Shown: positions 1 through 64,000 of the stretch, piece by piece
Position numbering within the stretch: the first letter of the stretch is position 1
Layout of the letters: every line of letters starts with the position of its first letter
DNA from: Candidatus Saccharimonadales bacterium
Lineage (GTDB): Bacteria > Patescibacteriota > Saccharimonadia > Saccharimonadales > JAYRRP01
Direction of reading: 5' to 3'
Assembly: GCA_041910055.1 (NCBI GenBank)
Contig: JAYRRP010000004.1
Span: forward strand, 2,678 to 66,677
Length of the DNA: 64,000 bases
Notes under the pieces: generated by a model
Told to the model about the DNA's origin: nothing
Databases searched by the model: none
The model's input: the letters and a program-made list of their open reading frames with translations, nothing else
Made by a program: the position numbers and the translations under genes

Positions 1-1
1 A

Positions 2-925
2 ATTTTTTACCGCAATACCAAAACACCTGTTCTGGAAAAGTTGACCGCCACGCGTAAGGGTGATTGGTTGCACGTTGTGGAGCCGAGCGAACAGGAATTA
101 ATGGCACTAAGCGAAAACTTCGGGCTCGACCCAGATATCTTAAAAGATGCCACCGACCCGTATGAAGCCCCGCGTATCGAAAAAGAAAACAATATCGTCT
201 ACGTTTTTACGCGTTATTGTTACTTTGAAGAAGGCGGGAGTTTGTCGGCAACACAACCATTGCTGGTAATTAATATACCGGACCATGTAATCACTATTCA
301 GCACAAGGACTTACCCGTACTTGCGCGGCTTCAGCAAGCACATGGCGGCGTGGCGACGACCCAAAAAACCAAAACGATGCTACAAATTCTGGAAGAAGTG
401 AATGTATCTTACCAGCGCCGTATTTACCGGATAAGCAAGCAAATATTAAGCATCCGTAACACTATGAACAAGTCAGAGGTCCGCAACGAGGACTTCATTG
501 AATTTATTAATCTTGAGGAAGAATTGAACGAAGAGCTTTCGGCCCTGCAGGCTCAGAACGTCGTGCTACGTACACTTTTGAGTGGCCGGAGTGTCAAGCT
601 GTACGAAGAAGACGAAGATTTGGTAGAAGACCTCTCGCTTGATACAGCGGAGCTTATTGAATTGGCAAAGTCGAGGCTAAAGACTATTTCTAATACGCGT
701 GAGGCCTATGCGACTATTATGGCGAACACACTAAACAAAACGTTTAAACGCCTGACAAGTATCAGCATATTTATGACGATCCCTACTATTACCACTGGCT
801 TGTATGGCATGAACCTTTCCTTGCCACTGCAGCACCGGCCGAATGCTTTTTGGTTCATACTTTTGATTGTTATGGGTTTTACCGCCATGGCAATCTGGAT
901 ATTCCAGCGCAAAAAGTGGCTATAA
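2..925 (+). CDS. corA: CorA-family Mg2+/Co2+ transporter, 5' end probably cut by the window edge
   Basis: Track ORF 41..925. The frame stays open back to nt 2. C-terminal YGMNL (GMN signature) is flanked by two hydrophobic helices. Confidence 0.85.
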   Translation: MFYRNTKTPVLEKLTATRKGDWLHVVEPSEQELMALSENFGLDPDILKDATDPYEAPRIEKENNIVYVFTRYCYFEEGGSLSATQPLLVINIPDHVITIQHKDLPVLARLQQAHGGVATTQKTKTMLQILEEVNVSYQRRIYRISKQILSIRNTMNKSEVRNEDFIEFINLEEELNEELSALQAQNVVLRTLLSGRSVKLYEEDEDLVEDLSLDTAELIELAKSRLKTISNTREAYATIMANTLNKTFKRLTSISIFMTIPTITTGLYGMNLSLPLQHRPNAFWFILLIVMGFTAMAIWIFQRKKWL

Positions 926-1011
926 GCTGACTGCGTGCGTGGGGCTATGATATGCTGTATAGAGCAATTTACTTCCTTAAGTACAGTTGCCTGTAATTTA
1001 CAAACCTAAAA

Positions 1012-1179
1012 GAAATATAAAGAGTACGGGGAGAGAACTAGCTCGTTGATCCGTCGGCAACCTGCCTTTAATTATTACTTAAGGTGTTGGTGCTCCATCT
1101 AGCTTGCTTTCGGCAAGAAAGATATTATGGTAACAGTTAAGACCATGCATCCTTTGCGCCGAGGCGGAAAGGATTTTTT
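1012..1179 (+). promoter_or_regulatory. SAM-I (S-box) riboswitch leader of metK: aptamer ~1012-1126 plus terminator platform
   Basis: S-box-like core read directly: AAGAG (1020-1024), GGGGAGAGAACUAGCUC (cf. GGNGGAGGGACUGGCCC, with a GGG/CCC to GAG/CUC covariation), GUUGAUCC, GGCAACC (1055-1061), GGUGCUCCAUCU (cf. GGUGCUAAAUCC), P4 hairpin CUUGC-uuucg-GCAAG (1103-1117), AGAAAGAUAUU closing P1 with AAUAU (1014-1018). Lies upstream of metK. Confidence 0.6.
1151..1179 (+). terminator. Intrinsic terminator hairpin + U-tract, the riboswitch expression platform
   Basis: CCTTTGCGCC-GA-GGCGGAAAGG (5+3 bp stem, one G-G mismatch) followed by ATTTTTT. It ends 2 nt before the ATG at 1181 and contains the GGAAAGGA Shine-Dalgarno. 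Confidence 0.55.
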
Positions 1180-1180
1180 A

Positions 1181-2287
1181 ATGCCAAATTTAACTCAGTT
1201 CGCCAGCGAGTCTGTTTGTGCCGGCCATCCTGACAAGGTTTGTGACCAAATCAGCGACGCCGTGCTGGATGCGGTGCTTGCAGCAGACCCAAAGGGCCGA
1301 GTAGCGGTTGAAGCTTTAGCGGCGCATGACCATCTTGTGTTAGCGGGCGAAGTAACCTGTGAGAAGCCTATTGATTTCGAGGCAATTGCTCGCGAGCAGG
1401 TAATACGGCTTGGCTACACCAATCCAGAGTGGGGATTTAGCCATAAGTCGAAAGTCATCTCTTATATACACCAACAATCGCCAGAAATCGCTGTGGGCGT
1501 GGATCAGGATGGTGCTGGCGACCAGGGCTTAATGTTTGGTTTTGCCTGCAAGGAAACCACCGAACTCATGCCTTTGCCAATCACGCTTGTCCATCAAATA
1601 ACCAAAAAAATAGATATAGTCCGCGAATCAAAACAGATTGCCTATTTGCGGCCCGACGGCAAAGCTCAGGTAGTCGTGGATTATAAAGATGGTAAACCTA
1701 TCGGTATTTCCCACATTACATTAGCCGTGCCCCATGATGAAGAGGTGGCGCTTCCGCAAGTAAGCAAGGATTTGTATGAGGAAGTTGTAGCCCCAGTGTT
1801 AGGTGAATATGGATTTGAGGTCAAAAAACAAAATATTGTGGTAAACGGCACCGGTGTATGGCATATACCGGGCCCTTCTTCTGACTGTGGGTTGACGGGG
1901 AGAAAAATCGTGGTTGACGGCTATGGTGGCTATGCACGGGTAGGTGGTGGTGCATTCAGCGGCAAAGACCCGAGCAAGGTGGATCGATCAGGCGCCTACG
2001 CCGCACGTTATCTTGCCAAAAACATTGTGGCAGCTGGCTTGGCTGAACGGGTTGAAGTTGGTGTGGCCTTCTACATAGGTGCTCAGCAGCCAGTCTGGTT
2101 GCATATAGATGCATTTGGGACTGCCAAATCAAGCGACAAGGTAATCCGTGATTTTGCAAACCAGTGTCTCGGTCTTTCCGTTAAACAAATTATCGATACA
2201 TTTGATTTGCGGCGTCCTTTGTACCTAAAAACTGCTGCCTACGGTCACTTTGGACGGCCGGAGTTTCCATGGGAGAAGATACGCTGA
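1181..2287 (+). CDS. metK: S-adenosylmethionine synthetase
   Basis: [33 protein letters not shown] aligns with the E. coli MetK N-terminus ([23 protein letters not shown]). GAGDQG motif present. Start moved from the track ATG 1127, which lies inside the leader RNA, to ATG 1181. Confidence 0.93.
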   Translation: [368 protein letters not shown]

Positions 2288-2369
2288 AATATTTTATCTA
2301 GTCAAAAATATAGCTGAATTTGGCCAAACAGGTATACAATAGGCCTGAGAGGTAAGAGGAGGTACTTAA

Positions 2370-3506
2370 ATGGGTAAAAAGATACTTTTGGCTGTAGCCC
2401 TCATCGTGTTCTGTGTAGTCGGTGCGTCGCAGCTGGTCCGAGCTCAATCTGTAAAATCAGGCAGTCTAGTAGTGGTACCAAAAGACCAAACCGTGGATTC
2501 AATGCTATTTAGCTATGGGCGTAGTCTCGAGATTGCCGGTACGGTAAATGGTGATGTAATTTGCGCCGGGATGAATGTCACTATTAGTGGAACAGTGCAC
2601 GGTGATGTAATTTGCGCGGCCCAGACAATACATATCAGTGGCCACGTTGAAGGCGGTGTTCGTGTGGCAGGACAAAACGTCTCTGTTGATGGACAAGTAG
2701 ACGGCAGCGCCTCACTGCTTGGACAGACAATAACCACTAGTGAAACAAGCAAGATTAGTAAGGATCTGACGGCGGCCGGATCAGATATTTCAATTAACGG
2801 ACAAATTGGTCGAGATGTGGGACTTGCGGCTGATAATGCCACTGTTAATGGCCAGGTGGGCCGAAACCTCAACGGACGCTTTAATAGTCTGAAACTTGAT
2901 GGAAATTCATCGGTCGACGGCAACCTTGATTACACTAGCGCGCAGGAAGCAAGCATTGCAGACGGGGCAAAAGTAGCCGGCAGCAAGACGCGGCATCAAC
3001 CTGTCACCAAAGCAAAACACCAAAATACCTGGAAACTACGGTTTGCCGGGCAGGGTTATGCTTTTATTTCACTCTTGGTGCTTGCGCTTGTTCTTGTTCT
3101 GTTGTTTCCTCAGTTTTTTCATGAAGCATCTGAACGAACCTATCGGCATCCTGGCCGGACTGCCTTAATTGGGTTTTTAAGCTTACTGGCAGCACCGTTT
3201 CTCTTTATTGCCCTTTTGCTCACCCTTATTGGCGTGCCGCTGGCACTGCTGTTTGGGCTGACGTGGTTAGTAATATTAATGCTTAGCGGAACGGTCTTTA
3301 GCTACAGTGTGGGCCGTTTACTGATGAAGCATTCTAAACAGCCAGTACTCATTATGTTTGTGGGTGCTGCTGTAGTGTTGGTACTCTATGCGCTGCCAAT
3401 TTTGAGCTTTATTACATTGCTTGCTGCAGGTTTAATGGGCACGGGAAGTATTGTGAGTGAACTGTTTATCCGTACACCTAAGCCGCGTCACAGTATTTCA
3501 AACTAA
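2370..3506 (+). CDS. Signal-peptide beta-helix repeat protein (bactofilin/polymer-forming-like repeats) with a C-terminal 4-TM anchor
   Basis: N-terminal signal-like MGKKILLAVALIVFCVVGASQLVRAQS. ~17-aa G-x-V/I repeats (NGDVICAGMNVTISGTV / HGDVICAAQTIHISGHV ...). Four hydrophobic helices in the last ~150 aa. Strong SD AAGAGGAGG. Confidence 0.6.
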   Translation: MGKKILLAVALIVFCVVGASQLVRAQSVKSGSLVVVPKDQTVDSMLFSYGRSLEIAGTVNGDVICAGMNVTISGTVHGDVICAAQTIHISGHVEGGVRVAGQNVSVDGQVDGSASLLGQTITTSETSKISKDLTAAGSDISINGQIGRDVGLAADNATVNGQVGRNLNGRFNSLKLDGNSSVDGNLDYTSAQEASIADGAKVAGSKTRHQPVTKAKHQNTWKLRFAGQGYAFISLLVLALVLVLLFPQFFHEASERTYRHPGRTALIGFLSLLAAPFLFIALLLTLIGVPLALLFGLTWLVILMLSGTVFSYSVGRLLMKHSKQPVLIMFVGAAVVLVLYALPILSFITLLAAGLMGTGSIVSELFIRTPKPRHSISN

Positions 3507-3516
3507 CTAAGTCTGA

Positions 3517-4086
3517 GTGAAAGATCTACGACAGCTGCTCGCGTGTAATGCTTCTGTGGTGGCGCCACACTTACTTGGCTGTAGGGTGCTGCACCGTAGT
3601 TCGCAGGGTATTTGCGGCGGTGTAATTGTTGAGGTGGAGGCGTACCAGTCAGATGATCCAGCAAGCCATACCCACAAAGGCCTTTCGCCGCGTAATCGGG
3701 TGATGTTTGGCCCAGCGGGGCATGCGTATGTTTATTTCACGTATGGCATGCATTATTGCCTCAATGTGGTGACGGGAACTGCCGGTGATGGGCAAGGGGT
3801 GCTTATTCGGGCTTTAGAACCAGTGGAAGGTATTAAATTGATGCAACAACGCCGGAAGATAAGTGATCTTAGACAACTCACAAATGGGCCAGCAAAATTG
3901 ACGCAAGCACTTGGCATTAATACTCAACAAAATGGTGTTAGTCTATTAGCAGATAATGACCTTGTGTTGTTAAGCGGGTCACCACCGACTACGATTGTGC
4001 AGACCACACGTATTGGTATCTCAAAGGCGATAGATCACCCCTGGCGTTTTTACATTAAGGGTAATCCGTATGTTTCAAAAACCTGA
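3517..4086 (+). CDS. mpg: DNA-3-methyladenine glycosylase (Mpg/AAG family)
   Basis: VEVEAYQSDDPASH ... GPAGHAYVYFTYGMHYCLNVV is typical of the AAG/Mpg family. ~190 aa. Confidence 0.85.
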   Translation: MKDLRQLLACNASVVAPHLLGCRVLHRSSQGICGGVIVEVEAYQSDDPASHTHKGLSPRNRVMFGPAGHAYVYFTYGMHYCLNVVTGTAGDGQGVLIRALEPVEGIKLMQQRRKISDLRQLTNGPAKLTQALGINTQQNGVSLLADNDLVLLSGSPPTTIVQTTRIGISKAIDHPWRFYIKGNPYVSKT

Positions 4087-4151
4087 ACCTTTTCGCTTGC
4101 CTTTTCCTGCTAACAAACGTAAGCTGAATATGGAAGTGTGAGGCTTCCAAT

Positions 4152-4185
4152 GAGCTCCGCTCATCGCGGGGCTCTTAAAATTTTC
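4152..4185 (+). terminator. Putative intrinsic terminator after mpg
   Basis: GAGCTCCGC-tcatc-GCGGGGCTC (one mismatch) followed by TTAAAATTTTC. Confidence 0.45.
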
Positions 4186-4247
4186 TACAGTGACTGTTTG
4201 CAAATTAGTAAAGACTGCCTTAGGCTGATAACGAAGGAATAAAAATA

Positions 4248-5006
4248 ATGACAGCAACGTACTCACATGTGATATTTTTTTCGCTGGTAGGCGGCCTTTT
4301 TTCGCTGGTAGGCGGCATCTTACTACTTAGCCATAAACGGAGCGCCCAAGTACTTGGTAAATACGCAACTCCTTTTGCAGCTGGTGCGTTACTTGCAGCC
4401 GTCTTCCTTGACCTTTTACCAGAAGGAATTAAGCATGGTGATGCTGACCTGGTACTAATGGCCGCGCTAAGTGGGGTAGTACTATTCTTTTTTGCAGAGC
4501 GGTTCTTGCACTGGTTTCACCATCACCATCAACACCAGGGTGACCCCTCCACAAGCCTTATCATTATTGGCGACACTGTACACAATGCACTGGATGGGGT
4601 AGCAATTGCAGCAGGTTTTTTAATTAGTGTTGAGACAGGTATTATTACAGCTCTGGCAGTGGCTGCTCATGAAATTCCTCAGGAAATCGGAGACTTCGGT
4701 TTGTTACTTGCCAGAGGTATGAGTCGTAAGAAAGTGTTACTTGCCAATGTATTCAGCGCACTTGCTACTACAGTGCTTGCTGTTATAACTTTTGCAATTG
4801 GTAGTAGCGACAAGTTACCAAACGGTATTCTTTTTGGAATTAGTGCAGGGTTCCTGCTCTATATTGCGACGAGCGATATTATCCCCTCTATCCATGAGTC
4901 AGCCTCAAACCGGCGGGCTATTAGCGTTGAATCATTGCTGCTTGTGCTCGGCGTAGTTGTAGTGGGACTTGCGATTCATCTTGCCAGTCATTTTGTTGCA
5001 GTTTAA
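4248..5006 (+). CDS. zupT: ZIP-family zinc/metal transporter
   Basis: HEIPQEIGDFGLL ZIP signature. His-rich loop HWFHHHHQHQG. Multiple TM helices. Confidence 0.85.
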   Translation: MTATYSHVIFFSLVGGLFSLVGGILLLSHKRSAQVLGKYATPFAAGALLAAVFLDLLPEGIKHGDADLVLMAALSGVVLFFFAERFLHWFHHHHQHQGDPSTSLIIIGDTVHNALDGVAIAAGFLISVETGIITALAVAAHEIPQEIGDFGLLLARGMSRKKVLLANVFSALATTVLAVITFAIGSSDKLPNGILFGISAGFLLYIATSDIIPSIHESASNRRAISVESLLLVLGVVVVGLAIHLASHFVAV

Positions 5007-5059
5007 GATCACCTGTTCCATAAGTAGCACTCACAAAGTGAACAGGGTACAATAAAGCT

Positions 5060-6283
5060 ATGCTTATCGCGGTGTTAGTTTTGGCGGTAATTAATCTTGC
5101 TGTCTTGGTGTGGTTGGTGAGCCGACGAATAGGCTCAGAACCAGAGGCCAATTTACGGGAGGAGTTTGCCCAAAACCGTAAGGAATTTGCCGAGGCCAAC
5201 AAGGAATTACGTTTGGAACTAGTGGGCAGCCTTGATAAAACAAAGACCACTTTAGATAAACGCCTTGATCAACTGCGCGACAAAAACGATGAAAAATTGG
5301 AACTGATCCGCAAAACTGTTGAGACTCGACTGGATACGCTACAAAAAGATAACGCCGACAAGCTCGAAAAAATGCGCGCAACGGTAGACGAAAAACTACA
5401 AAGCACGCTCGAGAAGCGCTTAAGCCAGAGCTTCAAACTGGTGAGTGAACGGCTAGAGCTCGTACATAAGGGTCTTGGCGAAATGCAGGGTCTCGCAAGT
5501 GATGTCAGTGATTTCAAACGGGTGCTTACCAATGTAAAAACCCGGGGTACCTGGGGTGAGGTGCAATTAGAAAGTTTACTCGAGCAAATTTTTATTAAAG
5601 ATCATTATCAAAAGCAGGTAACGCTGAAGCCTGGCAGCAGCGAAGCAGTAGATTTTGTTATTAAACTGCCGGATAAGAGCTCGAAAGACGGCTTCATATA
5701 CTTGCCAATAGATGCGAAGTTTCCTTTAGAGGATTACCAACGTCTCGCTGCGGCACAAGAGAAAGCGGATAGTGCGCAAAGTGTGCAGCTTACAAAGATG
5801 TTGCTTTCACGCATAAAAGCAGAGGCGAAATCTATTAAAGAAAAATATATTCTTCCGCCGAAGACTACTGATTTTGCGGTAATGTATGTACCGATTGAAG
5901 GTTTATACGCTGAAGTGCTGCGACATCCTGGATTGTTTGAACAAATGCAACGGGATTACCGGGTTACTGTGGCAGGCCCAACAACTATTGCCGCTATTTT
6001 AAGCAGCTACCAGCTAGGCTTCAGGACGTTGGCGATTGCTGAACAGACAAGTCAGGTATGGGAGCTCTTAACGGTCATAAAGGGTGAATTTGGCAAGTTC
6101 GGCGACCTGCTCGATAAAACACGGGAAAAGCTAGTCCAAGCAACGAAGACCATTGATACTGCTAGCACAAAAAGTCGCACTATTGAGAGAAAGCTTGGCA
6201 AGGTTCAACACCTGGCCGACCAAGCAACCGAAACTACCGAAGTGGAGGCACCACCTCAACTGCTCGATGCTCTTGATGAGTAG
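5060..6283 (+). CDS. rmuC: DNA recombination protein RmuC
   Basis: N-terminal TM, long K/E/L-rich coiled coil, C-terminal RmuC-type region (DFVIKLPD..YLPIDAKFPLE..MYVPIEGLY). Confidence 0.85.
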   Translation: MLIAVLVLAVINLAVLVWLVSRRIGSEPEANLREEFAQNRKEFAEANKELRLELVGSLDKTKTTLDKRLDQLRDKNDEKLELIRKTVETRLDTLQKDNADKLEKMRATVDEKLQSTLEKRLSQSFKLVSERLELVHKGLGEMQGLASDVSDFKRVLTNVKTRGTWGEVQLESLLEQIFIKDHYQKQVTLKPGSSEAVDFVIKLPDKSSKDGFIYLPIDAKFPLEDYQRLAAAQEKADSAQSVQLTKMLLSRIKAEAKSIKEKYILPPKTTDFAVMYVPIEGLYAEVLRHPGLFEQMQRDYRVTVAGPTTIAAILSSYQLGFRTLAIAEQTSQVWELLTVIKGEFGKFGDLLDKTREKLVQATKTIDTASTKSRTIERKLGKVQHLADQATETTEVEAPPQLLDALDE

Positions 6284-6355
6284 ACTTCTTACACTACCGG
6301 TAGGATAGATAATCTGTTACACTAGATAGCGACAGAGTAAAAATCAAGACTAGAA

Positions 6356-7519
6356 ATGCATGTAGTAATTGTCGGCAGCGGATTTGGTGGCGTCAAAACG
6401 GCTCTAGGGCTGACGAATAAGCGTGGAATCCGGGTTACTATAATCACACCAAAAGCGAATTTTGAATACCACGGCGCTTTATATCGTTCTGCCACTGGTC
6501 GGTCACCTCTTGAAGTTGTTTTGCCACTTCGAGATATCTTTGCTCGAGCAAAAAATGTGGAAGTAGTGCTAGATAAAGTGGTAAGCCTTGACACAACTGC
6601 GAAACTTGTCGGCGGTGAAACAGGGCAGACCTATCAATATGACAAATTAGTACTAGCGCTTGGCAGTATGGTGAATTACTTTGGGATTGAAGGAATGGAA
6701 GAGCATTCGTACACCATGGATACGATTGAATCCACCATCCTGCTGCGACACCAAATTGTCAATCTGCTGAAAGCCAATACAGGATCAGTACTTGAAGTTG
6801 CAATAGTTGGTGGCGGGCCGACTGGAATAGAATTAGCGGGAGAATTGCCGCTTTTTGCTCGTAAGGTAATTGATAAATATAAGCTTCACCATCAGCGCCT
6901 GGAGGTCTCATTAATTGAAGGAGCGCCTCGTTTACTGCCGGCTCTATTACCTAGAGTTTCTATAAAAGTGCAGCGACGTTTGCGGCAATTGGGTGTTCAC
7001 CTTATGTTGGGAGCAAAAGTCAGCGCATGTCAGACAGACAAACTAACTGTCAATGGACAAGCAATTACTGCAGACCTGATAATCTGGACGGCTGGCAGTT
7101 GCATCGTTCCGTTCTATGCCCAGTACCCCAAGGTCTTCCAGATAGAAAAGGGCAAAGTAGTCGTAGATAAATACCTGCATCCTGTTGGCCAAACTGATAT
7201 TTATGTCATTGGTGATAATGCGAGAACCAAGTACAGCGGTATGGCACAAACGGCATTGCATGATGCAAAATTTGTAGCCAGTCATATTAAGGCCAGCCGA
7301 CACCATGCACCACAGCCTGCATACCGTGCCTGGCAACCTATTTACGTGGTACCGGTAGGCCAGCATTGGGCAGCAGTACAAATACGCCATAAAGTAAGAA
7401 GTGGTTACACTGGCTGGCTAGTGCGGCGGAGAGCTGACTTATGGATATTCCGTAATTTCAAGCCGTATAAACAAGCTATTAAGACATGGCGCAAAGGAAA
7501 TCGCTGGGCTCACTTTTAG
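6356..7519 (+). CDS. ndh: Type II NADH dehydrogenase (NDH-2) / FAD-dependent pyridine nucleotide-disulfide oxidoreductase
   Basis: Two dinucleotide-binding motifs: VVIVGSGFGG and VAIVGGGPTGIELAGE. Also IYVIGDNA. ~390 aa. Confidence 0.8.
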   Translation: MHVVIVGSGFGGVKTALGLTNKRGIRVTIITPKANFEYHGALYRSATGRSPLEVVLPLRDIFARAKNVEVVLDKVVSLDTTAKLVGGETGQTYQYDKLVLALGSMVNYFGIEGMEEHSYTMDTIESTILLRHQIVNLLKANTGSVLEVAIVGGGPTGIELAGELPLFARKVIDKYKLHHQRLEVSLIEGAPRLLPALLPRVSIKVQRRLRQLGVHLMLGAKVSACQTDKLTVNGQAITADLIIWTAGSCIVPFYAQYPKVFQIEKGKVVVDKYLHPVGQTDIYVIGDNARTKYSGMAQTALHDAKFVASHIKASRHHAPQPAYRAWQPIYVVPVGQHWAAVQIRHKVRSGYTGWLVRRRADLWIFRNFKPYKQAIKTWRKGNRWAHF

Positions 7520-7571
7520 TGACTCCCCACCTCCTAGTAGGAATGTCAGTGACAGGTGATACAATAAATTA

Positions 7572-8180
7572 ATGGTAAAACAAAATAAAATTGTTCCTAA
7601 GTGGGAGCGTTATTACCCTTATTTACTCGCTGTTGGAGGTACCATTGGGCTGCTATCGGCATTCTACCTATCAATGGAAAAATTACATTTATTGCAGCAC
7701 CCCGATGCACAACTGATCTGTAACCTTAATCCGCTATTTAGCTGTGGCTCAGTAATTCTCAGCAAGCAAGCGGCGGCTTTTGGCTTTCCAAACCCATATA
7801 TTGGCTTAGCAGGCTATGCGGTAGTGGTGACGATCGGTATGGCAATATTGGCCGGGGCGGCCTTCAAACGATGGTTCTGGCTTGGTCTACAAGCAGGCGT
7901 TACTTTTGGCATGCTCTTTGTCCATTGGTTGTTTTATAACTCTGTATTTTTAATTGGTAAGTTATGCTTGTTCTGTATGGCAGTATGGGCGGTTACTATT
8001 CCCATCTTTTGGTATACAACATTACGCAATTATAACCACGAGGTTATAACCTTACCTGCCAAGTGGAAAAAAACAATGCAGTTTCTTAATCGGAATCATT
8101 TTAATATTCTTGCCGTCTGGTTTTTAGCTATAATCGCGATAATTATTTGGCACTTTTGGTTCTATATCCAAACACTTTAA
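7572..8180 (+). CDS. Vitamin K epoxide reductase (VKOR) family membrane protein
   Basis: Loop cysteine pair CNLNPLFSCGS and membrane CxxC (CLFC). 4-5 TM helices. Confidence 0.75.
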   Translation: MVKQNKIVPKWERYYPYLLAVGGTIGLLSAFYLSMEKLHLLQHPDAQLICNLNPLFSCGSVILSKQAAAFGFPNPYIGLAGYAVVVTIGMAILAGAAFKRWFWLGLQAGVTFGMLFVHWLFYNSVFLIGKLCLFCMAVWAVTIPIFWYTTLRNYNHEVITLPAKWKKTMQFLNRNHFNILAVWFLAIIAIIIWHFWFYIQTL

Positions 8181-9502
8181 TCTGAGTGTAATAAATCAAT
8201 TGATAAAGCAGCTGACCAAGAGAACCGTTCGGCACCGGCAGGGCTACCGTCAATTGGTGAGAAGTATTCTCTGAATCCGTGAGACTGCATAAGTTCAAGT
8301 GTGCGCTCTCGAATATGAGCAGCCTCTTCTTGAAAGCCATAACGGCGCAAGCCGTCGTAAATAAGCCAGTTTGTATTACACCAGGTGGGGCCTTGCCAGT
8401 AGGTATGCGGCTTAAACCATGGAGAGTTAAGGGGTACGGTAGGTACTGGAAAAGCAGCGCCGAATAGATGGGGATCATGCATGAGCTGGACTAGCTTGGT
8501 GGCTTGTTCCTTGGAGATACTACCGGCGTAGAGTGGTAGCAAAGTGGCGATACTCGGCACTTTAATAAGTGTATGGGTGACGAAATTCCTTGAAAAATAT
8601 TGTCCTGCATAAGGATCCCATAAACTCTCGAGTGCGTGACGTGTCTGGTCTATGCGCGTGTGCAGCTCTTTCGGCAAAGGACGACGAATTGTTTTAGCAA
8701 TGGCAACGAGGTGTTCGTTCGCTCGTACCAGCACAGAGTTAAAAACCAGGTCTTCTATAAGAAATACCGAATGAGGCAGGATTTGGTTGATATCGTACGA
8801 CTTACGCCGCAGGCGCCGTTGAATACTAAAAAAGGCCAGCGCGTCGATATTCTCTAACCGTTCGACTGCGGGTACGTATTTTATGTCACGCCGAACAAAA
8901 TTAGCTAACCAAAGTAGACGACTCATTTTAAGGCCACGGATCCACCACGGAAGGAGATGTTGATGAAGTTCATACATCCATGGCGGCGTATTATCAAGCC
9001 CTGTCTCCCAAGGGTGTATTTGTAAAGTAAGCCCTTCTTGGTGAGGGTCACGTTCACGGTAGAGCCATTGATGGTAGGCAAGCAAAGGTGAAAAAACGGT
9101 TTTATACCAAGTGCGTCGTTCTGGCAAGGAAAGCTTTTCGCCAATACGGACGATGGCCTCGGCCAACATTGGTGGCTGGGTAATACCACTTGTTGCTACC
9201 CGATCTGGTGCTTGTGGGCTAAGCCAACTGCGCCAGATATTATGATCGGGGGAAAAACTTTTATGGTCAGCAAAAAGCACATGTGGAACCATCCCGTTGT
9301 GCCACTGGCCGGTCAAGAGATGCAATAATTCGGTTTGAGCACGCTTGATGTCGTAATGGCTTAATCCAATGGCAATAAAACAGCTATCCCACAGCCACTG
9401 GTGAGGATAGAGGCCATGTGCAGGCATAGTGTACTGGCCACGGTTATTATCTTTGAGGACAGCTTTGGCTTGGTTGAGCAGTTGATCAGTGTTTATTTGC
9501 AT
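8177..9502 (-). CDS. (alpha/alpha)6-barrel glycoside hydrolase, GH63/MGH1-like
   Basis: YPHQWLWDSCF, HPWETGLDN and YWQGPTWCNTNW motifs resemble the GH63/glucosylglycerate-mannosylglycerate hydrolase-like families. Family assignment is from memory, not a search. Confidence 0.55.
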   Translation of the reverse strand: MQINTDQLLNQAKAVLKDNNRGQYTMPAHGLYPHQWLWDSCFIAIGLSHYDIKRAQTELLHLLTGQWHNGMVPHVLFADHKSFSPDHNIWRSWLSPQAPDRVATSGITQPPMLAEAIVRIGEKLSLPERRTWYKTVFSPLLAYHQWLYRERDPHQEGLTLQIHPWETGLDNTPPWMYELHQHLLPWWIRGLKMSRLLWLANFVRRDIKYVPAVERLENIDALAFFSIQRRLRRKSYDINQILPHSVFLIEDLVFNSVLVRANEHLVAIAKTIRRPLPKELHTRIDQTRHALESLWDPYAGQYFSRNFVTHTLIKVPSIATLLPLYAGSISKEQATKLVQLMHDPHLFGAAFPVPTVPLNSPWFKPHTYWQGPTWCNTNWLIYDGLRRYGFQEEAAHIRERTLELMQSHGFREYFSPIDGSPAGAERFSWSAALSIDLLHSD

Positions 9503-9540
9503 TCCTTGGTTATGCTTAGCTTTGCACGTATTATTGTACT

Positions 9541-10041
9541 ATGCGAAAAAATTCCAAAACCCAAAGTGCACTTTTACGGTTTCTATTAAAAATCACCGCC
9601 ATGCCTGGCTATTGCTTGTGGTTATTCCACTGGCTAGTAGTTGGTTTAGTCGGCCTTATATTAGTAGCTGACTTTTTGCACCGAAACATAGGAAGTGCGT
9701 ATTCTACTCAATCAGAACAGACTGTTCATTTTAGCCTTGTAGCCAATAGCACTGCTGATGGCGTTATTTTTATTGTTGTAAGCCTTGTCTTTTGGTACTT
9801 TGCTTCGCGTATTAGCCACAGGTTTATCGATCTATTAGCTCATTCTCAACTTAAAAGGAAACAGGCGATAAAATTTGGCGGATTGCTCTCTGGGTCCTTA
9901 ATAATCTTGGCATTTTTAGTCGTGCAGGGTGTGTCAAAAGCTGCTGTCTCGCTAATTTGCGCTGTAACACTTTTTGGTTGTTGTAGTTTCTGGGTAGAAA
10001 AATCACTGGCCTACCGCTGGAAGTTGCAGAGCGAGCTCTAA
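9541..10041 (+). CDS. Hypothetical membrane protein (about 4 TM)
   Basis: Longest ORF in the gap. Hydrophobic helices. Promoter-like TTGGTT-17-TATTAT ends 6 nt before the ATG. Confidence 0.6.
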   Translation: MRKNSKTQSALLRFLLKITAMPGYCLWLFHWLVVGLVGLILVADFLHRNIGSAYSTQSEQTVHFSLVANSTADGVIFIVVSLVFWYFASRISHRFIDLLAHSQLKRKQAIKFGGLLSGSLIILAFLVVQGVSKAAVSLICAVTLFGCCSFWVEKSLAYRWKLQSEL

Positions 10042-10269
10042 GTTAAGCTACAAATATACTTGTTGTGTAGTAGGACACCTAGTTTTGTCATAAGTTTCAC
10101 AGTCTTCCTTTTCAATTGCAATGGATTCTTTCGTGCAGGCGACATTTACATAGGTGCCATTGTACCTTCACCAGATAAACTATGAAGGGGATATCCCTAC
10201 CTAGATATTCTAGGTAGTCCAGCATTATGAGATTTTATGCTGTTGACTTGATATAATTAATAGCAAATC

Positions 10270-11307
10270 ATGCACTACCAGAACCCACAGATTGCGGCCG
10301 TTGCAGAGCTTTTAAAAGAGCGTATCTCTTCCAGCAATGAACCACAAAAAGTATTGAGAGCCCCTGAGCTGCGCAGCTTGTTTGATCAGCTTAAGAGTAC
10401 ACCAGCTGAGACAAGAGCTTCATTTGGGAAAGAGTTAAACCAACTAAAAACTGAACTTGCGGCAATGTTAACTACAAAAGCTGATGAGACTACCTCTCTA
10501 AGCAGTATAGACATTACATCTCCTTTTGACGTGAATACTCCACCAGCATTACGGCCTCATTTACTGCCGGCTGAGCAGGGAAGCATTCACCCGCTAATGA
10601 GTGAACTAAGCCGTATTCTTGATATCTTTTACCGGATGGGGTTTCAAGCAGTAGAATCCCGACAGATAGATGATGATTACCATATGTTTGAATCATTGAA
10701 CTTCCCACCTGGCCACCCCGCGCGGGATGATTTTGATACGTTTACTACTGTTGAGGGACTTATCGCGCCAGCACACACCAGTACCATGCAAAACAGGTTG
10801 TTAAAGGCTTACAAGTCCAAGCTGGACGATGGTGAAGCTATCCGTGTGGTTATTCCAGGCCGGGTGTTCCGTAATGAGGACCTTGATGCTCGCCACGAAC
10901 ATACGTTTTATCAGTTGGAAGGTGTGTATGTGGGGGAGGGGGTGAATGTAGGACATTTGCTGGCAACCTTACAGACATTTCTTCAGGAGTATTATCAACA
11001 AGAGTTAGCGGTGAAAACCCAGCCATATTATTTCCCTTTCACCGAGCCAAGTTTTGAATTTGCATTGAGCTGTCCGTTTTGCAAACAAAAAGGTTGCAAA
11101 GTCTGTAGCCACACTGGCTGGATTGAGCTATTGGGTTGCGGTTTGATTCATCCTAGAGTGCTGGAAATGGCAAATATTGACTCGAAACGCTACACCGGGT
11201 TTGCCTGGGGGGTTGGCATTGACCGTTTGGTAATGATGAAATACGACCTTGATGATATTCGTCACTTTGAATCCGGCAAGTTAAATTTCTTGAGGCAGTT
11301 TACATGA
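10270..11307 (+). CDS. pheS: Phenylalanine-tRNA ligase alpha subunit
   Basis: FRNEDLDARHEHTFYQLEG and GFAWGVGIDRL class II motifs. Firmicute-type CxxC..CxxC insertion (SCPFCKQKGCKVCSHTGW). Confidence 0.95.
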   Translation: MHYQNPQIAAVAELLKERISSSNEPQKVLRAPELRSLFDQLKSTPAETRASFGKELNQLKTELAAMLTTKADETTSLSSIDITSPFDVNTPPALRPHLLPAEQGSIHPLMSELSRILDIFYRMGFQAVESRQIDDDYHMFESLNFPPGHPARDDFDTFTTVEGLIAPAHTSTMQNRLLKAYKSKLDDGEAIRVVIPGRVFRNEDLDARHEHTFYQLEGVYVGEGVNVGHLLATLQTFLQEYYQQELAVKTQPYYFPFTEPSFEFALSCPFCKQKGCKVCSHTGWIELLGCGLIHPRVLEMANIDSKRYTGFAWGVGIDRLVMMKYDLDDIRHFESGKLNFLRQFT

Positions 11308-13823
11308 AAGTCTCTCGCAATTGGCTGCGTAAATTGACGACACTGCCTGAAAAGGATGAGCTACTGGTCGAAAAAATTGGTGCGCAACTGGGAGCCGTTG
11401 ATGCAGTAATTGACTACGGTAAACGCTTTCACAGTCTTCAAGCGGTTAAGGTGGTATCATGTCAAAAACACCCGAATGCTGATAATTTGCAGGTTTGCAA
11501 TATCGATACAGGAGGAACTGCCGCTCACATTAACCTTGCTAATGAGCAAGGCCATATCCAGGTTGTTTGCGGTGCCCCTAATGTCGCGGCCGGGCAAATT
11601 GCCGTTTGGGTACCGCCTGGCGCCATTGTGCCGAATACAGCGGGTGGTGACGAGTTTAGGATTGAAACACGTGAGATTAGAGGCATAAAAAGTCATGGTA
11701 TGCTTGCCAGTCCTCATGAGCTAGGTTTTAGTGAAGATCACCAGGGTATTCTCTTGTTGCCGGCTGATACTGCGCCCGGGACTCCACTGTCAGACATTTA
11801 TGAACTCGATGATATTATCATCGACATTGAAAACAAAATGTTCACTCACCGACCGGATTGTTTTGGAGTGTTGGGGGTAGCCCGTGAAGTGGCTGGTATT
11901 ACTGGCACTGCCTTCCATTCGCCGGATTGGTATCTTCAGCCGATTGAGTTGTTGACAGGCGAGGATAGTCTGTCGCTAGAAATAAATAATAGTGTGAGTA
12001 AGTTAACACCGCGGTTTATAGCTGCCGCTATCAAGGGCGTCCAAATAAAATCAAGCCCGGTAGGTTTACAAAGCTATTTATCTCGTCTTGGCGTGAAGCC
12101 CATCAATAATGTCGTTGATATAACGAATTACTATATGCTTCTGACCGGCCAACCTCTACACGCCTATGATTATGACAAGCTTAAAGCAATTGATGGATCC
12201 GACAACCAAGTGCCTTGCCTAACAATCCGGGCAGCAGACGATGGTGAACAACTTCGCTTGCTTGGCGGCAAATACGTGAAACTCTTATCATCTGATATTG
12301 TGATTGCTAGCCGTACGCGTCCAGTTGGTCTAGGCGGTATTATGGGTGGCGCTGATACCGAAGTTGATGCATCTACCAAGAATATTGTGCTGGAATGCGC
12401 TAATTTTGATATGTATGCGACGCGTCGAACTGCCATGCGTCTTGGGCTATTCACTGAAGCTGCTACTCGGTTTACGAAGCACCAATCACCACTACAGAAT
12501 GACCGCGTTTTTCATAAAGTAGCTCAGGATATTCTCAAATCTGCCAACGGGCAACTTGCCAGTGAGGTTTATGATGAAACGGCCAATAAACTACCACCTC
12601 TAGGTTCAGTGCAGACGACCGCATCATTTATTAGTGATCGATTGGGCTTAAAACTTTCGCCTGAAGATGTAGCCAGTAAGTTAAGGAACGTAGAATTCAA
12701 CGTGGCTGTTGAAGAAGAAAATCTAAGGATAGATGCACCATTTTGGCGGACTGATATCCATATTGAGGAAGATATTGTCGAAGAGGTGGGACGGTTAATC
12801 GGCTATGACCATCTTTCGGTAGAACTGCCGCAGCGAAGTATAAAACCTGCACCGAAAAATGAATGGCTCGAAATGAAGGACAGCATTCGGGATATCCTTC
12901 GGCGAGCAGGTGGCAGTGAGGTCCTAACTTATTCGTTTGTCCATGGTGGTTTATTGGAAAAAACCGGCCAGGATCCAAAGCTGGCTTTCCAGTTGAGTAA
13001 CGCCCTGAGCCCTGATTTACAATTTTATCGTCTCAGTCTTACCCCCAGCTTACTTGAAAAGCTAGTTGCGAATCACAAGGCTGGATTTCGCGAATTTGGC
13101 TTGTTCGAACTAAACAAGACACACTGCAAACAGGAGCTTGGTGAGGATGATTTGCCTCTGGAAAGTGAGCGAGTCGCAGCAGTCTGCACCATGCAAGCTG
13201 AAGAGCCAGCAAAAAGGGGTGCTCCTTATTATCAGGCAAAATATCTGCTGGAGTTCCTACTGAAGCAGTTAGGGGTGAAAACACCCAAGTGGATAGCACT
13301 CTCCGACTATACACCCAGTGCAGGTAATGAGATGCAGCTACTGGCACCTTATGAGCCTCGCCGTGCCGCTGTACTGACAATAAATGACGGGCAGATGCTG
13401 GGAGTTGTTGGTGAATTCGCGATGAGCGCACGCCGGCAGTTGAAACTGCCCAGTCGCAGCAGTGGCTTTGAAGTTTATTTATCTTCTTTAAAGGAAGGAA
13501 AGAGCTCTAACCTTTATGTCCCTCTGTCACGATTTCCTTCGGCGGAACAGGATATTAGTTTCCGGGTGAAACCAGAAGTGTCTTTTGGTGAGCTGTCGCA
13601 CACTATGCAGGATGGGCTTATAAAAGCTCAAGCGGATCATGGTTATAGTTTTGTGATGACACCTTTAGACATTTATCTTTCTGATGATCGTCAGGAAAAA
13701 CATGTAGCTTTTCGTATTCGGCTTACGCATGCCCAACGAACACTTACGACTGATGAAACAAATCGTCTTTTGGAAAGCCTAGCTGCGGATATGCAGCAAA
13801 TCCATCACGCCGAGCGACTTTAA
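11304..13823 (+). CDS. pheT: Phenylalanine-tRNA ligase beta subunit
   Basis: ATGA overlap with pheS. N-terminal tRNA-binding OB region, B3/4-B5 core, C-terminal FDX-ACB-like domain. 839 aa. Confidence 0.93.
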   Translation: MKVSRNWLRKLTTLPEKDELLVEKIGAQLGAVDAVIDYGKRFHSLQAVKVVSCQKHPNADNLQVCNIDTGGTAAHINLANEQGHIQVVCGAPNVAAGQIAVWVPPGAIVPNTAGGDEFRIETREIRGIKSHGMLASPHELGFSEDHQGILLLPADTAPGTPLSDIYELDDIIIDIENKMFTHRPDCFGVLGVAREVAGITGTAFHSPDWYLQPIELLTGEDSLSLEINNSVSKLTPRFIAAAIKGVQIKSSPVGLQSYLSRLGVKPINNVVDITNYYMLLTGQPLHAYDYDKLKAIDGSDNQVPCLTIRAADDGEQLRLLGGKYVKLLSSDIVIASRTRPVGLGGIMGGADTEVDASTKNIVLECANFDMYATRRTAMRLGLFTEAATRFTKHQSPLQNDRVFHKVAQDILKSANGQLASEVYDETANKLPPLGSVQTTASFISDRLGLKLSPEDVASKLRNVEFNVAVEEENLRIDAPFWRTDIHIEEDIVEEVGRLIGYDHLSVELPQRSIKPAPKNEWLEMKDSIRDILRRAGGSEVLTYSFVHGGLLEKTGQDPKLAFQLSNALSPDLQFYRLSLTPSLLEKLVANHKAGFREFGLFELNKTHCKQELGEDDLPLESERVAAVCTMQAEEPAKRGAPYYQAKYLLEFLLKQLGVKTPKWIALSDYTPSAGNEMQLLAPYEPRRAAVLTINDGQMLGVVGEFAMSARRQLKLPSRSSGFEVYLSSLKEGKSSNLYVPLSRFPSAEQDISFRVKPEVSFGELSHTMQDGLIKAQADHGYSFVMTPLDIYLSDDRQEKHVAFRIRLTHAQRTLTTDETNRLLESLAADMQQIHHAERL

Positions 13824-13858
13824 TGTTGGATTGACAGGGGCATTATGCTTGTGCTTGA

Positions 13859-14431
13859 ATGGTTTTTAAGATGCCTCAAAAACAAACCGCCGGTGGCCAA
13901 AACCAACTCTCCAATACCACGGTGGGACTAGCCAGGGCACATTTTTTATTTGTCGCAGTCTATGTAGCAGTTATTATTGCCTCAGACGCCTGGAACCTTA
14001 TTGTCCCGGAAGTGGTGCTTCAACGATGGACTCTGGCGGCAGTTATGTTGAGTGTCAGCGCGGTGGTATGGTATGCCGGCCGTAATAAAGTGCGTGGACA
14101 ATGGTTTTATACATGCCTCATCTTTGCCCTGGTATTAATGGATATTGCCGTCGCTGCTATTAGCGTCTATATGCAACGCGGCATGGCCAGCCGCAGCGTT
14201 ATGCTTTTTGCGGTGCCTATCGCAGTGGCGGCAGCATTACGGAGCCGAGCTGCTATATATGCCACCGCGACCGTCTCATCAGCTGCGTACACCTTGGCCG
14301 CTGTGCGTTATTTTGTACTGCACTTTAATGAAGGCTACAAGGCAGAACTATACACTGAGACATTATTTTACACCGGAGTGTTCTTCGTCCTAGCGACTAT
14401 ACTTTGGGTGGCAGTCCGTCCGCGGCCCTAA
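13859..14431 (+). CDS. Hypothetical 5-TM membrane protein
   Basis: ORF with five hydrophobic segments. No recognisable catalytic motif. Confidence 0.6.
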   Translation: MVFKMPQKQTAGGQNQLSNTTVGLARAHFLFVAVYVAVIIASDAWNLIVPEVVLQRWTLAAVMLSVSAVVWYAGRNKVRGQWFYTCLIFALVLMDIAVAAISVYMQRGMASRSVMLFAVPIAVAAALRSRAAIYATATVSSAAYTLAAVRYFVLHFNEGYKAELYTETLFYTGVFFVLATILWVAVRPRP

Positions 14432-14492
14432 TTCTTCTCTTGTCTTTCTATCATTGCGTGATACTTAAGGAACCCCTTACAATGATAAAAGC

Positions 14493-16265
14493 ATGAAATA
14501 TATTTGGCGGATTATCCGCTTTACTTCTCGTCTGTGGCGTTACTACGTTGCCATTGGGGTGGTAACGGTGTTAATCGCACTTTCTAACCTACTCATTCCT
14601 TTGCTTACCGGTTGGGCGATTGATGAAATGCGTCGTGGCGCTGCCTCAAACCTGTCGCGCCTGGTCTGGCTGGCGGTAGCAATTATGGTGGTTGATCTAC
14701 TGAATAATCTGCTAAACAACTTTGGTGGTTATTTGGGAGACCAAATGTCGGAGAGACTTTATCGCCTGCTTGGTACGCGTTACTACCAGCATCTTTTATC
14801 TCTGCCTCAGCAATTCTTTGATCGCGAGTTAAGCGGCAAGATTATAAATCGTCTGAACCGTTCGATTGTCCAGATTTCAAATTTTATGCAGATGATGAGC
14901 AACAACTTCTTGCAGTTCATCTTTAGTACGATATTTTCTCTGGCAATAGTTGCTTTCTATAGCTGGCCAGTTGCAGCGCTTTTGTTTAGCCTCTATCCCA
15001 TTTACATATGGATGACGGTACGGACAAGTGGAAAATGGATGGGATACCAGGAAAAGAAAAATAAAAACCTGGATATAGCTACTGGTCGTTTTGCAGAGGC
15101 AATTGGTCAGATTAAAGTAGTCAAAAGTTTTCTTCAGGAGCGACGCGAGCTACAGTTTTTTGATCGTCACATTAAGAAAGTGGTGGCAATCAATCAACCA
15201 CAGTCAAAGCTGTGGCATAGCCGAGATATTCAGCGGCGTTTATTCTTAAATGTGGTTTTCTTTGGCGTTTTCCTGTTGATATTTATTCAAGGTGCGAAAG
15301 GAGTCTTTACTCCCGGCCAGGCGGTGGCCCTTATCCTCTATGCCATGCAGATTCGTATTCCCATATTTACGATTAGCTTTTTGGTGGAAAACACCCAACG
15401 GGCGGTAGCGGACAGTAAGGATTATTTTGAGATGATGAATATTTTACCGGCAATTACCGACCAGCAAGGTGCCTTACCGCTCCGAATCCAGCAAGGGGTT
15501 ATTGAGTTTTGCAAGGTAAGTTTTGCCTATGATAATGAAAAGAAAGTCCTGAATGACATTAGCTTCAAGGTTCACCCCTCAACAAAAATAGCTTTGGTGG
15601 GTGAAAGCGGTGAAGGCAAGACAACGATAACCAACTTACTTTTACGCTTGTATGAGCCTGAAGCCGGCAAGATTCTAATCGACGATCAGGATATTCAAGC
15701 TGTTACTCAGACTTCATTGCGGGAATCAATTGGCATTGTCTTTCAGGATCCGGCACTCTTCAGCGGTTCTATTAAAGAAAATATTGCCTACGCTAACCCA
15801 AATGCGACAGAGGAAGAAGTGATAGCAGCCGCCAAAGCTGCCAATGCCCACGAATTTATTAGTAAGTTTGAAAGAAGTTATCACACCGAAATAGGGGAGC
15901 GGGGGTTAAAGCTTAGTGGTGGACAAAAACAGCGCATTGCTATTGCGCGGGCGCTACTAAAAGATGCGCCGATTCTAGTTCTGGATGAAGCAACAAGCAG
16001 TCTAGATAGCCGCAGTGAGGCAGCGGTACAGGATGCACTAGAGCGACTTATGAAGGGGCGGACTACCCTTATCATCGCCCACCGCTTAAGTACTATCCAG
16101 AACGTCGATATGATTGTAACCCTCCGCGGAGGCCGAGTTGCCGAGGTTGGTACGCCGGCCGAATTAGAAGCGAGCGGCGGAATATATGCTAAATTGCTTA
16201 AATTACAACGTGGCCGGTCTGAGGAAACCAAGAAACAACTGAAAGCCTACGAGCTGGCTGCTTAA
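14493..16265 (+). CDS. ABC exporter, fused permease/ATPase (MsbA/multidrug type)
   Basis: 6-TM N-terminal half. Walker A GESGEGKTT, signature LSGGQKQR, Walker B ILVLDEATS. Confidence 0.9.
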   Translation: MKYIWRIIRFTSRLWRYYVAIGVVTVLIALSNLLIPLLTGWAIDEMRRGAASNLSRLVWLAVAIMVVDLLNNLLNNFGGYLGDQMSERLYRLLGTRYYQHLLSLPQQFFDRELSGKIINRLNRSIVQISNFMQMMSNNFLQFIFSTIFSLAIVAFYSWPVAALLFSLYPIYIWMTVRTSGKWMGYQEKKNKNLDIATGRFAEAIGQIKVVKSFLQERRELQFFDRHIKKVVAINQPQSKLWHSRDIQRRLFLNVVFFGVFLLIFIQGAKGVFTPGQAVALILYAMQIRIPIFTISFLVENTQRAVADSKDYFEMMNILPAITDQQGALPLRIQQGVIEFCKVSFAYDNEKKVLNDISFKVHPSTKIALVGESGEGKTTITNLLLRLYEPEAGKILIDDQDIQAVTQTSLRESIGIVFQDPALFSGSIKENIAYANPNATEEEVIAAAKAANAHEFISKFERSYHTEIGERGLKLSGGQKQRIAIARALLKDAPILVLDEATSSLDSRSEAAVQDALERLMKGRTTLIIAHRLSTIQNVDMIVTLRGGRVAEVGTPAELEASGGIYAKLLKLQRGRSEETKKQLKAYELAA

Positions 16266-16340
16266 CTATAAAGCTTGGGTTTGGTATGGGAGGTTTGATT
16301 TAGGGTATAATACGAGATTGAAACGAAAAATGGAGGAAAC

Positions 16341-16910
16341 ATGACAAAATTGCCTACACGGGCAGCAGCTTTAATTGGAGCAGGTCTATTTTTGGTTACA
16401 TCGCTCGGTTTTAGCGGCCTAGTGATATGGCAGATGGTCAAAGAGCACAACCAAAACAAAACATCACAATCAGCTCAGGATGCTTTAAATAAAAATAACC
16501 CTGAGGCAGCTAATAATAACGAATCAAAGGAGGGAAAATTGGAAGGCACGAAATTAGCGGATTTTACACCCGTCGCTAAAGTTGAAACGCTTCAGAAAAT
16601 TGATACCACTCCTGGCACGGGACAAGAGGTGAAAGCCGGCGATACCGTTACCGCCCATTACACGGGTGCGGTGGCGGCCACAGGAGTGATTTTCCAGAGC
16701 TCTCATGACAGCGGCGAACCCATTCCTTTTAGTCTGAACCAGGTGATTCAGGGCTGGAAAGAAGGAGTGCCAGGAATGAAAGCCGGTGGCAAAAGGCGAC
16801 TGCTTATCCCGGCTGCGATGGCCTATGGTGCTTCGCCACCTTCTGGCTCAAATATTCCACCGAATGCCGACCTTGTATTTGATATTGAACTCGTTAAAGT
16901 CGGTCAATAA
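16341..16910 (+). CDS. Membrane-anchored FKBP-type peptidyl-prolyl isomerase
   Basis: N-terminal TM plus a low-complexity linker. FKBP core VTAHYTG..FQSSHDSGEPIPFSLNQVIQGWKEG..GGKRRLLIPAAMAYG. Confidence 0.88.
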   Translation: MTKLPTRAAALIGAGLFLVTSLGFSGLVIWQMVKEHNQNKTSQSAQDALNKNNPEAANNNESKEGKLEGTKLADFTPVAKVETLQKIDTTPGTGQEVKAGDTVTAHYTGAVAATGVIFQSSHDSGEPIPFSLNQVIQGWKEGVPGMKAGGKRRLLIPAAMAYGASPPSGSNIPPNADLVFDIELVKVGQ

Positions 16911-16935
16911 CGTAAAAAACACAATATATAGCGTC

Positions 16936-16964
16936 TTGCCTAAAACTTGTACACTATATACAAT
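16936..16964 (+). promoter_or_regulatory. Sigma70-like promoter of the NrdH-like gene
   Basis: TTGCCT (16936-16941), 17 nt, TACAAT (16959-16964). SD AAAGGAG downstream. Confidence 0.5.
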
Positions 16965-17002
16965 AAACGAAAGCATAAAAAGTCAAAAAGGAGCACTCAC
17001 AA

Positions 17003-17254
17003 ATGCCGAAGAATATTACTATTTTTACCACTAATACCTGCGGATACTGCGTTATGGTAAAGAAGTGGCTGAATTCAAAAGGGCTTCGGTATGAAGAGGT
17101 GAACTTAGACGAGCACCCAGATCGTCAAGCAGAGGCTTTACAGGTAAGTGGACAATTAGCGGTGCCAGTCACTGTAGTAACGCGTGCTGACGATTCCCGG
17201 GAAGTTGTCGTGGGTTATAATTTAGCTAAATTGGCACCCGCGGTTGTTTCGTAG
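17003..17254 (+). CDS. Glutaredoxin-like protein (NrdH/Grx family)
   Basis: 83 aa. CGYC redox motif near the N-terminus. Thioredoxin-fold length. Confidence 0.8.
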   Translation: MPKNITIFTTNTCGYCVMVKKWLNSKGLRYEEVNLDEHPDRQAEALQVSGQLAVPVTVVTRADDSREVVVGYNLAKLAPAVVS

Positions 17255-17308
17255 TAGCAGACTGACTAGTAAAATCAGAACGTACAATTTGGGATGAAAA
17301 TATAAGCT

Positions 17309-18265
17309 ATGAGTGATAAAAAAAAGATCTGGGATGTCATTATGATTGGCGCAGGACCAGCCGCGCTGGCCGCTGCCATTTATACCACGCGTGAAGATAT
17401 CTCAACACTGCTTTTTGAAAAGGGAGTAATAGGTGGACTGGCTGCTATCACAGACTGGATTGATAACTACCCAGGATTTCCGAGAGGAGTGGCCGGGTTG
17501 GAGCTAGCTGAAAATTTGAATCAACAAGCAGAGCGCTTTGGTGCTAAGATTGAGCTTGGTGAAGTACAGAAGATAACTGACGAGAAAGGCATAAAAGTCC
17601 TTGATACCACAAGTGGTGAGTTTCGAGCCAAGACGATATTAATCGCCACGGGCAGTGATTATAAGAAGATTGGCGTACCGGGTGAGCAAGAGTTTTATGG
17701 ACGTGGTGTTCACTATTGTGCGACTTGTGACGGTGCTTTTTATCGCAACAAGCGTTTAGTAGTGGTGGGCGGAGGAAATTCGGCCGTACAAGAAGCAATT
17801 TTCTTAACGCGGTTTGCGAGCTCAATTGACATTTTAGTACGCAAAGACCATTTTCGGGCTTCAGACGTACTCCAGAAAGAACTCGAGAAATATGCTGATA
17901 AGATTAAGGTGCATTTTAGTACCACGACTGATGAAATTATTGGCAAAGATGGCCAAGTAACTGAGGTACTGGGTACTGACACCACTACGAAGAAAACGGT
18001 TCGGTTTCCCACTGATGGGGTTTTTGTGTTTGTAGGTTTATCTCCAAACACCGGTTTTTTGGCTCATTCTCCAATTCAACTTGATCAGCAAGGCTTTGTG
18101 GTGACGAACAATGAGCTGCAAACCTCAATGCCGGGTGTATTTGCAGCCGGTGATGTGCGTTCAGGTGCCACTATGCAGATTGCCAGCGCCAGTGGTGAGG
18201 GTGCCACTGCAGCACTTATGATGCGCAAGTATCTAGAAGATCCTTCAGGCAGTCAAGAGGCTTAA
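17309..18265 (+). CDS. trxB: Thioredoxin-disulfide reductase
   Basis: GAGPAA FAD motif, redox CATCDG, NADPH motif GGGNSAVQEA. Confidence 0.92.
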   Translation: MSDKKKIWDVIMIGAGPAALAAAIYTTREDISTLLFEKGVIGGLAAITDWIDNYPGFPRGVAGLELAENLNQQAERFGAKIELGEVQKITDEKGIKVLDTTSGEFRAKTILIATGSDYKKIGVPGEQEFYGRGVHYCATCDGAFYRNKRLVVVGGGNSAVQEAIFLTRFASSIDILVRKDHFRASDVLQKELEKYADKIKVHFSTTTDEIIGKDGQVTEVLGTDTTTKKTVRFPTDGVFVFVGLSPNTGFLAHSPIQLDQQGFVVTNNELQTSMPGVFAAGDVRSGATMQIASASGEGATAALMMRKYLEDPSGSQEA

Positions 18266-18294
18266 GGCGTACAATAAAAAGGGGAGGTGCTGGA

Positions 18295-18744
18295 ATGAAA
18301 AAGGTGGCAGTAATATTGATTGTGGTGTTAATTGTTGGTGCGGCAGGTTGGTGGGTGATATTGAAACAAAAGGCGCAAAACCCGACAAAGGGTGCCTCTA
18401 ATCAAGAAACAGCAATTCATGAGCAGACTATGAACTCGTCAACGAGCAATGGCTCAGCTTCTGCTTCTAAGCAGCAGGCCGCGGAAACGGATACGGTGTC
18501 TATCGCGAACTATGCGTATGGCCCACCCAAAATAAAGGTCAAGAAGGGCACAAAAGTTACCTGGACAAATAAAGACACTGTTGGACATACTGTAACATCA
18601 GATGATGATAGCAAAGAGGTGATTAATAGTCCTCTGCTTGAAAAAGACCAATTTTTTTCTTACACCTTCAATCAAACTGGCACTTTCAATTACCACTGTC
18701 AACCTCACCCTTATATGAAGGGAAGTGTGGAAGTCGTCGAGTAA
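18295..18744 (+). CDS. Membrane-anchored type 1 (blue) copper protein, amicyanin/plastocyanin-like cupredoxin
   Basis: N-terminal TM and a Ser-rich linker. Ligand pattern GHTVT ... YHCQPHPYMKGSVEVVE (C-x2-H-x2-M, as in amicyanin YHCTPHPFM). Confidence 0.8.
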   Translation: MKKVAVILIVVLIVGAAGWWVILKQKAQNPTKGASNQETAIHEQTMNSSTSNGSASASKQQAAETDTVSIANYAYGPPKIKVKKGTKVTWTNKDTVGHTVTSDDDSKEVINSPLLEKDQFFSYTFNQTGTFNYHCQPHPYMKGSVEVVE

Positions 18745-18745
18745 G

Positions 18746-19456
18746 CTATAAGCTCGGATAATTGGGGAAGTAATCAGTCACTATTTGGGTTTTTGTTAGG
18801 TTCACTGGACTAGTGGTAAGTCCGTCAAAAAGCTGTTCTATCATCGGTTCCGGACCTGACAAGTATACTAGCCGATCTCTGATATCAGGGCTTAACTGTT
18901 GGATGCGCTTTGCGTCCAACCGTCCCTTTTCTTCCTGCCAGTCAGGGTTAGGCTCGGTAATAATGCGGGTAAGTTTCAACCCGTACTCTTTAAATAAAGG
19001 CATAAAAGCTACTTCCTGAGGGGTGGTCGCAACGTAGAGGAGGTGTATGTTGTAGTTAATACCCTTATCAAGCAGCCACTTTATCATACTGTGGTAAGGG
19101 GTCACCCCGATGCCTCCGGCGACAAACAACAATGATCGGCTTGTGTCTTGCGGCAGTACAAAATCACCTATTGGCTCATCGGCTTGCAATGTCGTATTAG
19201 GTGTTAAATTGAGAAGATGCTGTTTAAAGCTGCTGGAGTGTTTAGAATCTATTTTTGTGGTAATGGCCCATTCAGGTTCAGTTGGAGACGAGGACAAGGT
19301 GAACCAACGGCTTGTTCCTCGGCTGTCTGCTGATTCGTGCGGCAGGTATAGCTTGGTATATTGCCCAGCTGTATAGTGCACGTGATAGTTTGGTTCAAAA
19401 AAGAAACTGTGTATCCCCTTTGCTATAGCTTCGTGGCGGATAAATTTTACTTTCAT
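18746..19456 (-). CDS. FNR-like FAD/NAD(P)-binding oxidoreductase
   Basis: RWFTLSS (RxYS-type FAD motif) and GGIGVTP NAD(P) motif. 236 aa, no Fe-S domain. Confidence 0.75.
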   Translation of the reverse strand: MKVKFIRHEAIAKGIHSFFFEPNYHVHYTAGQYTKLYLPHESADSRGTSRWFTLSSSPTEPEWAITTKIDSKHSSSFKQHLLNLTPNTTLQADEPIGDFVLPQDTSRSLLFVAGGIGVTPYHSMIKWLLDKGINYNIHLLYVATTPQEVAFMPLFKEYGLKLTRIITEPNPDWQEEKGRLDAKRIQQLSPDIRDRLVYLSGPEPMIEQLFDGLTTSPVNLTKTQIVTDYFPNYPSL

Positions 19457-20187
19457 AGCCGCGGTGCTTTTCTGAGGGCTGATTGTAGTGGTGTACGTTT
19501 TTGCCGTGTAAACTTCACCTTTTTGCCGCTAAGAAGCTGTGGATAATCAGTGCAAATGGCAACTCGCGGGTAGAGCAAATGGATGAACCACATATTAAAG
19601 CGATTGTTGACAGTATATACGTAGATAATTAAATTATGACGTTTTGCTCTGTAATAAGTGAGTGGATTGAGGAGCCAGAAGTTAAGGCCCAAACCATCCA
19701 ATTTAAAGATTTTTGATAAGTGAAGAATGTCAAAAGGTTTAGTATGCTCAAGTGCAAGTAGTTTGATTTTTGGATTAAGATCCCGTAGGATTACTAGCTC
19801 ACTGATGATGAATGAGGCGACATAGACCTGTCCGCTTGGATAATGTTGAAGGATATTCGCGAGAAGTCGAGCGCAGCCAGCTTCTTTCAGCTCAATAATG
19901 ACGCTCTTTTTACCGATGAGTGATAGAGCAACATTCAGGGTTAGTATTTTTGACCCATTAACCAGCGATATTTTTTGCAGTTGTTTAAGGCTGAGTTGCC
20001 CAACCTGATCAGGGCGAGCAGCAATATGCAATAAGTTGTCGTCATGGCAAAGTACAAGCTGGTTATCTTTTGTTTTGCGTACATCGATCTCGATGGTGTC
20101 GACGCCGGCCTGTAACGCTGCTTTGATGCTCGCCGCTGTATTCTCAAGAGCAAGCCCGGCCGCTCCGCGATGCCCAATAATTCTCAT
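19453..20187 (-). CDS. glpQ: Glycerophosphodiester phosphodiesterase
   Basis: MRIIGHRGAAGLALENT ... EIDV ... HD motifs. Start moved to the ATG at 20187, because the N-terminal 22 aa of the track ORF overlap the ppa promoter/start. ATGA overlap with the downstream FNR-like gene. Confidence 0.82.
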   Translation of the reverse strand: MRIIGHRGAAGLALENTAASIKAALQAGVDTIEIDVRKTKDNQLVLCHDDNLLHIAARPDQVGQLSLKQLQKISLVNGSKILTLNVALSLIGKKSVIIELKEAGCARLLANILQHYPSGQVYVASFIISELVILRDLNPKIKLLALEHTKPFDILHLSKIFKLDGLGLNFWLLNPLTYYRAKRHNLIIYVYTVNNRFNMWFIHLLYPRVAICTDYPQLLSGKKVKFTRQKRTPLQSALRKAPRL

Positions 20188-20238
20188 TACTAAATAGTGT
20201 ACAATACTGTTGGAAATTGAGGTAACAGGAGTATAAAT

Positions 20239-20763
20239 ATGGCTGACGCACATTTAGGGCATGGCAATAAGGCACCGGAAGTGGTGAATGTAGTAATCGA
20301 AATCCAACAAGGCAGCCGTAATAAATATGAGCTGGACAAGGCAACTGGTCGGATTTTTCTAGACCGGGTCAATGGCACGCACCTCGGCTACCCTACAGAT
20401 TACGGTTACGTACCTGATACCTTGTGCGAGGACGGAGATCCCTTAGACGCGTTGCTAGTGATAGATGAACCAGTTCCGCACGGAGTAGTAGTTCCGGCGC
20501 GGCCCATTGGTGTACTGTATTTTGAGGATGACGGAGAAAAAGATGAAAAACTTATATGTGTTCCGGCCGATGATATCAGTAAAGATCACATCCAACATGT
20601 CAATGATTTAGGCGAAGCATTCAAAAAAAATCTCGAGCATTTTTATTTACACTACAAAGACTGGAAGAAAAACTGGCAAGGTGTCTCCGCAAAGCTAAAT
20701 GGATGGGGTGGTCCAGATGAAGCAAAGAAAGTAGTGGCTGCTGCCATAGAAATGGCTGGTTAG
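20239..20763 (+). CDS. ppa: Inorganic pyrophosphatase, family I
   Basis: NVVIEI..GSRNKYE..YGYVPDTLCEDGDPLDALL is typical of family I PPase. Confidence 0.93.
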   Translation: MADAHLGHGNKAPEVVNVVIEIQQGSRNKYELDKATGRIFLDRVNGTHLGYPTDYGYVPDTLCEDGDPLDALLVIDEPVPHGVVVPARPIGVLYFEDDGEKDEKLICVPADDISKDHIQHVNDLGEAFKKNLEHFYLHYKDWKKNWQGVSAKLNGWGGPDEAKKVVAAAIEMAG

Positions 20764-20765
20764 GC

Positions 20766-21191
20766 GTGAAGACATGTCCGGTGGCCAAAGCATTATTGGT
20801 TAATAGCCAGGGAGAGTTGCTCTTACTTCGCCGCAGTAAAACAGCGCCACGGAGACCTTTAGAATGGGATTTACCAGGTGGTTTAGTCGAAGAGGGTGAG
20901 GAATTCGGGGCTGCACTTAGCCGTGAGATAGAAGAAGAAACAGGTCTCACTCTGGATACACATCATCTTGATGTAGCCTATGGCACTACTTTGGTAAAAG
21001 AAGGCATGAACGTAGTCTATTTGTTTTTTGTTGCCCGAACGCCCAGCGAGACGATTACACTCAGCTATGAGCATGATTTATGGAAGTGGGTGCCATTTCA
21101 GCAAGCGCTTAAGGAGATAAAATATCCTTTACATCGTGAGTTACTGGGTCATATTATCAACAATAACCTATTGCCTGATTTGCCATTATAG
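20766..21191 (+). CDS. NUDIX hydrolase
   Basis: Nudix box GGLVEEGEEFGAALSREIEEETGL. Confidence 0.88.
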   Translation: MKTCPVAKALLVNSQGELLLLRRSKTAPRRPLEWDLPGGLVEEGEEFGAALSREIEEETGLTLDTHHLDVAYGTTLVKEGMNVVYLFFVARTPSETITLSYEHDLWKWVPFQQALKEIKYPLHRELLGHIINNNLLPDLPL

Positions 21192-21205
21192 GTGACAAAA
21201 TCAGT

Positions 21206-21235
21206 TTGCCAGAAGCATAAGCGCTGCGTTACAAT
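21206..21235 (+). promoter_or_regulatory. Sigma70-like promoter of gap
   Basis: TTGCCA (21206-21211), 18 nt, TACAAT (21230-21235). SD AAAAGGGGGA before the ATG at 21260. Confidence 0.55.
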
Positions 21236-21259
21236 ACCCCTGACGAAAAGGGGGACATA

Positions 21260-22300
21260 ATGAAGATACGGGTGGCAATTAACGGGTTTGGCCGAATTGG
21301 CCGCAATGCCTTTAAAGTGGCATATGAGCGGTCAGATATAGAGCTGGTGGCAATTAATGATTTGACAGACACCAAGACCCTGGCCCATCTGTTAAAGCAT
21401 GACAGTAATTATGGTAGCTATAATCACAAAGTTACGTTTGATGAGCAGCACATTATTGTTGATGACCAAAAAATTGCTGTAGTGGCAGAAAAGGATCCTG
21501 CCGCACTGCCGTGGAAAAAGAAAGAAGTAGACGTAGTCATTGAATCAACAGGCTTCTTCGTGAAACCGGAACTAGCCGCTGCCCACTTGAAAGCTGGTGC
21601 GAAGCGAGTCGTCATTTCAGCGCCCGCTAAAGGTGAAGGGGCCACAACTGTGGTTCTGGGCGTCAATGAGGATACACTCGACACTGCCGAAAAGATTATC
21701 AGTAACGCGTCATGTACGACGAACTGCATTACTCCAGTTGCCGCGGTGATAGAGAGTGAGTTTGGTATTGAAAAGGCGATGATGACGACTGTCCATAGCT
21801 ATACCGCCAGTCAACGCCTGCAGGATGCACCTGCGAAAGACCTTCGGGAAGCCCGCAATGCAGCCGAGAATATTGTCCCTACCACTACAGGTGCCTCAAT
21901 TGCAGCTGCGAAGGCTTTACCGGCACTTGAAGGGATATTTGGTGGTTTAAGCGTTCGCGTGCCCACCCCAGTGGTTTCTCTCAGTGATTTTGTTATCATT
22001 ACCAAAAAGTCTGTTTCGGTTGAGTCTGTGAACCAGGCCTTTAGAAAGGCTGCGAAAGAACCATATTACCAAGGTATACTTGCTGTCACCGATGAAGAAC
22101 TAGTGAGCAGTGATTTTATCGGTAATAGTCATTCCGCGATCGTTGACCTAGGGTTAACTGCGGTGATCGGCAAGAACATGTTAAAAGTGGTTGCCTGGTA
22201 TGACAATGAATGGGGTTATAGTAATCGCCTGGTGGAAGTTGTTGCTGACACTGGCCGGATTTTGCGCACTAAAGAGGCTGCCGAAAAACCTCATAAGTAG
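21260..22300 (+). CDS. gap: Glyceraldehyde-3-phosphate dehydrogenase
   Basis: INGFGRIGR NAD motif and catalytic ASCTTNC. Confidence 0.95.
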   Translation: MKIRVAINGFGRIGRNAFKVAYERSDIELVAINDLTDTKTLAHLLKHDSNYGSYNHKVTFDEQHIIVDDQKIAVVAEKDPAALPWKKKEVDVVIESTGFFVKPELAAAHLKAGAKRVVISAPAKGEGATTVVLGVNEDTLDTAEKIISNASCTTNCITPVAAVIESEFGIEKAMMTTVHSYTASQRLQDAPAKDLREARNAAENIVPTTTGASIAAAKALPALEGIFGGLSVRVPTPVVSLSDFVIITKKSVSVESVNQAFRKAAKEPYYQGILAVTDEELVSSDFIGNSHSAIVDLGLTAVIGKNMLKVVAWYDNEWGYSNRLVEVVADTGRILRTKEAAEKPHK

Positions 22301-22302
22301 CT

Positions 22303-22746
22303 ATGAAGATTTATATTGGTGCCGACCATAATGGTTATCAACTCAGGAATGGATTGTTAGCTTATCTAAAAGAAGCCCAATATGATGTGGAAGACGAGGG
22401 TGATACCCGGTTGGATCCAGAGGATGATTACCCTCAGTTTGCGACCCGGGTCGTTGCAAAAGTGCTTAGCAGTAATGACTCCGATCCCCGGGGCATTCTT
22501 ATCTGTGGCAGTGGGCAAGGAATGTGCATGGCTGCCAACCGCTATAAAGGTATCCGGGCGGGGCTCGGCTATGATCTTGAGTCAGTACGAGCCATAAGGA
22601 ACGATGAAGATAGTAATATCCTTTGTCTGCCAGCTAGGTCATTGGATAAAAACCAAATAATGGTGCTGGTTGAGGCATGGCTGAATACACCTTTTGCTGA
22701 AGCTCCACGTTTTGTGCGCCGCATGAAAGAGCTTGATGAATTATGA
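22303..22746 (+). CDS. rpiB: Ribose-5-phosphate isomerase B
   Basis: IYIGADHNGY ... ILICGSGQGMCMAANR. 147 aa RpiB/LacAB family. Confidence 0.9.
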   Translation: MKIYIGADHNGYQLRNGLLAYLKEAQYDVEDEGDTRLDPEDDYPQFATRVVAKVLSSNDSDPRGILICGSGQGMCMAANRYKGIRAGLGYDLESVRAIRNDEDSNILCLPARSLDKNQIMVLVEAWLNTPFAEAPRFVRRMKELDEL

Positions 22747-22787
22747 AGTGTTCGAAGGTAGCGAAGCTACTGGATGAGGGTTGAACT

Positions 22788-23435
22788 GTGTCGGTGATCT
22801 GTCCAACTGTGCTGGCGGCTGACCCGCATCACTATCGCGATCAAGTGGAAAGAGTGGCTCGTTTTGCCCAGCGGATTCAGATTGATCTGACCGACGGTGA
22901 GTTTGCGCCGGTTCAAACGGTGAGCCTTGAATCGGTCTGGTGGCCTGCGCAAATACGTGCTGATATCCATCTTATGTATCAAAAACCCGGCCGCTATCTC
23001 AAAATCCTCAGACAGCTGGCGCCTGCGCTGGTTATTGTACACGCCGAAGCTGAGGGTAATTTTTTTGAGATTGCTGCTCCTCTTAAGCAAGCGGGTATAA
23101 AGGTGGGGGTGGCTCTCTTGAAAGAGACACCAGTTAAGAAGATTCTGCCAGCGCTTGCGCAAGTTGACCATGTGCTTGTGTTTAGTGGAGACTTAGGTCA
23201 TTTTGGGGGAGAAGCTGACCTCGCTTTGCTTTCAAAAGTGAATGAGATTCAAAAACATTTTTCTGCTCGACATATTGAAATTGGCTGGGATGGAGGAATT
23301 AACCTCCAAAATGCTCGTCAGTTAGTTGAGAGTGGTGTGGATGTATTAAATGTTGGGGGTTTTATACAAAGGGCCGAAGATCCTCAAAAGGCTTATGCTA
23401 CACTGGAGCAAGCGTTGGGGCACAACAATATTTGA
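22788..23435 (+). CDS. Ribulose-phosphate 3-epimerase family protein (divergent)
   Basis: RPE-barrel landmarks IQIDLTDGEFAP (cf. VHFDVMDNHYVP), DIHLMY and GWDGGI. The first metal-ligand His is Gln here. GTG start. Confidence 0.7.
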   Translation: MSVICPTVLAADPHHYRDQVERVARFAQRIQIDLTDGEFAPVQTVSLESVWWPAQIRADIHLMYQKPGRYLKILRQLAPALVIVHAEAEGNFFEIAAPLKQAGIKVGVALLKETPVKKILPALAQVDHVLVFSGDLGHFGGEADLALLSKVNEIQKHFSARHIEIGWDGGINLQNARQLVESGVDVLNVGGFIQRAEDPQKAYATLEQALGHNNI

Positions 23436-23441
23436 GCTTAT

Positions 23442-24299
23442 ATGAACAAATTATCAATCAACGAATTAGAGCTGAAAGCTAATGATATACGCATAGACAT
23501 TATTGCCATGTTAGAGCATGCTGGCAGTGGCCACAGTGCCGGTCCCCTTGGTTTGGCTGATATATTTACTGCTCTCTATTTTGACGTTTTAAAGCATGAC
23601 CCAACGAAACCAAACTGGAAAGAACGTGACATTTTGGTGTTGAGTAATGGTCATTGCGTGCCGGTGCGATATGTCGCAATGGCACATGCTGGTTATTTCA
23701 AGCGTGAAGAGCTGAAAACGTTGCGCCAATTTGGTTCTCGCCTTCAAGGTCACCCGGAACGGACAAAACTACCAGGCCTGGAAACTACCAGCGGTCCCTT
23801 GGGGAGCGGGTTAAGCCAGGCGGCCGGAATGGCACTGGCAATGCGTATGGATAAACAATCGACTCATCGATGGATTTATGTAGTGATGGGTGACGGGGAA
23901 CTTGACGAAGGCAATGTGTGGGAAGCAGCTATGTTATGCAGTAAGTATAAGCTGCAGAACATTATCGGAATTATTGATCGCAATAATATACAGATAGATG
24001 GCCCGACCGAAGCTGTCATGCCGCTTGAAGACTTAAAAGCCAAATGGGAAAGTTTTGGCTGGCATGTACTTGAAGTTGATGGAAATAATATCGAGCAGGT
24101 AATTGATGTGTGCACGATGGCGCGGGCGATCGTTGAGAAGCCAGTGATGATTATTGCCCATACAATAGCAGGGAAGGGAGTGGATTTTATGGAGTATGAT
24201 TTCCGCTGGCATGGTAAACCTCCCAATCCTGAAGAAGCCAAAAAAGCTTTACACGAATTGCGTACGTTGGGTGGAAAGATTAGGAGCGAGCACCAATGA
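23442..24299 (+). CDS. Transketolase, N-terminal (TPP-binding) subunit
   Basis: GHSAGPLGLADI and GDGELDEGNVWEA TPP motifs. 285 aa split form. Confidence 0.92.
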   Translation: MNKLSINELELKANDIRIDIIAMLEHAGSGHSAGPLGLADIFTALYFDVLKHDPTKPNWKERDILVLSNGHCVPVRYVAMAHAGYFKREELKTLRQFGSRLQGHPERTKLPGLETTSGPLGSGLSQAAGMALAMRMDKQSTHRWIYVVMGDGELDEGNVWEAAMLCSKYKLQNIIGIIDRNNIQIDGPTEAVMPLEDLKAKWESFGWHVLEVDGNNIEQVIDVCTMARAIVEKPVMIIAHTIAGKGVDFMEYDFRWHGKPPNPEEAKKALHELRTLGGKIRSEHQ

Positions 24300-25273
24300 G
24301 CCATTCCCTTGAGTCTGATATTACTGCCGACAAATTAACTGCTGAACCTATCCGAAAAGGATTCGGGAGAGGCCTTTTAGCAGCAGGACAAGCGGATGAG
24401 TCAATCGTGGCGGCTTGTGCTGATCTGACTGAATCAACGCAAATGCACTTATTTAAGGAAGCTTTTCCTGAGCGGTTTGTCGAGATTGGGGTCGCTGAGC
24501 AGAACCTAGTTACTGTTGGTGCGGGTTTGGCGGCAATGGGTAAAATGCCGTTTGTTTCAAGTTATGCTGCCTTTAGTCCGGGACGTAATTGGGAACAAAT
24601 CCGTACCACCGTCTGCTTAAACGACCTGCCGGTAAAAATTGTTGGTTCGCATGCCGGTGTATCAGTTGGCCCAGATGGTGCAACGCACCAGATGTTGGAA
24701 GATATTGCGCTGATGCGAAGCTTACCTAATATGATGGTAGTCGCGCCAGCCGACAGTATTGAGGCGGAAAAGGCCACTAAAGCATTAGCAAACAGCCAGA
24801 AGCCAGCTTATATACGCCTGGCACGAGAAGCAACCCCTGTATTTACTACCAGCCATACAAGTTTTGAACTAGGTAAGGCCTATGTGCTTGATCCGGGACA
24901 TGAGGTAACTATTATTGCGACCGGCACTATGACATACCAGGCTTTATTGGCCGCCCAGAGCCTCTACAAAGAAGGCATTGATGCAGAAGTCGTGCATTGT
25001 CCGACTATCAAGCCACTTGATGCGGTGACAATACTGCAAAGTGTTCGGAAGACGCGCGCAGTAGTGACTGCAGAAGAAGCCCAAGCTGCTGGTGGTCTTG
25101 GCGGAGCTGTCACCGAACTTTTAGCTGAGGAACTTCCGGTGCCAGTCTTACGGGTGGGGATAAAAGACCGATTTGGTGAATCTGGTAAGCCAGAGGAATT
25201 ACTTGTTCATTTTGGGCTAAGTGCTACGCACATTGCCTTACAAGCTCACCGTGCAGTGAAGATGAAACCTTAG
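24296..25273 (+). CDS. Transketolase, C-terminal (pyrimidine-binding) subunit
   Basis: ATGA overlap with the N-terminal subunit gene. FVEIGVAEQN ... GPDGATHQ motifs. Confidence 0.92.
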   Translation: MSHSLESDITADKLTAEPIRKGFGRGLLAAGQADESIVAACADLTESTQMHLFKEAFPERFVEIGVAEQNLVTVGAGLAAMGKMPFVSSYAAFSPGRNWEQIRTTVCLNDLPVKIVGSHAGVSVGPDGATHQMLEDIALMRSLPNMMVVAPADSIEAEKATKALANSQKPAYIRLAREATPVFTTSHTSFELGKAYVLDPGHEVTIIATGTMTYQALLAAQSLYKEGIDAEVVHCPTIKPLDAVTILQSVRKTRAVVTAEEAQAAGGLGGAVTELLAEELPVPVLRVGIKDRFGESGKPEELLVHFGLSATHIALQAHRAVKMKP

Positions 25274-25893
25274 TAATCAAATACTCTCTTTCGAAGCAGA
25301 AACAAACGTGTGAAGATAGTGAAACCATGGAGAGTAAGCATCTGGCCCAGTAATGACCAGATAAACATGTTATACAAATGCTGTGAGCCCCAGTTGGCGA
25401 TGACCTGCTGGTAGTAACTTGCCCATAACGGGAATAAGACGCGAAAGCATATATTCGCGTAGAGAATGAAGAGTATGCCGATAAAAATACGAAATATAGT
25501 TTTAGTGATAAACTGTCTGACGTGCGGCTGGGGCCTTATATTACGCGGATGGACGTATTTACTAAGTACTAGTTCGTTATTAAGTTCAGTTGAAAAGTTA
25601 CTAAATATCCAAATCATTACGTAGACAACCATGCCAATGGCACCCCAAAACACACCTAGAGGGAGTGAACTGCCAATTCTTTCACCAAGTAGCTTAGGTA
25701 GTAAAGTATCAATTGAACGTAAGATCTCGGCAAAAAAGCTGTAATCCTTTGGCACGTATAACCAACTTTTTAAGAAAGCTTGGCTACTTAATGCAAAGGT
25801 ACATAGGCTAAGAAATAGATACACTATAAGCTCAGGCCAAGTGGGGAGCATCCAGAACAATGACTGTAAAATTCGTTCTTGACGTGGTGTCAT
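25270..25893 (-). CDS. Hypothetical membrane protein (5-6 TM)
   Basis: Hydrophobic ORF convergent with tkt. TATAAT-like box 10 nt upstream of its ATG (minus strand). Confidence 0.6.
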   Translation of the reverse strand: MTPRQERILQSLFWMLPTWPELIVYLFLSLCTFALSSQAFLKSWLYVPKDYSFFAEILRSIDTLLPKLLGERIGSSLPLGVFWGAIGMVVYVMIWIFSNFSTELNNELVLSKYVHPRNIRPQPHVRQFITKTIFRIFIGILFILYANICFRVLFPLWASYYQQVIANWGSQHLYNMFIWSLLGQMLTLHGFTIFTRLFLLRKRVFDY

Positions 25894-25956
25894 CTTAAAC
25901 AGAATTATATGCTATCCTAAACATAAGCAAAATAATTGGATATCAAATAAGAGATA

Positions 25957-26874
25957 ATGCCGCTGACACTTCGCCAGATTCGCCAAAACTGCCAGCAAGC
26001 TAGAGAATTGATGGCACGTGCCCGTGCTGAACACTTTGCAGTCGGGGCATTCAATCTGGACAACCAGGAGACACTTATTGCCGTCGTCCGGGCAGCCAAG
26101 GCGAAGCAATCGCCCGTCCTAGTGGAAATCAGTCATGGTGAAGCTGAAATACTCGGGTTGGATAATGTCCGTGATATGGTGGAAAACTACAAAGCAGAGC
26201 ATGGAGTAGAGATGTATATTAACCTCGATCATTCTCCCTCAGTGCAGAGTGCAGTTGCCGGTATCGAAGCTGGTTTTGAATTTATCCACATTGATGTTTC
26301 ACAAGCCGATCATGAAGCGGATGAGGGCCACATTATTGAGGAAACTAAGAAAGTTGTCGCCTATGCCAAGTTAACGGGGGCTTTAGTTGAAAGCGAACCT
26401 CATTATTTTGGTGGCAGCTCCAATAAGCATGATGAAAAATTCGACTATGAGGAAATAAAGAAAACTTTTAGTACGCCAGAGGGGGCAAAAGCATTTGTAG
26501 AGGCAACGGGAATTGATACTTATGCGGCTGCGATAGGTAATTTGCATGGACAATACCCAGTGCCAAAAATGTTGGATCTGGAACTGCTGCAACGTTTGCG
26601 AGAGGCATTGAGTTGCAATCTTAGTTTGCATGGTGGCAGCGGCACACCTGAACATTATTTTGTCGATGCTGCCCAGATCGGGGTGAGCAAGATAAATATC
26701 AACTCTGATATGAGGGTGGCATACCGAACTACCCTGGAAGCAGCCTTGGCGGCTAATAAATCTGAGTATGCAGTTATCAAATTAATGGATAAAGTGATAG
26801 ACGCTGTGCAAAAAGTAGTAGAAGAAAAGATTAATGCGTTTGGTTCAGCGAATAAGGCAAAACGATGCGAATGA
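25957..26874 (+). CDS. fba: Class II fructose/tagatose-bisphosphate aldolase
   Basis: AVGAFN, INLDHS and LHGGSGTP motifs of class II aldolases. Confidence 0.88.
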   Translation: MPLTLRQIRQNCQQARELMARARAEHFAVGAFNLDNQETLIAVVRAAKAKQSPVLVEISHGEAEILGLDNVRDMVENYKAEHGVEMYINLDHSPSVQSAVAGIEAGFEFIHIDVSQADHEADEGHIIEETKKVVAYAKLTGALVESEPHYFGGSSNKHDEKFDYEEIKKTFSTPEGAKAFVEATGIDTYAAAIGNLHGQYPVPKMLDLELLQRLREALSCNLSLHGGSGTPEHYFVDAAQIGVSKININSDMRVAYRTTLEAALAANKSEYAVIKLMDKVIDAVQKVVEEKINAFGSANKAKRCE

Positions 26875-26893
26875 GGGAGCATAGAGAAAGAGT

Positions 26894-27892
26894 ATGAATA
26901 GTATAGAGGTGCTTAGTGTTGGTGATATTGTGACCGATGCGTTCATTAAATTACAGGATGATCAAGCCCGAACTTATCGCAACGAGGAAGGATATTGGTT
27001 GGCAATGCCATTTGGCGTGAAAATTCCCTTTGACCACGCAGAGGTTATTGAATCAGTTGGTAACGCACCAAACGCCGCAGTAAGTTTTGCCCGGCTAGGC
27101 TTAAGAAGCGCATTAATGGCAAATGTCGGTGAAGACCAGTATGGCCGCAGTATGCTCAGGGCTTTACACAAAAACCATGTCGACACCCGTTTCGTCCGTA
27201 TTAACCCTGATAAGGTGAGCAATTATCACTATGTACTATGGTACAAAGAAGAACGCACCATACTAATTAAACATGAAGATTATAACTACCATTGGCCACA
27301 CCTTAGGCCTGACGAAATCCCAAAGTGGATTTACTTTAGCTCCATCAGTAAGAACTCGTTAAAATTCCACGATGATATGGCTAATTGGCTCGAAGCGCAC
27401 AAGGAAGTGAAACTGGCTTTCCAGCCTGGTACCTTTCAGATTGGTTTTGGTGCCGAAAGGTTAGCAAAGCTTTATGCGCATAGCGAGCTGTTGGCGGTAA
27501 ATCGTGAAGAGGCAGTGATGATTAGCGGAGGCGACCACGAAAATATCCACGATTTGTTCGATAAGTTACATGCGCTTGGCCCTAAGATCGTAGTCATTAG
27601 TGATGGTCATGATGGCAGCTATGCCTCTGATGGCCAAAACCGTTATCGTATGCCTATCTATCCCGATCCGAAGCCTCCTTTTGAGCGTACAGGAGCTGGT
27701 GACGCCTTCACTTCAACGTTTGTCGCAGCGATTATTAAGGGTAGCAATATAGAGGGAGCGCTGCAATGGGCGCCGATTAACTCGATGAATGTTGTGCAAT
27801 ACACAGGAGCCCAAAAGGGGCTACTAGACGAACGAGCTCTTGCCCACTTACTGAAGAAAGCGCCAGCTAACTACAGGCCAAAACCGCTTTAA
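26894..27892 (+). CDS. PfkB-family carbohydrate/nucleoside kinase
   Basis: C-terminal PfkB signature TGAGDAF plus an N-terminal GD..D sugar-binding region. Substrate not assignable from sequence. Confidence 0.8.
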   Translation: MNSIEVLSVGDIVTDAFIKLQDDQARTYRNEEGYWLAMPFGVKIPFDHAEVIESVGNAPNAAVSFARLGLRSALMANVGEDQYGRSMLRALHKNHVDTRFVRINPDKVSNYHYVLWYKEERTILIKHEDYNYHWPHLRPDEIPKWIYFSSISKNSLKFHDDMANWLEAHKEVKLAFQPGTFQIGFGAERLAKLYAHSELLAVNREEAVMISGGDHENIHDLFDKLHALGPKIVVISDGHDGSYASDGQNRYRMPIYPDPKPPFERTGAGDAFTSTFVAAIIKGSNIEGALQWAPINSMNVVQYTGAQKGLLDERALAHLLKKAPANYRPKPL

Positions 27893-27949
27893 GAATGCAA
27901 GAATGCTGATTGGCGCCGGTATCACGCTCATGGTAATCTGTACGTAGTT

Positions 27950-29206
27950 ATGTCACACGTACTGTCTGACCTTTTGGGAGCAAAAGAGCCGACCTTTACA
28001 TTTGCGTTGGAACGTTTGGAATCGCTGAGCGGCCATCCGAATGTAGATGTGAGGCTGGTGACAGATGTCGAACGGGTCGCAAAAGAAAAATTTCGCCAGT
28101 TAGGACTTGATCCGCAGGATACCACCGAACAGGAGCTTTATCATGCCTTGCAGGCTTTAACTCATAAGCATGATACATTCCTAGCCCAGGCACTAGGCGG
28201 AAAGAAACCTCTTAAGACTAATGATCTCTTGATAAAAATCAAAGATAAGGTAGAGACTTTGCCATTACCAAGAAGGGTGTGGGTAATCAAGCACGCTGTA
28301 GCGAAACGCTTGCTAAAAACCCATGCCCCCCGTCGTGTTATGCGCCTGCTCGGCTACAAATCAGTCGATTCTATGTTGAAGCGGGAAAATATTGAAGGAT
28401 TATTTGCCGCCAGTCGGTTTGCCGAGTCATCCCAGTGGTTTGCCCGTCTCAGCCATGAGTATAAATATTTACAACCAAGGGACTTTGAGCTACGGGACGT
28501 GGTGAGCGTTGACTTCTTAGATGCCCGCTGGCAAGGACAGGTGCAGGGGTATGTGAGCCATTCGCGGCAGAACATTATACTTGTGCCCGAGATGGGAGTA
28601 GTAGGGCTTTTACCCTTACCACATAAAGAAACTAGAGGCCTTTGCATCACTTTATTGCCGCTTCTTATACAAAGTATTCACGAAATGCGTTGCTACAGTG
28701 CCTTTTTTAAATTACAACAGGTAAAGCCTGGCTTTGGTGAGAGGATTGCCGAGACACTCAGAGGTGATGAAGCTCCTGCGGCTACTATGGCAAGTCAACC
28801 GGTGCCGTGGCGCGTACTGCACCATTACTTTGGGCGCAACCAATCCCGTGAATTTCCAGAGGTATTTGATCCGCATCTGCAGCTGGAGGATTTAGCCTGG
28901 CGCCGGGCAGAGGAGGTACTCTTTACCATTGAGCCAGCCCTCAAATTTTGGGAAGGAACCGGGCATATTGGTTGGTCGAAGCATGGCCAGCCTGTTTCAC
29001 TAAACCTTCTTGATAATGCCGTGAATTATTGCAATAACTTGCCATTTGAAAAACGGACACTACTGCATTTTCGTAGCGGATTATGGCACGAATTATTGGA
29101 GAGGTATTTGGATCAGGAAATTTTTACCACGCATGTGTTACGCCAGTTGGATGAGGAATTAGTATCTTCCGATGAACCCTTGGCTCTCGCGAGAGAGGGA
29201 CTATAA
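27950..29206 (+). CDS. Hypothetical protein, 418 aa, no recognisable domain
   Basis: Long uninterrupted ORF with its own extended -10 (TGgTAATCT, 27931-27939). The stop lies 2 nt before the next start. Confidence 0.75.
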   Translation: MSHVLSDLLGAKEPTFTFALERLESLSGHPNVDVRLVTDVERVAKEKFRQLGLDPQDTTEQELYHALQALTHKHDTFLAQALGGKKPLKTNDLLIKIKDKVETLPLPRRVWVIKHAVAKRLLKTHAPRRVMRLLGYKSVDSMLKRENIEGLFAASRFAESSQWFARLSHEYKYLQPRDFELRDVVSVDFLDARWQGQVQGYVSHSRQNIILVPEMGVVGLLPLPHKETRGLCITLLPLLIQSIHEMRCYSAFFKLQQVKPGFGERIAETLRGDEAPAATMASQPVPWRVLHHYFGRNQSREFPEVFDPHLQLEDLAWRRAEEVLFTIEPALKFWEGTGHIGWSKHGQPVSLNLLDNAVNYCNNLPFEKRTLLHFRSGLWHELLERYLDQEIFTTHVLRQLDEELVSSDEPLALAREGL

Positions 29207-29208
29207 CT

Positions 29209-29772
29209 ATGTACCAGATATGTATTTCAGGTGCGTCTAAAGGGCATAGTGCCGAAGAAGGAAAAAAACTAGCCGAAACCGCAGGCATCGCTTTAGCGAA
29301 AGCGGGCCACTCATTAATGACAGGGGCGACAGTTGGAATTCCTTACTATGCGGCGAGAGCCTACAAAAAGGCTGGTGGAAAGATGAGTTTTGGTATTAGC
29401 CCCGCCAGCAGCAAGGTCGAACACGTGGTCAAATATCGTTTGCCGACCAAACCATTTGATGTGCTGCTCTACAGCGGACTGCATTATGTTGGGCGTGACG
29501 CATTATTAATTAATTCATCGGATGCGGTGATAAGTATCGGGGGACGTCTCGGTACCTTGCACGAATTTACCATTGCCATGGAAACCGATACACCCATTTG
29601 TTTCTTGGAGGGCGGCGGTGGAATCAGCAGTGAAATTACTGATATCTTAAAGGCGGCCGATAGAGGAAAAGGTGACGCAGTCTTATTTGGGTCGGACGTA
29701 GACAAACTTTTATCGGAACTAGTAGCTCAACTTGATAAACGCCACGAAAACCACCTGGATTTATACCGTTAG
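29209..29772 (+). CDS. LOG/TIGR00725-like Rossmann protein (SLOG superfamily; putative nucleotide phosphoribohydrolase or nucleotide-binding protein)
   Basis: ICISGASKG...LMTGATVG...ISIGGRLGTLHEF matches the LOG-type GGxGTxxE motif and the overall ~185-aa layout. Confidence 0.6.
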   Translation: MYQICISGASKGHSAEEGKKLAETAGIALAKAGHSLMTGATVGIPYYAARAYKKAGGKMSFGISPASSKVEHVVKYRLPTKPFDVLLYSGLHYVGRDALLINSSDAVISIGGRLGTLHEFTIAMETDTPICFLEGGGGISSEITDILKAADRGKGDAVLFGSDVDKLLSELVAQLDKRHENHLDLYR

Positions 29773-29813
29773 CATTGTTATTATATGGGACTATATATAG
29801 GAAATAAAATTAA

Positions 29814-30398
29814 ATGAAAACAAAAATGAAAGAATACGGATTTGCGCTTTGGGAACTGCTTATTATTATTGTAGTTCTCGCAGTGGTAGGTGGCATTGGT
29901 GCATATGTGTGGACTAAAAAGAGCGAGCAAAAAACCACCACGACCAGTTCAAATACTGATACCTCGCAGTCAGGTGTAAAGGAGTCCAGCAAAACCACGC
30001 CTTATTTCACTATTAAAGAGTGGGGTGTCAGAATGCCGCAAACTGATGTGGGAGATTTTATGTATGAGATGAGTTCTGACGGTAAAAGCGCAGAACTAAA
30101 ATCTAAAAAACTGCAATCTCTGGGTCATGGTTGTCAGGAAGGTTTTATTGGACGAATCTACCGGCTTTTGCCGACCGACTTAGTTCCTAGTGAAGGACCT
30201 CATGATATTACCGTGGAACAGGTGATAAAAGAGACTCCGGATATACCACACATTGGTGGATTTTATTATTTTGTTGTTTCTCCTCAACAGACCTGTGCTA
30301 TTGAAAATTCAGATATTGTGCGTGATGTAGCAAATGTACAAGAACAAAAATATAATGAAGTACAAGATGCGATAAAAAAAATAGAAGCAGCGAAGTAG
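29814..30398 (+). CDS. Type IV pilin-like protein (prepilin-type N-terminus)
   Basis: MKTKMKEYG|FALWELLIIIVVLAVVGG has a short basic leader, G-F cleavage context, Glu at +5 and a hydrophobic helix. T/S-rich linker. Two Cys in the C-terminal half. Confidence 0.75.
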   Translation: MKTKMKEYGFALWELLIIIVVLAVVGGIGAYVWTKKSEQKTTTTSSNTDTSQSGVKESSKTTPYFTIKEWGVRMPQTDVGDFMYEMSSDGKSAELKSKKLQSLGHGCQEGFIGRIYRLLPTDLVPSEGPHDITVEQVIKETPDIPHIGGFYYFVVSPQQTCAIENSDIVRDVANVQEQKYNEVQDAIKKIEAAK

Positions 30399-30450
30399 GC
30401 AAAATAAAAACTTTCAGAGTGTAAATTAGCTTGTGCGCTACACTAGATAG

Positions 30451-32415
30451 GTGAGTAAATTTCAGCTGCATTCAGAGTTTCAGCCGACTGGGGATCAGCC
30501 TCAGGCGATTGATGAATTGACGAAAGGCTTACGTGGGAATACCAAAGAGCAGGTGCTACTGGGTGTAACCGGTTCTGGCAAGACATTCACGATGGCTAAC
30601 ATCATCCAGAATGTCCAACGGCCCACCTTGGTACTTAGTCACAATAAAACTCTGGCGGCCCAGCTTTACAGTGAATTTAAACGGTTTTTCCCGGGTAATG
30701 CTGTGCATTATTTCGTGAGCTATTTTGATTATTATCAACCTGAAGCATACATTCCCCGTAGTGACACTTATATAGAAAAAGATAGCCAGATCAATGAAGA
30801 AATTGATCGTTTACGCCATGCGGCGACTGATGCGCTCTTGTCGCGTCGTGATGTCATTATCGTGGCCAGCGTGAGTTGTATCTATGGTATTGGTTCGGTT
30901 GAAGATTATGGTAATTTGGCTGTGAAAATTAAACGTGGTGAACGGCGCGTGCGGGATAAATTATTGCGGCAGCTCACTGACATACAGTATCAGAGAAACG
31001 ATATTGACTTCCATCGCAGCACGTTTCGGGTGCGCGGAGACGTGGTAGATATATTTCCAGCTGGCGAAGAGATGGCCTACCGTACAGAATTTTTTGGTGA
31101 TGAAGTAGAGCGTATTACCAAAATCGACCCACTCACAGGCGAGATACTGACTGAACTGCCTGAGCTGAAAGTTTTCCCAGGCAGCCACTATGTAACTCCT
31201 CGCGATAAGCTGAAGTTCGCGCTCGGTAAAATTGAACAAGAACTGCAAGAACGTCTCACCTGGTTTAAACAAAATGGACAACTATTGGAAGCCCAGCGGC
31301 TGGAACAGCGAACCAAGTTTGACCTGGAAATGCTCGAAGAAACTGGTTTTGTAAAAGGTATCGAAAACTATAGCCGATATTTGACTCAACGTGAACCTGG
31401 TGAACAACCGGCCACACTTCTTGATTATTATCCTGATGATTTCTTAATGTTCATTGACGAATCGCACATGACAATCCCTCAAGTTCGAGGCATGTACAAT
31501 GGTGATCGTGCCCGCAAGGAGGTGCTAGTAGAACATGGGTTCCGGCTGCCGAGTGCGCTGGATAATCGCCCACTGACATTCACTGAATTTGAGCGTCACA
31601 TTAACCAGACTATTTACGTGAGCGCCACACCGGCTGAATTCGAACTGAGCCGTAGTCCAAAACCTGCTCAGCAAGTAATCAGGCCGACAGGATTACTGGA
31701 TCCTGTTATAGAGGTGAGGCCAACCGAAGGCCAAATTGATGATTTGATTGACGAAATTCGTCAGACAGTTGAGAAAAGTCAACGGGTACTGGTGACCACT
31801 TTAACAAAACGCATGGCTGAAGATTTAACTGAATATTTGCAAGAAATCAAAATTAAAGTTACTTACCTGCACAGTGATGTGGATACACTCGATCGTACCG
31901 ATATTCTGCGTGATTTACGTCTAGGCGTGTATGACGTACTGGTCGGTATTAATCTATTGCGTGAAGGACTGGATTTGCCAGAGGTGAGCTTGGTGACTAT
32001 CCTTGATGCGGATAAGGAAGGCTTTTTGCGTAGCGAACAAGCGCTCATCCAAATTGTCGGGCGGGCAGCTCGCCATGTGGAAGGACGGGTGTTGATGTAT
32101 GCAGACAACATGACAGGTAGTATGCGGCGCACTATTGATGAGACAAACCGCCGCCGCCTTATTCAGCAGAAGTATAACCAAGACCATCATATTACCCCTA
32201 AAGGTATCGCTAAAGAGATAGAGAAAGGATTGAGACCAGATTTGCCAGAAGAGGCAAAGAAGGCCAAGCTAGACCTGAAGAAGATACCGAAGGACGAGTA
32301 TGGGCACCTTATAAAAGACCTGACTGCCCAGATGGATTTGGCGGCTGCCAACCTGGAGTTCGAAAAGGCAGCTGAACTGCGCGATATCATCGCGGATATC
32401 AAGAAAAAATTATAA
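30451..32415 (+). CDS. uvrB: Excinuclease ABC subunit B
   Basis: [19 protein letters not shown] aligns with E. coli UvrB [20 protein letters not shown]. Walker [12 protein letters not shown]-terminal UVR motif. GTG start. Confidence 0.95.
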
Positions 32416-32443
32416 CGCTCCATCTGCGATGGTGCTTATGCTA

Positions 32444-32470
32444 TACTCCTCTTAAAAGAGGAGTATTTCT
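32444..32470 (+). terminator. Intrinsic terminator after uvrB
   Basis: TACTCCTC-ttaaaa-GAGGAGTA perfect 8-bp stem followed by TTTCT. The 3' arm is also the SD of the next gene. Confidence 0.55.
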
Positions 32471-33757
32471 GTGAACGATTCCAAAAAACCAGACGATGAC
32501 CTGATGGTTGAGTCGGGGATTGATGAACAAAACAGCAAAACATCTCTACGGGTAACAGATAGTGGTACTCCTTCGCCAGAGCTTAAACCAACTTCAACTG
32601 CTCGGGCAGAGGAAGCGGTGCTCACAGAGGCTGACAAACACAGGGATAACTCTGTAAAGTCAGTAAAACCCAGCTGGCGCAATCGGTGGACGAATCCTTT
32701 TAACCGGCTGCCACAAGTTTACTTGGTAGATTACACGGCTTTTCTGCTTTTATCAGGAAGCATTCTTGTACTCACTAATTATTTTTGGCGCGGTATTATA
32801 GACGCATTTGGCAAGCAGTCAGGGCAAAGCTTGTTTGGCGCTCAGTTTTCATACAATAGTGCAGTGGAAGCGGTGGCAGCCACGCTTGTACTTATTCCTT
32901 TTCTTCTTTGGTTTTTGGGGAGGATAAGCTTTGTTGAGACTAATACGCCAGCAGTCAAGGACCACCGAATAAGAAAATGGTTGCTCGGTGTTTTTTTGAT
33001 TTTGGTCATTACCAGCGCGATAATAGCGGTGGTAAACTTAATGCAAAGTATCTTTGGGACGATTGCGAACCTTGGCTTATCTACAGAAGACAAAAACCCG
33101 CAACTTATAAAATCAGTTTTGAAGGACTTGTTTGCATTTGGAATTTTTACGGTAACCGCTATCATTTATGCACGTGATTTTCGTTACCATGAAACGCATG
33201 ACCATCACCAGCTTGCTAACCATAAACGCCTCTTAAGTTTCTTCTTAGCGATTATTGCCACTGGAGTACTTATCGGTTACGTAAGTTTTCCTCTGATGAA
33301 ACAACGCGCTAGCTTTATTGACAGTGTAATCACGAAAGACTTACAGAGTATCGCCGACAAAATATACTCGACGGCACCCACACGATACTCCAAAACTTTA
33401 ACACTCAAAGATTTGCAGCTGAATGATCAAGTGAAACAGAGGATAGAAAAATATAACTATACGCTTGAGCATAAGAAACAAAGTACATATACATACTACT
33501 ACGAACTGTGTGCTGATTTTAAGACTGATACAAAAACTGATGCTGATAAGCAAAAACCTGCGATTCCTGAGCTACTGAATAATGGCATATCGTCTGACAG
33601 GCCAACAAATACCGGCTCCTCTTATCGGCAAAATGAGGATGACTTCTCTATTCATAGCAAGGGGCGTAGTTGCTTCAAATTGTATGATGGCCAGTCTGGC
33701 TACGACGATTACACCAGGCCGAACGCAGACAACAACCCTGAAGTAATTGTAAACTAG
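32471..33757 (+). CDS. Hypothetical polytopic membrane protein with a disordered N-terminus and a soluble C-terminal domain
   Basis: GTG start 6 nt after the SD GAGGAG. ~95 aa polar N-terminus, ~6 TM helices, ~150 aa C-terminal domain. Confidence 0.65.
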   Translation: MNDSKKPDDDLMVESGIDEQNSKTSLRVTDSGTPSPELKPTSTARAEEAVLTEADKHRDNSVKSVKPSWRNRWTNPFNRLPQVYLVDYTAFLLLSGSILVLTNYFWRGIIDAFGKQSGQSLFGAQFSYNSAVEAVAATLVLIPFLLWFLGRISFVETNTPAVKDHRIRKWLLGVFLILVITSAIIAVVNLMQSIFGTIANLGLSTEDKNPQLIKSVLKDLFAFGIFTVTAIIYARDFRYHETHDHHQLANHKRLLSFFLAIIATGVLIGYVSFPLMKQRASFIDSVITKDLQSIADKIYSTAPTRYSKTLTLKDLQLNDQVKQRIEKYNYTLEHKKQSTYTYYYELCADFKTDTKTDADKQKPAIPELLNNGISSDRPTNTGSSYRQNEDDFSIHSKGRSCFKLYDGQSGYDDYTRPNADNNPEVIVN

Positions 33758-33780
33758 TAATTAGAGCGAGAGTAAGGCAG

Positions 33781-34872
33781 TCAAGAAGATAACGGAGGGG
33801 GTTCGTCGCCATCGTCCAGATGAACTTCATGGAAATCCAATTGTTGGGGATCGTAGGTACCATGATTATTAATTTGAGAGGCTAAGTGAACTAAGCGGTT
33901 TTCTATATAGGCTAAAGTGGTAGGGTGGCCAATGGTGAGATGACTGCCATCAATAGTCTTAATCCGGACATTTGCATGGTTATGAAAAATTTCTTTCCAC
34001 TTATGGGGCATGCTCGCAAAATCGTCATGGAAAGTGGTGATATGCATTTGCTGCTCAAGTGGGATATGGTGGGCAAGCGCACCAGCCTCACCACTAAATA
34101 AGCCTTTGCCGATCGCAATATTATAAGCAATGGCTTGTGGGTGAGGGTCTACGGTGGCCGGATAGTAAACTAAAGGATTTAGCGCAATCCGACCGGCTAA
34201 TTTGGCAATCTCTACTGGCTCATGGATCACCTGTTCCATAAGGCGGCGCCCATGATGACTCTGGAGATGCACAGGGAAACATGGGGCAGTGAGATCTGCA
34301 TAGACGATCGTTCGCTCATGGGCCGCAGCTTGGGCAAGAACCCCTTGTCCTACCATTGCGCCTCGGGATTCTCCCAAAAGTAAGGCGTGAGAACTGGCTA
34401 CCCTATAAGCAGCACTAGGTAGTGTGTCGGGTACAACGTCGAGTACATTATGCATATTATGTGCACTGTAACCAAGATCTATATCTTTTAGTCGGGAAAC
34501 ATGTTGAAGTGGATTAAAGAGTTTTTGTTCTCGGTGGCCTCCTTCCGGACCAATCAGCACTACTGGGAAACCGAGCCGCATCAAGTGTTGCGCAGTATGT
34601 CGATTATGGCCGCGTGTACTGGTAAACCAGGCAGTTGTCATAGCTATCGGTGCTTCAATGATTGGCCGGTCTGGTAGGGCAGTGACGACTTGATACTGCT
34701 GCCCATCACTCATGGTGGCTACGTCACTATAAATTGCGCCGTGATGCTGATCCCGCTGCTCAGCATTACGTCGATAATCTAAGACGTATGTTGAGTATTC
34801 TTTTAGTGAATCGAGCACTGCCTCATTCGACGGTGGGACTGGAACTGCTTGTTCAGTGTGTACAGTTTCCAT
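33781..34872 (-). CDS. Hypothetical His-rich protein, possible alpha/beta-hydrolase
   Basis: GESRG (GxSxG-like nucleophile elbow) in LLLGESRGAMVG. Otherwise unrecognised. Confidence 0.5.
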   Translation of the reverse strand: METVHTEQAVPVPPSNEAVLDSLKEYSTYVLDYRRNAEQRDQHHGAIYSDVATMSDGQQYQVVTALPDRPIIEAPIAMTTAWFTSTRGHNRHTAQHLMRLGFPVVLIGPEGGHREQKLFNPLQHVSRLKDIDLGYSAHNMHNVLDVVPDTLPSAAYRVASSHALLLGESRGAMVGQGVLAQAAAHERTIVYADLTAPCFPVHLQSHHGRRLMEQVIHEPVEIAKLAGRIALNPLVYYPATVDPHPQAIAYNIAIGKGLFSGEAGALAHHIPLEQQMHITTFHDDFASMPHKWKEIFHNHANVRIKTIDGSHLTIGHPTTLAYIENRLVHLASQINNHGTYDPQQLDFHEVHLDDGDEPPPLSS

Positions 34873-34993
34873 ATGGCAATAAACCTATTTCTTATTGTTC
34901 ATAGTAATCGCCGCAAAGCAGTTTGTAAAGTGAATCAGAGGTACCTTACTGGCTGGATATTGGTCAACTAATCTTCTATACTAAAAAGCACCT

Positions 34994-35284
34994 ATGGCAA
35001 AGCTTACACGTGGAGATGTCTTGAAATTGGCCAGACTTTCGAAATTGCAGCTATCTGACGAAGAGATAGAAGCGTTTAGGAGTGACTTATCGAAAATTCT
35101 AGAGTATGTTGAGCAACTACAGTCAGTCAATGTGGAGGGATTGGAGCCCACTCATCAGGTGACAGGATTAAAAAACGTCATGCGGCCAGACGAGACGATA
35201 GATTATCGAGTAAGCCGTAATGAGTTGCTCAAGAATGTGCCCTCTATGCAAAACGGCCAGATAAAAGTTAGACGAGTGCTATAA
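34994..35284 (+). CDS. gatC: Asp/Glu-tRNA amidotransferase subunit C
   Basis: 96 aa. VLKLARLSKLQLSDEE...YVEQL is typical of GatC, and the gene lies directly upstream of gatA. Confidence 0.9.
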   Translation: MAKLTRGDVLKLARLSKLQLSDEEIEAFRSDLSKILEYVEQLQSVNVEGLEPTHQVTGLKNVMRPDETIDYRVSRNELLKNVPSMQNGQIKVRRVL

Positions 35285-35287
35285 ACA

Positions 35288-36712
35288 ATGGCAAAAGAGT
35301 GGCCTGCTATTCCTGACATTGTGCAACGTGTAGTGTCAAAGCAATCGAGAGCACAGGAAATGGTCGGAATGGCTCTACAGAATTTAGATGAACACGATGA
35401 GTATAAGGCGACCATTGCTACTCTTGCTGAGCGTGCTCAAAAGAAAGCCACAGAACTTGATGCCTTAATTGAACGAGGCGAAACACCCGGGCGGCTGGCT
35501 GGGGTGCCTTTTGTGGCGAAAGATAATTTTTTGACTTTTGGAGCGAAAACCACCGCCGCCAGCAATATGTTAAAAAATTTTGATGCTCCCTATCAGTCGA
35601 CAGCTATTGAGCGACTAGAAGCAGAAGGAGCTATTTGTGTTGCCAAATCAAACCTGGATGCTTTTGCACATGGCTCCAGTACTGAAAATAGTGATTTTTT
35701 TACCACCCATAACCCGCATGATAAATCGCGCGTACCAGGTGGTTCGTCAGGTGGTTCGGCCGCGGCAGTTGCTCTTCGTTGTGTGCCGTTTGCACTAGGT
35801 ACTGACACTGGTGGATCCATCAGACTGCCTGCCGCTTTTTGCGGAGTGGTTGGCTATAAGCCTACTTATGGATTAGTGTCTCGATCGGGTGTGGTGGCAA
35901 TGGCCAGTAGCACTGATGTGATTGGTCCACTGGCAAATTCAGTCCAGGACGCCGCCTATGTTTTAGATGTAATAGCTGGCCGCGACCCTCTAGATGCCAC
36001 TACCATTGAACGTTCGGTTGAGGATATGACCGATTTAGCTGGAACCTTGCGCGGCAAAAAATTCGGTATCATTAAGGAACACGCCGGTGCTCAGTTGCAG
36101 AAAGAAGTAGCGTTGGCCATAGAGCATACAGTTCAGCAGCTGAAAGATGCTGGTGCGGAGATTACAGAGATTAGCTTAGCCTCCTTGCCGCTGGCGCTTG
36201 CTTGCTATTACATCATTTGCCCCGCTGAAGTCAGTAGTAATTTGAGCCGATATGATGGGCAGCGATTTGGCTATCGTTCGCCGGAAGCAAAAAATCTGGA
36301 AACCTCCTACCTTGACTCTCGCTCCTATGGCTTTGGTGCTGAAGCGAAACGACGGATTATGATTGGGACATATGTATTGAGCAGCGGGTATTATGATGCT
36401 TACTATCGCCGAGCTATGCAGGTACGGTCTAAACTAATCCAGGAATTTAATGCGGTGTTTGAGGAAGTGGATTTTTTGGTTGGCCCGACCGCTCCAGTTA
36501 CCGCTTTTCACATAGGTGAACATGCCAAAGATCCACTGGCTATGTATCTCACTGACCTTCTCACGGTTGGAGCTAATCTTGTGGGCAATCCAGCAATTAG
36601 CCTGCCTGTAAATATGTCTGATTCTTTGCCGATTGGTTTACAGATTATGGCACCGGCTCGTCATGATAGGGAACTGCTGGCTGTCGCAAAACAAACGGAG
36701 GAAATTATATGA
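35288..36712 (+). CDS. gatA: Asp/Glu-tRNA amidotransferase subunit A
   Basis: Amidase signature GGSSGGSAAAVA and GTDTGGSIRLPA. Confidence 0.95.
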   Translation: MAKEWPAIPDIVQRVVSKQSRAQEMVGMALQNLDEHDEYKATIATLAERAQKKATELDALIERGETPGRLAGVPFVAKDNFLTFGAKTTAASNMLKNFDAPYQSTAIERLEAEGAICVAKSNLDAFAHGSSTENSDFFTTHNPHDKSRVPGGSSGGSAAAVALRCVPFALGTDTGGSIRLPAAFCGVVGYKPTYGLVSRSGVVAMASSTDVIGPLANSVQDAAYVLDVIAGRDPLDATTIERSVEDMTDLAGTLRGKKFGIIKEHAGAQLQKEVALAIEHTVQQLKDAGAEITEISLASLPLALACYYIICPAEVSSNLSRYDGQRFGYRSPEAKNLETSYLDSRSYGFGAEAKRRIMIGTYVLSSGYYDAYYRRAMQVRSKLIQEFNAVFEEVDFLVGPTAPVTAFHIGEHAKDPLAMYLTDLLTVGANLVGNPAISLPVNMSDSLPIGLQIMAPARHDRELLAVAKQTEEII

Positions 36713-37128
36713 ATAAGAGATATTTACTGATTGGTGTGATCGCTCTGGGGTTGTTGTTGGTAGCTGCATTTATAATGTGGCGGTTCCGTCGTCGTCGACC
36801 AAAACCAGATTACTTTCAAAGACAATGGCGTGAGCTGCAAAAGCTCTGTGCAAGTAAAGACACGTGGCCGCTGGCAGTAGTGAATGCGGACAAGCTATTT
36901 GACGAGGCCTTAAAGAAGTGTCATTGTAAGGGTAAAAGTATGGGCGAGCGGATGGTTTCAGCACAGAGGCAGATATCGGATAATGATGCGGTGTGGTATG
37001 CCCACAACCTGGCAAAAAAGATTCTTGAGGATACACCCCATCGTCTCCGAGAAGCTGAAGTAAAGCGGTCGTTAATTGGGTTTCGCCAAGCCTTGCGTGA
37101 TTTAGGGGCACTCCGTGGCAAATCATAG
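36709..37128 (+). CDS. Hypothetical single-TM protein inserted between gatA and gatB
   Basis: ATGA overlap with gatA and a 14-nt overlap with gatB. N-terminal TM followed by RFRRRRPK and a helical domain. Confidence 0.65.
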   Translation: MNKRYLLIGVIALGLLLVAAFIMWRFRRRRPKPDYFQRQWRELQKLCASKDTWPLAVVNADKLFDEALKKCHCKGKSMGERMVSAQRQISDNDAVWYAHNLAKKILEDTPHRLREAEVKRSLIGFRQALRDLGALRGKS

Positions 37129-38590
37129 CCAGACAGAATTCCAAGCCACCATTGGTATTGAATGTCATGTCCAACTGCGTACTCGTACTAAGCTTTTTGC
37201 GGGGGTAGGTAATGACGCCCGTGAAGCACCAGCGAATACTCTGATCAGTCATATCTGTCTTGGTATGCCGGGTGCGCTCCCGGTATTAAATGAAAAAGCA
37301 GTAGTGCTAGCTTGTCGGGCTGCTTATGCACTAGGTACCACCCCGCAGCTGTTTAGCAAATTTGACCGTAAGCATTATTTCTACCCAGATTTACCGAAGG
37401 GCTACCAGATTACTCAGTATGACCAGCCAATTATAAATGGCGGCTATGTGGAGATTGTGGTTGATGGCCAGACAAAGAAGATAAGACTCACCCGCGCCCA
37501 TTTAGAAGAAGATGCTGGCAAGAACAGTCATCCGGAGGGAACTGATTACAGTCTGGTGGATTTAAACCGAGCTGGAACGCCGCTACTAGAAATTGTTTCC
37601 GAGCCAGAGATGCATAGCCCAGCTGAAGCCAAGGCTTTTGCCCATGAACTGTATCAGTTGATGCGTTATAGTGGGGTGTCGGAAGCAGATTTGTATCATG
37701 GTAATATGCGTTTTGACGTAAATGTGTCAGTAAGTGATGATTCGGCAAAACTCGGCACAAGAACTGAAACAAAAAACCTGAATTCGTTCCGAAGTGTAGA
37801 GAAAGCCGTGGAATATGAGATCACCCGACAAACCAACGAGTTACGTAAAGGAAGACTGATTGTCCAGGAAACTCGAGGGTGGGATGAATCTCGACAAAAA
37901 ACATTTTCGCAAAGGGGTAAAGAAGAGGCACATGACTATCGTTATTTCCCTGACCCTGACTTGCCGCCGATTGAACTTGACGAGAGTTTTTTAAGTAGCA
38001 TAAGAGACTCTCTACAAATTTTGCCGCCAGAGTGGCGCCAACGATTAAGTTCGTTAGGACTGGACACTACAATAATAGGCACCTTACTTGAAGCTGAACT
38101 TGAACGGGCAAATGTCGGTTATCTGCATTTAATAGAAGCCCATTTAAAGGATGTCGAACAAGCAAAAGCCTTGGCGAATTGGTTTGTAAACATTGAGATT
38201 CCATTAAATCGTCAGGATGAAGTGTCACCCGATTGGGATGATGAAAATCGTCGCCATATGTACACGCAGCTGTATGAATTGTGGAAAACAGCAAGACTGA
38301 GTGCCACTTCTGCAAAGTCACTACTTCGGGAACTTTTGGTAAAGGGTGTGATACCGTCCAACTTAGAAAAGTATGCTGACGAACAAGGATATATACAACA
38401 ATCTGATAAATCGGCTCTGACTACTTTTATTGAGGAAGTTATTGCCGCCAATCCAAAAGCGGTTGAAGATATAAAACAAGGCGAAACAAAAGCAATCGGC
38501 TTTTTAGTTGGCCAGGTGATGAAAAAGAGTCTTGGCAAGGCTAATCCAGCTCTTGTACGACAGTTACTTGAGGAGAAACTTAAGAATTAA
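37115..38590 (+). CDS. gatB: Asp/Glu-tRNA amidotransferase subunit B
   Basis: FQATIGIECHVQL N-terminus, GatB core and a C-terminal YqeY-like tail. GTG start. Confidence 0.93.
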   Translation: MANHSQTEFQATIGIECHVQLRTRTKLFAGVGNDAREAPANTLISHICLGMPGALPVLNEKAVVLACRAAYALGTTPQLFSKFDRKHYFYPDLPKGYQITQYDQPIINGGYVEIVVDGQTKKIRLTRAHLEEDAGKNSHPEGTDYSLVDLNRAGTPLLEIVSEPEMHSPAEAKAFAHELYQLMRYSGVSEADLYHGNMRFDVNVSVSDDSAKLGTRTETKNLNSFRSVEKAVEYEITRQTNELRKGRLIVQETRGWDESRQKTFSQRGKEEAHDYRYFPDPDLPPIELDESFLSSIRDSLQILPPEWRQRLSSLGLDTTIIGTLLEAELERANVGYLHLIEAHLKDVEQAKALANWFVNIEIPLNRQDEVSPDWDDENRRHMYTQLYELWKTARLSATSAKSLLRELLVKGVIPSNLEKYADEQGYIQQSDKSALTTFIEEVIAANPKAVEDIKQGETKAIGFLVGQVMKKSLGKANPALVRQLLEEKLKN

Positions 38591-38653
38591 ACCTTCACGC
38601 ATGTGATAATTTTCACGGTGCAGGGGGTAGACAGATGATATATACTGTGGTCT

Positions 38654-38926
38654 ATGAATACTAGTGAACAGATTCTCGTTATTATCCTCTCCTCGTTCCT
38701 GGCGATATTCCTGCTGCTTGGCATTATCATTTTTGTCAAAGTAATTGATTTACTGAATACAATAAAACGATTTACAGATAGAGCAGAGAAATTTGCGGAT
38801 AAAGCAGAGGACATAACTGATATGTTAAGCAGACTGACGTTTGGGGGAGTTCTTACGAGAATTGTCGCGAGAACGGCGAGGTCATATAAACGGGCAAGAA
38901 ATGACAAACGAAAGGAGAGGGAGTGA
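38654..38926 (+). CDS. Small membrane-anchored coiled-coil protein (YtxG/DUF948-like architecture)
   Basis: N-terminal TM plus a charged helix. It sits directly upstream of a YtxH-like gene, as in B. subtilis ytxGH. The architecture match is an inference. Confidence 0.55.
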   Translation: MNTSEQILVIILSSFLAIFLLLGIIIFVKVIDLLNTIKRFTDRAEKFADKAEDITDMLSRLTFGGVLTRIVARTARSYKRARNDKRKERE

Positions 38927-39357
38927 TGGCTGACAAAAGTAAGATGACCCGACGAATGCTAGTTGGTACAGTCGTCGCGGCGGCGGCTGGGTATGTAGTA
39001 GGAGTATTGACTGCTCCAAAAAGCGGCAAAGAAACTAGAAAAGATATCCAAGATAAGGCGGCTCGACTGCGGCGACAGGCTGAAAGACAGTTAAAAAGTC
39101 TGCACAGTGAACTTAGTCAGTTAATCACCAACGGGAAACAACGATCTAAAAATATGCAAGCAGCCTCAAGGGCGAGATTTTTAAGAATACTTGCAAATGC
39201 TCAAGCAGCGAAGGATCGTGCTCGTGATATGCTTTCGGCTATTCATGAGGGCGATGCTGATGATGAAGAGCTGAAAAAAGCCATGAAAGATGTCCAAAAA
39301 GCAGTTGAGAACTTAAAAGAGTACCTCCAAAAAAATGAACAAAAAACTAAAAGCTGA
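38923..39357 (+). CDS. YtxH-domain protein
   Basis: VVAAAAGYVVGVLTAPKSGKETRKDI is the characteristic YtxH N-terminus, followed by a long charged helix. Confidence 0.75.
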   Translation: MMADKSKMTRRMLVGTVVAAAAGYVVGVLTAPKSGKETRKDIQDKAARLRRQAERQLKSLHSELSQLITNGKQRSKNMQAASRARFLRILANAQAAKDRARDMLSAIHEGDADDEELKKAMKDVQKAVENLKEYLQKNEQKTKS

Positions 39358-39610
39358 TAAGTTCCAAGATCCACATGACTACGAAAACCTAGGGAAGATG
39401 CTTGTGAACATCTATGAGAGCGGTTATATTAATCGTAATCAAGGCTACAAGATGAGTTTTGTAAAGGGAGTACTCGGTGGATTCGGCGGGGTACTCGGTG
39501 CTACTATTTTGGTTGCTTTACTCTTGTGGCTCCTCTCATTTTTCAAACAAGTTCCTCTGCTCGGTCCAGTCACAGACAACATCCGTCACACTGTCCAAGA
39601 AACAAAATAA
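39335..39610 (+). CDS. Small membrane protein
   Basis: 91 aa with a Gly-rich TM (GGFGGVLGATILVALLLWLL). Overlaps the preceding gene by 23 nt. Confidence 0.55.
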   Translation: MNKKLKADKFQDPHDYENLGKMLVNIYESGYINRNQGYKMSFVKGVLGGFGGVLGATILVALLLWLLSFFKQVPLLGPVTDNIRHTVQETK

Positions 39611-39708
39611 CCCGTTTTAAGATTAGCATTGTCTTCATATGAAAGACGCTAGCGACGATCACGCTTGGTGTACTACAATAGATGGTAATGAGGGAAGGAA
39701 AATAAAAA

Positions 39709-42700
39709 ATGGCGGGCAAGTTGAGGAATAGAGACTTTGTCCATTTACATAATCATTCACAATTTAGTCTGCTTGATGGACTCACAAAAATACCCGCATT
39801 AATAGATAGGGTTGCGCGGGAAGGCATGCAGGCAGTAGCTATCACTGATCATGGCACTATGTCCGGGGCAATAGAGTTCTATAAAGCGGCCCGGGCAGCC
39901 AATATTAAACCAATTATCGGTATGGAAACGTACGTAGCAGCCAGAAAGATTGCCGACCGTGATCCATCAAAAGACAAAAGCAATTATCACCTTATTTTAC
40001 TAGCAATGGATAATCATGGTTATGAGAACCTGATGCGTCTCAGCACTATTGCCAACCTAGAGGGTTTTTACTATAAACCAAGAATTGATCATCAACTATT
40101 AGAAAAATACCATCAAGGATTGATTGTGCTAAGTGGTTGTATTGGTGGTGAGGTAGGTGACGCGTTAAGACAAGGCCAATACGAACAAGCGAAACAAATT
40201 GCAAAGTGGTATAAAGCCTTGTTTGGCGACCGTTATTACCTAGAAATTCAAGACCATGGCCATAAGGATCATCCCCATGCTTGGTCTGAGCAGGTACAAA
40301 TTACCAAAGATACCCTTCGTCTAGCTCATGAGCTTGATATTGAGTGCGTGTTGACCTGTGATGCGCATTACCTTGAGGCAAAAGACAAGGAGGCGCACGA
40401 GGTACTTCTGTGCATTCAAACCGGCTCATACTTAAGTGACGAAAACAGGATGAGCTTAAAAGAATTTGATCTCCATGTGACCGCACCGAAAGAAGTGATC
40501 TCTAGATGGGGTGACACCCATCCGCAACTGATCACTAATACGTCGCAAATTGCAGCTCGATGCAAAGTTGAGCTAAGTCTAGGCAACATTTTAATTCCTC
40601 AGTTCCCTCTAGCAGCGGGAGTAACTGAGAAATCATTCTTGAAGAAGCTGACCTATCAAGGCTTGGCCTGGCGTTATGGTGGAGTAACACAAAAAAAAGC
40701 TGCTTCCCTAACTCTCCCACAAATAAAAAAAATCTTACCCAAAACAGTGCGAGAGCGTGCTTCTTATGAGCTGAGTGTCATTGAGCAGATGGGTTTCTGT
40801 GGCTACTTTTTAATCATCGCTGATTTTATACGTTGGGGAAAGTCACAAGGCATTGTGTTTGGCCCGGGTCGCGGCAGCGCGGCTGGTTCAATTATTGCCT
40901 ATGGCCTGCAAATAACTGAATTGGATCCACTGAAGTATGATTTACTGTTCGAACGATTCCTTAATCCCGATCGCATTTCAATGCCAGATATTGATATTGA
41001 TATACAAGATACGCGTCGTGATGAAGTAATTCAGTATTGTATTGATAAGTATGGGGAAGATAGGGTGGCGAATATTGTCACATTTGGTACGATGGCAGCG
41101 CGGAATGCAGTCCGAGATGTCGCTCGAGTATTACAGGTACCTTATGCTGACTCTGACCGCTTGGCAAAGATGATCCCACCGCCAGTCCAGGGTCGGCATA
41201 TCCCATTGGCAAAATCTCTCCAGGCTGACGAGGCATTAAAACAAGAATACGAACATAATCCGGCGGCCAAGCAGGTATTTGATCTGGCCTTGCAGCTCGA
41301 AGGTACTGTCAGAAGCCATGGGGTGCATGCTGCTGGTGTGGTTATTGCACCTGACGATATAGTTAAATATACACCGCTAGAAAAAGCCCAAAAAGGAGTA
41401 ATTGCGACTCAATACTCGATGTATCCGATAGTTGACGATCTTGGGTTGCTCAAAATGGACTTTTTAGGACTATCAAACCTAACGATTATTAAAAATACCT
41501 TGAGAATTATTAAGAAAGTTTATGGTAAAACGATTGAGGTAAACCACCTTGATCTCCAAGACAAAAAAACTTATAAATTGTTACAACAAGGTGATACTAC
41601 CGGAGTTTTTCAGCTTGAATCAGCTGGCATGAAACGTTATTTGCGACAGCTAAAGCCTGTGGAGTTTGAGGATATTGTAGCGATGGTGTCGCTGTATCGG
41701 CCGGGTCCTCTAACTGCTGGGCTTACTGATCGATTTATTGCTCGCAAAAATGGTTTAGAACCAGTTAGCTATGACCACTCATTGATGGAGAATTCATTAC
41801 GAACTACTTATGGTGTTTTGGTTTACCAAGAGCAGGTGATGCAAATTGCCAAAGATATGTGTGGTTTCAGCGGCGGTGAAGCCGACACCTTGAGAAAAGC
41901 CGTGGGCAAAAAGAATCGTGAAATGATGAAAAAAATGAAGGACAAGATTATTAAAGGAGCGGTTGCGAATCAAGTAGCCACGCAGGTGGCAGAAAAGTTT
42001 TGGTCTGATCTAGAAGGGTTTGCTGACTATGCGTTTAATAAGTCCCACGCTGCGTGTTATGCGTTTATCGCTTTTCAAACCGCTTACCTGAAAGCACATT
42101 TTCCGGCAGCGTTCATGGCGGCACTCATGACTAGTGATTTTGATAACACTGATCGTTTAGCTATTGAAATTAAGGAATGCAAAGATATGAATATAGAAGT
42201 TCTGCCGCCAGATGTGAATGAATCTTTCGTTGAGTTTGCCGTGGTGCCTGATACTAAACAAATTCGTTTTGGAATGAGTGCCATAAAGAATGTAGGTACA
42301 GGAGCAGTTGAAGAGATCCTAAAGGCAAGGGAAGAGAAACCGTTCGATGGTCTTGAAGATTTTTTAAGCCGTGTGAATACACGCGTTGTGAACCGCAAAG
42401 CCTTGGAATCACTGATTCGTGCCGGGGCATTTGATCGTTTTGCTACCAGAAGTGAGCTATTGCATAATCTCGATGTGTTGCTTGCCTATGCGTCCAGACA
42501 ACAAAAAGAGAGGCTAAGCGGGCAAACAGATTTATTCGGAAACAGCGATGCTGTAGTAGCTGCTATCAAGTCGCAACTTACTTTACAGGTACCTCAGACT
42601 GTTCATAGTCCGCGGGAAATGCTGCAGTGGGAAAGGGATCTCTTAGGCTTATATCTTTCCCGGCACCCATTGGATGACTACGAAGACTGGTTAGCCGCCC

Positions 42701-43314
42701 ATACCGATCCAATCCAAAAAATTAACGAAGCAACCGATAACCAAAGTCTGACAATAGGTGGCGTAGTAACAGAAATTCGAGAAATTACGACAAAGAATGG
42801 TCAACGAATGGCGTTTGTAAAAATTGCTGACCTGAGTGGAGAACTGGAGGCTGTAGTATTCCCTTCGGTTTATGAAACAACGGCGGAAGCTTGCCAAAAG
42901 GATATGGTAGTGATAGGAAAAGGACGCGTGAGTACGAAAACACGTGGTAGCGGGACTTTCGGGGGCGAACCGAAGTTATTACTTAAGGAAGTCCGAGTAG
43001 TAACTGATGAAGATCTGAAGAAAACCCCTACCCGAAAAAAGTCAGCACCAGTCTTGGTAGAACGTTCAACCTTGACTTCATCTCCTAAGCAGCGACGGGT
43101 ATATATCAGAATTCACGACAGCGACAACCAAGACCATCTTATTTCTTTGAAGAAATTACTGGATGCTCATCACGGTAATACGGAAATTGTCTTGGTGGTG
43201 GGCAAAGATCCGAACCGACAAATTATCAAGCTCCCTGGCGGTGTGCAGGAGCATGCGGATGTGCTGCTGGCCCTGCAATTAGTGGTGGGCGAAGAAAACG
43301 TGAAAGTTCAATAA
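39709..43314 (+). CDS. dnaE: DNA polymerase III alpha subunit
   Basis: PHP domain FVHLHNHSQFSLLDG, polymerase core, OB fold. 1201 aa. Confidence 0.96.
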   Translation: MAGKLRNRDFVHLHNHSQFSLLDGLTKIPALIDRVAREGMQAVAITDHGTMSGAIEFYKAARAANIKPIIGMETYVAARKIADRDPSKDKSNYHLILLAMDNHGYENLMRLSTIANLEGFYYKPRIDHQLLEKYHQGLIVLSGCIGGEVGDALRQGQYEQAKQIAKWYKALFGDRYYLEIQDHGHKDHPHAWSEQVQITKDTLRLAHELDIECVLTCDAHYLEAKDKEAHEVLLCIQTGSYLSDENRMSLKEFDLHVTAPKEVISRWGDTHPQLITNTSQIAARCKVELSLGNILIPQFPLAAGVTEKSFLKKLTYQGLAWRYGGVTQKKAASLTLPQIKKILPKTVRERASYELSVIEQMGFCGYFLIIADFIRWGKSQGIVFGPGRGSAAGSIIAYGLQITELDPLKYDLLFERFLNPDRISMPDIDIDIQDTRRDEVIQYCIDKYGEDRVANIVTFGTMAARNAVRDVARVLQVPYADSDRLAKMIPPPVQGRHIPLAKSLQADEALKQEYEHNPAAKQVFDLALQLEGTVRSHGVHAAGVVIAPDDIVKYTPLEKAQKGVIATQYSMYPIVDDLGLLKMDFLGLSNLTIIKNTLRIIKKVYGKTIEVNHLDLQDKKTYKLLQQGDTTGVFQLESAGMKRYLRQLKPVEFEDIVAMVSLYRPGPLTAGLTDRFIARKNGLEPVSYDHSLMENSLRTTYGVLVYQEQVMQIAKDMCGFSGGEADTLRKAVGKKNREMMKKMKDKIIKGAVANQVATQVAEKFWSDLEGFADYAFNKSHAACYAFIAFQTAYLKAHFPAAFMAALMTSDFDNTDRLAIEIKECKDMNIEVLPPDVNESFVEFAVVPDTKQIRFGMSAIKNVGTGAVEEILKAREEKPFDGLEDFLSRVNTRVVNRKALESLIRAGAFDRFATRSELLHNLDVLLAYASRQQKERLSGQTDLFGNSDAVVAAIKSQLTLQVPQTVHSPREMLQWERDLLGLYLSRHPLDDYEDWLAAHTDPIQKINEATDNQSLTIGGVVTEIREITTKNGQRMAFVKIADLSGELEAVVFPSVYETTAEACQKDMVVIGKGRVSTKTRGSGTFGGEPKLLLKEVRVVTDEDLKKTPTRKKSAPVLVERSTLTSSPKQRRVYIRIHDSDNQDHLISLKKLLDAHHGNTEIVLVVGKDPNRQIIKLPGGVQEHADVLLALQLVVGEENVKVQ

Positions 43315-43316
43315 GT

Positions 43317-44381
43317 TTAGCGTATAAGGCCAGCTGTATGGCTTAATTCGTAACAGATTGCTAACACAACCACCAACGTAAGATCAAAGGCTACGTGGTG
43401 CATGAAATAACGTTCACCACGTACGACAACGCGTCTGATAGCCACAGCGTGAGAAACGCCAAGATAAGTAACCAGAGTAATCGTTACTAGTAGAGTGACA
43501 GTCGATACCCAGGGGATGGCACCTCTTGTGAGCACTTCCAATCGGGACACTCTTTTGGTACCTGCTGCGGCCGTCGATTCGTTATTGGTGGTATTGATAA
43601 CTTCAGCAGGTTTGGCATTTTTTGTATCTGAAGAGGATGGGGTGGGGGAAGTCGGCGCAGTTGGTGCAGGAGCAGGCGAAGCTGATTGATTTGTTTGGGG
43701 GTGAGTCGTGGGGGCTGTGGGACTCGTAGTTGATGTTTTAGTTGGTGTGCTCGGCGTGGCAGGAGTAGTGGCACCCTTTACTTGAGGAGTGCCATACATC
43801 GCTACCACTACAGTTTCCGGTCCGCTGCCTTGGTAGTCTGGATTATTTGCGAAGCCGAAGCCAACATCAAGAAAAGCAGTATTAAGTAAATTGTCACGAT
43901 GACTAGGGCTATTCATCCACCCAACTACTGCATCGTCACTTGTTAAGAAGCCATAAGCAAGGTTTTCTCCTGCCTGGGTGTAACTATAGCCAGCCTGGGC
44001 AATAAATACCCACGGTGCGTTCCCTTCAGGAGTATTATGCGACCAGTAATTGCGTGAAGCCATGTCATTAGCTTTGGCTTGAGCAGCTTGGGAAAGTTGG
44101 CTATTTAATGTCAGTAAGCTGCGTCCATTGCTTTGGCGTTGTTGATTGGTGGCCTGCAGTAAACCGCTGGGGCTCATATTAGTGGCGTAGGCAAGAACAC
44201 CCTTTTGGCTTATTTGCCGGTGGGGCTGCCAATATACATGAAGTACTACAAACAGCAGACTTGCCATTACTAATGGAAGATAGGGATGATATACATGCAA
44301 AAACTGCTTGGTACGTTTTTGATGCTTACCGTGTCTTTTTTGCTGTTGGGCGCGAGTACGATGTAAAGAGGCCATGGCCAT
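43317..44381 (-). CDS. Membrane-anchored CAP/SCP (PR-1-like) domain protein with a P/T/S-rich linker
   Basis: NYWSHNTPEG, GENLAYG and GWMNSPSHRDNLL CAP motifs. N-terminal TM, P/T/S-rich low-complexity stretch, two C-terminal TMs. Confidence 0.75.
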   Translation of the reverse strand: MAMASLHRTRAQQQKRHGKHQKRTKQFLHVYHPYLPLVMASLLFVVLHVYWQPHRQISQKGVLAYATNMSPSGLLQATNQQRQSNGRSLLTLNSQLSQAAQAKANDMASRNYWSHNTPEGNAPWVFIAQAGYSYTQAGENLAYGFLTSDDAVVGWMNSPSHRDNLLNTAFLDVGFGFANNPDYQGSGPETVVVAMYGTPQVKGATTPATPSTPTKTSTTSPTAPTTHPQTNQSASPAPAPTAPTSPTPSSSDTKNAKPAEVINTTNNESTAAAGTKRVSRLEVLTRGAIPWVSTVTLLVTITLVTYLGVSHAVAIRRVVVRGERYFMHHVAFDLTLVVVLAICYELSHTAGLIR

Positions 44382-44437
44382 ACTTAATAAGTAACTATAT
44401 CTAATTCAAGCTCTCTTTGCCAGTCAAACTGGTTGTG

Positions 44438-44944
44438 TCAATGAAGGGTGAAGGGTGAAAAACGGCAATGATATAAACTCATTGCCGCAGCTTGGACCAC
44501 ATTGAATGACTCTTTTGCCCCCGACATCGGGATTTCGATTGATGCTTTGCAACTGCGCAGTATGTTGTGGGGCAAACCTGTTACTTCATTACCAAATACC
44601 AATGCCAGTTTTTCGGGTGGGCTAAAAGATGTTAAAGATGTTGATTCTACCTCTTGCTCAATGGCATAAAGTGAGTAGCCACTGCGCTTGAGTCTAGTTA
44701 CAGCTAATTGCCAACTGGGGATGTAATCCCACTGAACGCTCTGTTGTGCTCCCAGGGCAGTTTTATTGATTTGCCTTTCGGCTTTTTTTGCCAGGTGCGG
44801 CAAGCGTGGATCAGTTGGCAACTGCGGATAAGGAGTGTAGCCACAAAGTATTACTGCAACCCCGAGCCCTTCGGCAGTTCGAAGTAATGAACCAACGTTA
44901 TGGTAACTTCGCCAATTATAAGCAATCGCTGTGATCTGTCTCAT
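44438..44944 (-). CDS. SpoU/TrmH-family RNA 2'-O-methyltransferase
   Basis: HNVGSLLRTAEGLG, LVFGNEVTGL and IPMSGAKESFNVVQAAAMSLY SpoU motifs. Start placed at the ATG at 44944. The track GTG at 44965 would include a -10-like TATATT. Confidence 0.8.
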   Translation of the reverse strand: MRQITAIAYNWRSYHNVGSLLRTAEGLGVAVILCGYTPYPQLPTDPRLPHLAKKAERQINKTALGAQQSVQWDYIPSWQLAVTRLKRSGYSLYAIEQEVESTSLTSFSPPEKLALVFGNEVTGLPHNILRSCKASIEIPMSGAKESFNVVQAAAMSLYHCRFSPFTLH

Positions 44945-45020
44945 TGTTGTCACCAAATATAACACGACGCTAGAAAAAACTTAGCGTGGAATCACATTGC
45001 TTATGGTTTATACTGAGATT

Positions 45021-46625
45021 ATGAGTCAAGATGCTCGGCGAGATGATGAACGGGCCACTGAAAGACGTGCCCGTCTTTTAGAGCTGAATTATATTGATAC
45101 TTCGCAAATTGTGAATAAAGTGCTCTATAAAAACCTTATGCCCGTTGAGGAGCTATATAGAATGCGGGTTATTCCTCTCCAGGCCAGCGAACACGCAATT
45201 ACATTCGGGGTGACAAACACTACTTCGCAACATATGATGAATGAGATAACACAGCGTTTTCTAGACCAACGCGTGAGCTTTGCATTGATTTCTGAGATGG
45301 GTTATCACGAGTATATGCACCTGTATGACCCCCCTAAGCAGGTAGTGTATCAGGACATAGAACTCACGACAGCTGGTACTCAAGAGCTCATTGGGCGTGT
45401 TTCACAAATGTTAAACCAGGTACGTGCTGATGACATGTTGGCCTATCTGGTGCAGCAAGCGCATAAATTGGCTGCTTCTGATATTCATTTAGAAAACCAA
45501 ACTGAATACGTGCGTATTCGTTTCCGTATTGATGGCGTGCTTCATCCAGTGGCGCGGTTAACATATGAGAAATACCGGATTCTTATTTCAGCGGTGGCGA
45601 GTGCAGCCAACGTTTCTACTTCGGCCAGCGAACCGCAGCAGGGTCATATTAGGGAGCATGTAAAAATGGCTGATGGCAGCGAGGTCAACATTAACTTACG
45701 GGTAGAAACAGTGCCGGCTATTGGTGGTATGGATGTCGTGATGAGGCTATTTAATCTTGAGCCCGAGATGTATACCTTGGATCGTCTTGGATTGTCGCCT
45801 AAAGAACGTGCGGTAGTAGATGGCATCATAGAGAAACCAAGCGGCTTAGTACTTGCAGTTGGTCCAACTGGTTCAGGAAAAACCACCACCTTGTATTCCA
45901 TTCTGAATACCCTTAATAATGAGGAAAGGAAAATAATTACCATTGAAGATCCGGTTGAGTTCCAGTTCAACGGCATTACGCAGATTTCAGTCACTACTAA
46001 GACCGGTGAAGAAAGTCACTTTGCAAATAAATTAAGGGCTGTCCTTCGACTTGACCCTGACATTGTTATGGTTGGCGAAATCAGGGATCCAGACACGGCC
46101 AAAACGGCTCTTCAGGCATCGCTAACAGGGCATTTGGTCCTCTCTACCTTTCACGCTGCCTCTGCCTCTGCTGCCCTCACGCGTCTGCTGGATATTATTG
46201 GGGAAAATCCACTTTTTCTCTCAGCCATTCGATTGGTGATGGCGCAAAGGCTTGTTCGTAAACTTGATGACCAAACCAAGCAGGCTTATGACCCGCCCAT
46301 GGCAATAATTGAGAGTATCCAAAAGGTGGTTGCGGGATTGCCGCCGGGTTTGCCAAAGCCTTCACTGGAAGGTCTTAAATTGTATAGACCCGGTAGTTCA
46401 GCTGATAACCCCTACGGCTATAGAGGGCAGCTAGCTCTTCGCGAGCAATTTTTAATGAGCCGGGATATGGTGGAATTATTGCAAAAGAGCGGCAAACAAT
46501 TATCTACTCAAAATATAGAAGAGGCGGCGGTGAGAAGTGGCATGATGACTATGATGCAGGACGGTATCCTCAAGGTAATAGCCGGTCAGACGACTTTAGA
46601 AGAAGTATACAGAGTGCTCGATTAG
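45021..46625 (+). CDS. pilB: Type IV pilus/T2SS assembly ATPase (PilB/GspE family)
   Basis: T2SSE N-domain, Walker A GPTGSGKTTT, Asp box, Walker B/His box (VGEIRD, STFHA). Start moved from TTG 44997 to ATG 45021 (TATACT + 6 nt). Confidence 0.88.
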   Translation: MSQDARRDDERATERRARLLELNYIDTSQIVNKVLYKNLMPVEELYRMRVIPLQASEHAITFGVTNTTSQHMMNEITQRFLDQRVSFALISEMGYHEYMHLYDPPKQVVYQDIELTTAGTQELIGRVSQMLNQVRADDMLAYLVQQAHKLAASDIHLENQTEYVRIRFRIDGVLHPVARLTYEKYRILISAVASAANVSTSASEPQQGHIREHVKMADGSEVNINLRVETVPAIGGMDVVMRLFNLEPEMYTLDRLGLSPKERAVVDGIIEKPSGLVLAVGPTGSGKTTTLYSILNTLNNEERKIITIEDPVEFQFNGITQISVTTKTGEESHFANKLRAVLRLDPDIVMVGEIRDPDTAKTALQASLTGHLVLSTFHAASASAALTRLLDIIGENPLFLSAIRLVMAQRLVRKLDDQTKQAYDPPMAIIESIQKVVAGLPPGLPKPSLEGLKLYRPGSSADNPYGYRGQLALREQFLMSRDMVELLQKSGKQLSTQNIEEAAVRSGMMTMMQDGILKVIAGQTTLEEVYRVLD

Positions 46626-46638
46626 AGAGAACTTGGTT

Positions 46639-47781
46639 TCAAGTAATAACTCGGGCGATAGCGGGGATCAGCCTATCGTCAAATACATGAGGAATAATTT
46701 GTTGAGGTGAGGGTTTAGCCACTAGTTTAGCGATTGCTTCGGCTGCCTTGATCTTGTGTTGATCGGTGATTGAACTGACTTGGTGATCGAGTGCACCGCG
46801 GAAAATACCTGGAAACGCAAGCGCATTATTCACTTGATTATCAAAATCACTGCGTCCTGTGGCGACTATAGCTGCTCCAGCTGCTTTTGCCTCATCGGGC
46901 ATAATCTCTGGAGTGGGATTTGACAGGGCAAAAATTATTGGCTTTTTGCTCATGACTGAAATGTCAGCTTTTTTTAACATGCCTGGTTGGCTCACTCCGA
47001 TGACGATATCCGCCTCATGCAGAGCTTCATGCAGCGTACGTGGCATTAAGTGGTCAGGTGGAGGCTTACAGTATGAAGCGAGCAAGCGCTTTTCATTTGT
47101 TAAAGTATCGCGGGTTGCATCTATTACACCTTTTGAGTCAATTGCGATGATATCTGGATTTGCATATTTATGAAGTAACTTGGCGATAGCAACTCCAGCG
47201 GCACCGGCACCGATAAGGACAATACGGCAACTGGCTAGTGATTTTTTGACGACTTTGGTTGCATTTATCAGACCGGCAAGTACGACAACAGCTGTCCCAT
47301 GTTGGTCATCATGCATGACCGGAATAGACAGTGCATGTTTAAGGCGCTCCTCCACTTCAAAACAAGTTGGCGCAGCAATATCCTCCAGATTAATACCGCC
47401 AAAGCTCGGCGCGATGGCGGTGACAGCTGCCACTATTTCGTCTGGTTTGTGTACATCTAGAACAATTGGCACCGCGTCAATATTGGCGAAGTACTTGAAC
47501 AACATTGCTTTGCCTTCCATGACCGGTAAGGCACCCTGCGGACCGATATTACCTAGCCCCAAAACGGCTGACCCATCACTGATGATTGCTACGCAATTGT
47601 GAGTCCAGGTGTAATCTCTAGTTTCGCTTGGATGGGCCGCCGTGTAACGTGATACCTCGGCTACTCCCGGGGTGTAATAAATGCTTAATTTCTCTTGCGT
47701 GTCTAGCTTATCTTTTAAGGATAAAGCAATTTTGCCACCCAATTTTTTGTGTTGTTGCAAGGCCTTTTTTGCGTAATCCAT
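46639..47781 (-). CDS. NAD(P)-dependent malic enzyme (short form)
   Basis: YTPGVA, VISDGSAVLGLGNIG and LIGAGAAGVAIA motifs. 380 aa. Confidence 0.9.
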   Translation of the reverse strand: MDYAKKALQQHKKLGGKIALSLKDKLDTQEKLSIYYTPGVAEVSRYTAAHPSETRDYTWTHNCVAIISDGSAVLGLGNIGPQGALPVMEGKAMLFKYFANIDAVPIVLDVHKPDEIVAAVTAIAPSFGGINLEDIAAPTCFEVEERLKHALSIPVMHDDQHGTAVVVLAGLINATKVVKKSLASCRIVLIGAGAAGVAIAKLLHKYANPDIIAIDSKGVIDATRDTLTNEKRLLASYCKPPPDHLMPRTLHEALHEADIVIGVSQPGMLKKADISVMSKKPIIFALSNPTPEIMPDEAKAAGAAIVATGRSDFDNQVNNALAFPGIFRGALDHQVSSITDQHKIKAAEAIAKLVAKPSPQQIIPHVFDDRLIPAIARVIT

Positions 47782-47873
47782 GATTAATATAGTACTGCGT
47801 TTTTACAGGAATTGTGTATTTTTACCTTACAAGAGTTGAAAAAATGTGCGAATTCATGTAAAGTCTACTCGTT

Positions 47874-48371
47874 ATGCAATCTGTTCTTGTGAAATTGGGA
47901 GACCATTATAAAAAGTCGGCCACGCCTCAGGTACAATCTGGCGACACGGTACGTGTTCATCAGAAGATTCGTGAAGGTAATAAAGAGCGTACTCAGATAT
48001 TTGAAGGGCTGGTGATTCGAACTGGAAAAATGAACAGCCAAACTGCTCGGATTACTGTTCGGCGTGTGGCCAGTGGTATAGGTGTTGAGAAGTCCTATTT
48101 ACTACATTCACCATTGGTGCTTAAAGTTGAGGTAGTGAAGCGGAGCAAGGTCCGCCGTAATTATTTGAGCTATATGCGAGCTCGCACTGGAAAAGCGGCC
48201 AGGTTAGCATCTGTCGACTTCGACCGTGAGACAGTTAATAAGTTGGTCGCGCAAGATGAACCAGCTGCTGTTAAGGGACAACCAGCGGATAGCAGTGGTC
48301 AAGCTACAGCCACTGACGTGAAACAATCCAAAGAAGAAAACGCCCAAGTCCAGTCCGCTAAAGTTAGATGA
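47874..48371 (+). CDS. rplS: 50S ribosomal protein L19 with a ~55-aa C-terminal extension
   Basis: GDTVRVHQKIREGNKERTQIFEGLVI...VRRNYLSYMR L19 core. Polar, acidic tail. Confidence 0.92.
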   Translation: MQSVLVKLGDHYKKSATPQVQSGDTVRVHQKIREGNKERTQIFEGLVIRTGKMNSQTARITVRRVASGIGVEKSYLLHSPLVLKVEVVKRSKVRRNYLSYMRARTGKAARLASVDFDRETVNKLVAQDEPAAVKGQPADSSGQATATDVKQSKEENAQVQSAKVR

Positions 48372-48401
48372 TTTTTTAGGCTAGCAGAAGAAAAGTACAA
48401 C

Positions 48402-48800
48402 CTAGGGAGTAGGGTTTGTTGTAGCCCGATTGGCGAGTCGCCGGAACGCCTCGTCAGGGAGTTGGTTCAAAATTAGGTTATTTGCAAATTGTTCGCCTTG
48501 CCACATATTTGCCCCCTGCCATAAATCTTCGCTTGTATGCTCATAAGTCGCTTCTTCGAGATGCATGGCCATTTCTTCAGATGTAGAACCTAGTGGCTGA
48601 TAATGAAACTGATTGGCTAAATTATAAAGTTCTTCACCTGAAAGAGATTTTAGAGTCGGTAAGACGGCTTCATAAAAATATACAAGTTCTGTGTCTTGCC
48701 AGTAACGATTCATCACTTTCGCGCTGATCGGATATTTTAAATACTGCTCAGGCACTGCTTCGGGCAGATGTGTAGTTTCTGATTGAGGACTTGACTCCAT
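48402..48800 (-). CDS. Hypothetical acidic protein (132 aa)
   Basis: ORF with SD AAGGA upstream. No recognisable motif. Convergent with rplS. Confidence 0.55.
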   Translation of the reverse strand: MESSPQSETTHLPEAVPEQYLKYPISAKVMNRYWQDTELVYFYEAVLPTLKSLSGEELYNLANQFHYQPLGSTSEEMAMHLEEATYEHTSEDLWQGANMWQGEQFANNLILNQLPDEAFRRLANRATTNPTP

Positions 48801-48860
48801 CGATAAATCCTTAAGTGAGACTTATTTTACCACAAAAGTAAGTTGTGCTTTACTGGCCAC

Positions 48861-49424
48861 ATGGTAATTGGCGTAGATGAGGCGGGCAGAGGTGCATGGG
48901 CAGGTCCGCTTGCCGCAGCTGCCGTCGTATTGAAGTCGCCAATAGTTGGTATAAAAGATTCAAAACTACTGACATCTAGTCAACGTTTTCGCTATGCTGA
49001 ACAGATTATGACGCAAGGGATATGGGCGCTGGGCTGGACCGAAGCCTGGCAGATTGATAAATGGGGAATGACTGAAGCAGTTCGCTTCGCTATGCGTCAG
49101 GCGTTACTCGGAGTAGTGGCCCAAATAGAAGAGTATCAGCAGGTTATTGTTGACGGGCCATATAATTTTCTAGGAGATATGCCAAAAACGACCGCGGTCG
49201 TAAAAGCTGACACTTATTTGCCTTGTGTCAGTGCAGCCGGAATTATTGCCAAAACTCACCGAGACCTCTACATGCAAAATGTCGCGGAACAGTATCCGCG
49301 GTTTGGCTTTGATAAGCATGTTGGTTACGGTACTGCCCATCATCGGAAAATGATTGGTATCTACGGTCCAACTCCTATCCATCGTCAGTCGTTTCGTCCA
49401 ATCGCGGGAATGCAAAGTCAATGA
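48861..49424 (+). CDS. rnhB: Ribonuclease HII
   Basis: MVIGVDEAGRGAWAGPL (DEAGRG) catalytic motif. Start moved from GTG 48843 to ATG 48861 (TGcTTTACT + 6 nt). Confidence 0.9.
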   Translation: MVIGVDEAGRGAWAGPLAAAAVVLKSPIVGIKDSKLLTSSQRFRYAEQIMTQGIWALGWTEAWQIDKWGMTEAVRFAMRQALLGVVAQIEEYQQVIVDGPYNFLGDMPKTTAVVKADTYLPCVSAAGIIAKTHRDLYMQNVAEQYPRFGFDKHVGYGTAHHRKMIGIYGPTPIHRQSFRPIAGMQSQ

Positions 49425-49762
49425 ACACTAGCCTTGCCGGTCAAAAAGCTGAGACGGCTGTCATACGTTATCTAGAAAACAAACGGTATCAGTTGTTGGC
49501 GCGAAACTGGCGCACGCGGGTTTGTGAGATTGATCTGGTCATGAAAAAGAAGAAGACAGTCGTTTTTGTTGAGGTAAAGTACCGTTCTCAATCATTACAG
49601 GGAAGAGGTTTTGATTACATAACTCCACAGAAGTTACGACAGATGCGTTTTGCAGCCGAAACATGGGTATACCAACATGACTGGAAGGGTGAGTGGTTGC
49701 TGGCGGCCGCAGAAGTTACTGGCCCTGACTACGAAATTGATTTTATTGATCTGGTAACGTAA
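49421..49762 (+). CDS. yraN: YraN-family (UPF0102) endonuclease-like protein
   Basis: GEIDLV...VFVEVKYR PD-(D/E)xK-like core. ATGA overlap with rnhB, the conserved pairing. Confidence 0.85.
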   Translation: MNTSLAGQKAETAVIRYLENKRYQLLARNWRTRVCEIDLVMKKKKTVVFVEVKYRSQSLQGRGFDYITPQKLRQMRFAAETWVYQHDWKGEWLLAAAEVTGPDYEIDFIDLVT

Positions 49763-52337
49763 GTTCAAAGAATCGCTTGACTTCTTTTTGATCTCGTTGT
49801 CTCCATGACGTTTGCCACTGTAGCATCTCAAGGCCTTGTTGATAGGGACGTTCCAGGGCAGCGTTCAGATGCTTACCAAAAAAATCCTTGTATTGTGTAA
49901 TGAATTGGCTAGTAGAAGACACTCTCGCAACGTACAAGGGCATTCGGTAAAAACTAAGATCAGTGCCGAGGTTTGTTTCGAGCCATTGCCAATGTGAGGT
50001 TAACCAGTCCCAGGCTTGCAGGCGAGCATGACGATTCATAAAACTATAGGCAACCCAATACGAAACGTCTTGGTGTCGAACATGGGGGGAAGTAATCAAC
50101 GAGAGGGCTTCGTCAATTAGCTCAGGTTGTTTAAAGCTAGTCAGGGCAGCGGCCAACGTATTGCGTTCTTCGCTCAAACTTACCTTATCATATAGTTCTC
50201 GCAGTGCTTCAAATGTTGTGTGGTCACCGTGGCGTGCAACATTGCAAAAAACAATGCCTCTTAGGTCAGGGTCTATGCCGATTACCTTGGACGTTTGCAT
50301 GGAGTGAATAGATTGATCAAAGAGTCTGCGGCATTGCTCCAGGACTTCTTGATTATCAGCAACGGCGGATAAACTGAGAATAGTTGGTCGTAAGAGTTGG
50401 TCGAAATGTGACTCATTTTTTGATTTTTTCCAACCTAAGCGTGTATATTGGCGCGACACTAGATTTCGCGTAAAGGGCTTCATTTGTTCGCGGATATCCT
50501 GAAAGTCGCCCATTATGGCTCTAATTGAGGCTAATGCTGCCGAGATGATATCCCATACCGCATAATTATCTTCATTTGTAAAATAGCGGAGGAGATGTAG
50601 TGCCTCTGCGGTGTCAGCATTCCCAGCCTTGGCAGTTTCAAAGGCGTCACTCAGTATACTGAGGCGATCCAGTGGTGAGAAATGTCCACGCTGTACTTGT
50701 TCGCCCAGATGTTCAAGATGAGTGGCATTATAAGTAACCCGGTAAAATCCACTTTGGCCAGCATTAAGTTTTAAAGCGTGTGGATCGGCAAGAGAGTAAT
50801 GGCCTGACACAGAAGTAAGCATATCGGGCAGAGCGGTGGTGTTGGCGAGAAGTGGGATTGGCCACGTCATATCAGGTAGCTCAGAATGCTTTGGGTTAAT
50901 CAGAAAACGTCGTTGTTTGAGCTTCAATTGTTTTTCGTCCACCTCGGCTACGAGTAAAGGGAAACCGGCTTGCGAGGTCCAGGCCTGCATAATGCGTGTT
51001 ACTGGCTTAGACGAGATATCTTCCAAAGATTGCCATAAATCTTCGGTTCGCGCGTTACTAAAAGCGTGTTTCTTTAGATAATAACGCAGTCCTTCGCGAA
51101 AATCGTGTGGGCCTAGGTAGCGGTATAGCATATGAATTACGCTGGCTCCCTTGCTGTAGCTGATGGTGTCAAAAATTGTGCGTATTTCATCAGGATGATC
51201 AACATTGACTTCTACCGGATGGGTGTGCTCGAGGGCATCTAATTTTAAGCCTTGCTGTTGTTCGTCAATAATAAACTGAGTCCACATCTGCCAGTCAGGG
51301 AAGAATTTATCGACAGCGAGATATTCGATCCAGCTGGCAAATCCTTCATTCAGCCATAAATCAGTCCACCATTCCATCGTCACGAGGTTACCAAACCACT
51401 GGTGGGCTAGTTCATGGGCTACCACCATCGCTACGTATTGTTTGTTCGAAAGAGTAGAATTTACAGGATCAACGAGCAAGGTTTGTTCTCTAAACGTAAT
51501 ACATCCCCAATTTTCCATTGCGCCCGACGCAAAATCCGGCAAGGCTACCAAGTCACATTTGGGAAGGGGATAATCAGTGGCAAAGTAGCTGTCAAAAAAA
51601 TCAAGGCACTTTACTGCCACAGAAAGTGCAAATTTTGTAAACTCTTCATTACCGGGAGTTGCGTAAGTGCGGACTTTCACACTTTTCTTAGTGGTAGCCT
51701 GTAGATATTTCATCTCACCAATGACGAATGCCAGTAAGTAAGAAGACATACGTGGGGTGGTGGCAAACTCACTTTCCGTGACGTCTTTCTTATGCTGCTG
51801 TGATACCAGGGGTGTATTAGCGATGACTGTCAAATCTTTTGGTGCGATAAGTTTGAGGTCAAAGGTGGCTTTGGCAGCTGGTTCGTCGATACAGGGGAAT
51901 ACTTCCCGGGCATGGTGACTCTCAAACTGGGTAGCAATGAGCTTCTTGTGCATCCCTTGATGAGTAAAGAGGCAAGGATAAATGCCATTCATCTGGGGTG
52001 TAATGGTTCCCTTAAAATGCAGAGTGACAGTATAACGTCCGGGTGGCATCATAATTTTAGAATGTAAGCGAACTTCATCGTAACCTTTGTGATAATTGAT
52101 GCGGTCTATGGTTATTTCTTTATCGTCATTTTTGGTGTGTGCCATAACATGAACGTTCGAAATAGACAGCCCTTTTTGGTGAAAAGTGAGCCGTTGGCTG
52201 GGCCGCTGTTTTTTTAGGCCGCTGATAATCACAGAGCCCGAAAAGGTCATTGTCTTGGGTTGGATGTGAAGTTCAAGAATGTAGTGGCGCGGTTCAAATT
52301 GCGAGTGTAAGCGTCTTACCTTTTTTCCCATGAACAT
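49743..52337 (-). CDS. pepN: M1-family aminopeptidase N
   Basis: GAMENWG exopeptidase motif and HELAHQWFGN-x18-E zinc site. The start may be the third codon (ATG 52331). Confidence 0.93.
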   Translation of the reverse strand: MFMGKKVRRLHSQFEPRHYILELHIQPKTMTFSGSVIISGLKKQRPSQRLTFHQKGLSISNVHVMAHTKNDDKEITIDRINYHKGYDEVRLHSKIMMPPGRYTVTLHFKGTITPQMNGIYPCLFTHQGMHKKLIATQFESHHAREVFPCIDEPAAKATFDLKLIAPKDLTVIANTPLVSQQHKKDVTESEFATTPRMSSYLLAFVIGEMKYLQATTKKSVKVRTYATPGNEEFTKFALSVAVKCLDFFDSYFATDYPLPKCDLVALPDFASGAMENWGCITFREQTLLVDPVNSTLSNKQYVAMVVAHELAHQWFGNLVTMEWWTDLWLNEGFASWIEYLAVDKFFPDWQMWTQFIIDEQQQGLKLDALEHTHPVEVNVDHPDEIRTIFDTISYSKGASVIHMLYRYLGPHDFREGLRYYLKKHAFSNARTEDLWQSLEDISSKPVTRIMQAWTSQAGFPLLVAEVDEKQLKLKQRRFLINPKHSELPDMTWPIPLLANTTALPDMLTSVSGHYSLADPHALKLNAGQSGFYRVTYNATHLEHLGEQVQRGHFSPLDRLSILSDAFETAKAGNADTAEALHLLRYFTNEDNYAVWDIISAALASIRAIMGDFQDIREQMKPFTRNLVSRQYTRLGWKKSKNESHFDQLLRPTILSLSAVADNQEVLEQCRRLFDQSIHSMQTSKVIGIDPDLRGIVFCNVARHGDHTTFEALRELYDKVSLSEERNTLAAALTSFKQPELIDEALSLITSPHVRHQDVSYWVAYSFMNRHARLQAWDWLTSHWQWLETNLGTDLSFYRMPLYVARVSSTSQFITQYKDFFGKHLNAALERPYQQGLEMLQWQTSWRQRDQKEVKRFFELTLPDQ

Positions 52338-52361
52338 TAGTCTAGCATGGGTAGTCGCAGG

Positions 52362-52390
52362 TTGACATTTTGGCGTTTGTTTATTACAAT
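52362..52390 (+). promoter_or_regulatory. Consensus-like sigma70 promoter of nusA
   Basis: TTGACA (52362-52367), 17 nt, TACAAT (52385-52390). Confidence 0.65.
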
Positions 52391-52414
52391 CTAAGAGCTG
52401 TTACAGAAGTAGTG

Positions 52415-52443
52415 ATCCGGCCAGTCATAAGGTCGGATTTTTT
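52415..52443 (+). terminator. Intrinsic terminator/attenuator inside the nusA leader
   Basis: AUCCGGCC-agucauaa-GGUCGGAU (8 bp including one G-U) followed by a run of six T (52438-52443, counting the last stem base). Lies between the promoter and the SD AAGGAAGGA. Confidence 0.6.
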
Positions 52444-52477
52444 GATGTATTTTTAGTAAAAAGGAAGGAATATAGAT

Positions 52478-53653
52478 ATGGAATTAGACATGAAACAACT
52501 AGCGACGGCAGTGCGGGTAATTGCAGAAGAAAAAAACTTACCAGAAGCCACTGTTCAGGAAACTGTAGAACAAGCCTTGGCAGCGGCCTACAGGCGCGAC
52601 TATGGCGAGAGAGAACAAGAAGTCAGAGTAACTATGAACTTAAATACCGGTGAAGTGGATGCCTATGTGGAGAAGGAAATAGTAGAGAAAGTAGAGGATC
52701 CACGTTCAGAAATTACGCTGGGAAAGGCACAAACCCTTCAGAAAAATGCGAAGTTGGGTGACATGGTTGAGGTACACGAAAAGGTTGAGGAATTTGGCCG
52801 TGTAGCCGCCCAAACGGCGAAACAGGTAATTCTACAACGGCTTCGGGAGGCAGAACGCGAAATTGTAGTAGCTGAATTTGATGACAAAATCGGTACAGTG
52901 GTCAATGGGATAGTCTCAAGGGTTGAGGGTAATATTGTCAGGATAGACCTGGGAAAAGCTCAAGGTATTATGCCCAAAGGTGACCAGATACAAGGCGAGC
53001 GCTACTATCCTGGGCAACGACTGAAGGTCTACCTGAAAGACATTGAACGAGGCTTCCGTGGTCCACAATTAGTAGTCAGTCGGGGCAATACACAGTTCAT
53101 TGAATGGCTTTTTAAGGCTGAGGTACCGGAGATGGAGAACGGTGCAGTGGAAATTAAGGAAATAGCGCGTGAAGCGGGAGTTCGTACTAAGCTGGCCGTG
53201 CATAGTACAGTGCCAGGAGTTGATCCAGTTGGTACATTTGTAGGTGGACATGGTACTCGCGTGAATGCGGTGGTAAGCGAGATTGGTGAGCAGGAAAAGA
53301 TAGATATTGTGGTCTGGAACGAGAACCCGGTTACATATATTACAAACGCTTTAAGCCCTACTAAAGTTATTAATGTAAGCCTGGATAAGAATGCGAAGAA
53401 AGCGGCTGTCACAGTTCCGGATGACCAGTTGAGTATTGCAATTGGCAAAAGTGGCCAGAATGTCCGTTTAGCGAGTAAGCTAACGGGTTACGAAATTGAT
53501 ATTGAGGCGGAAAATGAAGCGACACGACGAAGTAAAAAAGAAGAGAAGGCTCCTGTTGCTAAAAACAGCCCAGTGCCCAAGCTAAAAAAGAAAGAACAGC
53601 TTGAAAGTAGCTTACTAGAGGCAATTGAAGAACACGGCGAAGAAAAGGCGTAA
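52478..53653 (+). CDS. nusA: Transcription termination/antitermination factor NusA
   Basis: N-terminal domain, S1 domain (VNGIVSRVEGNIVRIDLG), two KH domains (GKSGQNVRLASKLTGYEIDI). Confidence 0.95.
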   Translation: MELDMKQLATAVRVIAEEKNLPEATVQETVEQALAAAYRRDYGEREQEVRVTMNLNTGEVDAYVEKEIVEKVEDPRSEITLGKAQTLQKNAKLGDMVEVHEKVEEFGRVAAQTAKQVILQRLREAEREIVVAEFDDKIGTVVNGIVSRVEGNIVRIDLGKAQGIMPKGDQIQGERYYPGQRLKVYLKDIERGFRGPQLVVSRGNTQFIEWLFKAEVPEMENGAVEIKEIAREAGVRTKLAVHSTVPGVDPVGTFVGGHGTRVNAVVSEIGEQEKIDIVVWNENPVTYITNALSPTKVINVSLDKNAKKAAVTVPDDQLSIAIGKSGQNVRLASKLTGYEIDIEAENEATRRSKKEEKAPVAKNSPVPKLKKKEQLESSLLEAIEEHGEEKA

Positions 53654-53770
53654 AGAATATTTTCTTATCGTTTTTTTGTCGTTCTCAATTCTTAGGACTT
53701 GCACACGGGGTGTATAATTTTAAGTGTAGTAGTTATTAAAAAATAAAAGTATTTTACTTAGGTTAAATCT

Positions 53771-54325
53771 ATGTTTGCCCAAAATAGCATGCCAATGGTT
53801 CACAAGTGGGAAGTAAAGAAGAATTTTATTCAACCTGAGCAAGCCCGCCGGGTTGGAGAACAAGCACTTTTACTTAGTATGTTAGACGAAACCCGTCTGC
53901 GACATTTCGAAAAAGTTGATGATTTCCCGCAACAGATAGCCCTTGGGCGCGTACTTTCTGAAGCTAGTGAGGATAGGTTCAGAATAAACGCAGATGAACT
54001 TCAAGACTTATCCAAGCTGCACGATAAGGCGGTGGAAGAAGGCTATGGAGCTAATTTACTTTCTATTAGAAGGTTAGATGTGGGGAGTGATCATACTGGG
54101 CGCGAAATATTTCCAGGTACACACTTGACTGTGAATTGCATTGGCGAAGCAGCTTTGCGTGTCTATGAGCATGTAGGACCGCTCTCAGAGGTTCCACCAG
54201 AAGTTACTTTGGAGCCGGGGGATGCTTATATTACACACAACCCCATACGAGATAAGCCGGCTACTCATCTACGCAACTTGTCTAGCCATCACGAGCATAT
54301 ATCTGTTACTATCACACAGATATAG
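53771..54325 (+). CDS. Hypothetical protein (184 aa)
   Basis: ORF in the nusA-clpC gap. AT-rich upstream region, no clear SD. No recognised motif. Confidence 0.55.
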   Translation: MFAQNSMPMVHKWEVKKNFIQPEQARRVGEQALLLSMLDETRLRHFEKVDDFPQQIALGRVLSEASEDRFRINADELQDLSKLHDKAVEEGYGANLLSIRRLDVGSDHTGREIFPGTHLTVNCIGEAALRVYEHVGPLSEVPPEVTLEPGDAYITHNPIRDKPATHLRNLSSHHEHISVTITQI

Positions 54326-54329
54326 TAAA

Positions 54330-54356
54330 TTAGCACTCTTGACTCGTGAGTGCTAG
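54330..54356 (+). promoter_or_regulatory. CIRCE (HrcA operator) inverted repeat
   Basis: TTAGCACTC-ttgactcgt-GAGTGCTAg versus the consensus TTAGCACTC-N9-GAGTGCTAA, 17/18 matches. Confidence 0.8.
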
Positions 54357-54366
54357 TTGATATGAT
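54339..54366 (+). promoter_or_regulatory. clpC promoter overlapping CIRCE
   Basis: TTGACT (54339-54344, in the CIRCE spacer), 16 nt, TATGAT (54361-54366). ATG at 54384. Confidence 0.55.
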
Positions 54367-54383
54367 AGTTATAGCGGCTTTTA

Positions 54384-56888
54384 ATGTCCGCCGGAAAGAA
54401 TCAAGAATATATGCTTCCAAGTTCACCTGATTTTCAGGAATTTATTAACCATCTGACTGACAATGCACTGCACAGTCTGAAGCATGCAGATGCAGTTGCT
54501 CGTAGTTTTGGGAGCGCCTATGTGGGCACAGAGCATCTTCTACTCGGTGTTCTGGCGCAGGAATCTTCAGTTGGCGCCAAGTTACTGGAAGGCGCTGGGG
54601 TAACCTTAGACAGGGCCCGCTTAGCTTTGAACCTGACACCTAAGACATTGGTAATTAATATGGGCGCAAAAGGCCTTAGTGAAACGGCCAAACTGACTCT
54701 ACGGATGGCTTATGACATTGCTCAGGACCTTAACCAAGAACATTGTGGGACAGAACATATCTTGAGCAGTATCTTGCGTCAAAAGAATGCCCGCGCGACT
54801 ATTTTACTGAGAGATATGAACATAGATGTGCTGCAACTGCAGAATGAGCTGGAACTATACCTGAACCGGCAAGGTTATGGAGGCTCAGCGTCATCATCAA
54901 ACACTGGACGTCGTGGTAAAAAGGCCCGCAAAACTGCTCTTGATTTTTTTGGTACTGATTTAACGGCCCAAGCCCGGGAGGGTAAATTGGATCCTGTTGT
55001 GGGACGTGAGGCCCAAATCCGGCGGGTGGTGACCATTCTTAATCGACGGACAAAAAATAACCCTGTATTGATTGGTGAACCAGGGGTAGGGAAAACGGCT
55101 ATTGTTGAAGGACTTGCACAAAGAATTGTGACTGAAGATCTACCCGATAGCTTACTTGATAAGCGGATTATTATGCTCGATCTAGCAGGTATGATTGCCG
55201 GTACAAAATACAGGGGCGAATTTGAAGAAAGGCTTAAAAAAGTCTTATCTGAACTAGAAAATGATACTCATACAATTCTGTTTATTGATGAACTGCATCT
55301 TATTGTGGGCGCCGGAGCGGCAGAAGGTGCGATGGACGCCGGCAGCATTCTTAAACCGCCGCTGGCGCGCGGTAAAATCCAAGTAATTGGCGCCACAACG
55401 ACAGCTGAGTATACCAAACACATTGAAAAAGATGCAGCACTTGAGCGGCGTTTCCAGCCGATTCAAGTTCCCCCGGCTACCAGCAGCGAGACTCTGCAGA
55501 TTCTAAAGGGACTACGTAAGCATTATGAGTCTTACCATAACGTCAAAATTGCTGATAATGTGCTTGAAGATACCGTGACACTGGCCAGTCGCTATATAAA
55601 TGACCGTTATCTGCCCGATAAGGCGATTGATCTGTTGGATGAGACTGCAGCTTATCTACGGGTTGACAGAGGCAAGACGCCGCCGGAGGTAAGAAAGCTT
55701 CAGAAAGAATTGAAGTTATTGAATGTTCGTCTGGAAGATTCGGTTGATAACCAGGACTACGAAAAGGCAGCCCAATACAAAACTCGCGCCAGTCAAATTA
55801 GCGAACAATTAAAGAAGTTACACAGTAGTGGTAAAGGGCGGCAGAAGCTATCAGTCAGCAGTGAAGATATCGCTGAAGTGGTGGCGCGAATGACCGGTAT
55901 CCCCGTTAAGCGGGTGGTAAGGGCCGAAGCTAAACACTTACTTCATTTGGAAAAGACGCTAGGTAAGTATGTGATAGGTCAAGAAGAAGCCGTATCTGCA
56001 GTCGCCAAAGCTATCCGACGAAATCGCTCAGGAGTATCCAGTGAGCAGCGGCCAATTGGCTCCTTTGTGTTCTTAGGTCCTACAGGAGTTGGCAAAACAG
56101 AACTAGCCCGGGTCCTCGCACGTGAGTTTTTTGGCAGTAGCGAGGCGCTCATCAAGATTGACATGAGCGAATTTGGCGAACGTCATACAGTTTCACGCTT
56201 AGTTGGTGCACCAGCTGGTTATGTAGGCTATGAGGAAGGCGGTCAATTAACTGATCGGGTTCGGCGACAACCCTATAGCCTCATTTTGTTTGACGAAATT
56301 GAGAAGGCCCACCCCGAGGTCTTTCATATGCTGTTACAGATTTTAGAAGACGGTGTTTTGACTGACGCCAAAGGTCGACAAGTTGATTTTACGAATACCA
56401 TTATTATTATGACTAGTAACTTAGGGGCTGAAAAATTACAAAAAGAAGCTTCGCTTGGGTTCCATGCCAGCAATGCAGAGGATCTTAAAAATCTCGATGA
56501 ACTCCATAATCGTAATAAAAGTAAAGTACATGATGAATTAAAACGCATGATGCGCCCGGAACTCATTAACCGGATTGATAAAATTATAGTCTTCCGGGCA
56601 CTGACTAAAAAAGATGCCCTTAAGATACTTGACCTGCAAATAGAAGAACTAAGGCAGCGTCTGCTTAGACAAGGCATGGGACTTGAATTATCGGCAAGGG
56701 CAAAACGACATTTGTTGGAAGAGGGTTACGATGCTCATAATGGTGTGCGTCCACTTCGACGTTTACTGCAGGATACAATTGAAGACCATATCGCTCATCA
56801 CTTGCTTGATAGCCAATATACAAAAGGTGATATTATCCAAGTGGGCGTAAAAGACAAGCAACTTGCATTCAGTGCGGTCCAAGAATAA
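54384..56888 (+). CDS. clpC: ATP-dependent Clp protease ATP-binding subunit ClpC
   Basis: Two Clp_N repeats. Walker [10 protein letters not shown] and [12 protein letters not shown]-like linker ([12 protein letters not shown]). 834 aa. Confidence 0.93.
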
Positions 56889-56932
56889 CCATAAGTTGCT
56901 CGGCGTGCCCCTGGAGCAATAGAATAATACTT

Positions 56933-57910
56933 ATGCAAAGAAATCGAACGTCGCGACTCATTCTTTCCTGTGTTTTTACGTTTGCGGTCTTTGCTGTCTT
57001 ACTAGTTGGCTTTTGGTTCCGACAAGACGCGTATGACTGGTTACGTCTAAGGCAGTACCAACCGTCGGCAGCCATTGCCCAGTTGGCTGAACACACCACT
57101 ATGACGCCGAAAGCTACACACCTTTTTTATGTCCACCATCCAGTTCTGGCAGATAAAGTTTCATTCAATGAACACTGTCGTGAAAATGAGCAGACAATTG
57201 TACTGGGGTGTTACGTTGCAAATCGAGGAATATACCTGTTTGATGTGACAGATTCACGCCTTTCGGGTGTCGAGGAAGTGACGGCGGCCCATGAAATGTT
57301 GCATGCTGCCTATGACCGTCTGTCAGCAGATGAGAAACAACGGGTCAACCAGCTTATTCATAATGCTTACGGCCAAGTTACTGATGAACGCATTAAGAAG
57401 GTAATTGGTCAGTATCAAAAAATGGGAGCAGACACAGACAACGAACTGCACTCCATCTTAGGTACAGAGGTCGCCACTTTACCAGCCGAACTTGAACAAT
57501 ATTACAGTCGCTATTTTGCAAATCGCCAAGCAGTCGTGACATTTTCAGAAAAATACGAGGCTGTTTTATCGCAGAGGAAAGATCAAGTTGCAGACTATGA
57601 CCAGCGTCTGTCTGCTTTAAAAGCGGAAATCGATGAGAACCAGAATGACCTTGATCAAGAATCTGAAGCTTTGAAGGGAGAACGCCAGAGATTAAATTCT
57701 CTGCTTTCTAACAACCAAGTGGAAGCCTACAACGCAGGAGTAAATGACTTTAATGAAAAAGTAAGAACGCTCAATGCAAAGGTGAACCAAACCCGCGGCT
57801 TAATAGAGGAGTACAATAACTTGGTGAAAGAACGAAATAACATCGCTTTAGAAGAACAAGAACTTATTAAATCGCTCGATAGTCGACTCACAAACCCGAC
57901 TGAGCTGTAA
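56933..57910 (+). CDS. Membrane-anchored HExxH protein with a C-terminal coiled coil
   Basis: N-terminal TM (LILSCVFTFAVFAVLLVGFWF), AAHEMLHAAYD (HExxH) and a ~130-aa heptad-like Q/E/N/L-rich tail. Confidence 0.6.
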   Translation: MQRNRTSRLILSCVFTFAVFAVLLVGFWFRQDAYDWLRLRQYQPSAAIAQLAEHTTMTPKATHLFYVHHPVLADKVSFNEHCRENEQTIVLGCYVANRGIYLFDVTDSRLSGVEEVTAAHEMLHAAYDRLSADEKQRVNQLIHNAYGQVTDERIKKVIGQYQKMGADTDNELHSILGTEVATLPAELEQYYSRYFANRQAVVTFSEKYEAVLSQRKDQVADYDQRLSALKAEIDENQNDLDQESEALKGERQRLNSLLSNNQVEAYNAGVNDFNEKVRTLNAKVNQTRGLIEEYNNLVKERNNIALEEQELIKSLDSRLTNPTEL

Positions 57911-57928
57911 TCTGTTAGACTAATACAT

Positions 57929-59275
57929 ATGGGAAAAAGTACGAGCGCAGGGACCTTCGTCTGCCAGAATTGTGGAGCACAACATGGTAGCTGGTCTGGT
58001 AGGTGCCACGTCTGCGGGGAATGGAACACCATTGTACAACGAGTTGATGATGAGATAGTGTCAAGTAAAGGAAAGTCATTGGTTGCTCATCCTATTGGAG
58101 GAAAGACCAAAGCAAAATCTCTGACACGTTTCACAAGCGGAATGAAGGAAATGGATACTGTTTTGGGTGGGGGACTTGTACCTGGTAGTCTTACCTTGCT
58201 GGCCGGCCAGCCAGGTATTGGCAAGAGTACGCTAGTATTGCAGCTTGCCAGTTACGTATCACGACAACATTCAGTCCTTTACGTCAGTGGTGAGGAATCA
58301 GCCGAACAAATAAATCTTCGTGGCCAGCGGTTGGATATTTCCCCCGGTAGCCTACAACTGGCAAATTCAAGTAGTGCGGATGATATTACCCGAACCATCT
58401 TAGATGGTCAGTATCAACTTGTAGTAGTAGATTCTATTCAAACTATGACAGTTAACCAGGTTGGTTCAGCAGCTGGTACCATGAGTCAAATTACTAATAG
58501 CACGCAGTTGTTATTACAAGCCGCGAAGCTGACTACAACGGCAGTAGTCATTGTTGGTCACGTGACGAAAGAGGGGTCTATTGCTGGACCTAAAGTGCTT
58601 GAACATATCGTAGATGTAGTATTGCAACTCGAAGGTGATCGTTACGGAGGTTTTAAGTTACTGAGAGGCGTGAAGAATCGTTTTGGCTCTACGAATGAGG
58701 CCGGTATATTTGAAATGACTGACCATGGCCTTCAGGCCGTAGAAAATCCTTCAGCTGTCTTGTTAGCTGAGCGGCAAGTAACTGACGGCTCAGTGGTATT
58801 AGCCACAATGGAGGGGACTAGGCCACTGCTCGTTGAAGTGCAGGCACTCGTGAACCGGACTAATTACGGCTACCCGAAGCGGACAGCCAGCGGTGTTGAT
58901 ATTAATCGTGTGAACTTACTGATTGCGGTATTAGAGCGCCGCACACGCTTGAACCTGGCAGACCAGGATATATATATCAATGTAGTCGGGGGAATAAAAG
59001 TCCAGGAACCAGCAGCGGACCTGGCGATTTGTATGGCAATTGCCTCAGCTTCAAAAGGCATGCAGCTAAAACGGAATGTAGCGGTATTTGGGGAAGTAGG
59101 ATTATCTGGTGAAATTCGTCATGTGCCTTTTGCGGATAAGCGGCTAGCAGAAGCCCGGAAACTTGGATTTGATGGAGCACTTGGTCCTCGTAAGCAAGGA
59201 ACCAAAAAAATACCCGGCCTTTTTGGCGTTTCAGCCATGAGAGATGCACTAAATCAATTTTTGGAGAAAGAATGA
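57929..59275 (+). CDS. radA: DNA repair protein RadA/Sms
   Basis: Zn finger CQNCGAQHGSWSGRCHVCGEWNT, Walker A GQPGIGKST, KNRFG motif, Lon-like C-terminal domain. Confidence 0.95.
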   Translation: MGKSTSAGTFVCQNCGAQHGSWSGRCHVCGEWNTIVQRVDDEIVSSKGKSLVAHPIGGKTKAKSLTRFTSGMKEMDTVLGGGLVPGSLTLLAGQPGIGKSTLVLQLASYVSRQHSVLYVSGEESAEQINLRGQRLDISPGSLQLANSSSADDITRTILDGQYQLVVVDSIQTMTVNQVGSAAGTMSQITNSTQLLLQAAKLTTTAVVIVGHVTKEGSIAGPKVLEHIVDVVLQLEGDRYGGFKLLRGVKNRFGSTNEAGIFEMTDHGLQAVENPSAVLLAERQVTDGSVVLATMEGTRPLLVEVQALVNRTNYGYPKRTASGVDINRVNLLIAVLERRTRLNLADQDIYINVVGGIKVQEPAADLAICMAIASASKGMQLKRNVAVFGEVGLSGEIRHVPFADKRLAEARKLGFDGALGPRKQGTKKIPGLFGVSAMRDALNQFLEKE

Positions 59276-60015
59276 TTACATTACAATTATTGCAGATTGG
59301 ACTGCTTGTTACTCTTATTATACTGATTTTGGGACCACGCAAGACGTGGATGCATGGAACAAAAAAAGGAAAAACAACCAGCAGTATCGTACTTGATACC
59401 TGTGCGTTGATAGATGGTCGGATTGAAGATTTAGTACGGATTGGTTTTATAGAAGGTAGGTTGATAATCCCGCAGTTTGTTATTAACGAACTGCAGCAGC
59501 TGGCTGATGGTGGTGATTCGCAAAAACGGGCCCGGGCTCGCTTTGGTCTTGACGTAGTGCGTAATCTCCAGCAGGAATCATTAAACGAAGTATTTATCCA
59601 CCAAGGAGAATATCCGAGAGAACCTGACATTGACGCTAAGCTTGTGCATCTCGCTAGTGATGAGAAAGCAGCACTTTATACCACTGATTATAATTTGAAT
59701 AAAGTAGCAAAAATTGCAGGAGTGAAAGTATTAAATGTGCATGAACTAGCTGGGGTACTCAGAGTGGTAGCCCTACCAGGTGAAACCCGCCAGATTAAGA
59801 TCGTTCAAAAGGGAAATGCGAAAGGACAGGGGGTTGGATATTTAGAGGATGGCACGATGGTAGTTGTTGATGGTGCCGCTAATCTTATTGGCAAAAAAGT
59901 CAATCTGACGGTAACGCGCATACATCAAACAGATGCAGGAAAAATGATTTTTGGCACACACAGTAGCTCACTAAATACACTAAAAAGAAAGATTGCTTCT
60001 TCTAAGGCCGCTTAA
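59272..60015 (+). CDS. PIN + TRAM domain protein (YacL-like)
   Basis: ATGA overlap with radA. N-terminal TM, PIN (VLDTCALIDGRI), C-terminal TRAM (GVGYLEDGTMVVVDG). Confidence 0.82.
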   Translation: MITLQLLQIGLLVTLIILILGPRKTWMHGTKKGKTTSSIVLDTCALIDGRIEDLVRIGFIEGRLIIPQFVINELQQLADGGDSQKRARARFGLDVVRNLQQESLNEVFIHQGEYPREPDIDAKLVHLASDEKAALYTTDYNLNKVAKIAGVKVLNVHELAGVLRVVALPGETRQIKIVQKGNAKGQGVGYLEDGTMVVVDGAANLIGKKVNLTVTRIHQTDAGKMIFGTHSSSLNTLKRKIASSKAA

Positions 60016-63000
60016 ACGTGACACTTGCGCTTAGTCCCCCGGAAGCAATAACAGTTGCAGTATAATTACCATTTCCGCCGTTACAAGTGTTGACAGTTAG
60101 CGACGTACTGCTGGTTGAGCTGGTAAAACACTGACCCCCAGCCCCAGGGCCACTTACCGTTAGAGAATAAGGAGAAGAACCACCTGCCCAGCTAACGTTG
60201 AATGGGGACGAAGGACCGACGCCTTGTCCGCTGGCGGGGGACGTTATTACTAAAGGGCTGCTGTTTCCCCCGCCTCCAAAATCAACATTTACACTGTCAC
60301 TTCCATCGTACAAGACACTATCAATTATTTCTGCTCTGACTTGTTTGCTGCCACTGGTTGCGACCGCATAAGTCAGGCTAACAGTACCGGGACTCCCTAT
60401 GGTAGCAGTCTGCACAACTTGGCCATCAATTATTAAGTTGACAGTTCCCTTGAACTTATCGCTTGATAGTGGATGAGTGCCCTGGTTGACATTCAGTGTA
60501 AAGGTACACGAACCATTACAGGTAGAGGGAGCACCAATGAAGCTAATCTGGGGGCGTGCATCGTCACACTTGTGTACATCATCTTTTTCATCAGTATTTG
60601 ATGAGGCAGACCCGCCAGGTACGAATCTATCCCCGGAGAATGAATTGGCCGCCGCATCATTGGTCTGCATTTTTGCCCGGTCTGGGGTACACTCGGTCGC
60701 CAATTTGTTTGATACCTTATCGATCACTTTGGGAGTGGTGTTTGTCTTTTTATTTTGTTGGTACCAAGATGGGAATATATCATTGCTAGGACTTGGTTCG
60801 ACAGAGCCTACACCCACATGATTGCGCACCACATAAGCTGGTAGAGTTTGTACCCCACTTGGTTTGACGCGTTCCTCAGGCTTTAGGTTGTCATGTACCC
60901 GATGCATCCAGCCACTCCAAATTGGTTCTGTCATCGTTTCCATGAAACCACGCATCTCTCTTTGGCGGGTATGATAGCCAACCCAGACACCAGCAGCATA
61001 CTGGGTAGAGAAGCCCATTAATAAACCATCTTTTGTGTCATTTGTAGTACCGGTTTTCAAAGAAAACTTGTGGTTCTTATAACGATGTGGTTTTTTACTA
61101 AAGTAGCTGGCATTTGGGTCTGCCATCATGTCGGCCACAATATAGGCAGCGTCTGGTCTGACGACTTGGTCTCCTTTTGTTGGCTTCCATTCATCAACTT
61201 TTTTGCCGCCTGCGTCGGTAATTTTAAGGATATAAGTTTCTGGGATATATTGTCCGTTGCGCGAAATGGTTGAATAAGCATGAACGTGTTCGTCAAGATG
61301 CAAGTAGGCACCGTCACCGATAGCTGACGAAGCGTAACAGGGGCCTTCTTTAGTTAGTTTATCGTCATAGTAACACTTGTAGCCACTTTTAAGGCCAAGC
61401 TTCTCAGCTGTATCAATAGTTTTATTTATGCCTGCGGTGAGCATAGCTTTTACAGCTGGAACGTTACGGGAACCACCCAGCGCATAGCGGAGAGTTAATG
61501 GGCCGGGATATTTAAAGTCATAATCCCATAGACAGTTACCACCTTGTTTTGGCTGGGCTTTATTGGTACAAGGATAACCTTCTAAGGGTCCTTGAGTATC
61601 ATATAAGACTGATCCGGCACCCGAATTATTGGTGTTTTCTATCAATGAAACATAGTCATAGGGTTTGAAACTGGAGCCTGGGGGTAGTGGCGAAGTGGCA
61701 TAATTAAACTGACCAAAGTCAGGATTTGAAAAATCAGACCCGCCAACCAATGCTACGATCTGACCTGTCTTGACATCTTCACCCACAAAAGCCGCCGTGT
61801 CGCCCCCCTGACGACGGACCTGGGCCATCCCCTTATTTACTTCTTCTTCGGCAATTTTCTGTTTATCAAGATCAAGTGTGGTTGTTACGTTCCACCCTCC
61901 TCGTTGTACAGTTTGGTTCCCAAACTTGTCCTCAAGCTGTTTCTTCGCTGCCAGGACGAACCAAGGCGCTTTAATACCGTCATATTTCGGTTTCCGTGGT
62001 TTTACCGACGCGATCACGTCAGTTTTCTTGGCCTGTTCGAGTTGATCTTTCGTGATTTTACCTTGCTGCTGCATGAGTTCGAGTACATATTGTTGTCGAC
62101 CAGTGAAGGCTTCTTTATCGAAATCGGCACTGTATGGGGAGTAATAGCGTGGAGATTTGGGAATAGTTGCGAGCATAGCGGCCTCTTCTAAGGTCAGATC
62201 TTTGGCTGACTTATCAAAGTAGTCACGCGCGGCTGCCTCAACCCCATATTCAATACCGCCGTAAGGTGCTGTATTTAAGTAACCAGTCAGTATTTCTTGT
62301 TTCGTATAGGTTCGTTCAAGTTCTACGGAGAGAATTAGTTCTTTCACCTTGCGGGTATAACTCCGGTCTTTGCTCCAGTTTTGTGTCAATTTTACTAATT
62401 GCTGAGTAATAGTCGACCCACCTTGGGTGGTACCCGAGTTTCCAAAGAAGTTATTCCAACCGGCTCGGACAATGCCTCTAGTGTCGAAACCACCATGCTT
62501 AAAGAAGTCTTTATCCTCAACTGCAACAGTTGCGTCCTTCACATACTGAGAAATCTCAGGATCCTTCACTGGGATGCGCTTTACCGCATCATAGTCTTCC
62601 CACAACAGTGTCTGACCAGAACGGTCATAGTAACGCATACTTCCACCGATGTTGCTCCCGGAAATATCTTTTAGGTTTGGTAGATCTTTACGGAAATAAG
62701 CAAAAACACCAATAAGTAATAAGAAACCAACTGCAAAACCGACGCCCAGAATCTTGAGCGCCATAATAGCACCATCACGGCTGAACCAGTATTTGGCTAA
62801 ATGACGTGGACGGAGACGATAAAAAAGGCGTTTTATAGGAGTCTTTGGCATACCGGCCAATCGAGTGGCTTTTCGCTGGGCGCGTTGGTCTTTCCGGGCG
62901 ATTACCCGTTCTGCGAGACTACGGTGTACTTTTATAACCTTCCCACTTTTGGTTACAAAATGATTTTTACCGACCCGACGTGATTGTTTGCCGGGTTGCC

Positions 63001-63016
63001 TTTTAAAAGCTTTCAT
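60002..63016 (-). CDS. Class A penicillin-binding protein (PBP1A-type transglycosylase/transpeptidase) with a ~250-aa C-terminal extension
   Basis: GT motifs EDKDFFKHGG and GGSTITQQ. TP motifs SSFKP, SRN and KTGTT. G/S/T-rich beta-type tail. Confidence 0.92.
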   Translation of the reverse strand: MKAFKRQPGKQSRRVGKNHFVTKSGKVIKVHRSLAERVIARKDQRAQRKATRLAGMPKTPIKRLFYRLRPRHLAKYWFSRDGAIMALKILGVGFAVGFLLLIGVFAYFRKDLPNLKDISGSNIGGSMRYYDRSGQTLLWEDYDAVKRIPVKDPEISQYVKDATVAVEDKDFFKHGGFDTRGIVRAGWNNFFGNSGTTQGGSTITQQLVKLTQNWSKDRSYTRKVKELILSVELERTYTKQEILTGYLNTAPYGGIEYGVEAAARDYFDKSAKDLTLEEAAMLATIPKSPRYYSPYSADFDKEAFTGRQQYVLELMQQQGKITKDQLEQAKKTDVIASVKPRKPKYDGIKAPWFVLAAKKQLEDKFGNQTVQRGGWNVTTTLDLDKQKIAEEEVNKGMAQVRRQGGDTAAFVGEDVKTGQIVALVGGSDFSNPDFGQFNYATSPLPPGSSFKPYDYVSLIENTNNSGAGSVLYDTQGPLEGYPCTNKAQPKQGGNCLWDYDFKYPGPLTLRYALGGSRNVPAVKAMLTAGINKTIDTAEKLGLKSGYKCYYDDKLTKEGPCYASSAIGDGAYLHLDEHVHAYSTISRNGQYIPETYILKITDAGGKKVDEWKPTKGDQVVRPDAAYIVADMMADPNASYFSKKPHRYKNHKFSLKTGTTNDTKDGLLMGFSTQYAAGVWVGYHTRQREMRGFMETMTEPIWSGWMHRVHDNLKPEERVKPSGVQTLPAYVVRNHVGVGSVEPSPSNDIFPSWYQQNKKTNTTPKVIDKVSNKLATECTPDRAKMQTNDAAANSFSGDRFVPGGSASSNTDEKDDVHKCDDARPQISFIGAPSTCNGSCTFTLNVNQGTHPLSSDKFKGTVNLIIDGQVVQTATIGSPGTVSLTYAVATSGSKQVRAEIIDSVLYDGSDSVNVDFGGGGNSSPLVITSPASGQGVGPSSPFNVSWAGGSSPYSLTVSGPGAGGQCFTSSTSSTSLTVNTCNGGNGNYTATVIASGGLSASVTFKRP

Positions 63017-63136
63017 TAATATCTCTTTGATAACTCCTTCAAGATCTCTACTATTATAGCAAATTTAGCCACCAGGCAAACTATAAGACGTAAGCATTAT
63101 TTACGGATATCTACCTTGGGTTATACTAAGGGTAAT

Positions 63137-64000
63137 ATGGAAAAGATGACACTGAGTGAAGAACTCTCTTGGCGCGGATTAGTTGAACAGACGACCATTC
63201 ATAACCTAGCAGAACTTGATGTATCACCACGTATCTTTTATCACGGTTATGACGCCTCTGCGGACTCACAAACTGTTGGTAACTTAGCCGCTATGATGAT
63301 GGATCGGTTATTTCTAAGACATGGCTGGAAAGCGGTCATATTGGCGGGGGGTGCCACCAGCTTAATTGGTGACCCAGGGGGTAAAGATGCTGAGAGACCG
63401 ATGCAGAGCCCGGATGAAGTAGCGGAAAACATCAAGAAAGCCATAGAACAACTTCAGGGTATATTGGCTGGGTTTGAGGTCAAGTTTGTTAATAATCTTG
63501 ACTGGATTAAGAGTATGACAGTAATCGAGTTTTTGCGTGATATTGGTAAACACTTCAGTATGACTCCTCTTTTGCAACGGGATTATATTGCTCAGCGGAT
63601 AGGACCAGAAGGCAATGGCATCAGCTACACTGAGTTTAGCTATACATTACTGCAAGGACTTGATTATTTACATTTATTTGACCATGAGGGGGTGACAGTA
63701 CAGTTAGGTGGCTCTGATCAATGGGGTAATTGCTTATCAGGAGTTGAGCTGGTACGAAAAGTAAGAGGCAAAGAAGTCCATGTAGTGTCTCACCCATTAT
63801 TGGTGAACCGTTCTACTGGTAAAAAGTTTGGCAAGAGTGAAGCTGGAGCTATTTGGTTGGATGCGCAGAAAACCACTGTGTATGACTTTTATCAATTTTG
63901 GCTTAATGTTGATGACGAGAGCGTGGAAGAATACTTAAAGAAATTTACCGAGATCGGCAAAGCAGAGCTGACACAATTAATGGAAGAGTTCAATACTGAT
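63137..64000 (+). CDS. tyrS: Tyrosine-tRNA ligase (3' end beyond the window)
   Basis: My own translation: MEKMTLSEELSWRGLVEQ...GYDASADSQTVGNL...GGATSLIGDPGG...FLRDIGKHF...GGSDQWGN...KFGKSEAGAIWL. It is collinear with E. coli TyrRS. The frame is open to nt 64000. Confidence 0.9.
   Translation, partial: MEKMTLSEELSWRGLVEQTTIHNLAELDVSPRIFYHGYDASADSQTVGNLAAMMMDRLFLRHGWKAVILAGGATSLIGDPGGKDAERPMQSPDEVAENIKKAIEQLQGILAGFEVKFVNNLDWIKSMTVIEFLRDIGKHFSMTPLLQRDYIAQRIGPEGNGISYTEFSYTLLQGLDYLHLFDHEGVTVQLGGSDQWGNCLSGVELVRKVRGKEVHVVSHPLLVNRSTGKKFGKSEAGAIWLDAQKTTVYDFYQFWLNVDDESVEEYLKKFTEIGKAELTQLMEEFNTD

Follow-up and report, generated by a model that had tools for sequence, protein, structure and literature searches.

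The window analysed here, a stretch of 64,000 nt from Candidatus Saccharimonadales bacterium, carries a clpC-type gene whose promoter overlaps a CIRCE-like repeat, with nusA and a 184-aa ORF (u184) on the upstream side and the genes for a 325-aa HExxH protein, RadA and a PIN/TRAM protein on the downstream side (Table 1). From 44384 to 64000, the window was 100% identical to a Logan assembly contig.

Table 1 Features of the clpC locus, in window coordinates.
Feature	Position	Strand	Basis and remarks
nusA, conserved upstream neighbour of the CIRCE-clpC unit	52478..53653	+	Pfam, NCBIfam, synteny
184-aa ORF (u184)	53771..54325	+	no Pfam/NCBIfam match; stop codon 4 nt before CIRCE
CIRCE left arm TTAGCACTC	54330..54338	+	sequence match; 10-sequence alignment
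CIRCE 9-nt spacer TTGACTCGT, holding -35 hexamer TTGACT (54339-54344)	54339..54347	+	sequence; promoter scan
CIRCE right arm GAGTGCTAG	54348..54356	+	one mismatch: final base G, not A
Extended -10 TGaTATGAT, -10 hexamer at 54361-54366	54358..54366	+	promoter scan
clpC-type Hsp100 unfoldase, 834 aa as called	54384..56888	+	Pfam and NCBIfam matches
Conserved Saccharibacteria-specific 325-aa protein	56933..57910	+	N-terminal membrane helix, HEMLH, long coiled coil
radA (sms)	57929..59275	+	TIGR00416, 509.7 bits, over cut-off
PIN/TRAM protein (YacL-like)	59272..60015	+	Pfam; start overlaps radA end by 4 nt

Re-reading of the sequence bore out the first-pass annotation of the repeat, whose two arms and spacer (54330-54356) read TTAGCACTC TTGACTCGT GAGTGCTAG and match the CIRCE consensus TTAGCACTC-N9-GAGTGCTAA at 17 of 18 positions. 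Nothing else in the 64 kb resembled CIRCE at up to three mismatches (0.05 expected from shuffles), and a composition-aware calculation gave 5.5e-5 sites expected by chance in the window with at most one mismatch. The arms are exactly 9 nt apart, as they are in all relatives. The same annotation had placed the -35 hexamer inside this spacer, and the promoter scan agreed: the clpC promoter, TTGACT-16 nt-TATGAT (10/12 positions, with a TG extended -10), overlaps CIRCE, was the top sigma-70-type match in 53600-57100, and ends 17 nt ahead of the ATG at 54384. The right arm of the repeat ends 4 nt before the -10 hexamer, and the extended -10 begins 2 nt after the arm.

The clpC product has the domain content of a ClpC-type class I Hsp100, with two Clp_N repeats, two AAA+ modules, a short UVR middle domain and a docking loop. 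In Pfam terms it comprises two Clp_N repeats, AAA, a UVR motif, AAA_2 and D2-small; the Walker A motifs are at 231 and 565, and an LGF ClpP-docking tripeptide is at 691-693. ClpP itself occurs in the Saccharibacteria phylum. The call of the start codon is ambiguous. The first ATG (54384) is without a Shine-Dalgarno sequence; because ClpC is annotated with 825 and 824 aa in close relatives, and because the L002 and L003 N-termini can be aligned with the window protein from its second ATG onward, the start at ATG 54411 (825 aa) is more likely than that at 54384. Counted from the predicted transcription start, the leader would be ~38 nt for a start at 54411 and ~11 nt for one at 54384. A leader is thus present in the window, as in L002 and L003, unlike in L004, L006, L033 and L183. 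In these last four loci the start codon lies 6-7 nt past the -10 hexamer (at ~4016-4060 in L004, ~3948-3990 in L006 and ~3954-3995 in L033), a spacing that implies leaderless clpC and clpP mRNAs.

Downstream of clpC, the HExxH, radA and PIN/TRAM genes named in the first-pass annotation were all found. The 325-aa protein carries HEMLH at residue 120, with H120-E121-xx-H124 invariant among homologues, and a coiled-coil hairpin of ~120 residues (AlphaFold pLDDT 90). Neither a Pfam family nor a PDB fold matched it, and the named members of its family are all labelled Saccharibacteria or Saccharimonadales. Its gene is syntenic in L002, L003, L006 and L109, and its counterpart in the cultured Southlakia epibionticum is SEML1_0511. 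There, nusA (SEML1_0513), a Clp ATPase (SEML1_0512), this hypothetical gene, radA (SEML1_0510) and PIN/TRAM (SEML1_0509) are followed by a convergent PBP gene (SEML1_0508) (PMC10633639), a nusA-to-PBP gene order identical to that of the window. Between nusA and the Clp ATPase gene, S. epibionticum has a gap of 196 nt. In the window, the PBP1A gene (-) converges on the PIN/TRAM gene (+), and the 3' ends of the two share 14 nt (60002-60015). Since clpC and the 325-aa gene are 44 nt apart, the 325-aa gene and radA 18 nt apart, and radA and the PIN/TRAM gene overlap by 4 nt, with no terminator predicted between any of them, the three downstream genes are probably co-transcribed with clpC. Elsewhere in the window, a SAM riboswitch (RF00162, 56.6 bits) at 1012-1128 lies directly before metK (1127-2287), an ordinary arrangement.

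Conservation of the repeat upstream of clpC

We assembled 80 clpC loci from species-representative genomes, 5 from Saccharibacteria and 75 from other phyla. The best genome matches to the window ClpC, with identities of 72%, 61%, 50% and 47%, came from uncultured Candidatus Saccharibacteria, together with one of 48% from Candidatus Nanosyncoccus. In a comparison of the clpC upstream regions of relatives, a check proposed in the first-pass annotation, CIRCE with 0-2 mismatches lies immediately upstream of clpC in 5/5 Saccharibacteria loci (L002, L003, L004, L006 and L033; ClpC identity 47-72%), and upstream of clpC in none of the 75 loci from other phyla, even at up to three mismatches. Two Clostridia loci of the 75-locus set carried a CIRCE away from clpC.

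The embedded promoter is kept together with the repeat. In all five Saccharibacteria loci the spacer holds a hexamer of -35 type (TTGATA, TTGACG, TTGCAT, TTGACA and TTGTTG); the spacer opens with TTG in four of the five, and the TTGACG of L003 is shifted by 2 nt. A TAnnnT -10 hexamer follows 17 nt past the -35 in every relative (16 nt in the window). Four metagenomic clpC loci (L109, L154, L150 and L196) also carry CIRCE upstream of clpC; they were fetched by the CIRCE pattern, and the independent evidence they provide comes from their -10 boxes only. When 10 Saccharibacteria-type clpC upstream regions were aligned, only the arms, the -35 TTG and the -10 TAnnnT were conserved, and the flanks were not; the left arm is kept across the alignment except for an A-to-G change at its third base in L003. 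In a further locus (L114, 1380-1650), a Clp ATPase without Clp_N, which starts near the first AAA module and is 47% identical to the window ClpC, sits behind a CIRCE-in-promoter (TTGCAC, then TGcTATGAT).

The gene preceding CIRCE differs between loci: the window has u184 in this place, L002 an unrelated membrane ORF of 107 aa, and L003, L033 and L109 have nusA itself. No u184 homologue was detected by tblastn in L002, L003, L033 or L109. The CIRCE-to-clpC distance stays constant while the upstream gene varies, and the repeat therefore belongs to clpC; u184 is outside the regulatory unit, inserted between nusA and CIRCE.

We then considered CtsR as the regulator of clpC. In place of ctsR-mcsA-mcsB, the window has nusA and the 184-aa ORF before clpC, and no CtsR box occurs near the gene; two matches at three mismatches lie far away, against 2.4 expected. 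A Pfam scan of the window ORFs of at least 120 aa outside 11304-13823 and 44438-49424 revealed no ctsR, mcsA or mcsB domains; for most of the region 44438-49424, precomputed Pfam calls exist. The CtsR box (A/G)GTCAAA-NAN-(A/G)GTCAAA, at up to one mismatch and in flanks of up to 4 kb on each side, was found in 0/5 Saccharibacteria loci, whereas eight Clostridia loci of the same set, serving as a positive control, had a CtsR box 2-3 kb upstream of clpC. CtsR was not found at any Saccharibacteria locus examined, and neither CtsR nor McsB is present in the S. epibionticum annotation tables (PMC10633639). These results confirmed the absence of the CtsR box and of ctsR, mcsA and mcsB at the locus, as noted in the first-pass annotation, and we rejected CtsR control of clpC. 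That annotation had gone further and described clpC as rewired into the HrcA regulon. The conserved CIRCE supports HrcA control, but not an ancestral CtsR state; CtsR may never have been in the lineage, and 'rewired from CtsR' goes beyond what the data show.

HrcA and the other genes that carry the operator

No hrcA, groES or dnaK was detected in the 64-kb window (Pfam, nearly all ORFs of at least 120 aa, those outside 11304-13823). In the phylum, a short HrcA (~240 aa; PF01628 and PF03444) is widespread, with thousands of metagenomic relatives of 235-242 aa, some of them labelled Candidatus Saccharibacteria by NCBI. The winged helix of the short HrcA aligns to Thermotoga maritima HrcA (PDB 1STZ) with E = 4e-16. 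Among the HrcA proteins encoded downstream of CIRCE, the short forms (from Saccharibacteria-type and other, possibly CPR, loci) are 217-245 aa (L159, L179, L108, L111 and L193) and are without one contiguous central block of ~100 aa found in the 343-370-aa forms (L121, L155, L192 and L173). For S. epibionticum HrcA, the ECOD assignment is limited to the 1STZ winged-helix and sensor domains, and the absent block thus appears to match the domain that is inserted in the T. maritima structure. Given this absence, dimerisation and regulation of the short HrcA may differ from those of canonical HrcA.

The cultured S. epibionticum encodes hrcA as SEML1_0720 (729 bp; PF01628 and PF03444), beside grpE and dnaK (Wang et al. 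2023, PMC10633639). By Tn-seq, its hrcA is essential, and clpC, the HExxH gene, radA and clpP are non-essential (PMC10633639). Essentiality is unusual for a chaperone repressor and may reflect toxicity of the derepressed regulon. In one RNA-seq contrast of TM7x, a non-heat-shock comparison, the Clp ATPase of the locus and radA fall together with groES/EL and dnaK/J (PMC10768705 supplement), a co-decrease that is weakly consistent with shared HrcA control.

Scanning metagenomes for CIRCE with a TTG-initial spacer returned at least 120 loci, which tell which genes bear the design and not how frequent it is. Among the matches listed, the first gene downstream encoded HrcA in at least 30 cases, DnaK in at least 9, GroES in at least 8, DnaJ in at least 6, HtpG in at least 4, Clp ATPases in at least 5 (plus 2 truncated), ClpP in at least 2, Hsp20 in at least 2, and others. 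A -10 box stood at the right spacing in 55 of 121 sites among the matches listed, compared with a 4% background, and these include all DnaK, DnaJ and ClpP cases. The operator-in-promoter design thus occurs in metagenomes before hrcA, dnaK, dnaJ, clpC and clpP.

Four loci whose HrcA is >60% identical to the Saccharibacteria type (L124, L146, L148 and L177) have separate operators before hrcA, dnaK and dnaJ; the locus edge truncates the hrcA or dnaJ side of L124 and L146. Upstream of dnaK there are two tandem CIRCE sites (L124 2960-3031, L146, L148, L177, L130, L161 and L189), the first of which encloses the -35, while the second (TTGGCACTC-N9-GAGTGCTAA) follows ~19 nt later, over the predicted transcription start. 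Behind a CIRCE-in-promoter we also found clpP (PF00574), at 11213-11853 in L183 and at 2516-3162 in L147. The gene order in L183 is hisS-tig-orf-CIRCE-clpP, and the clpP ATG lies only 6 nt past the -10 box. This locus looks Saccharibacterial from its tig-x-clpP order, as in S. epibionticum, and from a PBP1A fragment 61% identical to the PBP1A of the window. On the sequence evidence, HrcA in Saccharibacteria appears to control chaperone genes (hrcA, dnaK and dnaJ) together with clpC and clpP.

Proposed mechanism and competing explanations

We consider it highly probable that the repeat serves HrcA as a functional CIRCE operator, built into the core promoter of the clpC operon. With the -35 box inside the spacer and the extended -10 starting just past the right arm, an HrcA dimer bound to both arms would sit over the -35 box and over the stretch between it and the -10 box. 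Arm-bound HrcA would keep RNA polymerase off the clpC promoter. When unfolded proteins build up, HrcA would lose its activity and clpC would be transcribed, probably together with the three genes downstream of it; a reach of HrcA control to the HExxH, radA and PIN/TRAM genes is plausible. In Bacillus subtilis, GroEL keeps HrcA active, and HrcA activity is lost when GroEL is titrated away. More tentatively, and with slightly less than even confidence, we suggest that this mini-HrcA could be the single master regulator of proteostasis in Saccharibacteria, and probably in other CPR, governing hrcA, dnaK with its double operator, dnaJ, clpP, the clpC operon with radA, and possibly hsp20/groES through the -35-in-spacer design, often with leaderless mRNAs.

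The first-pass annotation had itself raised an alternative, namely that the repeat is only the terminator of the upstream gene. In its general form, an intrinsic terminator or 3'-stabilising hairpin of u184 or nusA that is merely CIRCE-like, this explanation seems very improbable to us. It would account for a repeat that begins 4 nt past the stop codon of the upstream ORF and folds as RNA into an 11-bp hairpin (nine arm pairs and two flanking; -15.6 kcal/mol), and the sequence past the repeat is fairly T-rich in some relatives (TTTGTTATTAT in L006 and L033). However, the repeat in the window is without a T-run after it (TTGATATGAT), encloses a 9-nt loop, was not called by the terminator scan, and has a folding z-score of only -1.26 against shuffles, and we rejected a Rho-independent terminator on these counts. 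Furthermore, the arms keep the exact CIRCE letters at 47% ClpC identity rather than varying while remaining paired, their distance to the clpC -10 is fixed while the upstream gene changes, and the same motif stands before hrcA, dnaK, dnaJ and clpP.

A chance or relic palindrome without regulatory role, with clpC expressed constitutively, deserves even less credence. Such a palindrome would fit the one right-arm mismatch and the lack of hrcA among the genes found in the window, and the non-essential clpC of S. epibionticum in Tn-seq suggests that tight control is possibly unneeded; against it stand the small number of sites expected by chance (5.5e-5), the retention of both site and embedded promoter at 5/5 orthologous loci, and the function of Mollicutes sites with up to two mutations (PMC5138195). 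It is also improbable, though marginally less so than a terminator, that a different regulator reads a real operator in place of the short HrcA, or that HrcA acts on it in another manner (e.g. as a GroEL-independent temperature sensor). The missing central block of ~100 aa in Saccharibacteria HrcA and the essentiality of hrcA in S. epibionticum could both be taken in this sense, but the winged-helix DNA-binding domain is well conserved, hrcA bears the same operator, which is the usual sign of autoregulation, and no other candidate regulator was seen.

Relation to known heat-shock regulons

HrcA control of clpC through a CIRCE in its promoter can be set beside several known systems. To our knowledge, very little is known of gene regulation in Saccharibacteria and in the wider candidate phyla radiation, and full-text literature searches for HrcA or CIRCE in Saccharibacteria or Patescibacteria brought up nothing relevant. 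The class I regulon of B. subtilis (hrcA-grpE-dnaK-dnaJ and groESL) shares with our loci the operator TTAGCACTC-N9-GAGTGCTAA, a PF01628/PF03444 repressor and an operator preceding hrcA itself; it differs in that the target here is the clpC operon and that the repressor here is ~100 aa shorter. The B. subtilis CIRCE lies between promoter and start codon, whereas the operator here encloses the -35 box. In the class III system of B. subtilis, clpC belongs to the operon ctsR-mcsA-mcsB-clpC-radA-disA, followed by yacL. The order clpC, radA, PIN/TRAM (YacL-like) is the same here; however, ctsR, mcsA, mcsB and the CtsR box are absent, with CIRCE in their stead, the gene for a membrane HExxH protein separates clpC from radA, and disA is missing.

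The first-pass annotation had stressed that a Clp unfoldase lies outside the classical groESL and dnaK targets of HrcA. HrcA control of the unfoldase gene is supported, but it is less unusual than that annotation implied, given the precedents of clpB, lon and clpL. In Mollicutes, the HrcA regulon comprises dnaK, clpB and lon (Chang et al. 2008; PMC5138195; PMC7737663); CIRCE with up to two mutations is functional there, and double CIRCE copies were reported in Spiroplasma (PMC5138195). Mollicutes resemble the present case in being genome-reduced, in having HrcA as the only stress regulator reported, with an Hsp100 ATPase and a protease in its regulon, and in the double CIRCE copies at the dnaK promoter, as in the Saccharibacteria-type loci. 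They differ in that the targets here are the ClpP-coupled ClpC and, in L183 and L147, clpP, rather than ClpB and Lon, and in that the phylum here belongs to the CPR / Patescibacteria. A further precedent, clpL of Lactobacillus gasseri, is cited as being under HrcA in PMC3192767. It is likewise a Clp-family ATPase gene repressed through CIRCE, a repression that is inferred in our case; CtsR is also present in that organism and the target there is one accessory ATPase, whereas here it would be the main ClpC/ClpP.

The new elements are the CPR lineage, ClpC and ClpP as targets, and the geometry of an operator set in the promoter; HrcA control of Hsp100s and proteases is known. The present findings extend the known HrcA/CIRCE system and leave the workings of HrcA and CIRCE as known unchanged. 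They offer a concrete, testable regulon, in which a single repressor and a single operator design would serve chaperone genes as well as ClpC/ClpP, and a parallel to the likewise genome-reduced Mollicutes, where an Hsp100 and a protease are also folded into the HrcA regulon. If the short HrcA were indeed a master regulator, its regulon would be the first to be described for the candidate phyla radiation and would couple DNA repair (radA) to the sensing of protein damage. The compact, conserved promoter-operator might also serve as a stress-inducible expression element in Saccharibacteria, which are now open to genetic manipulation (PMC10633639). Outside this lineage, CIRCE was observed before ClpL-like and zinc-finger ClpE-like genes on low-GC, Lactobacillales-looking contigs (L112 400-900 and L140 9080-9520), and these sites fit the published HrcA control of clpL.
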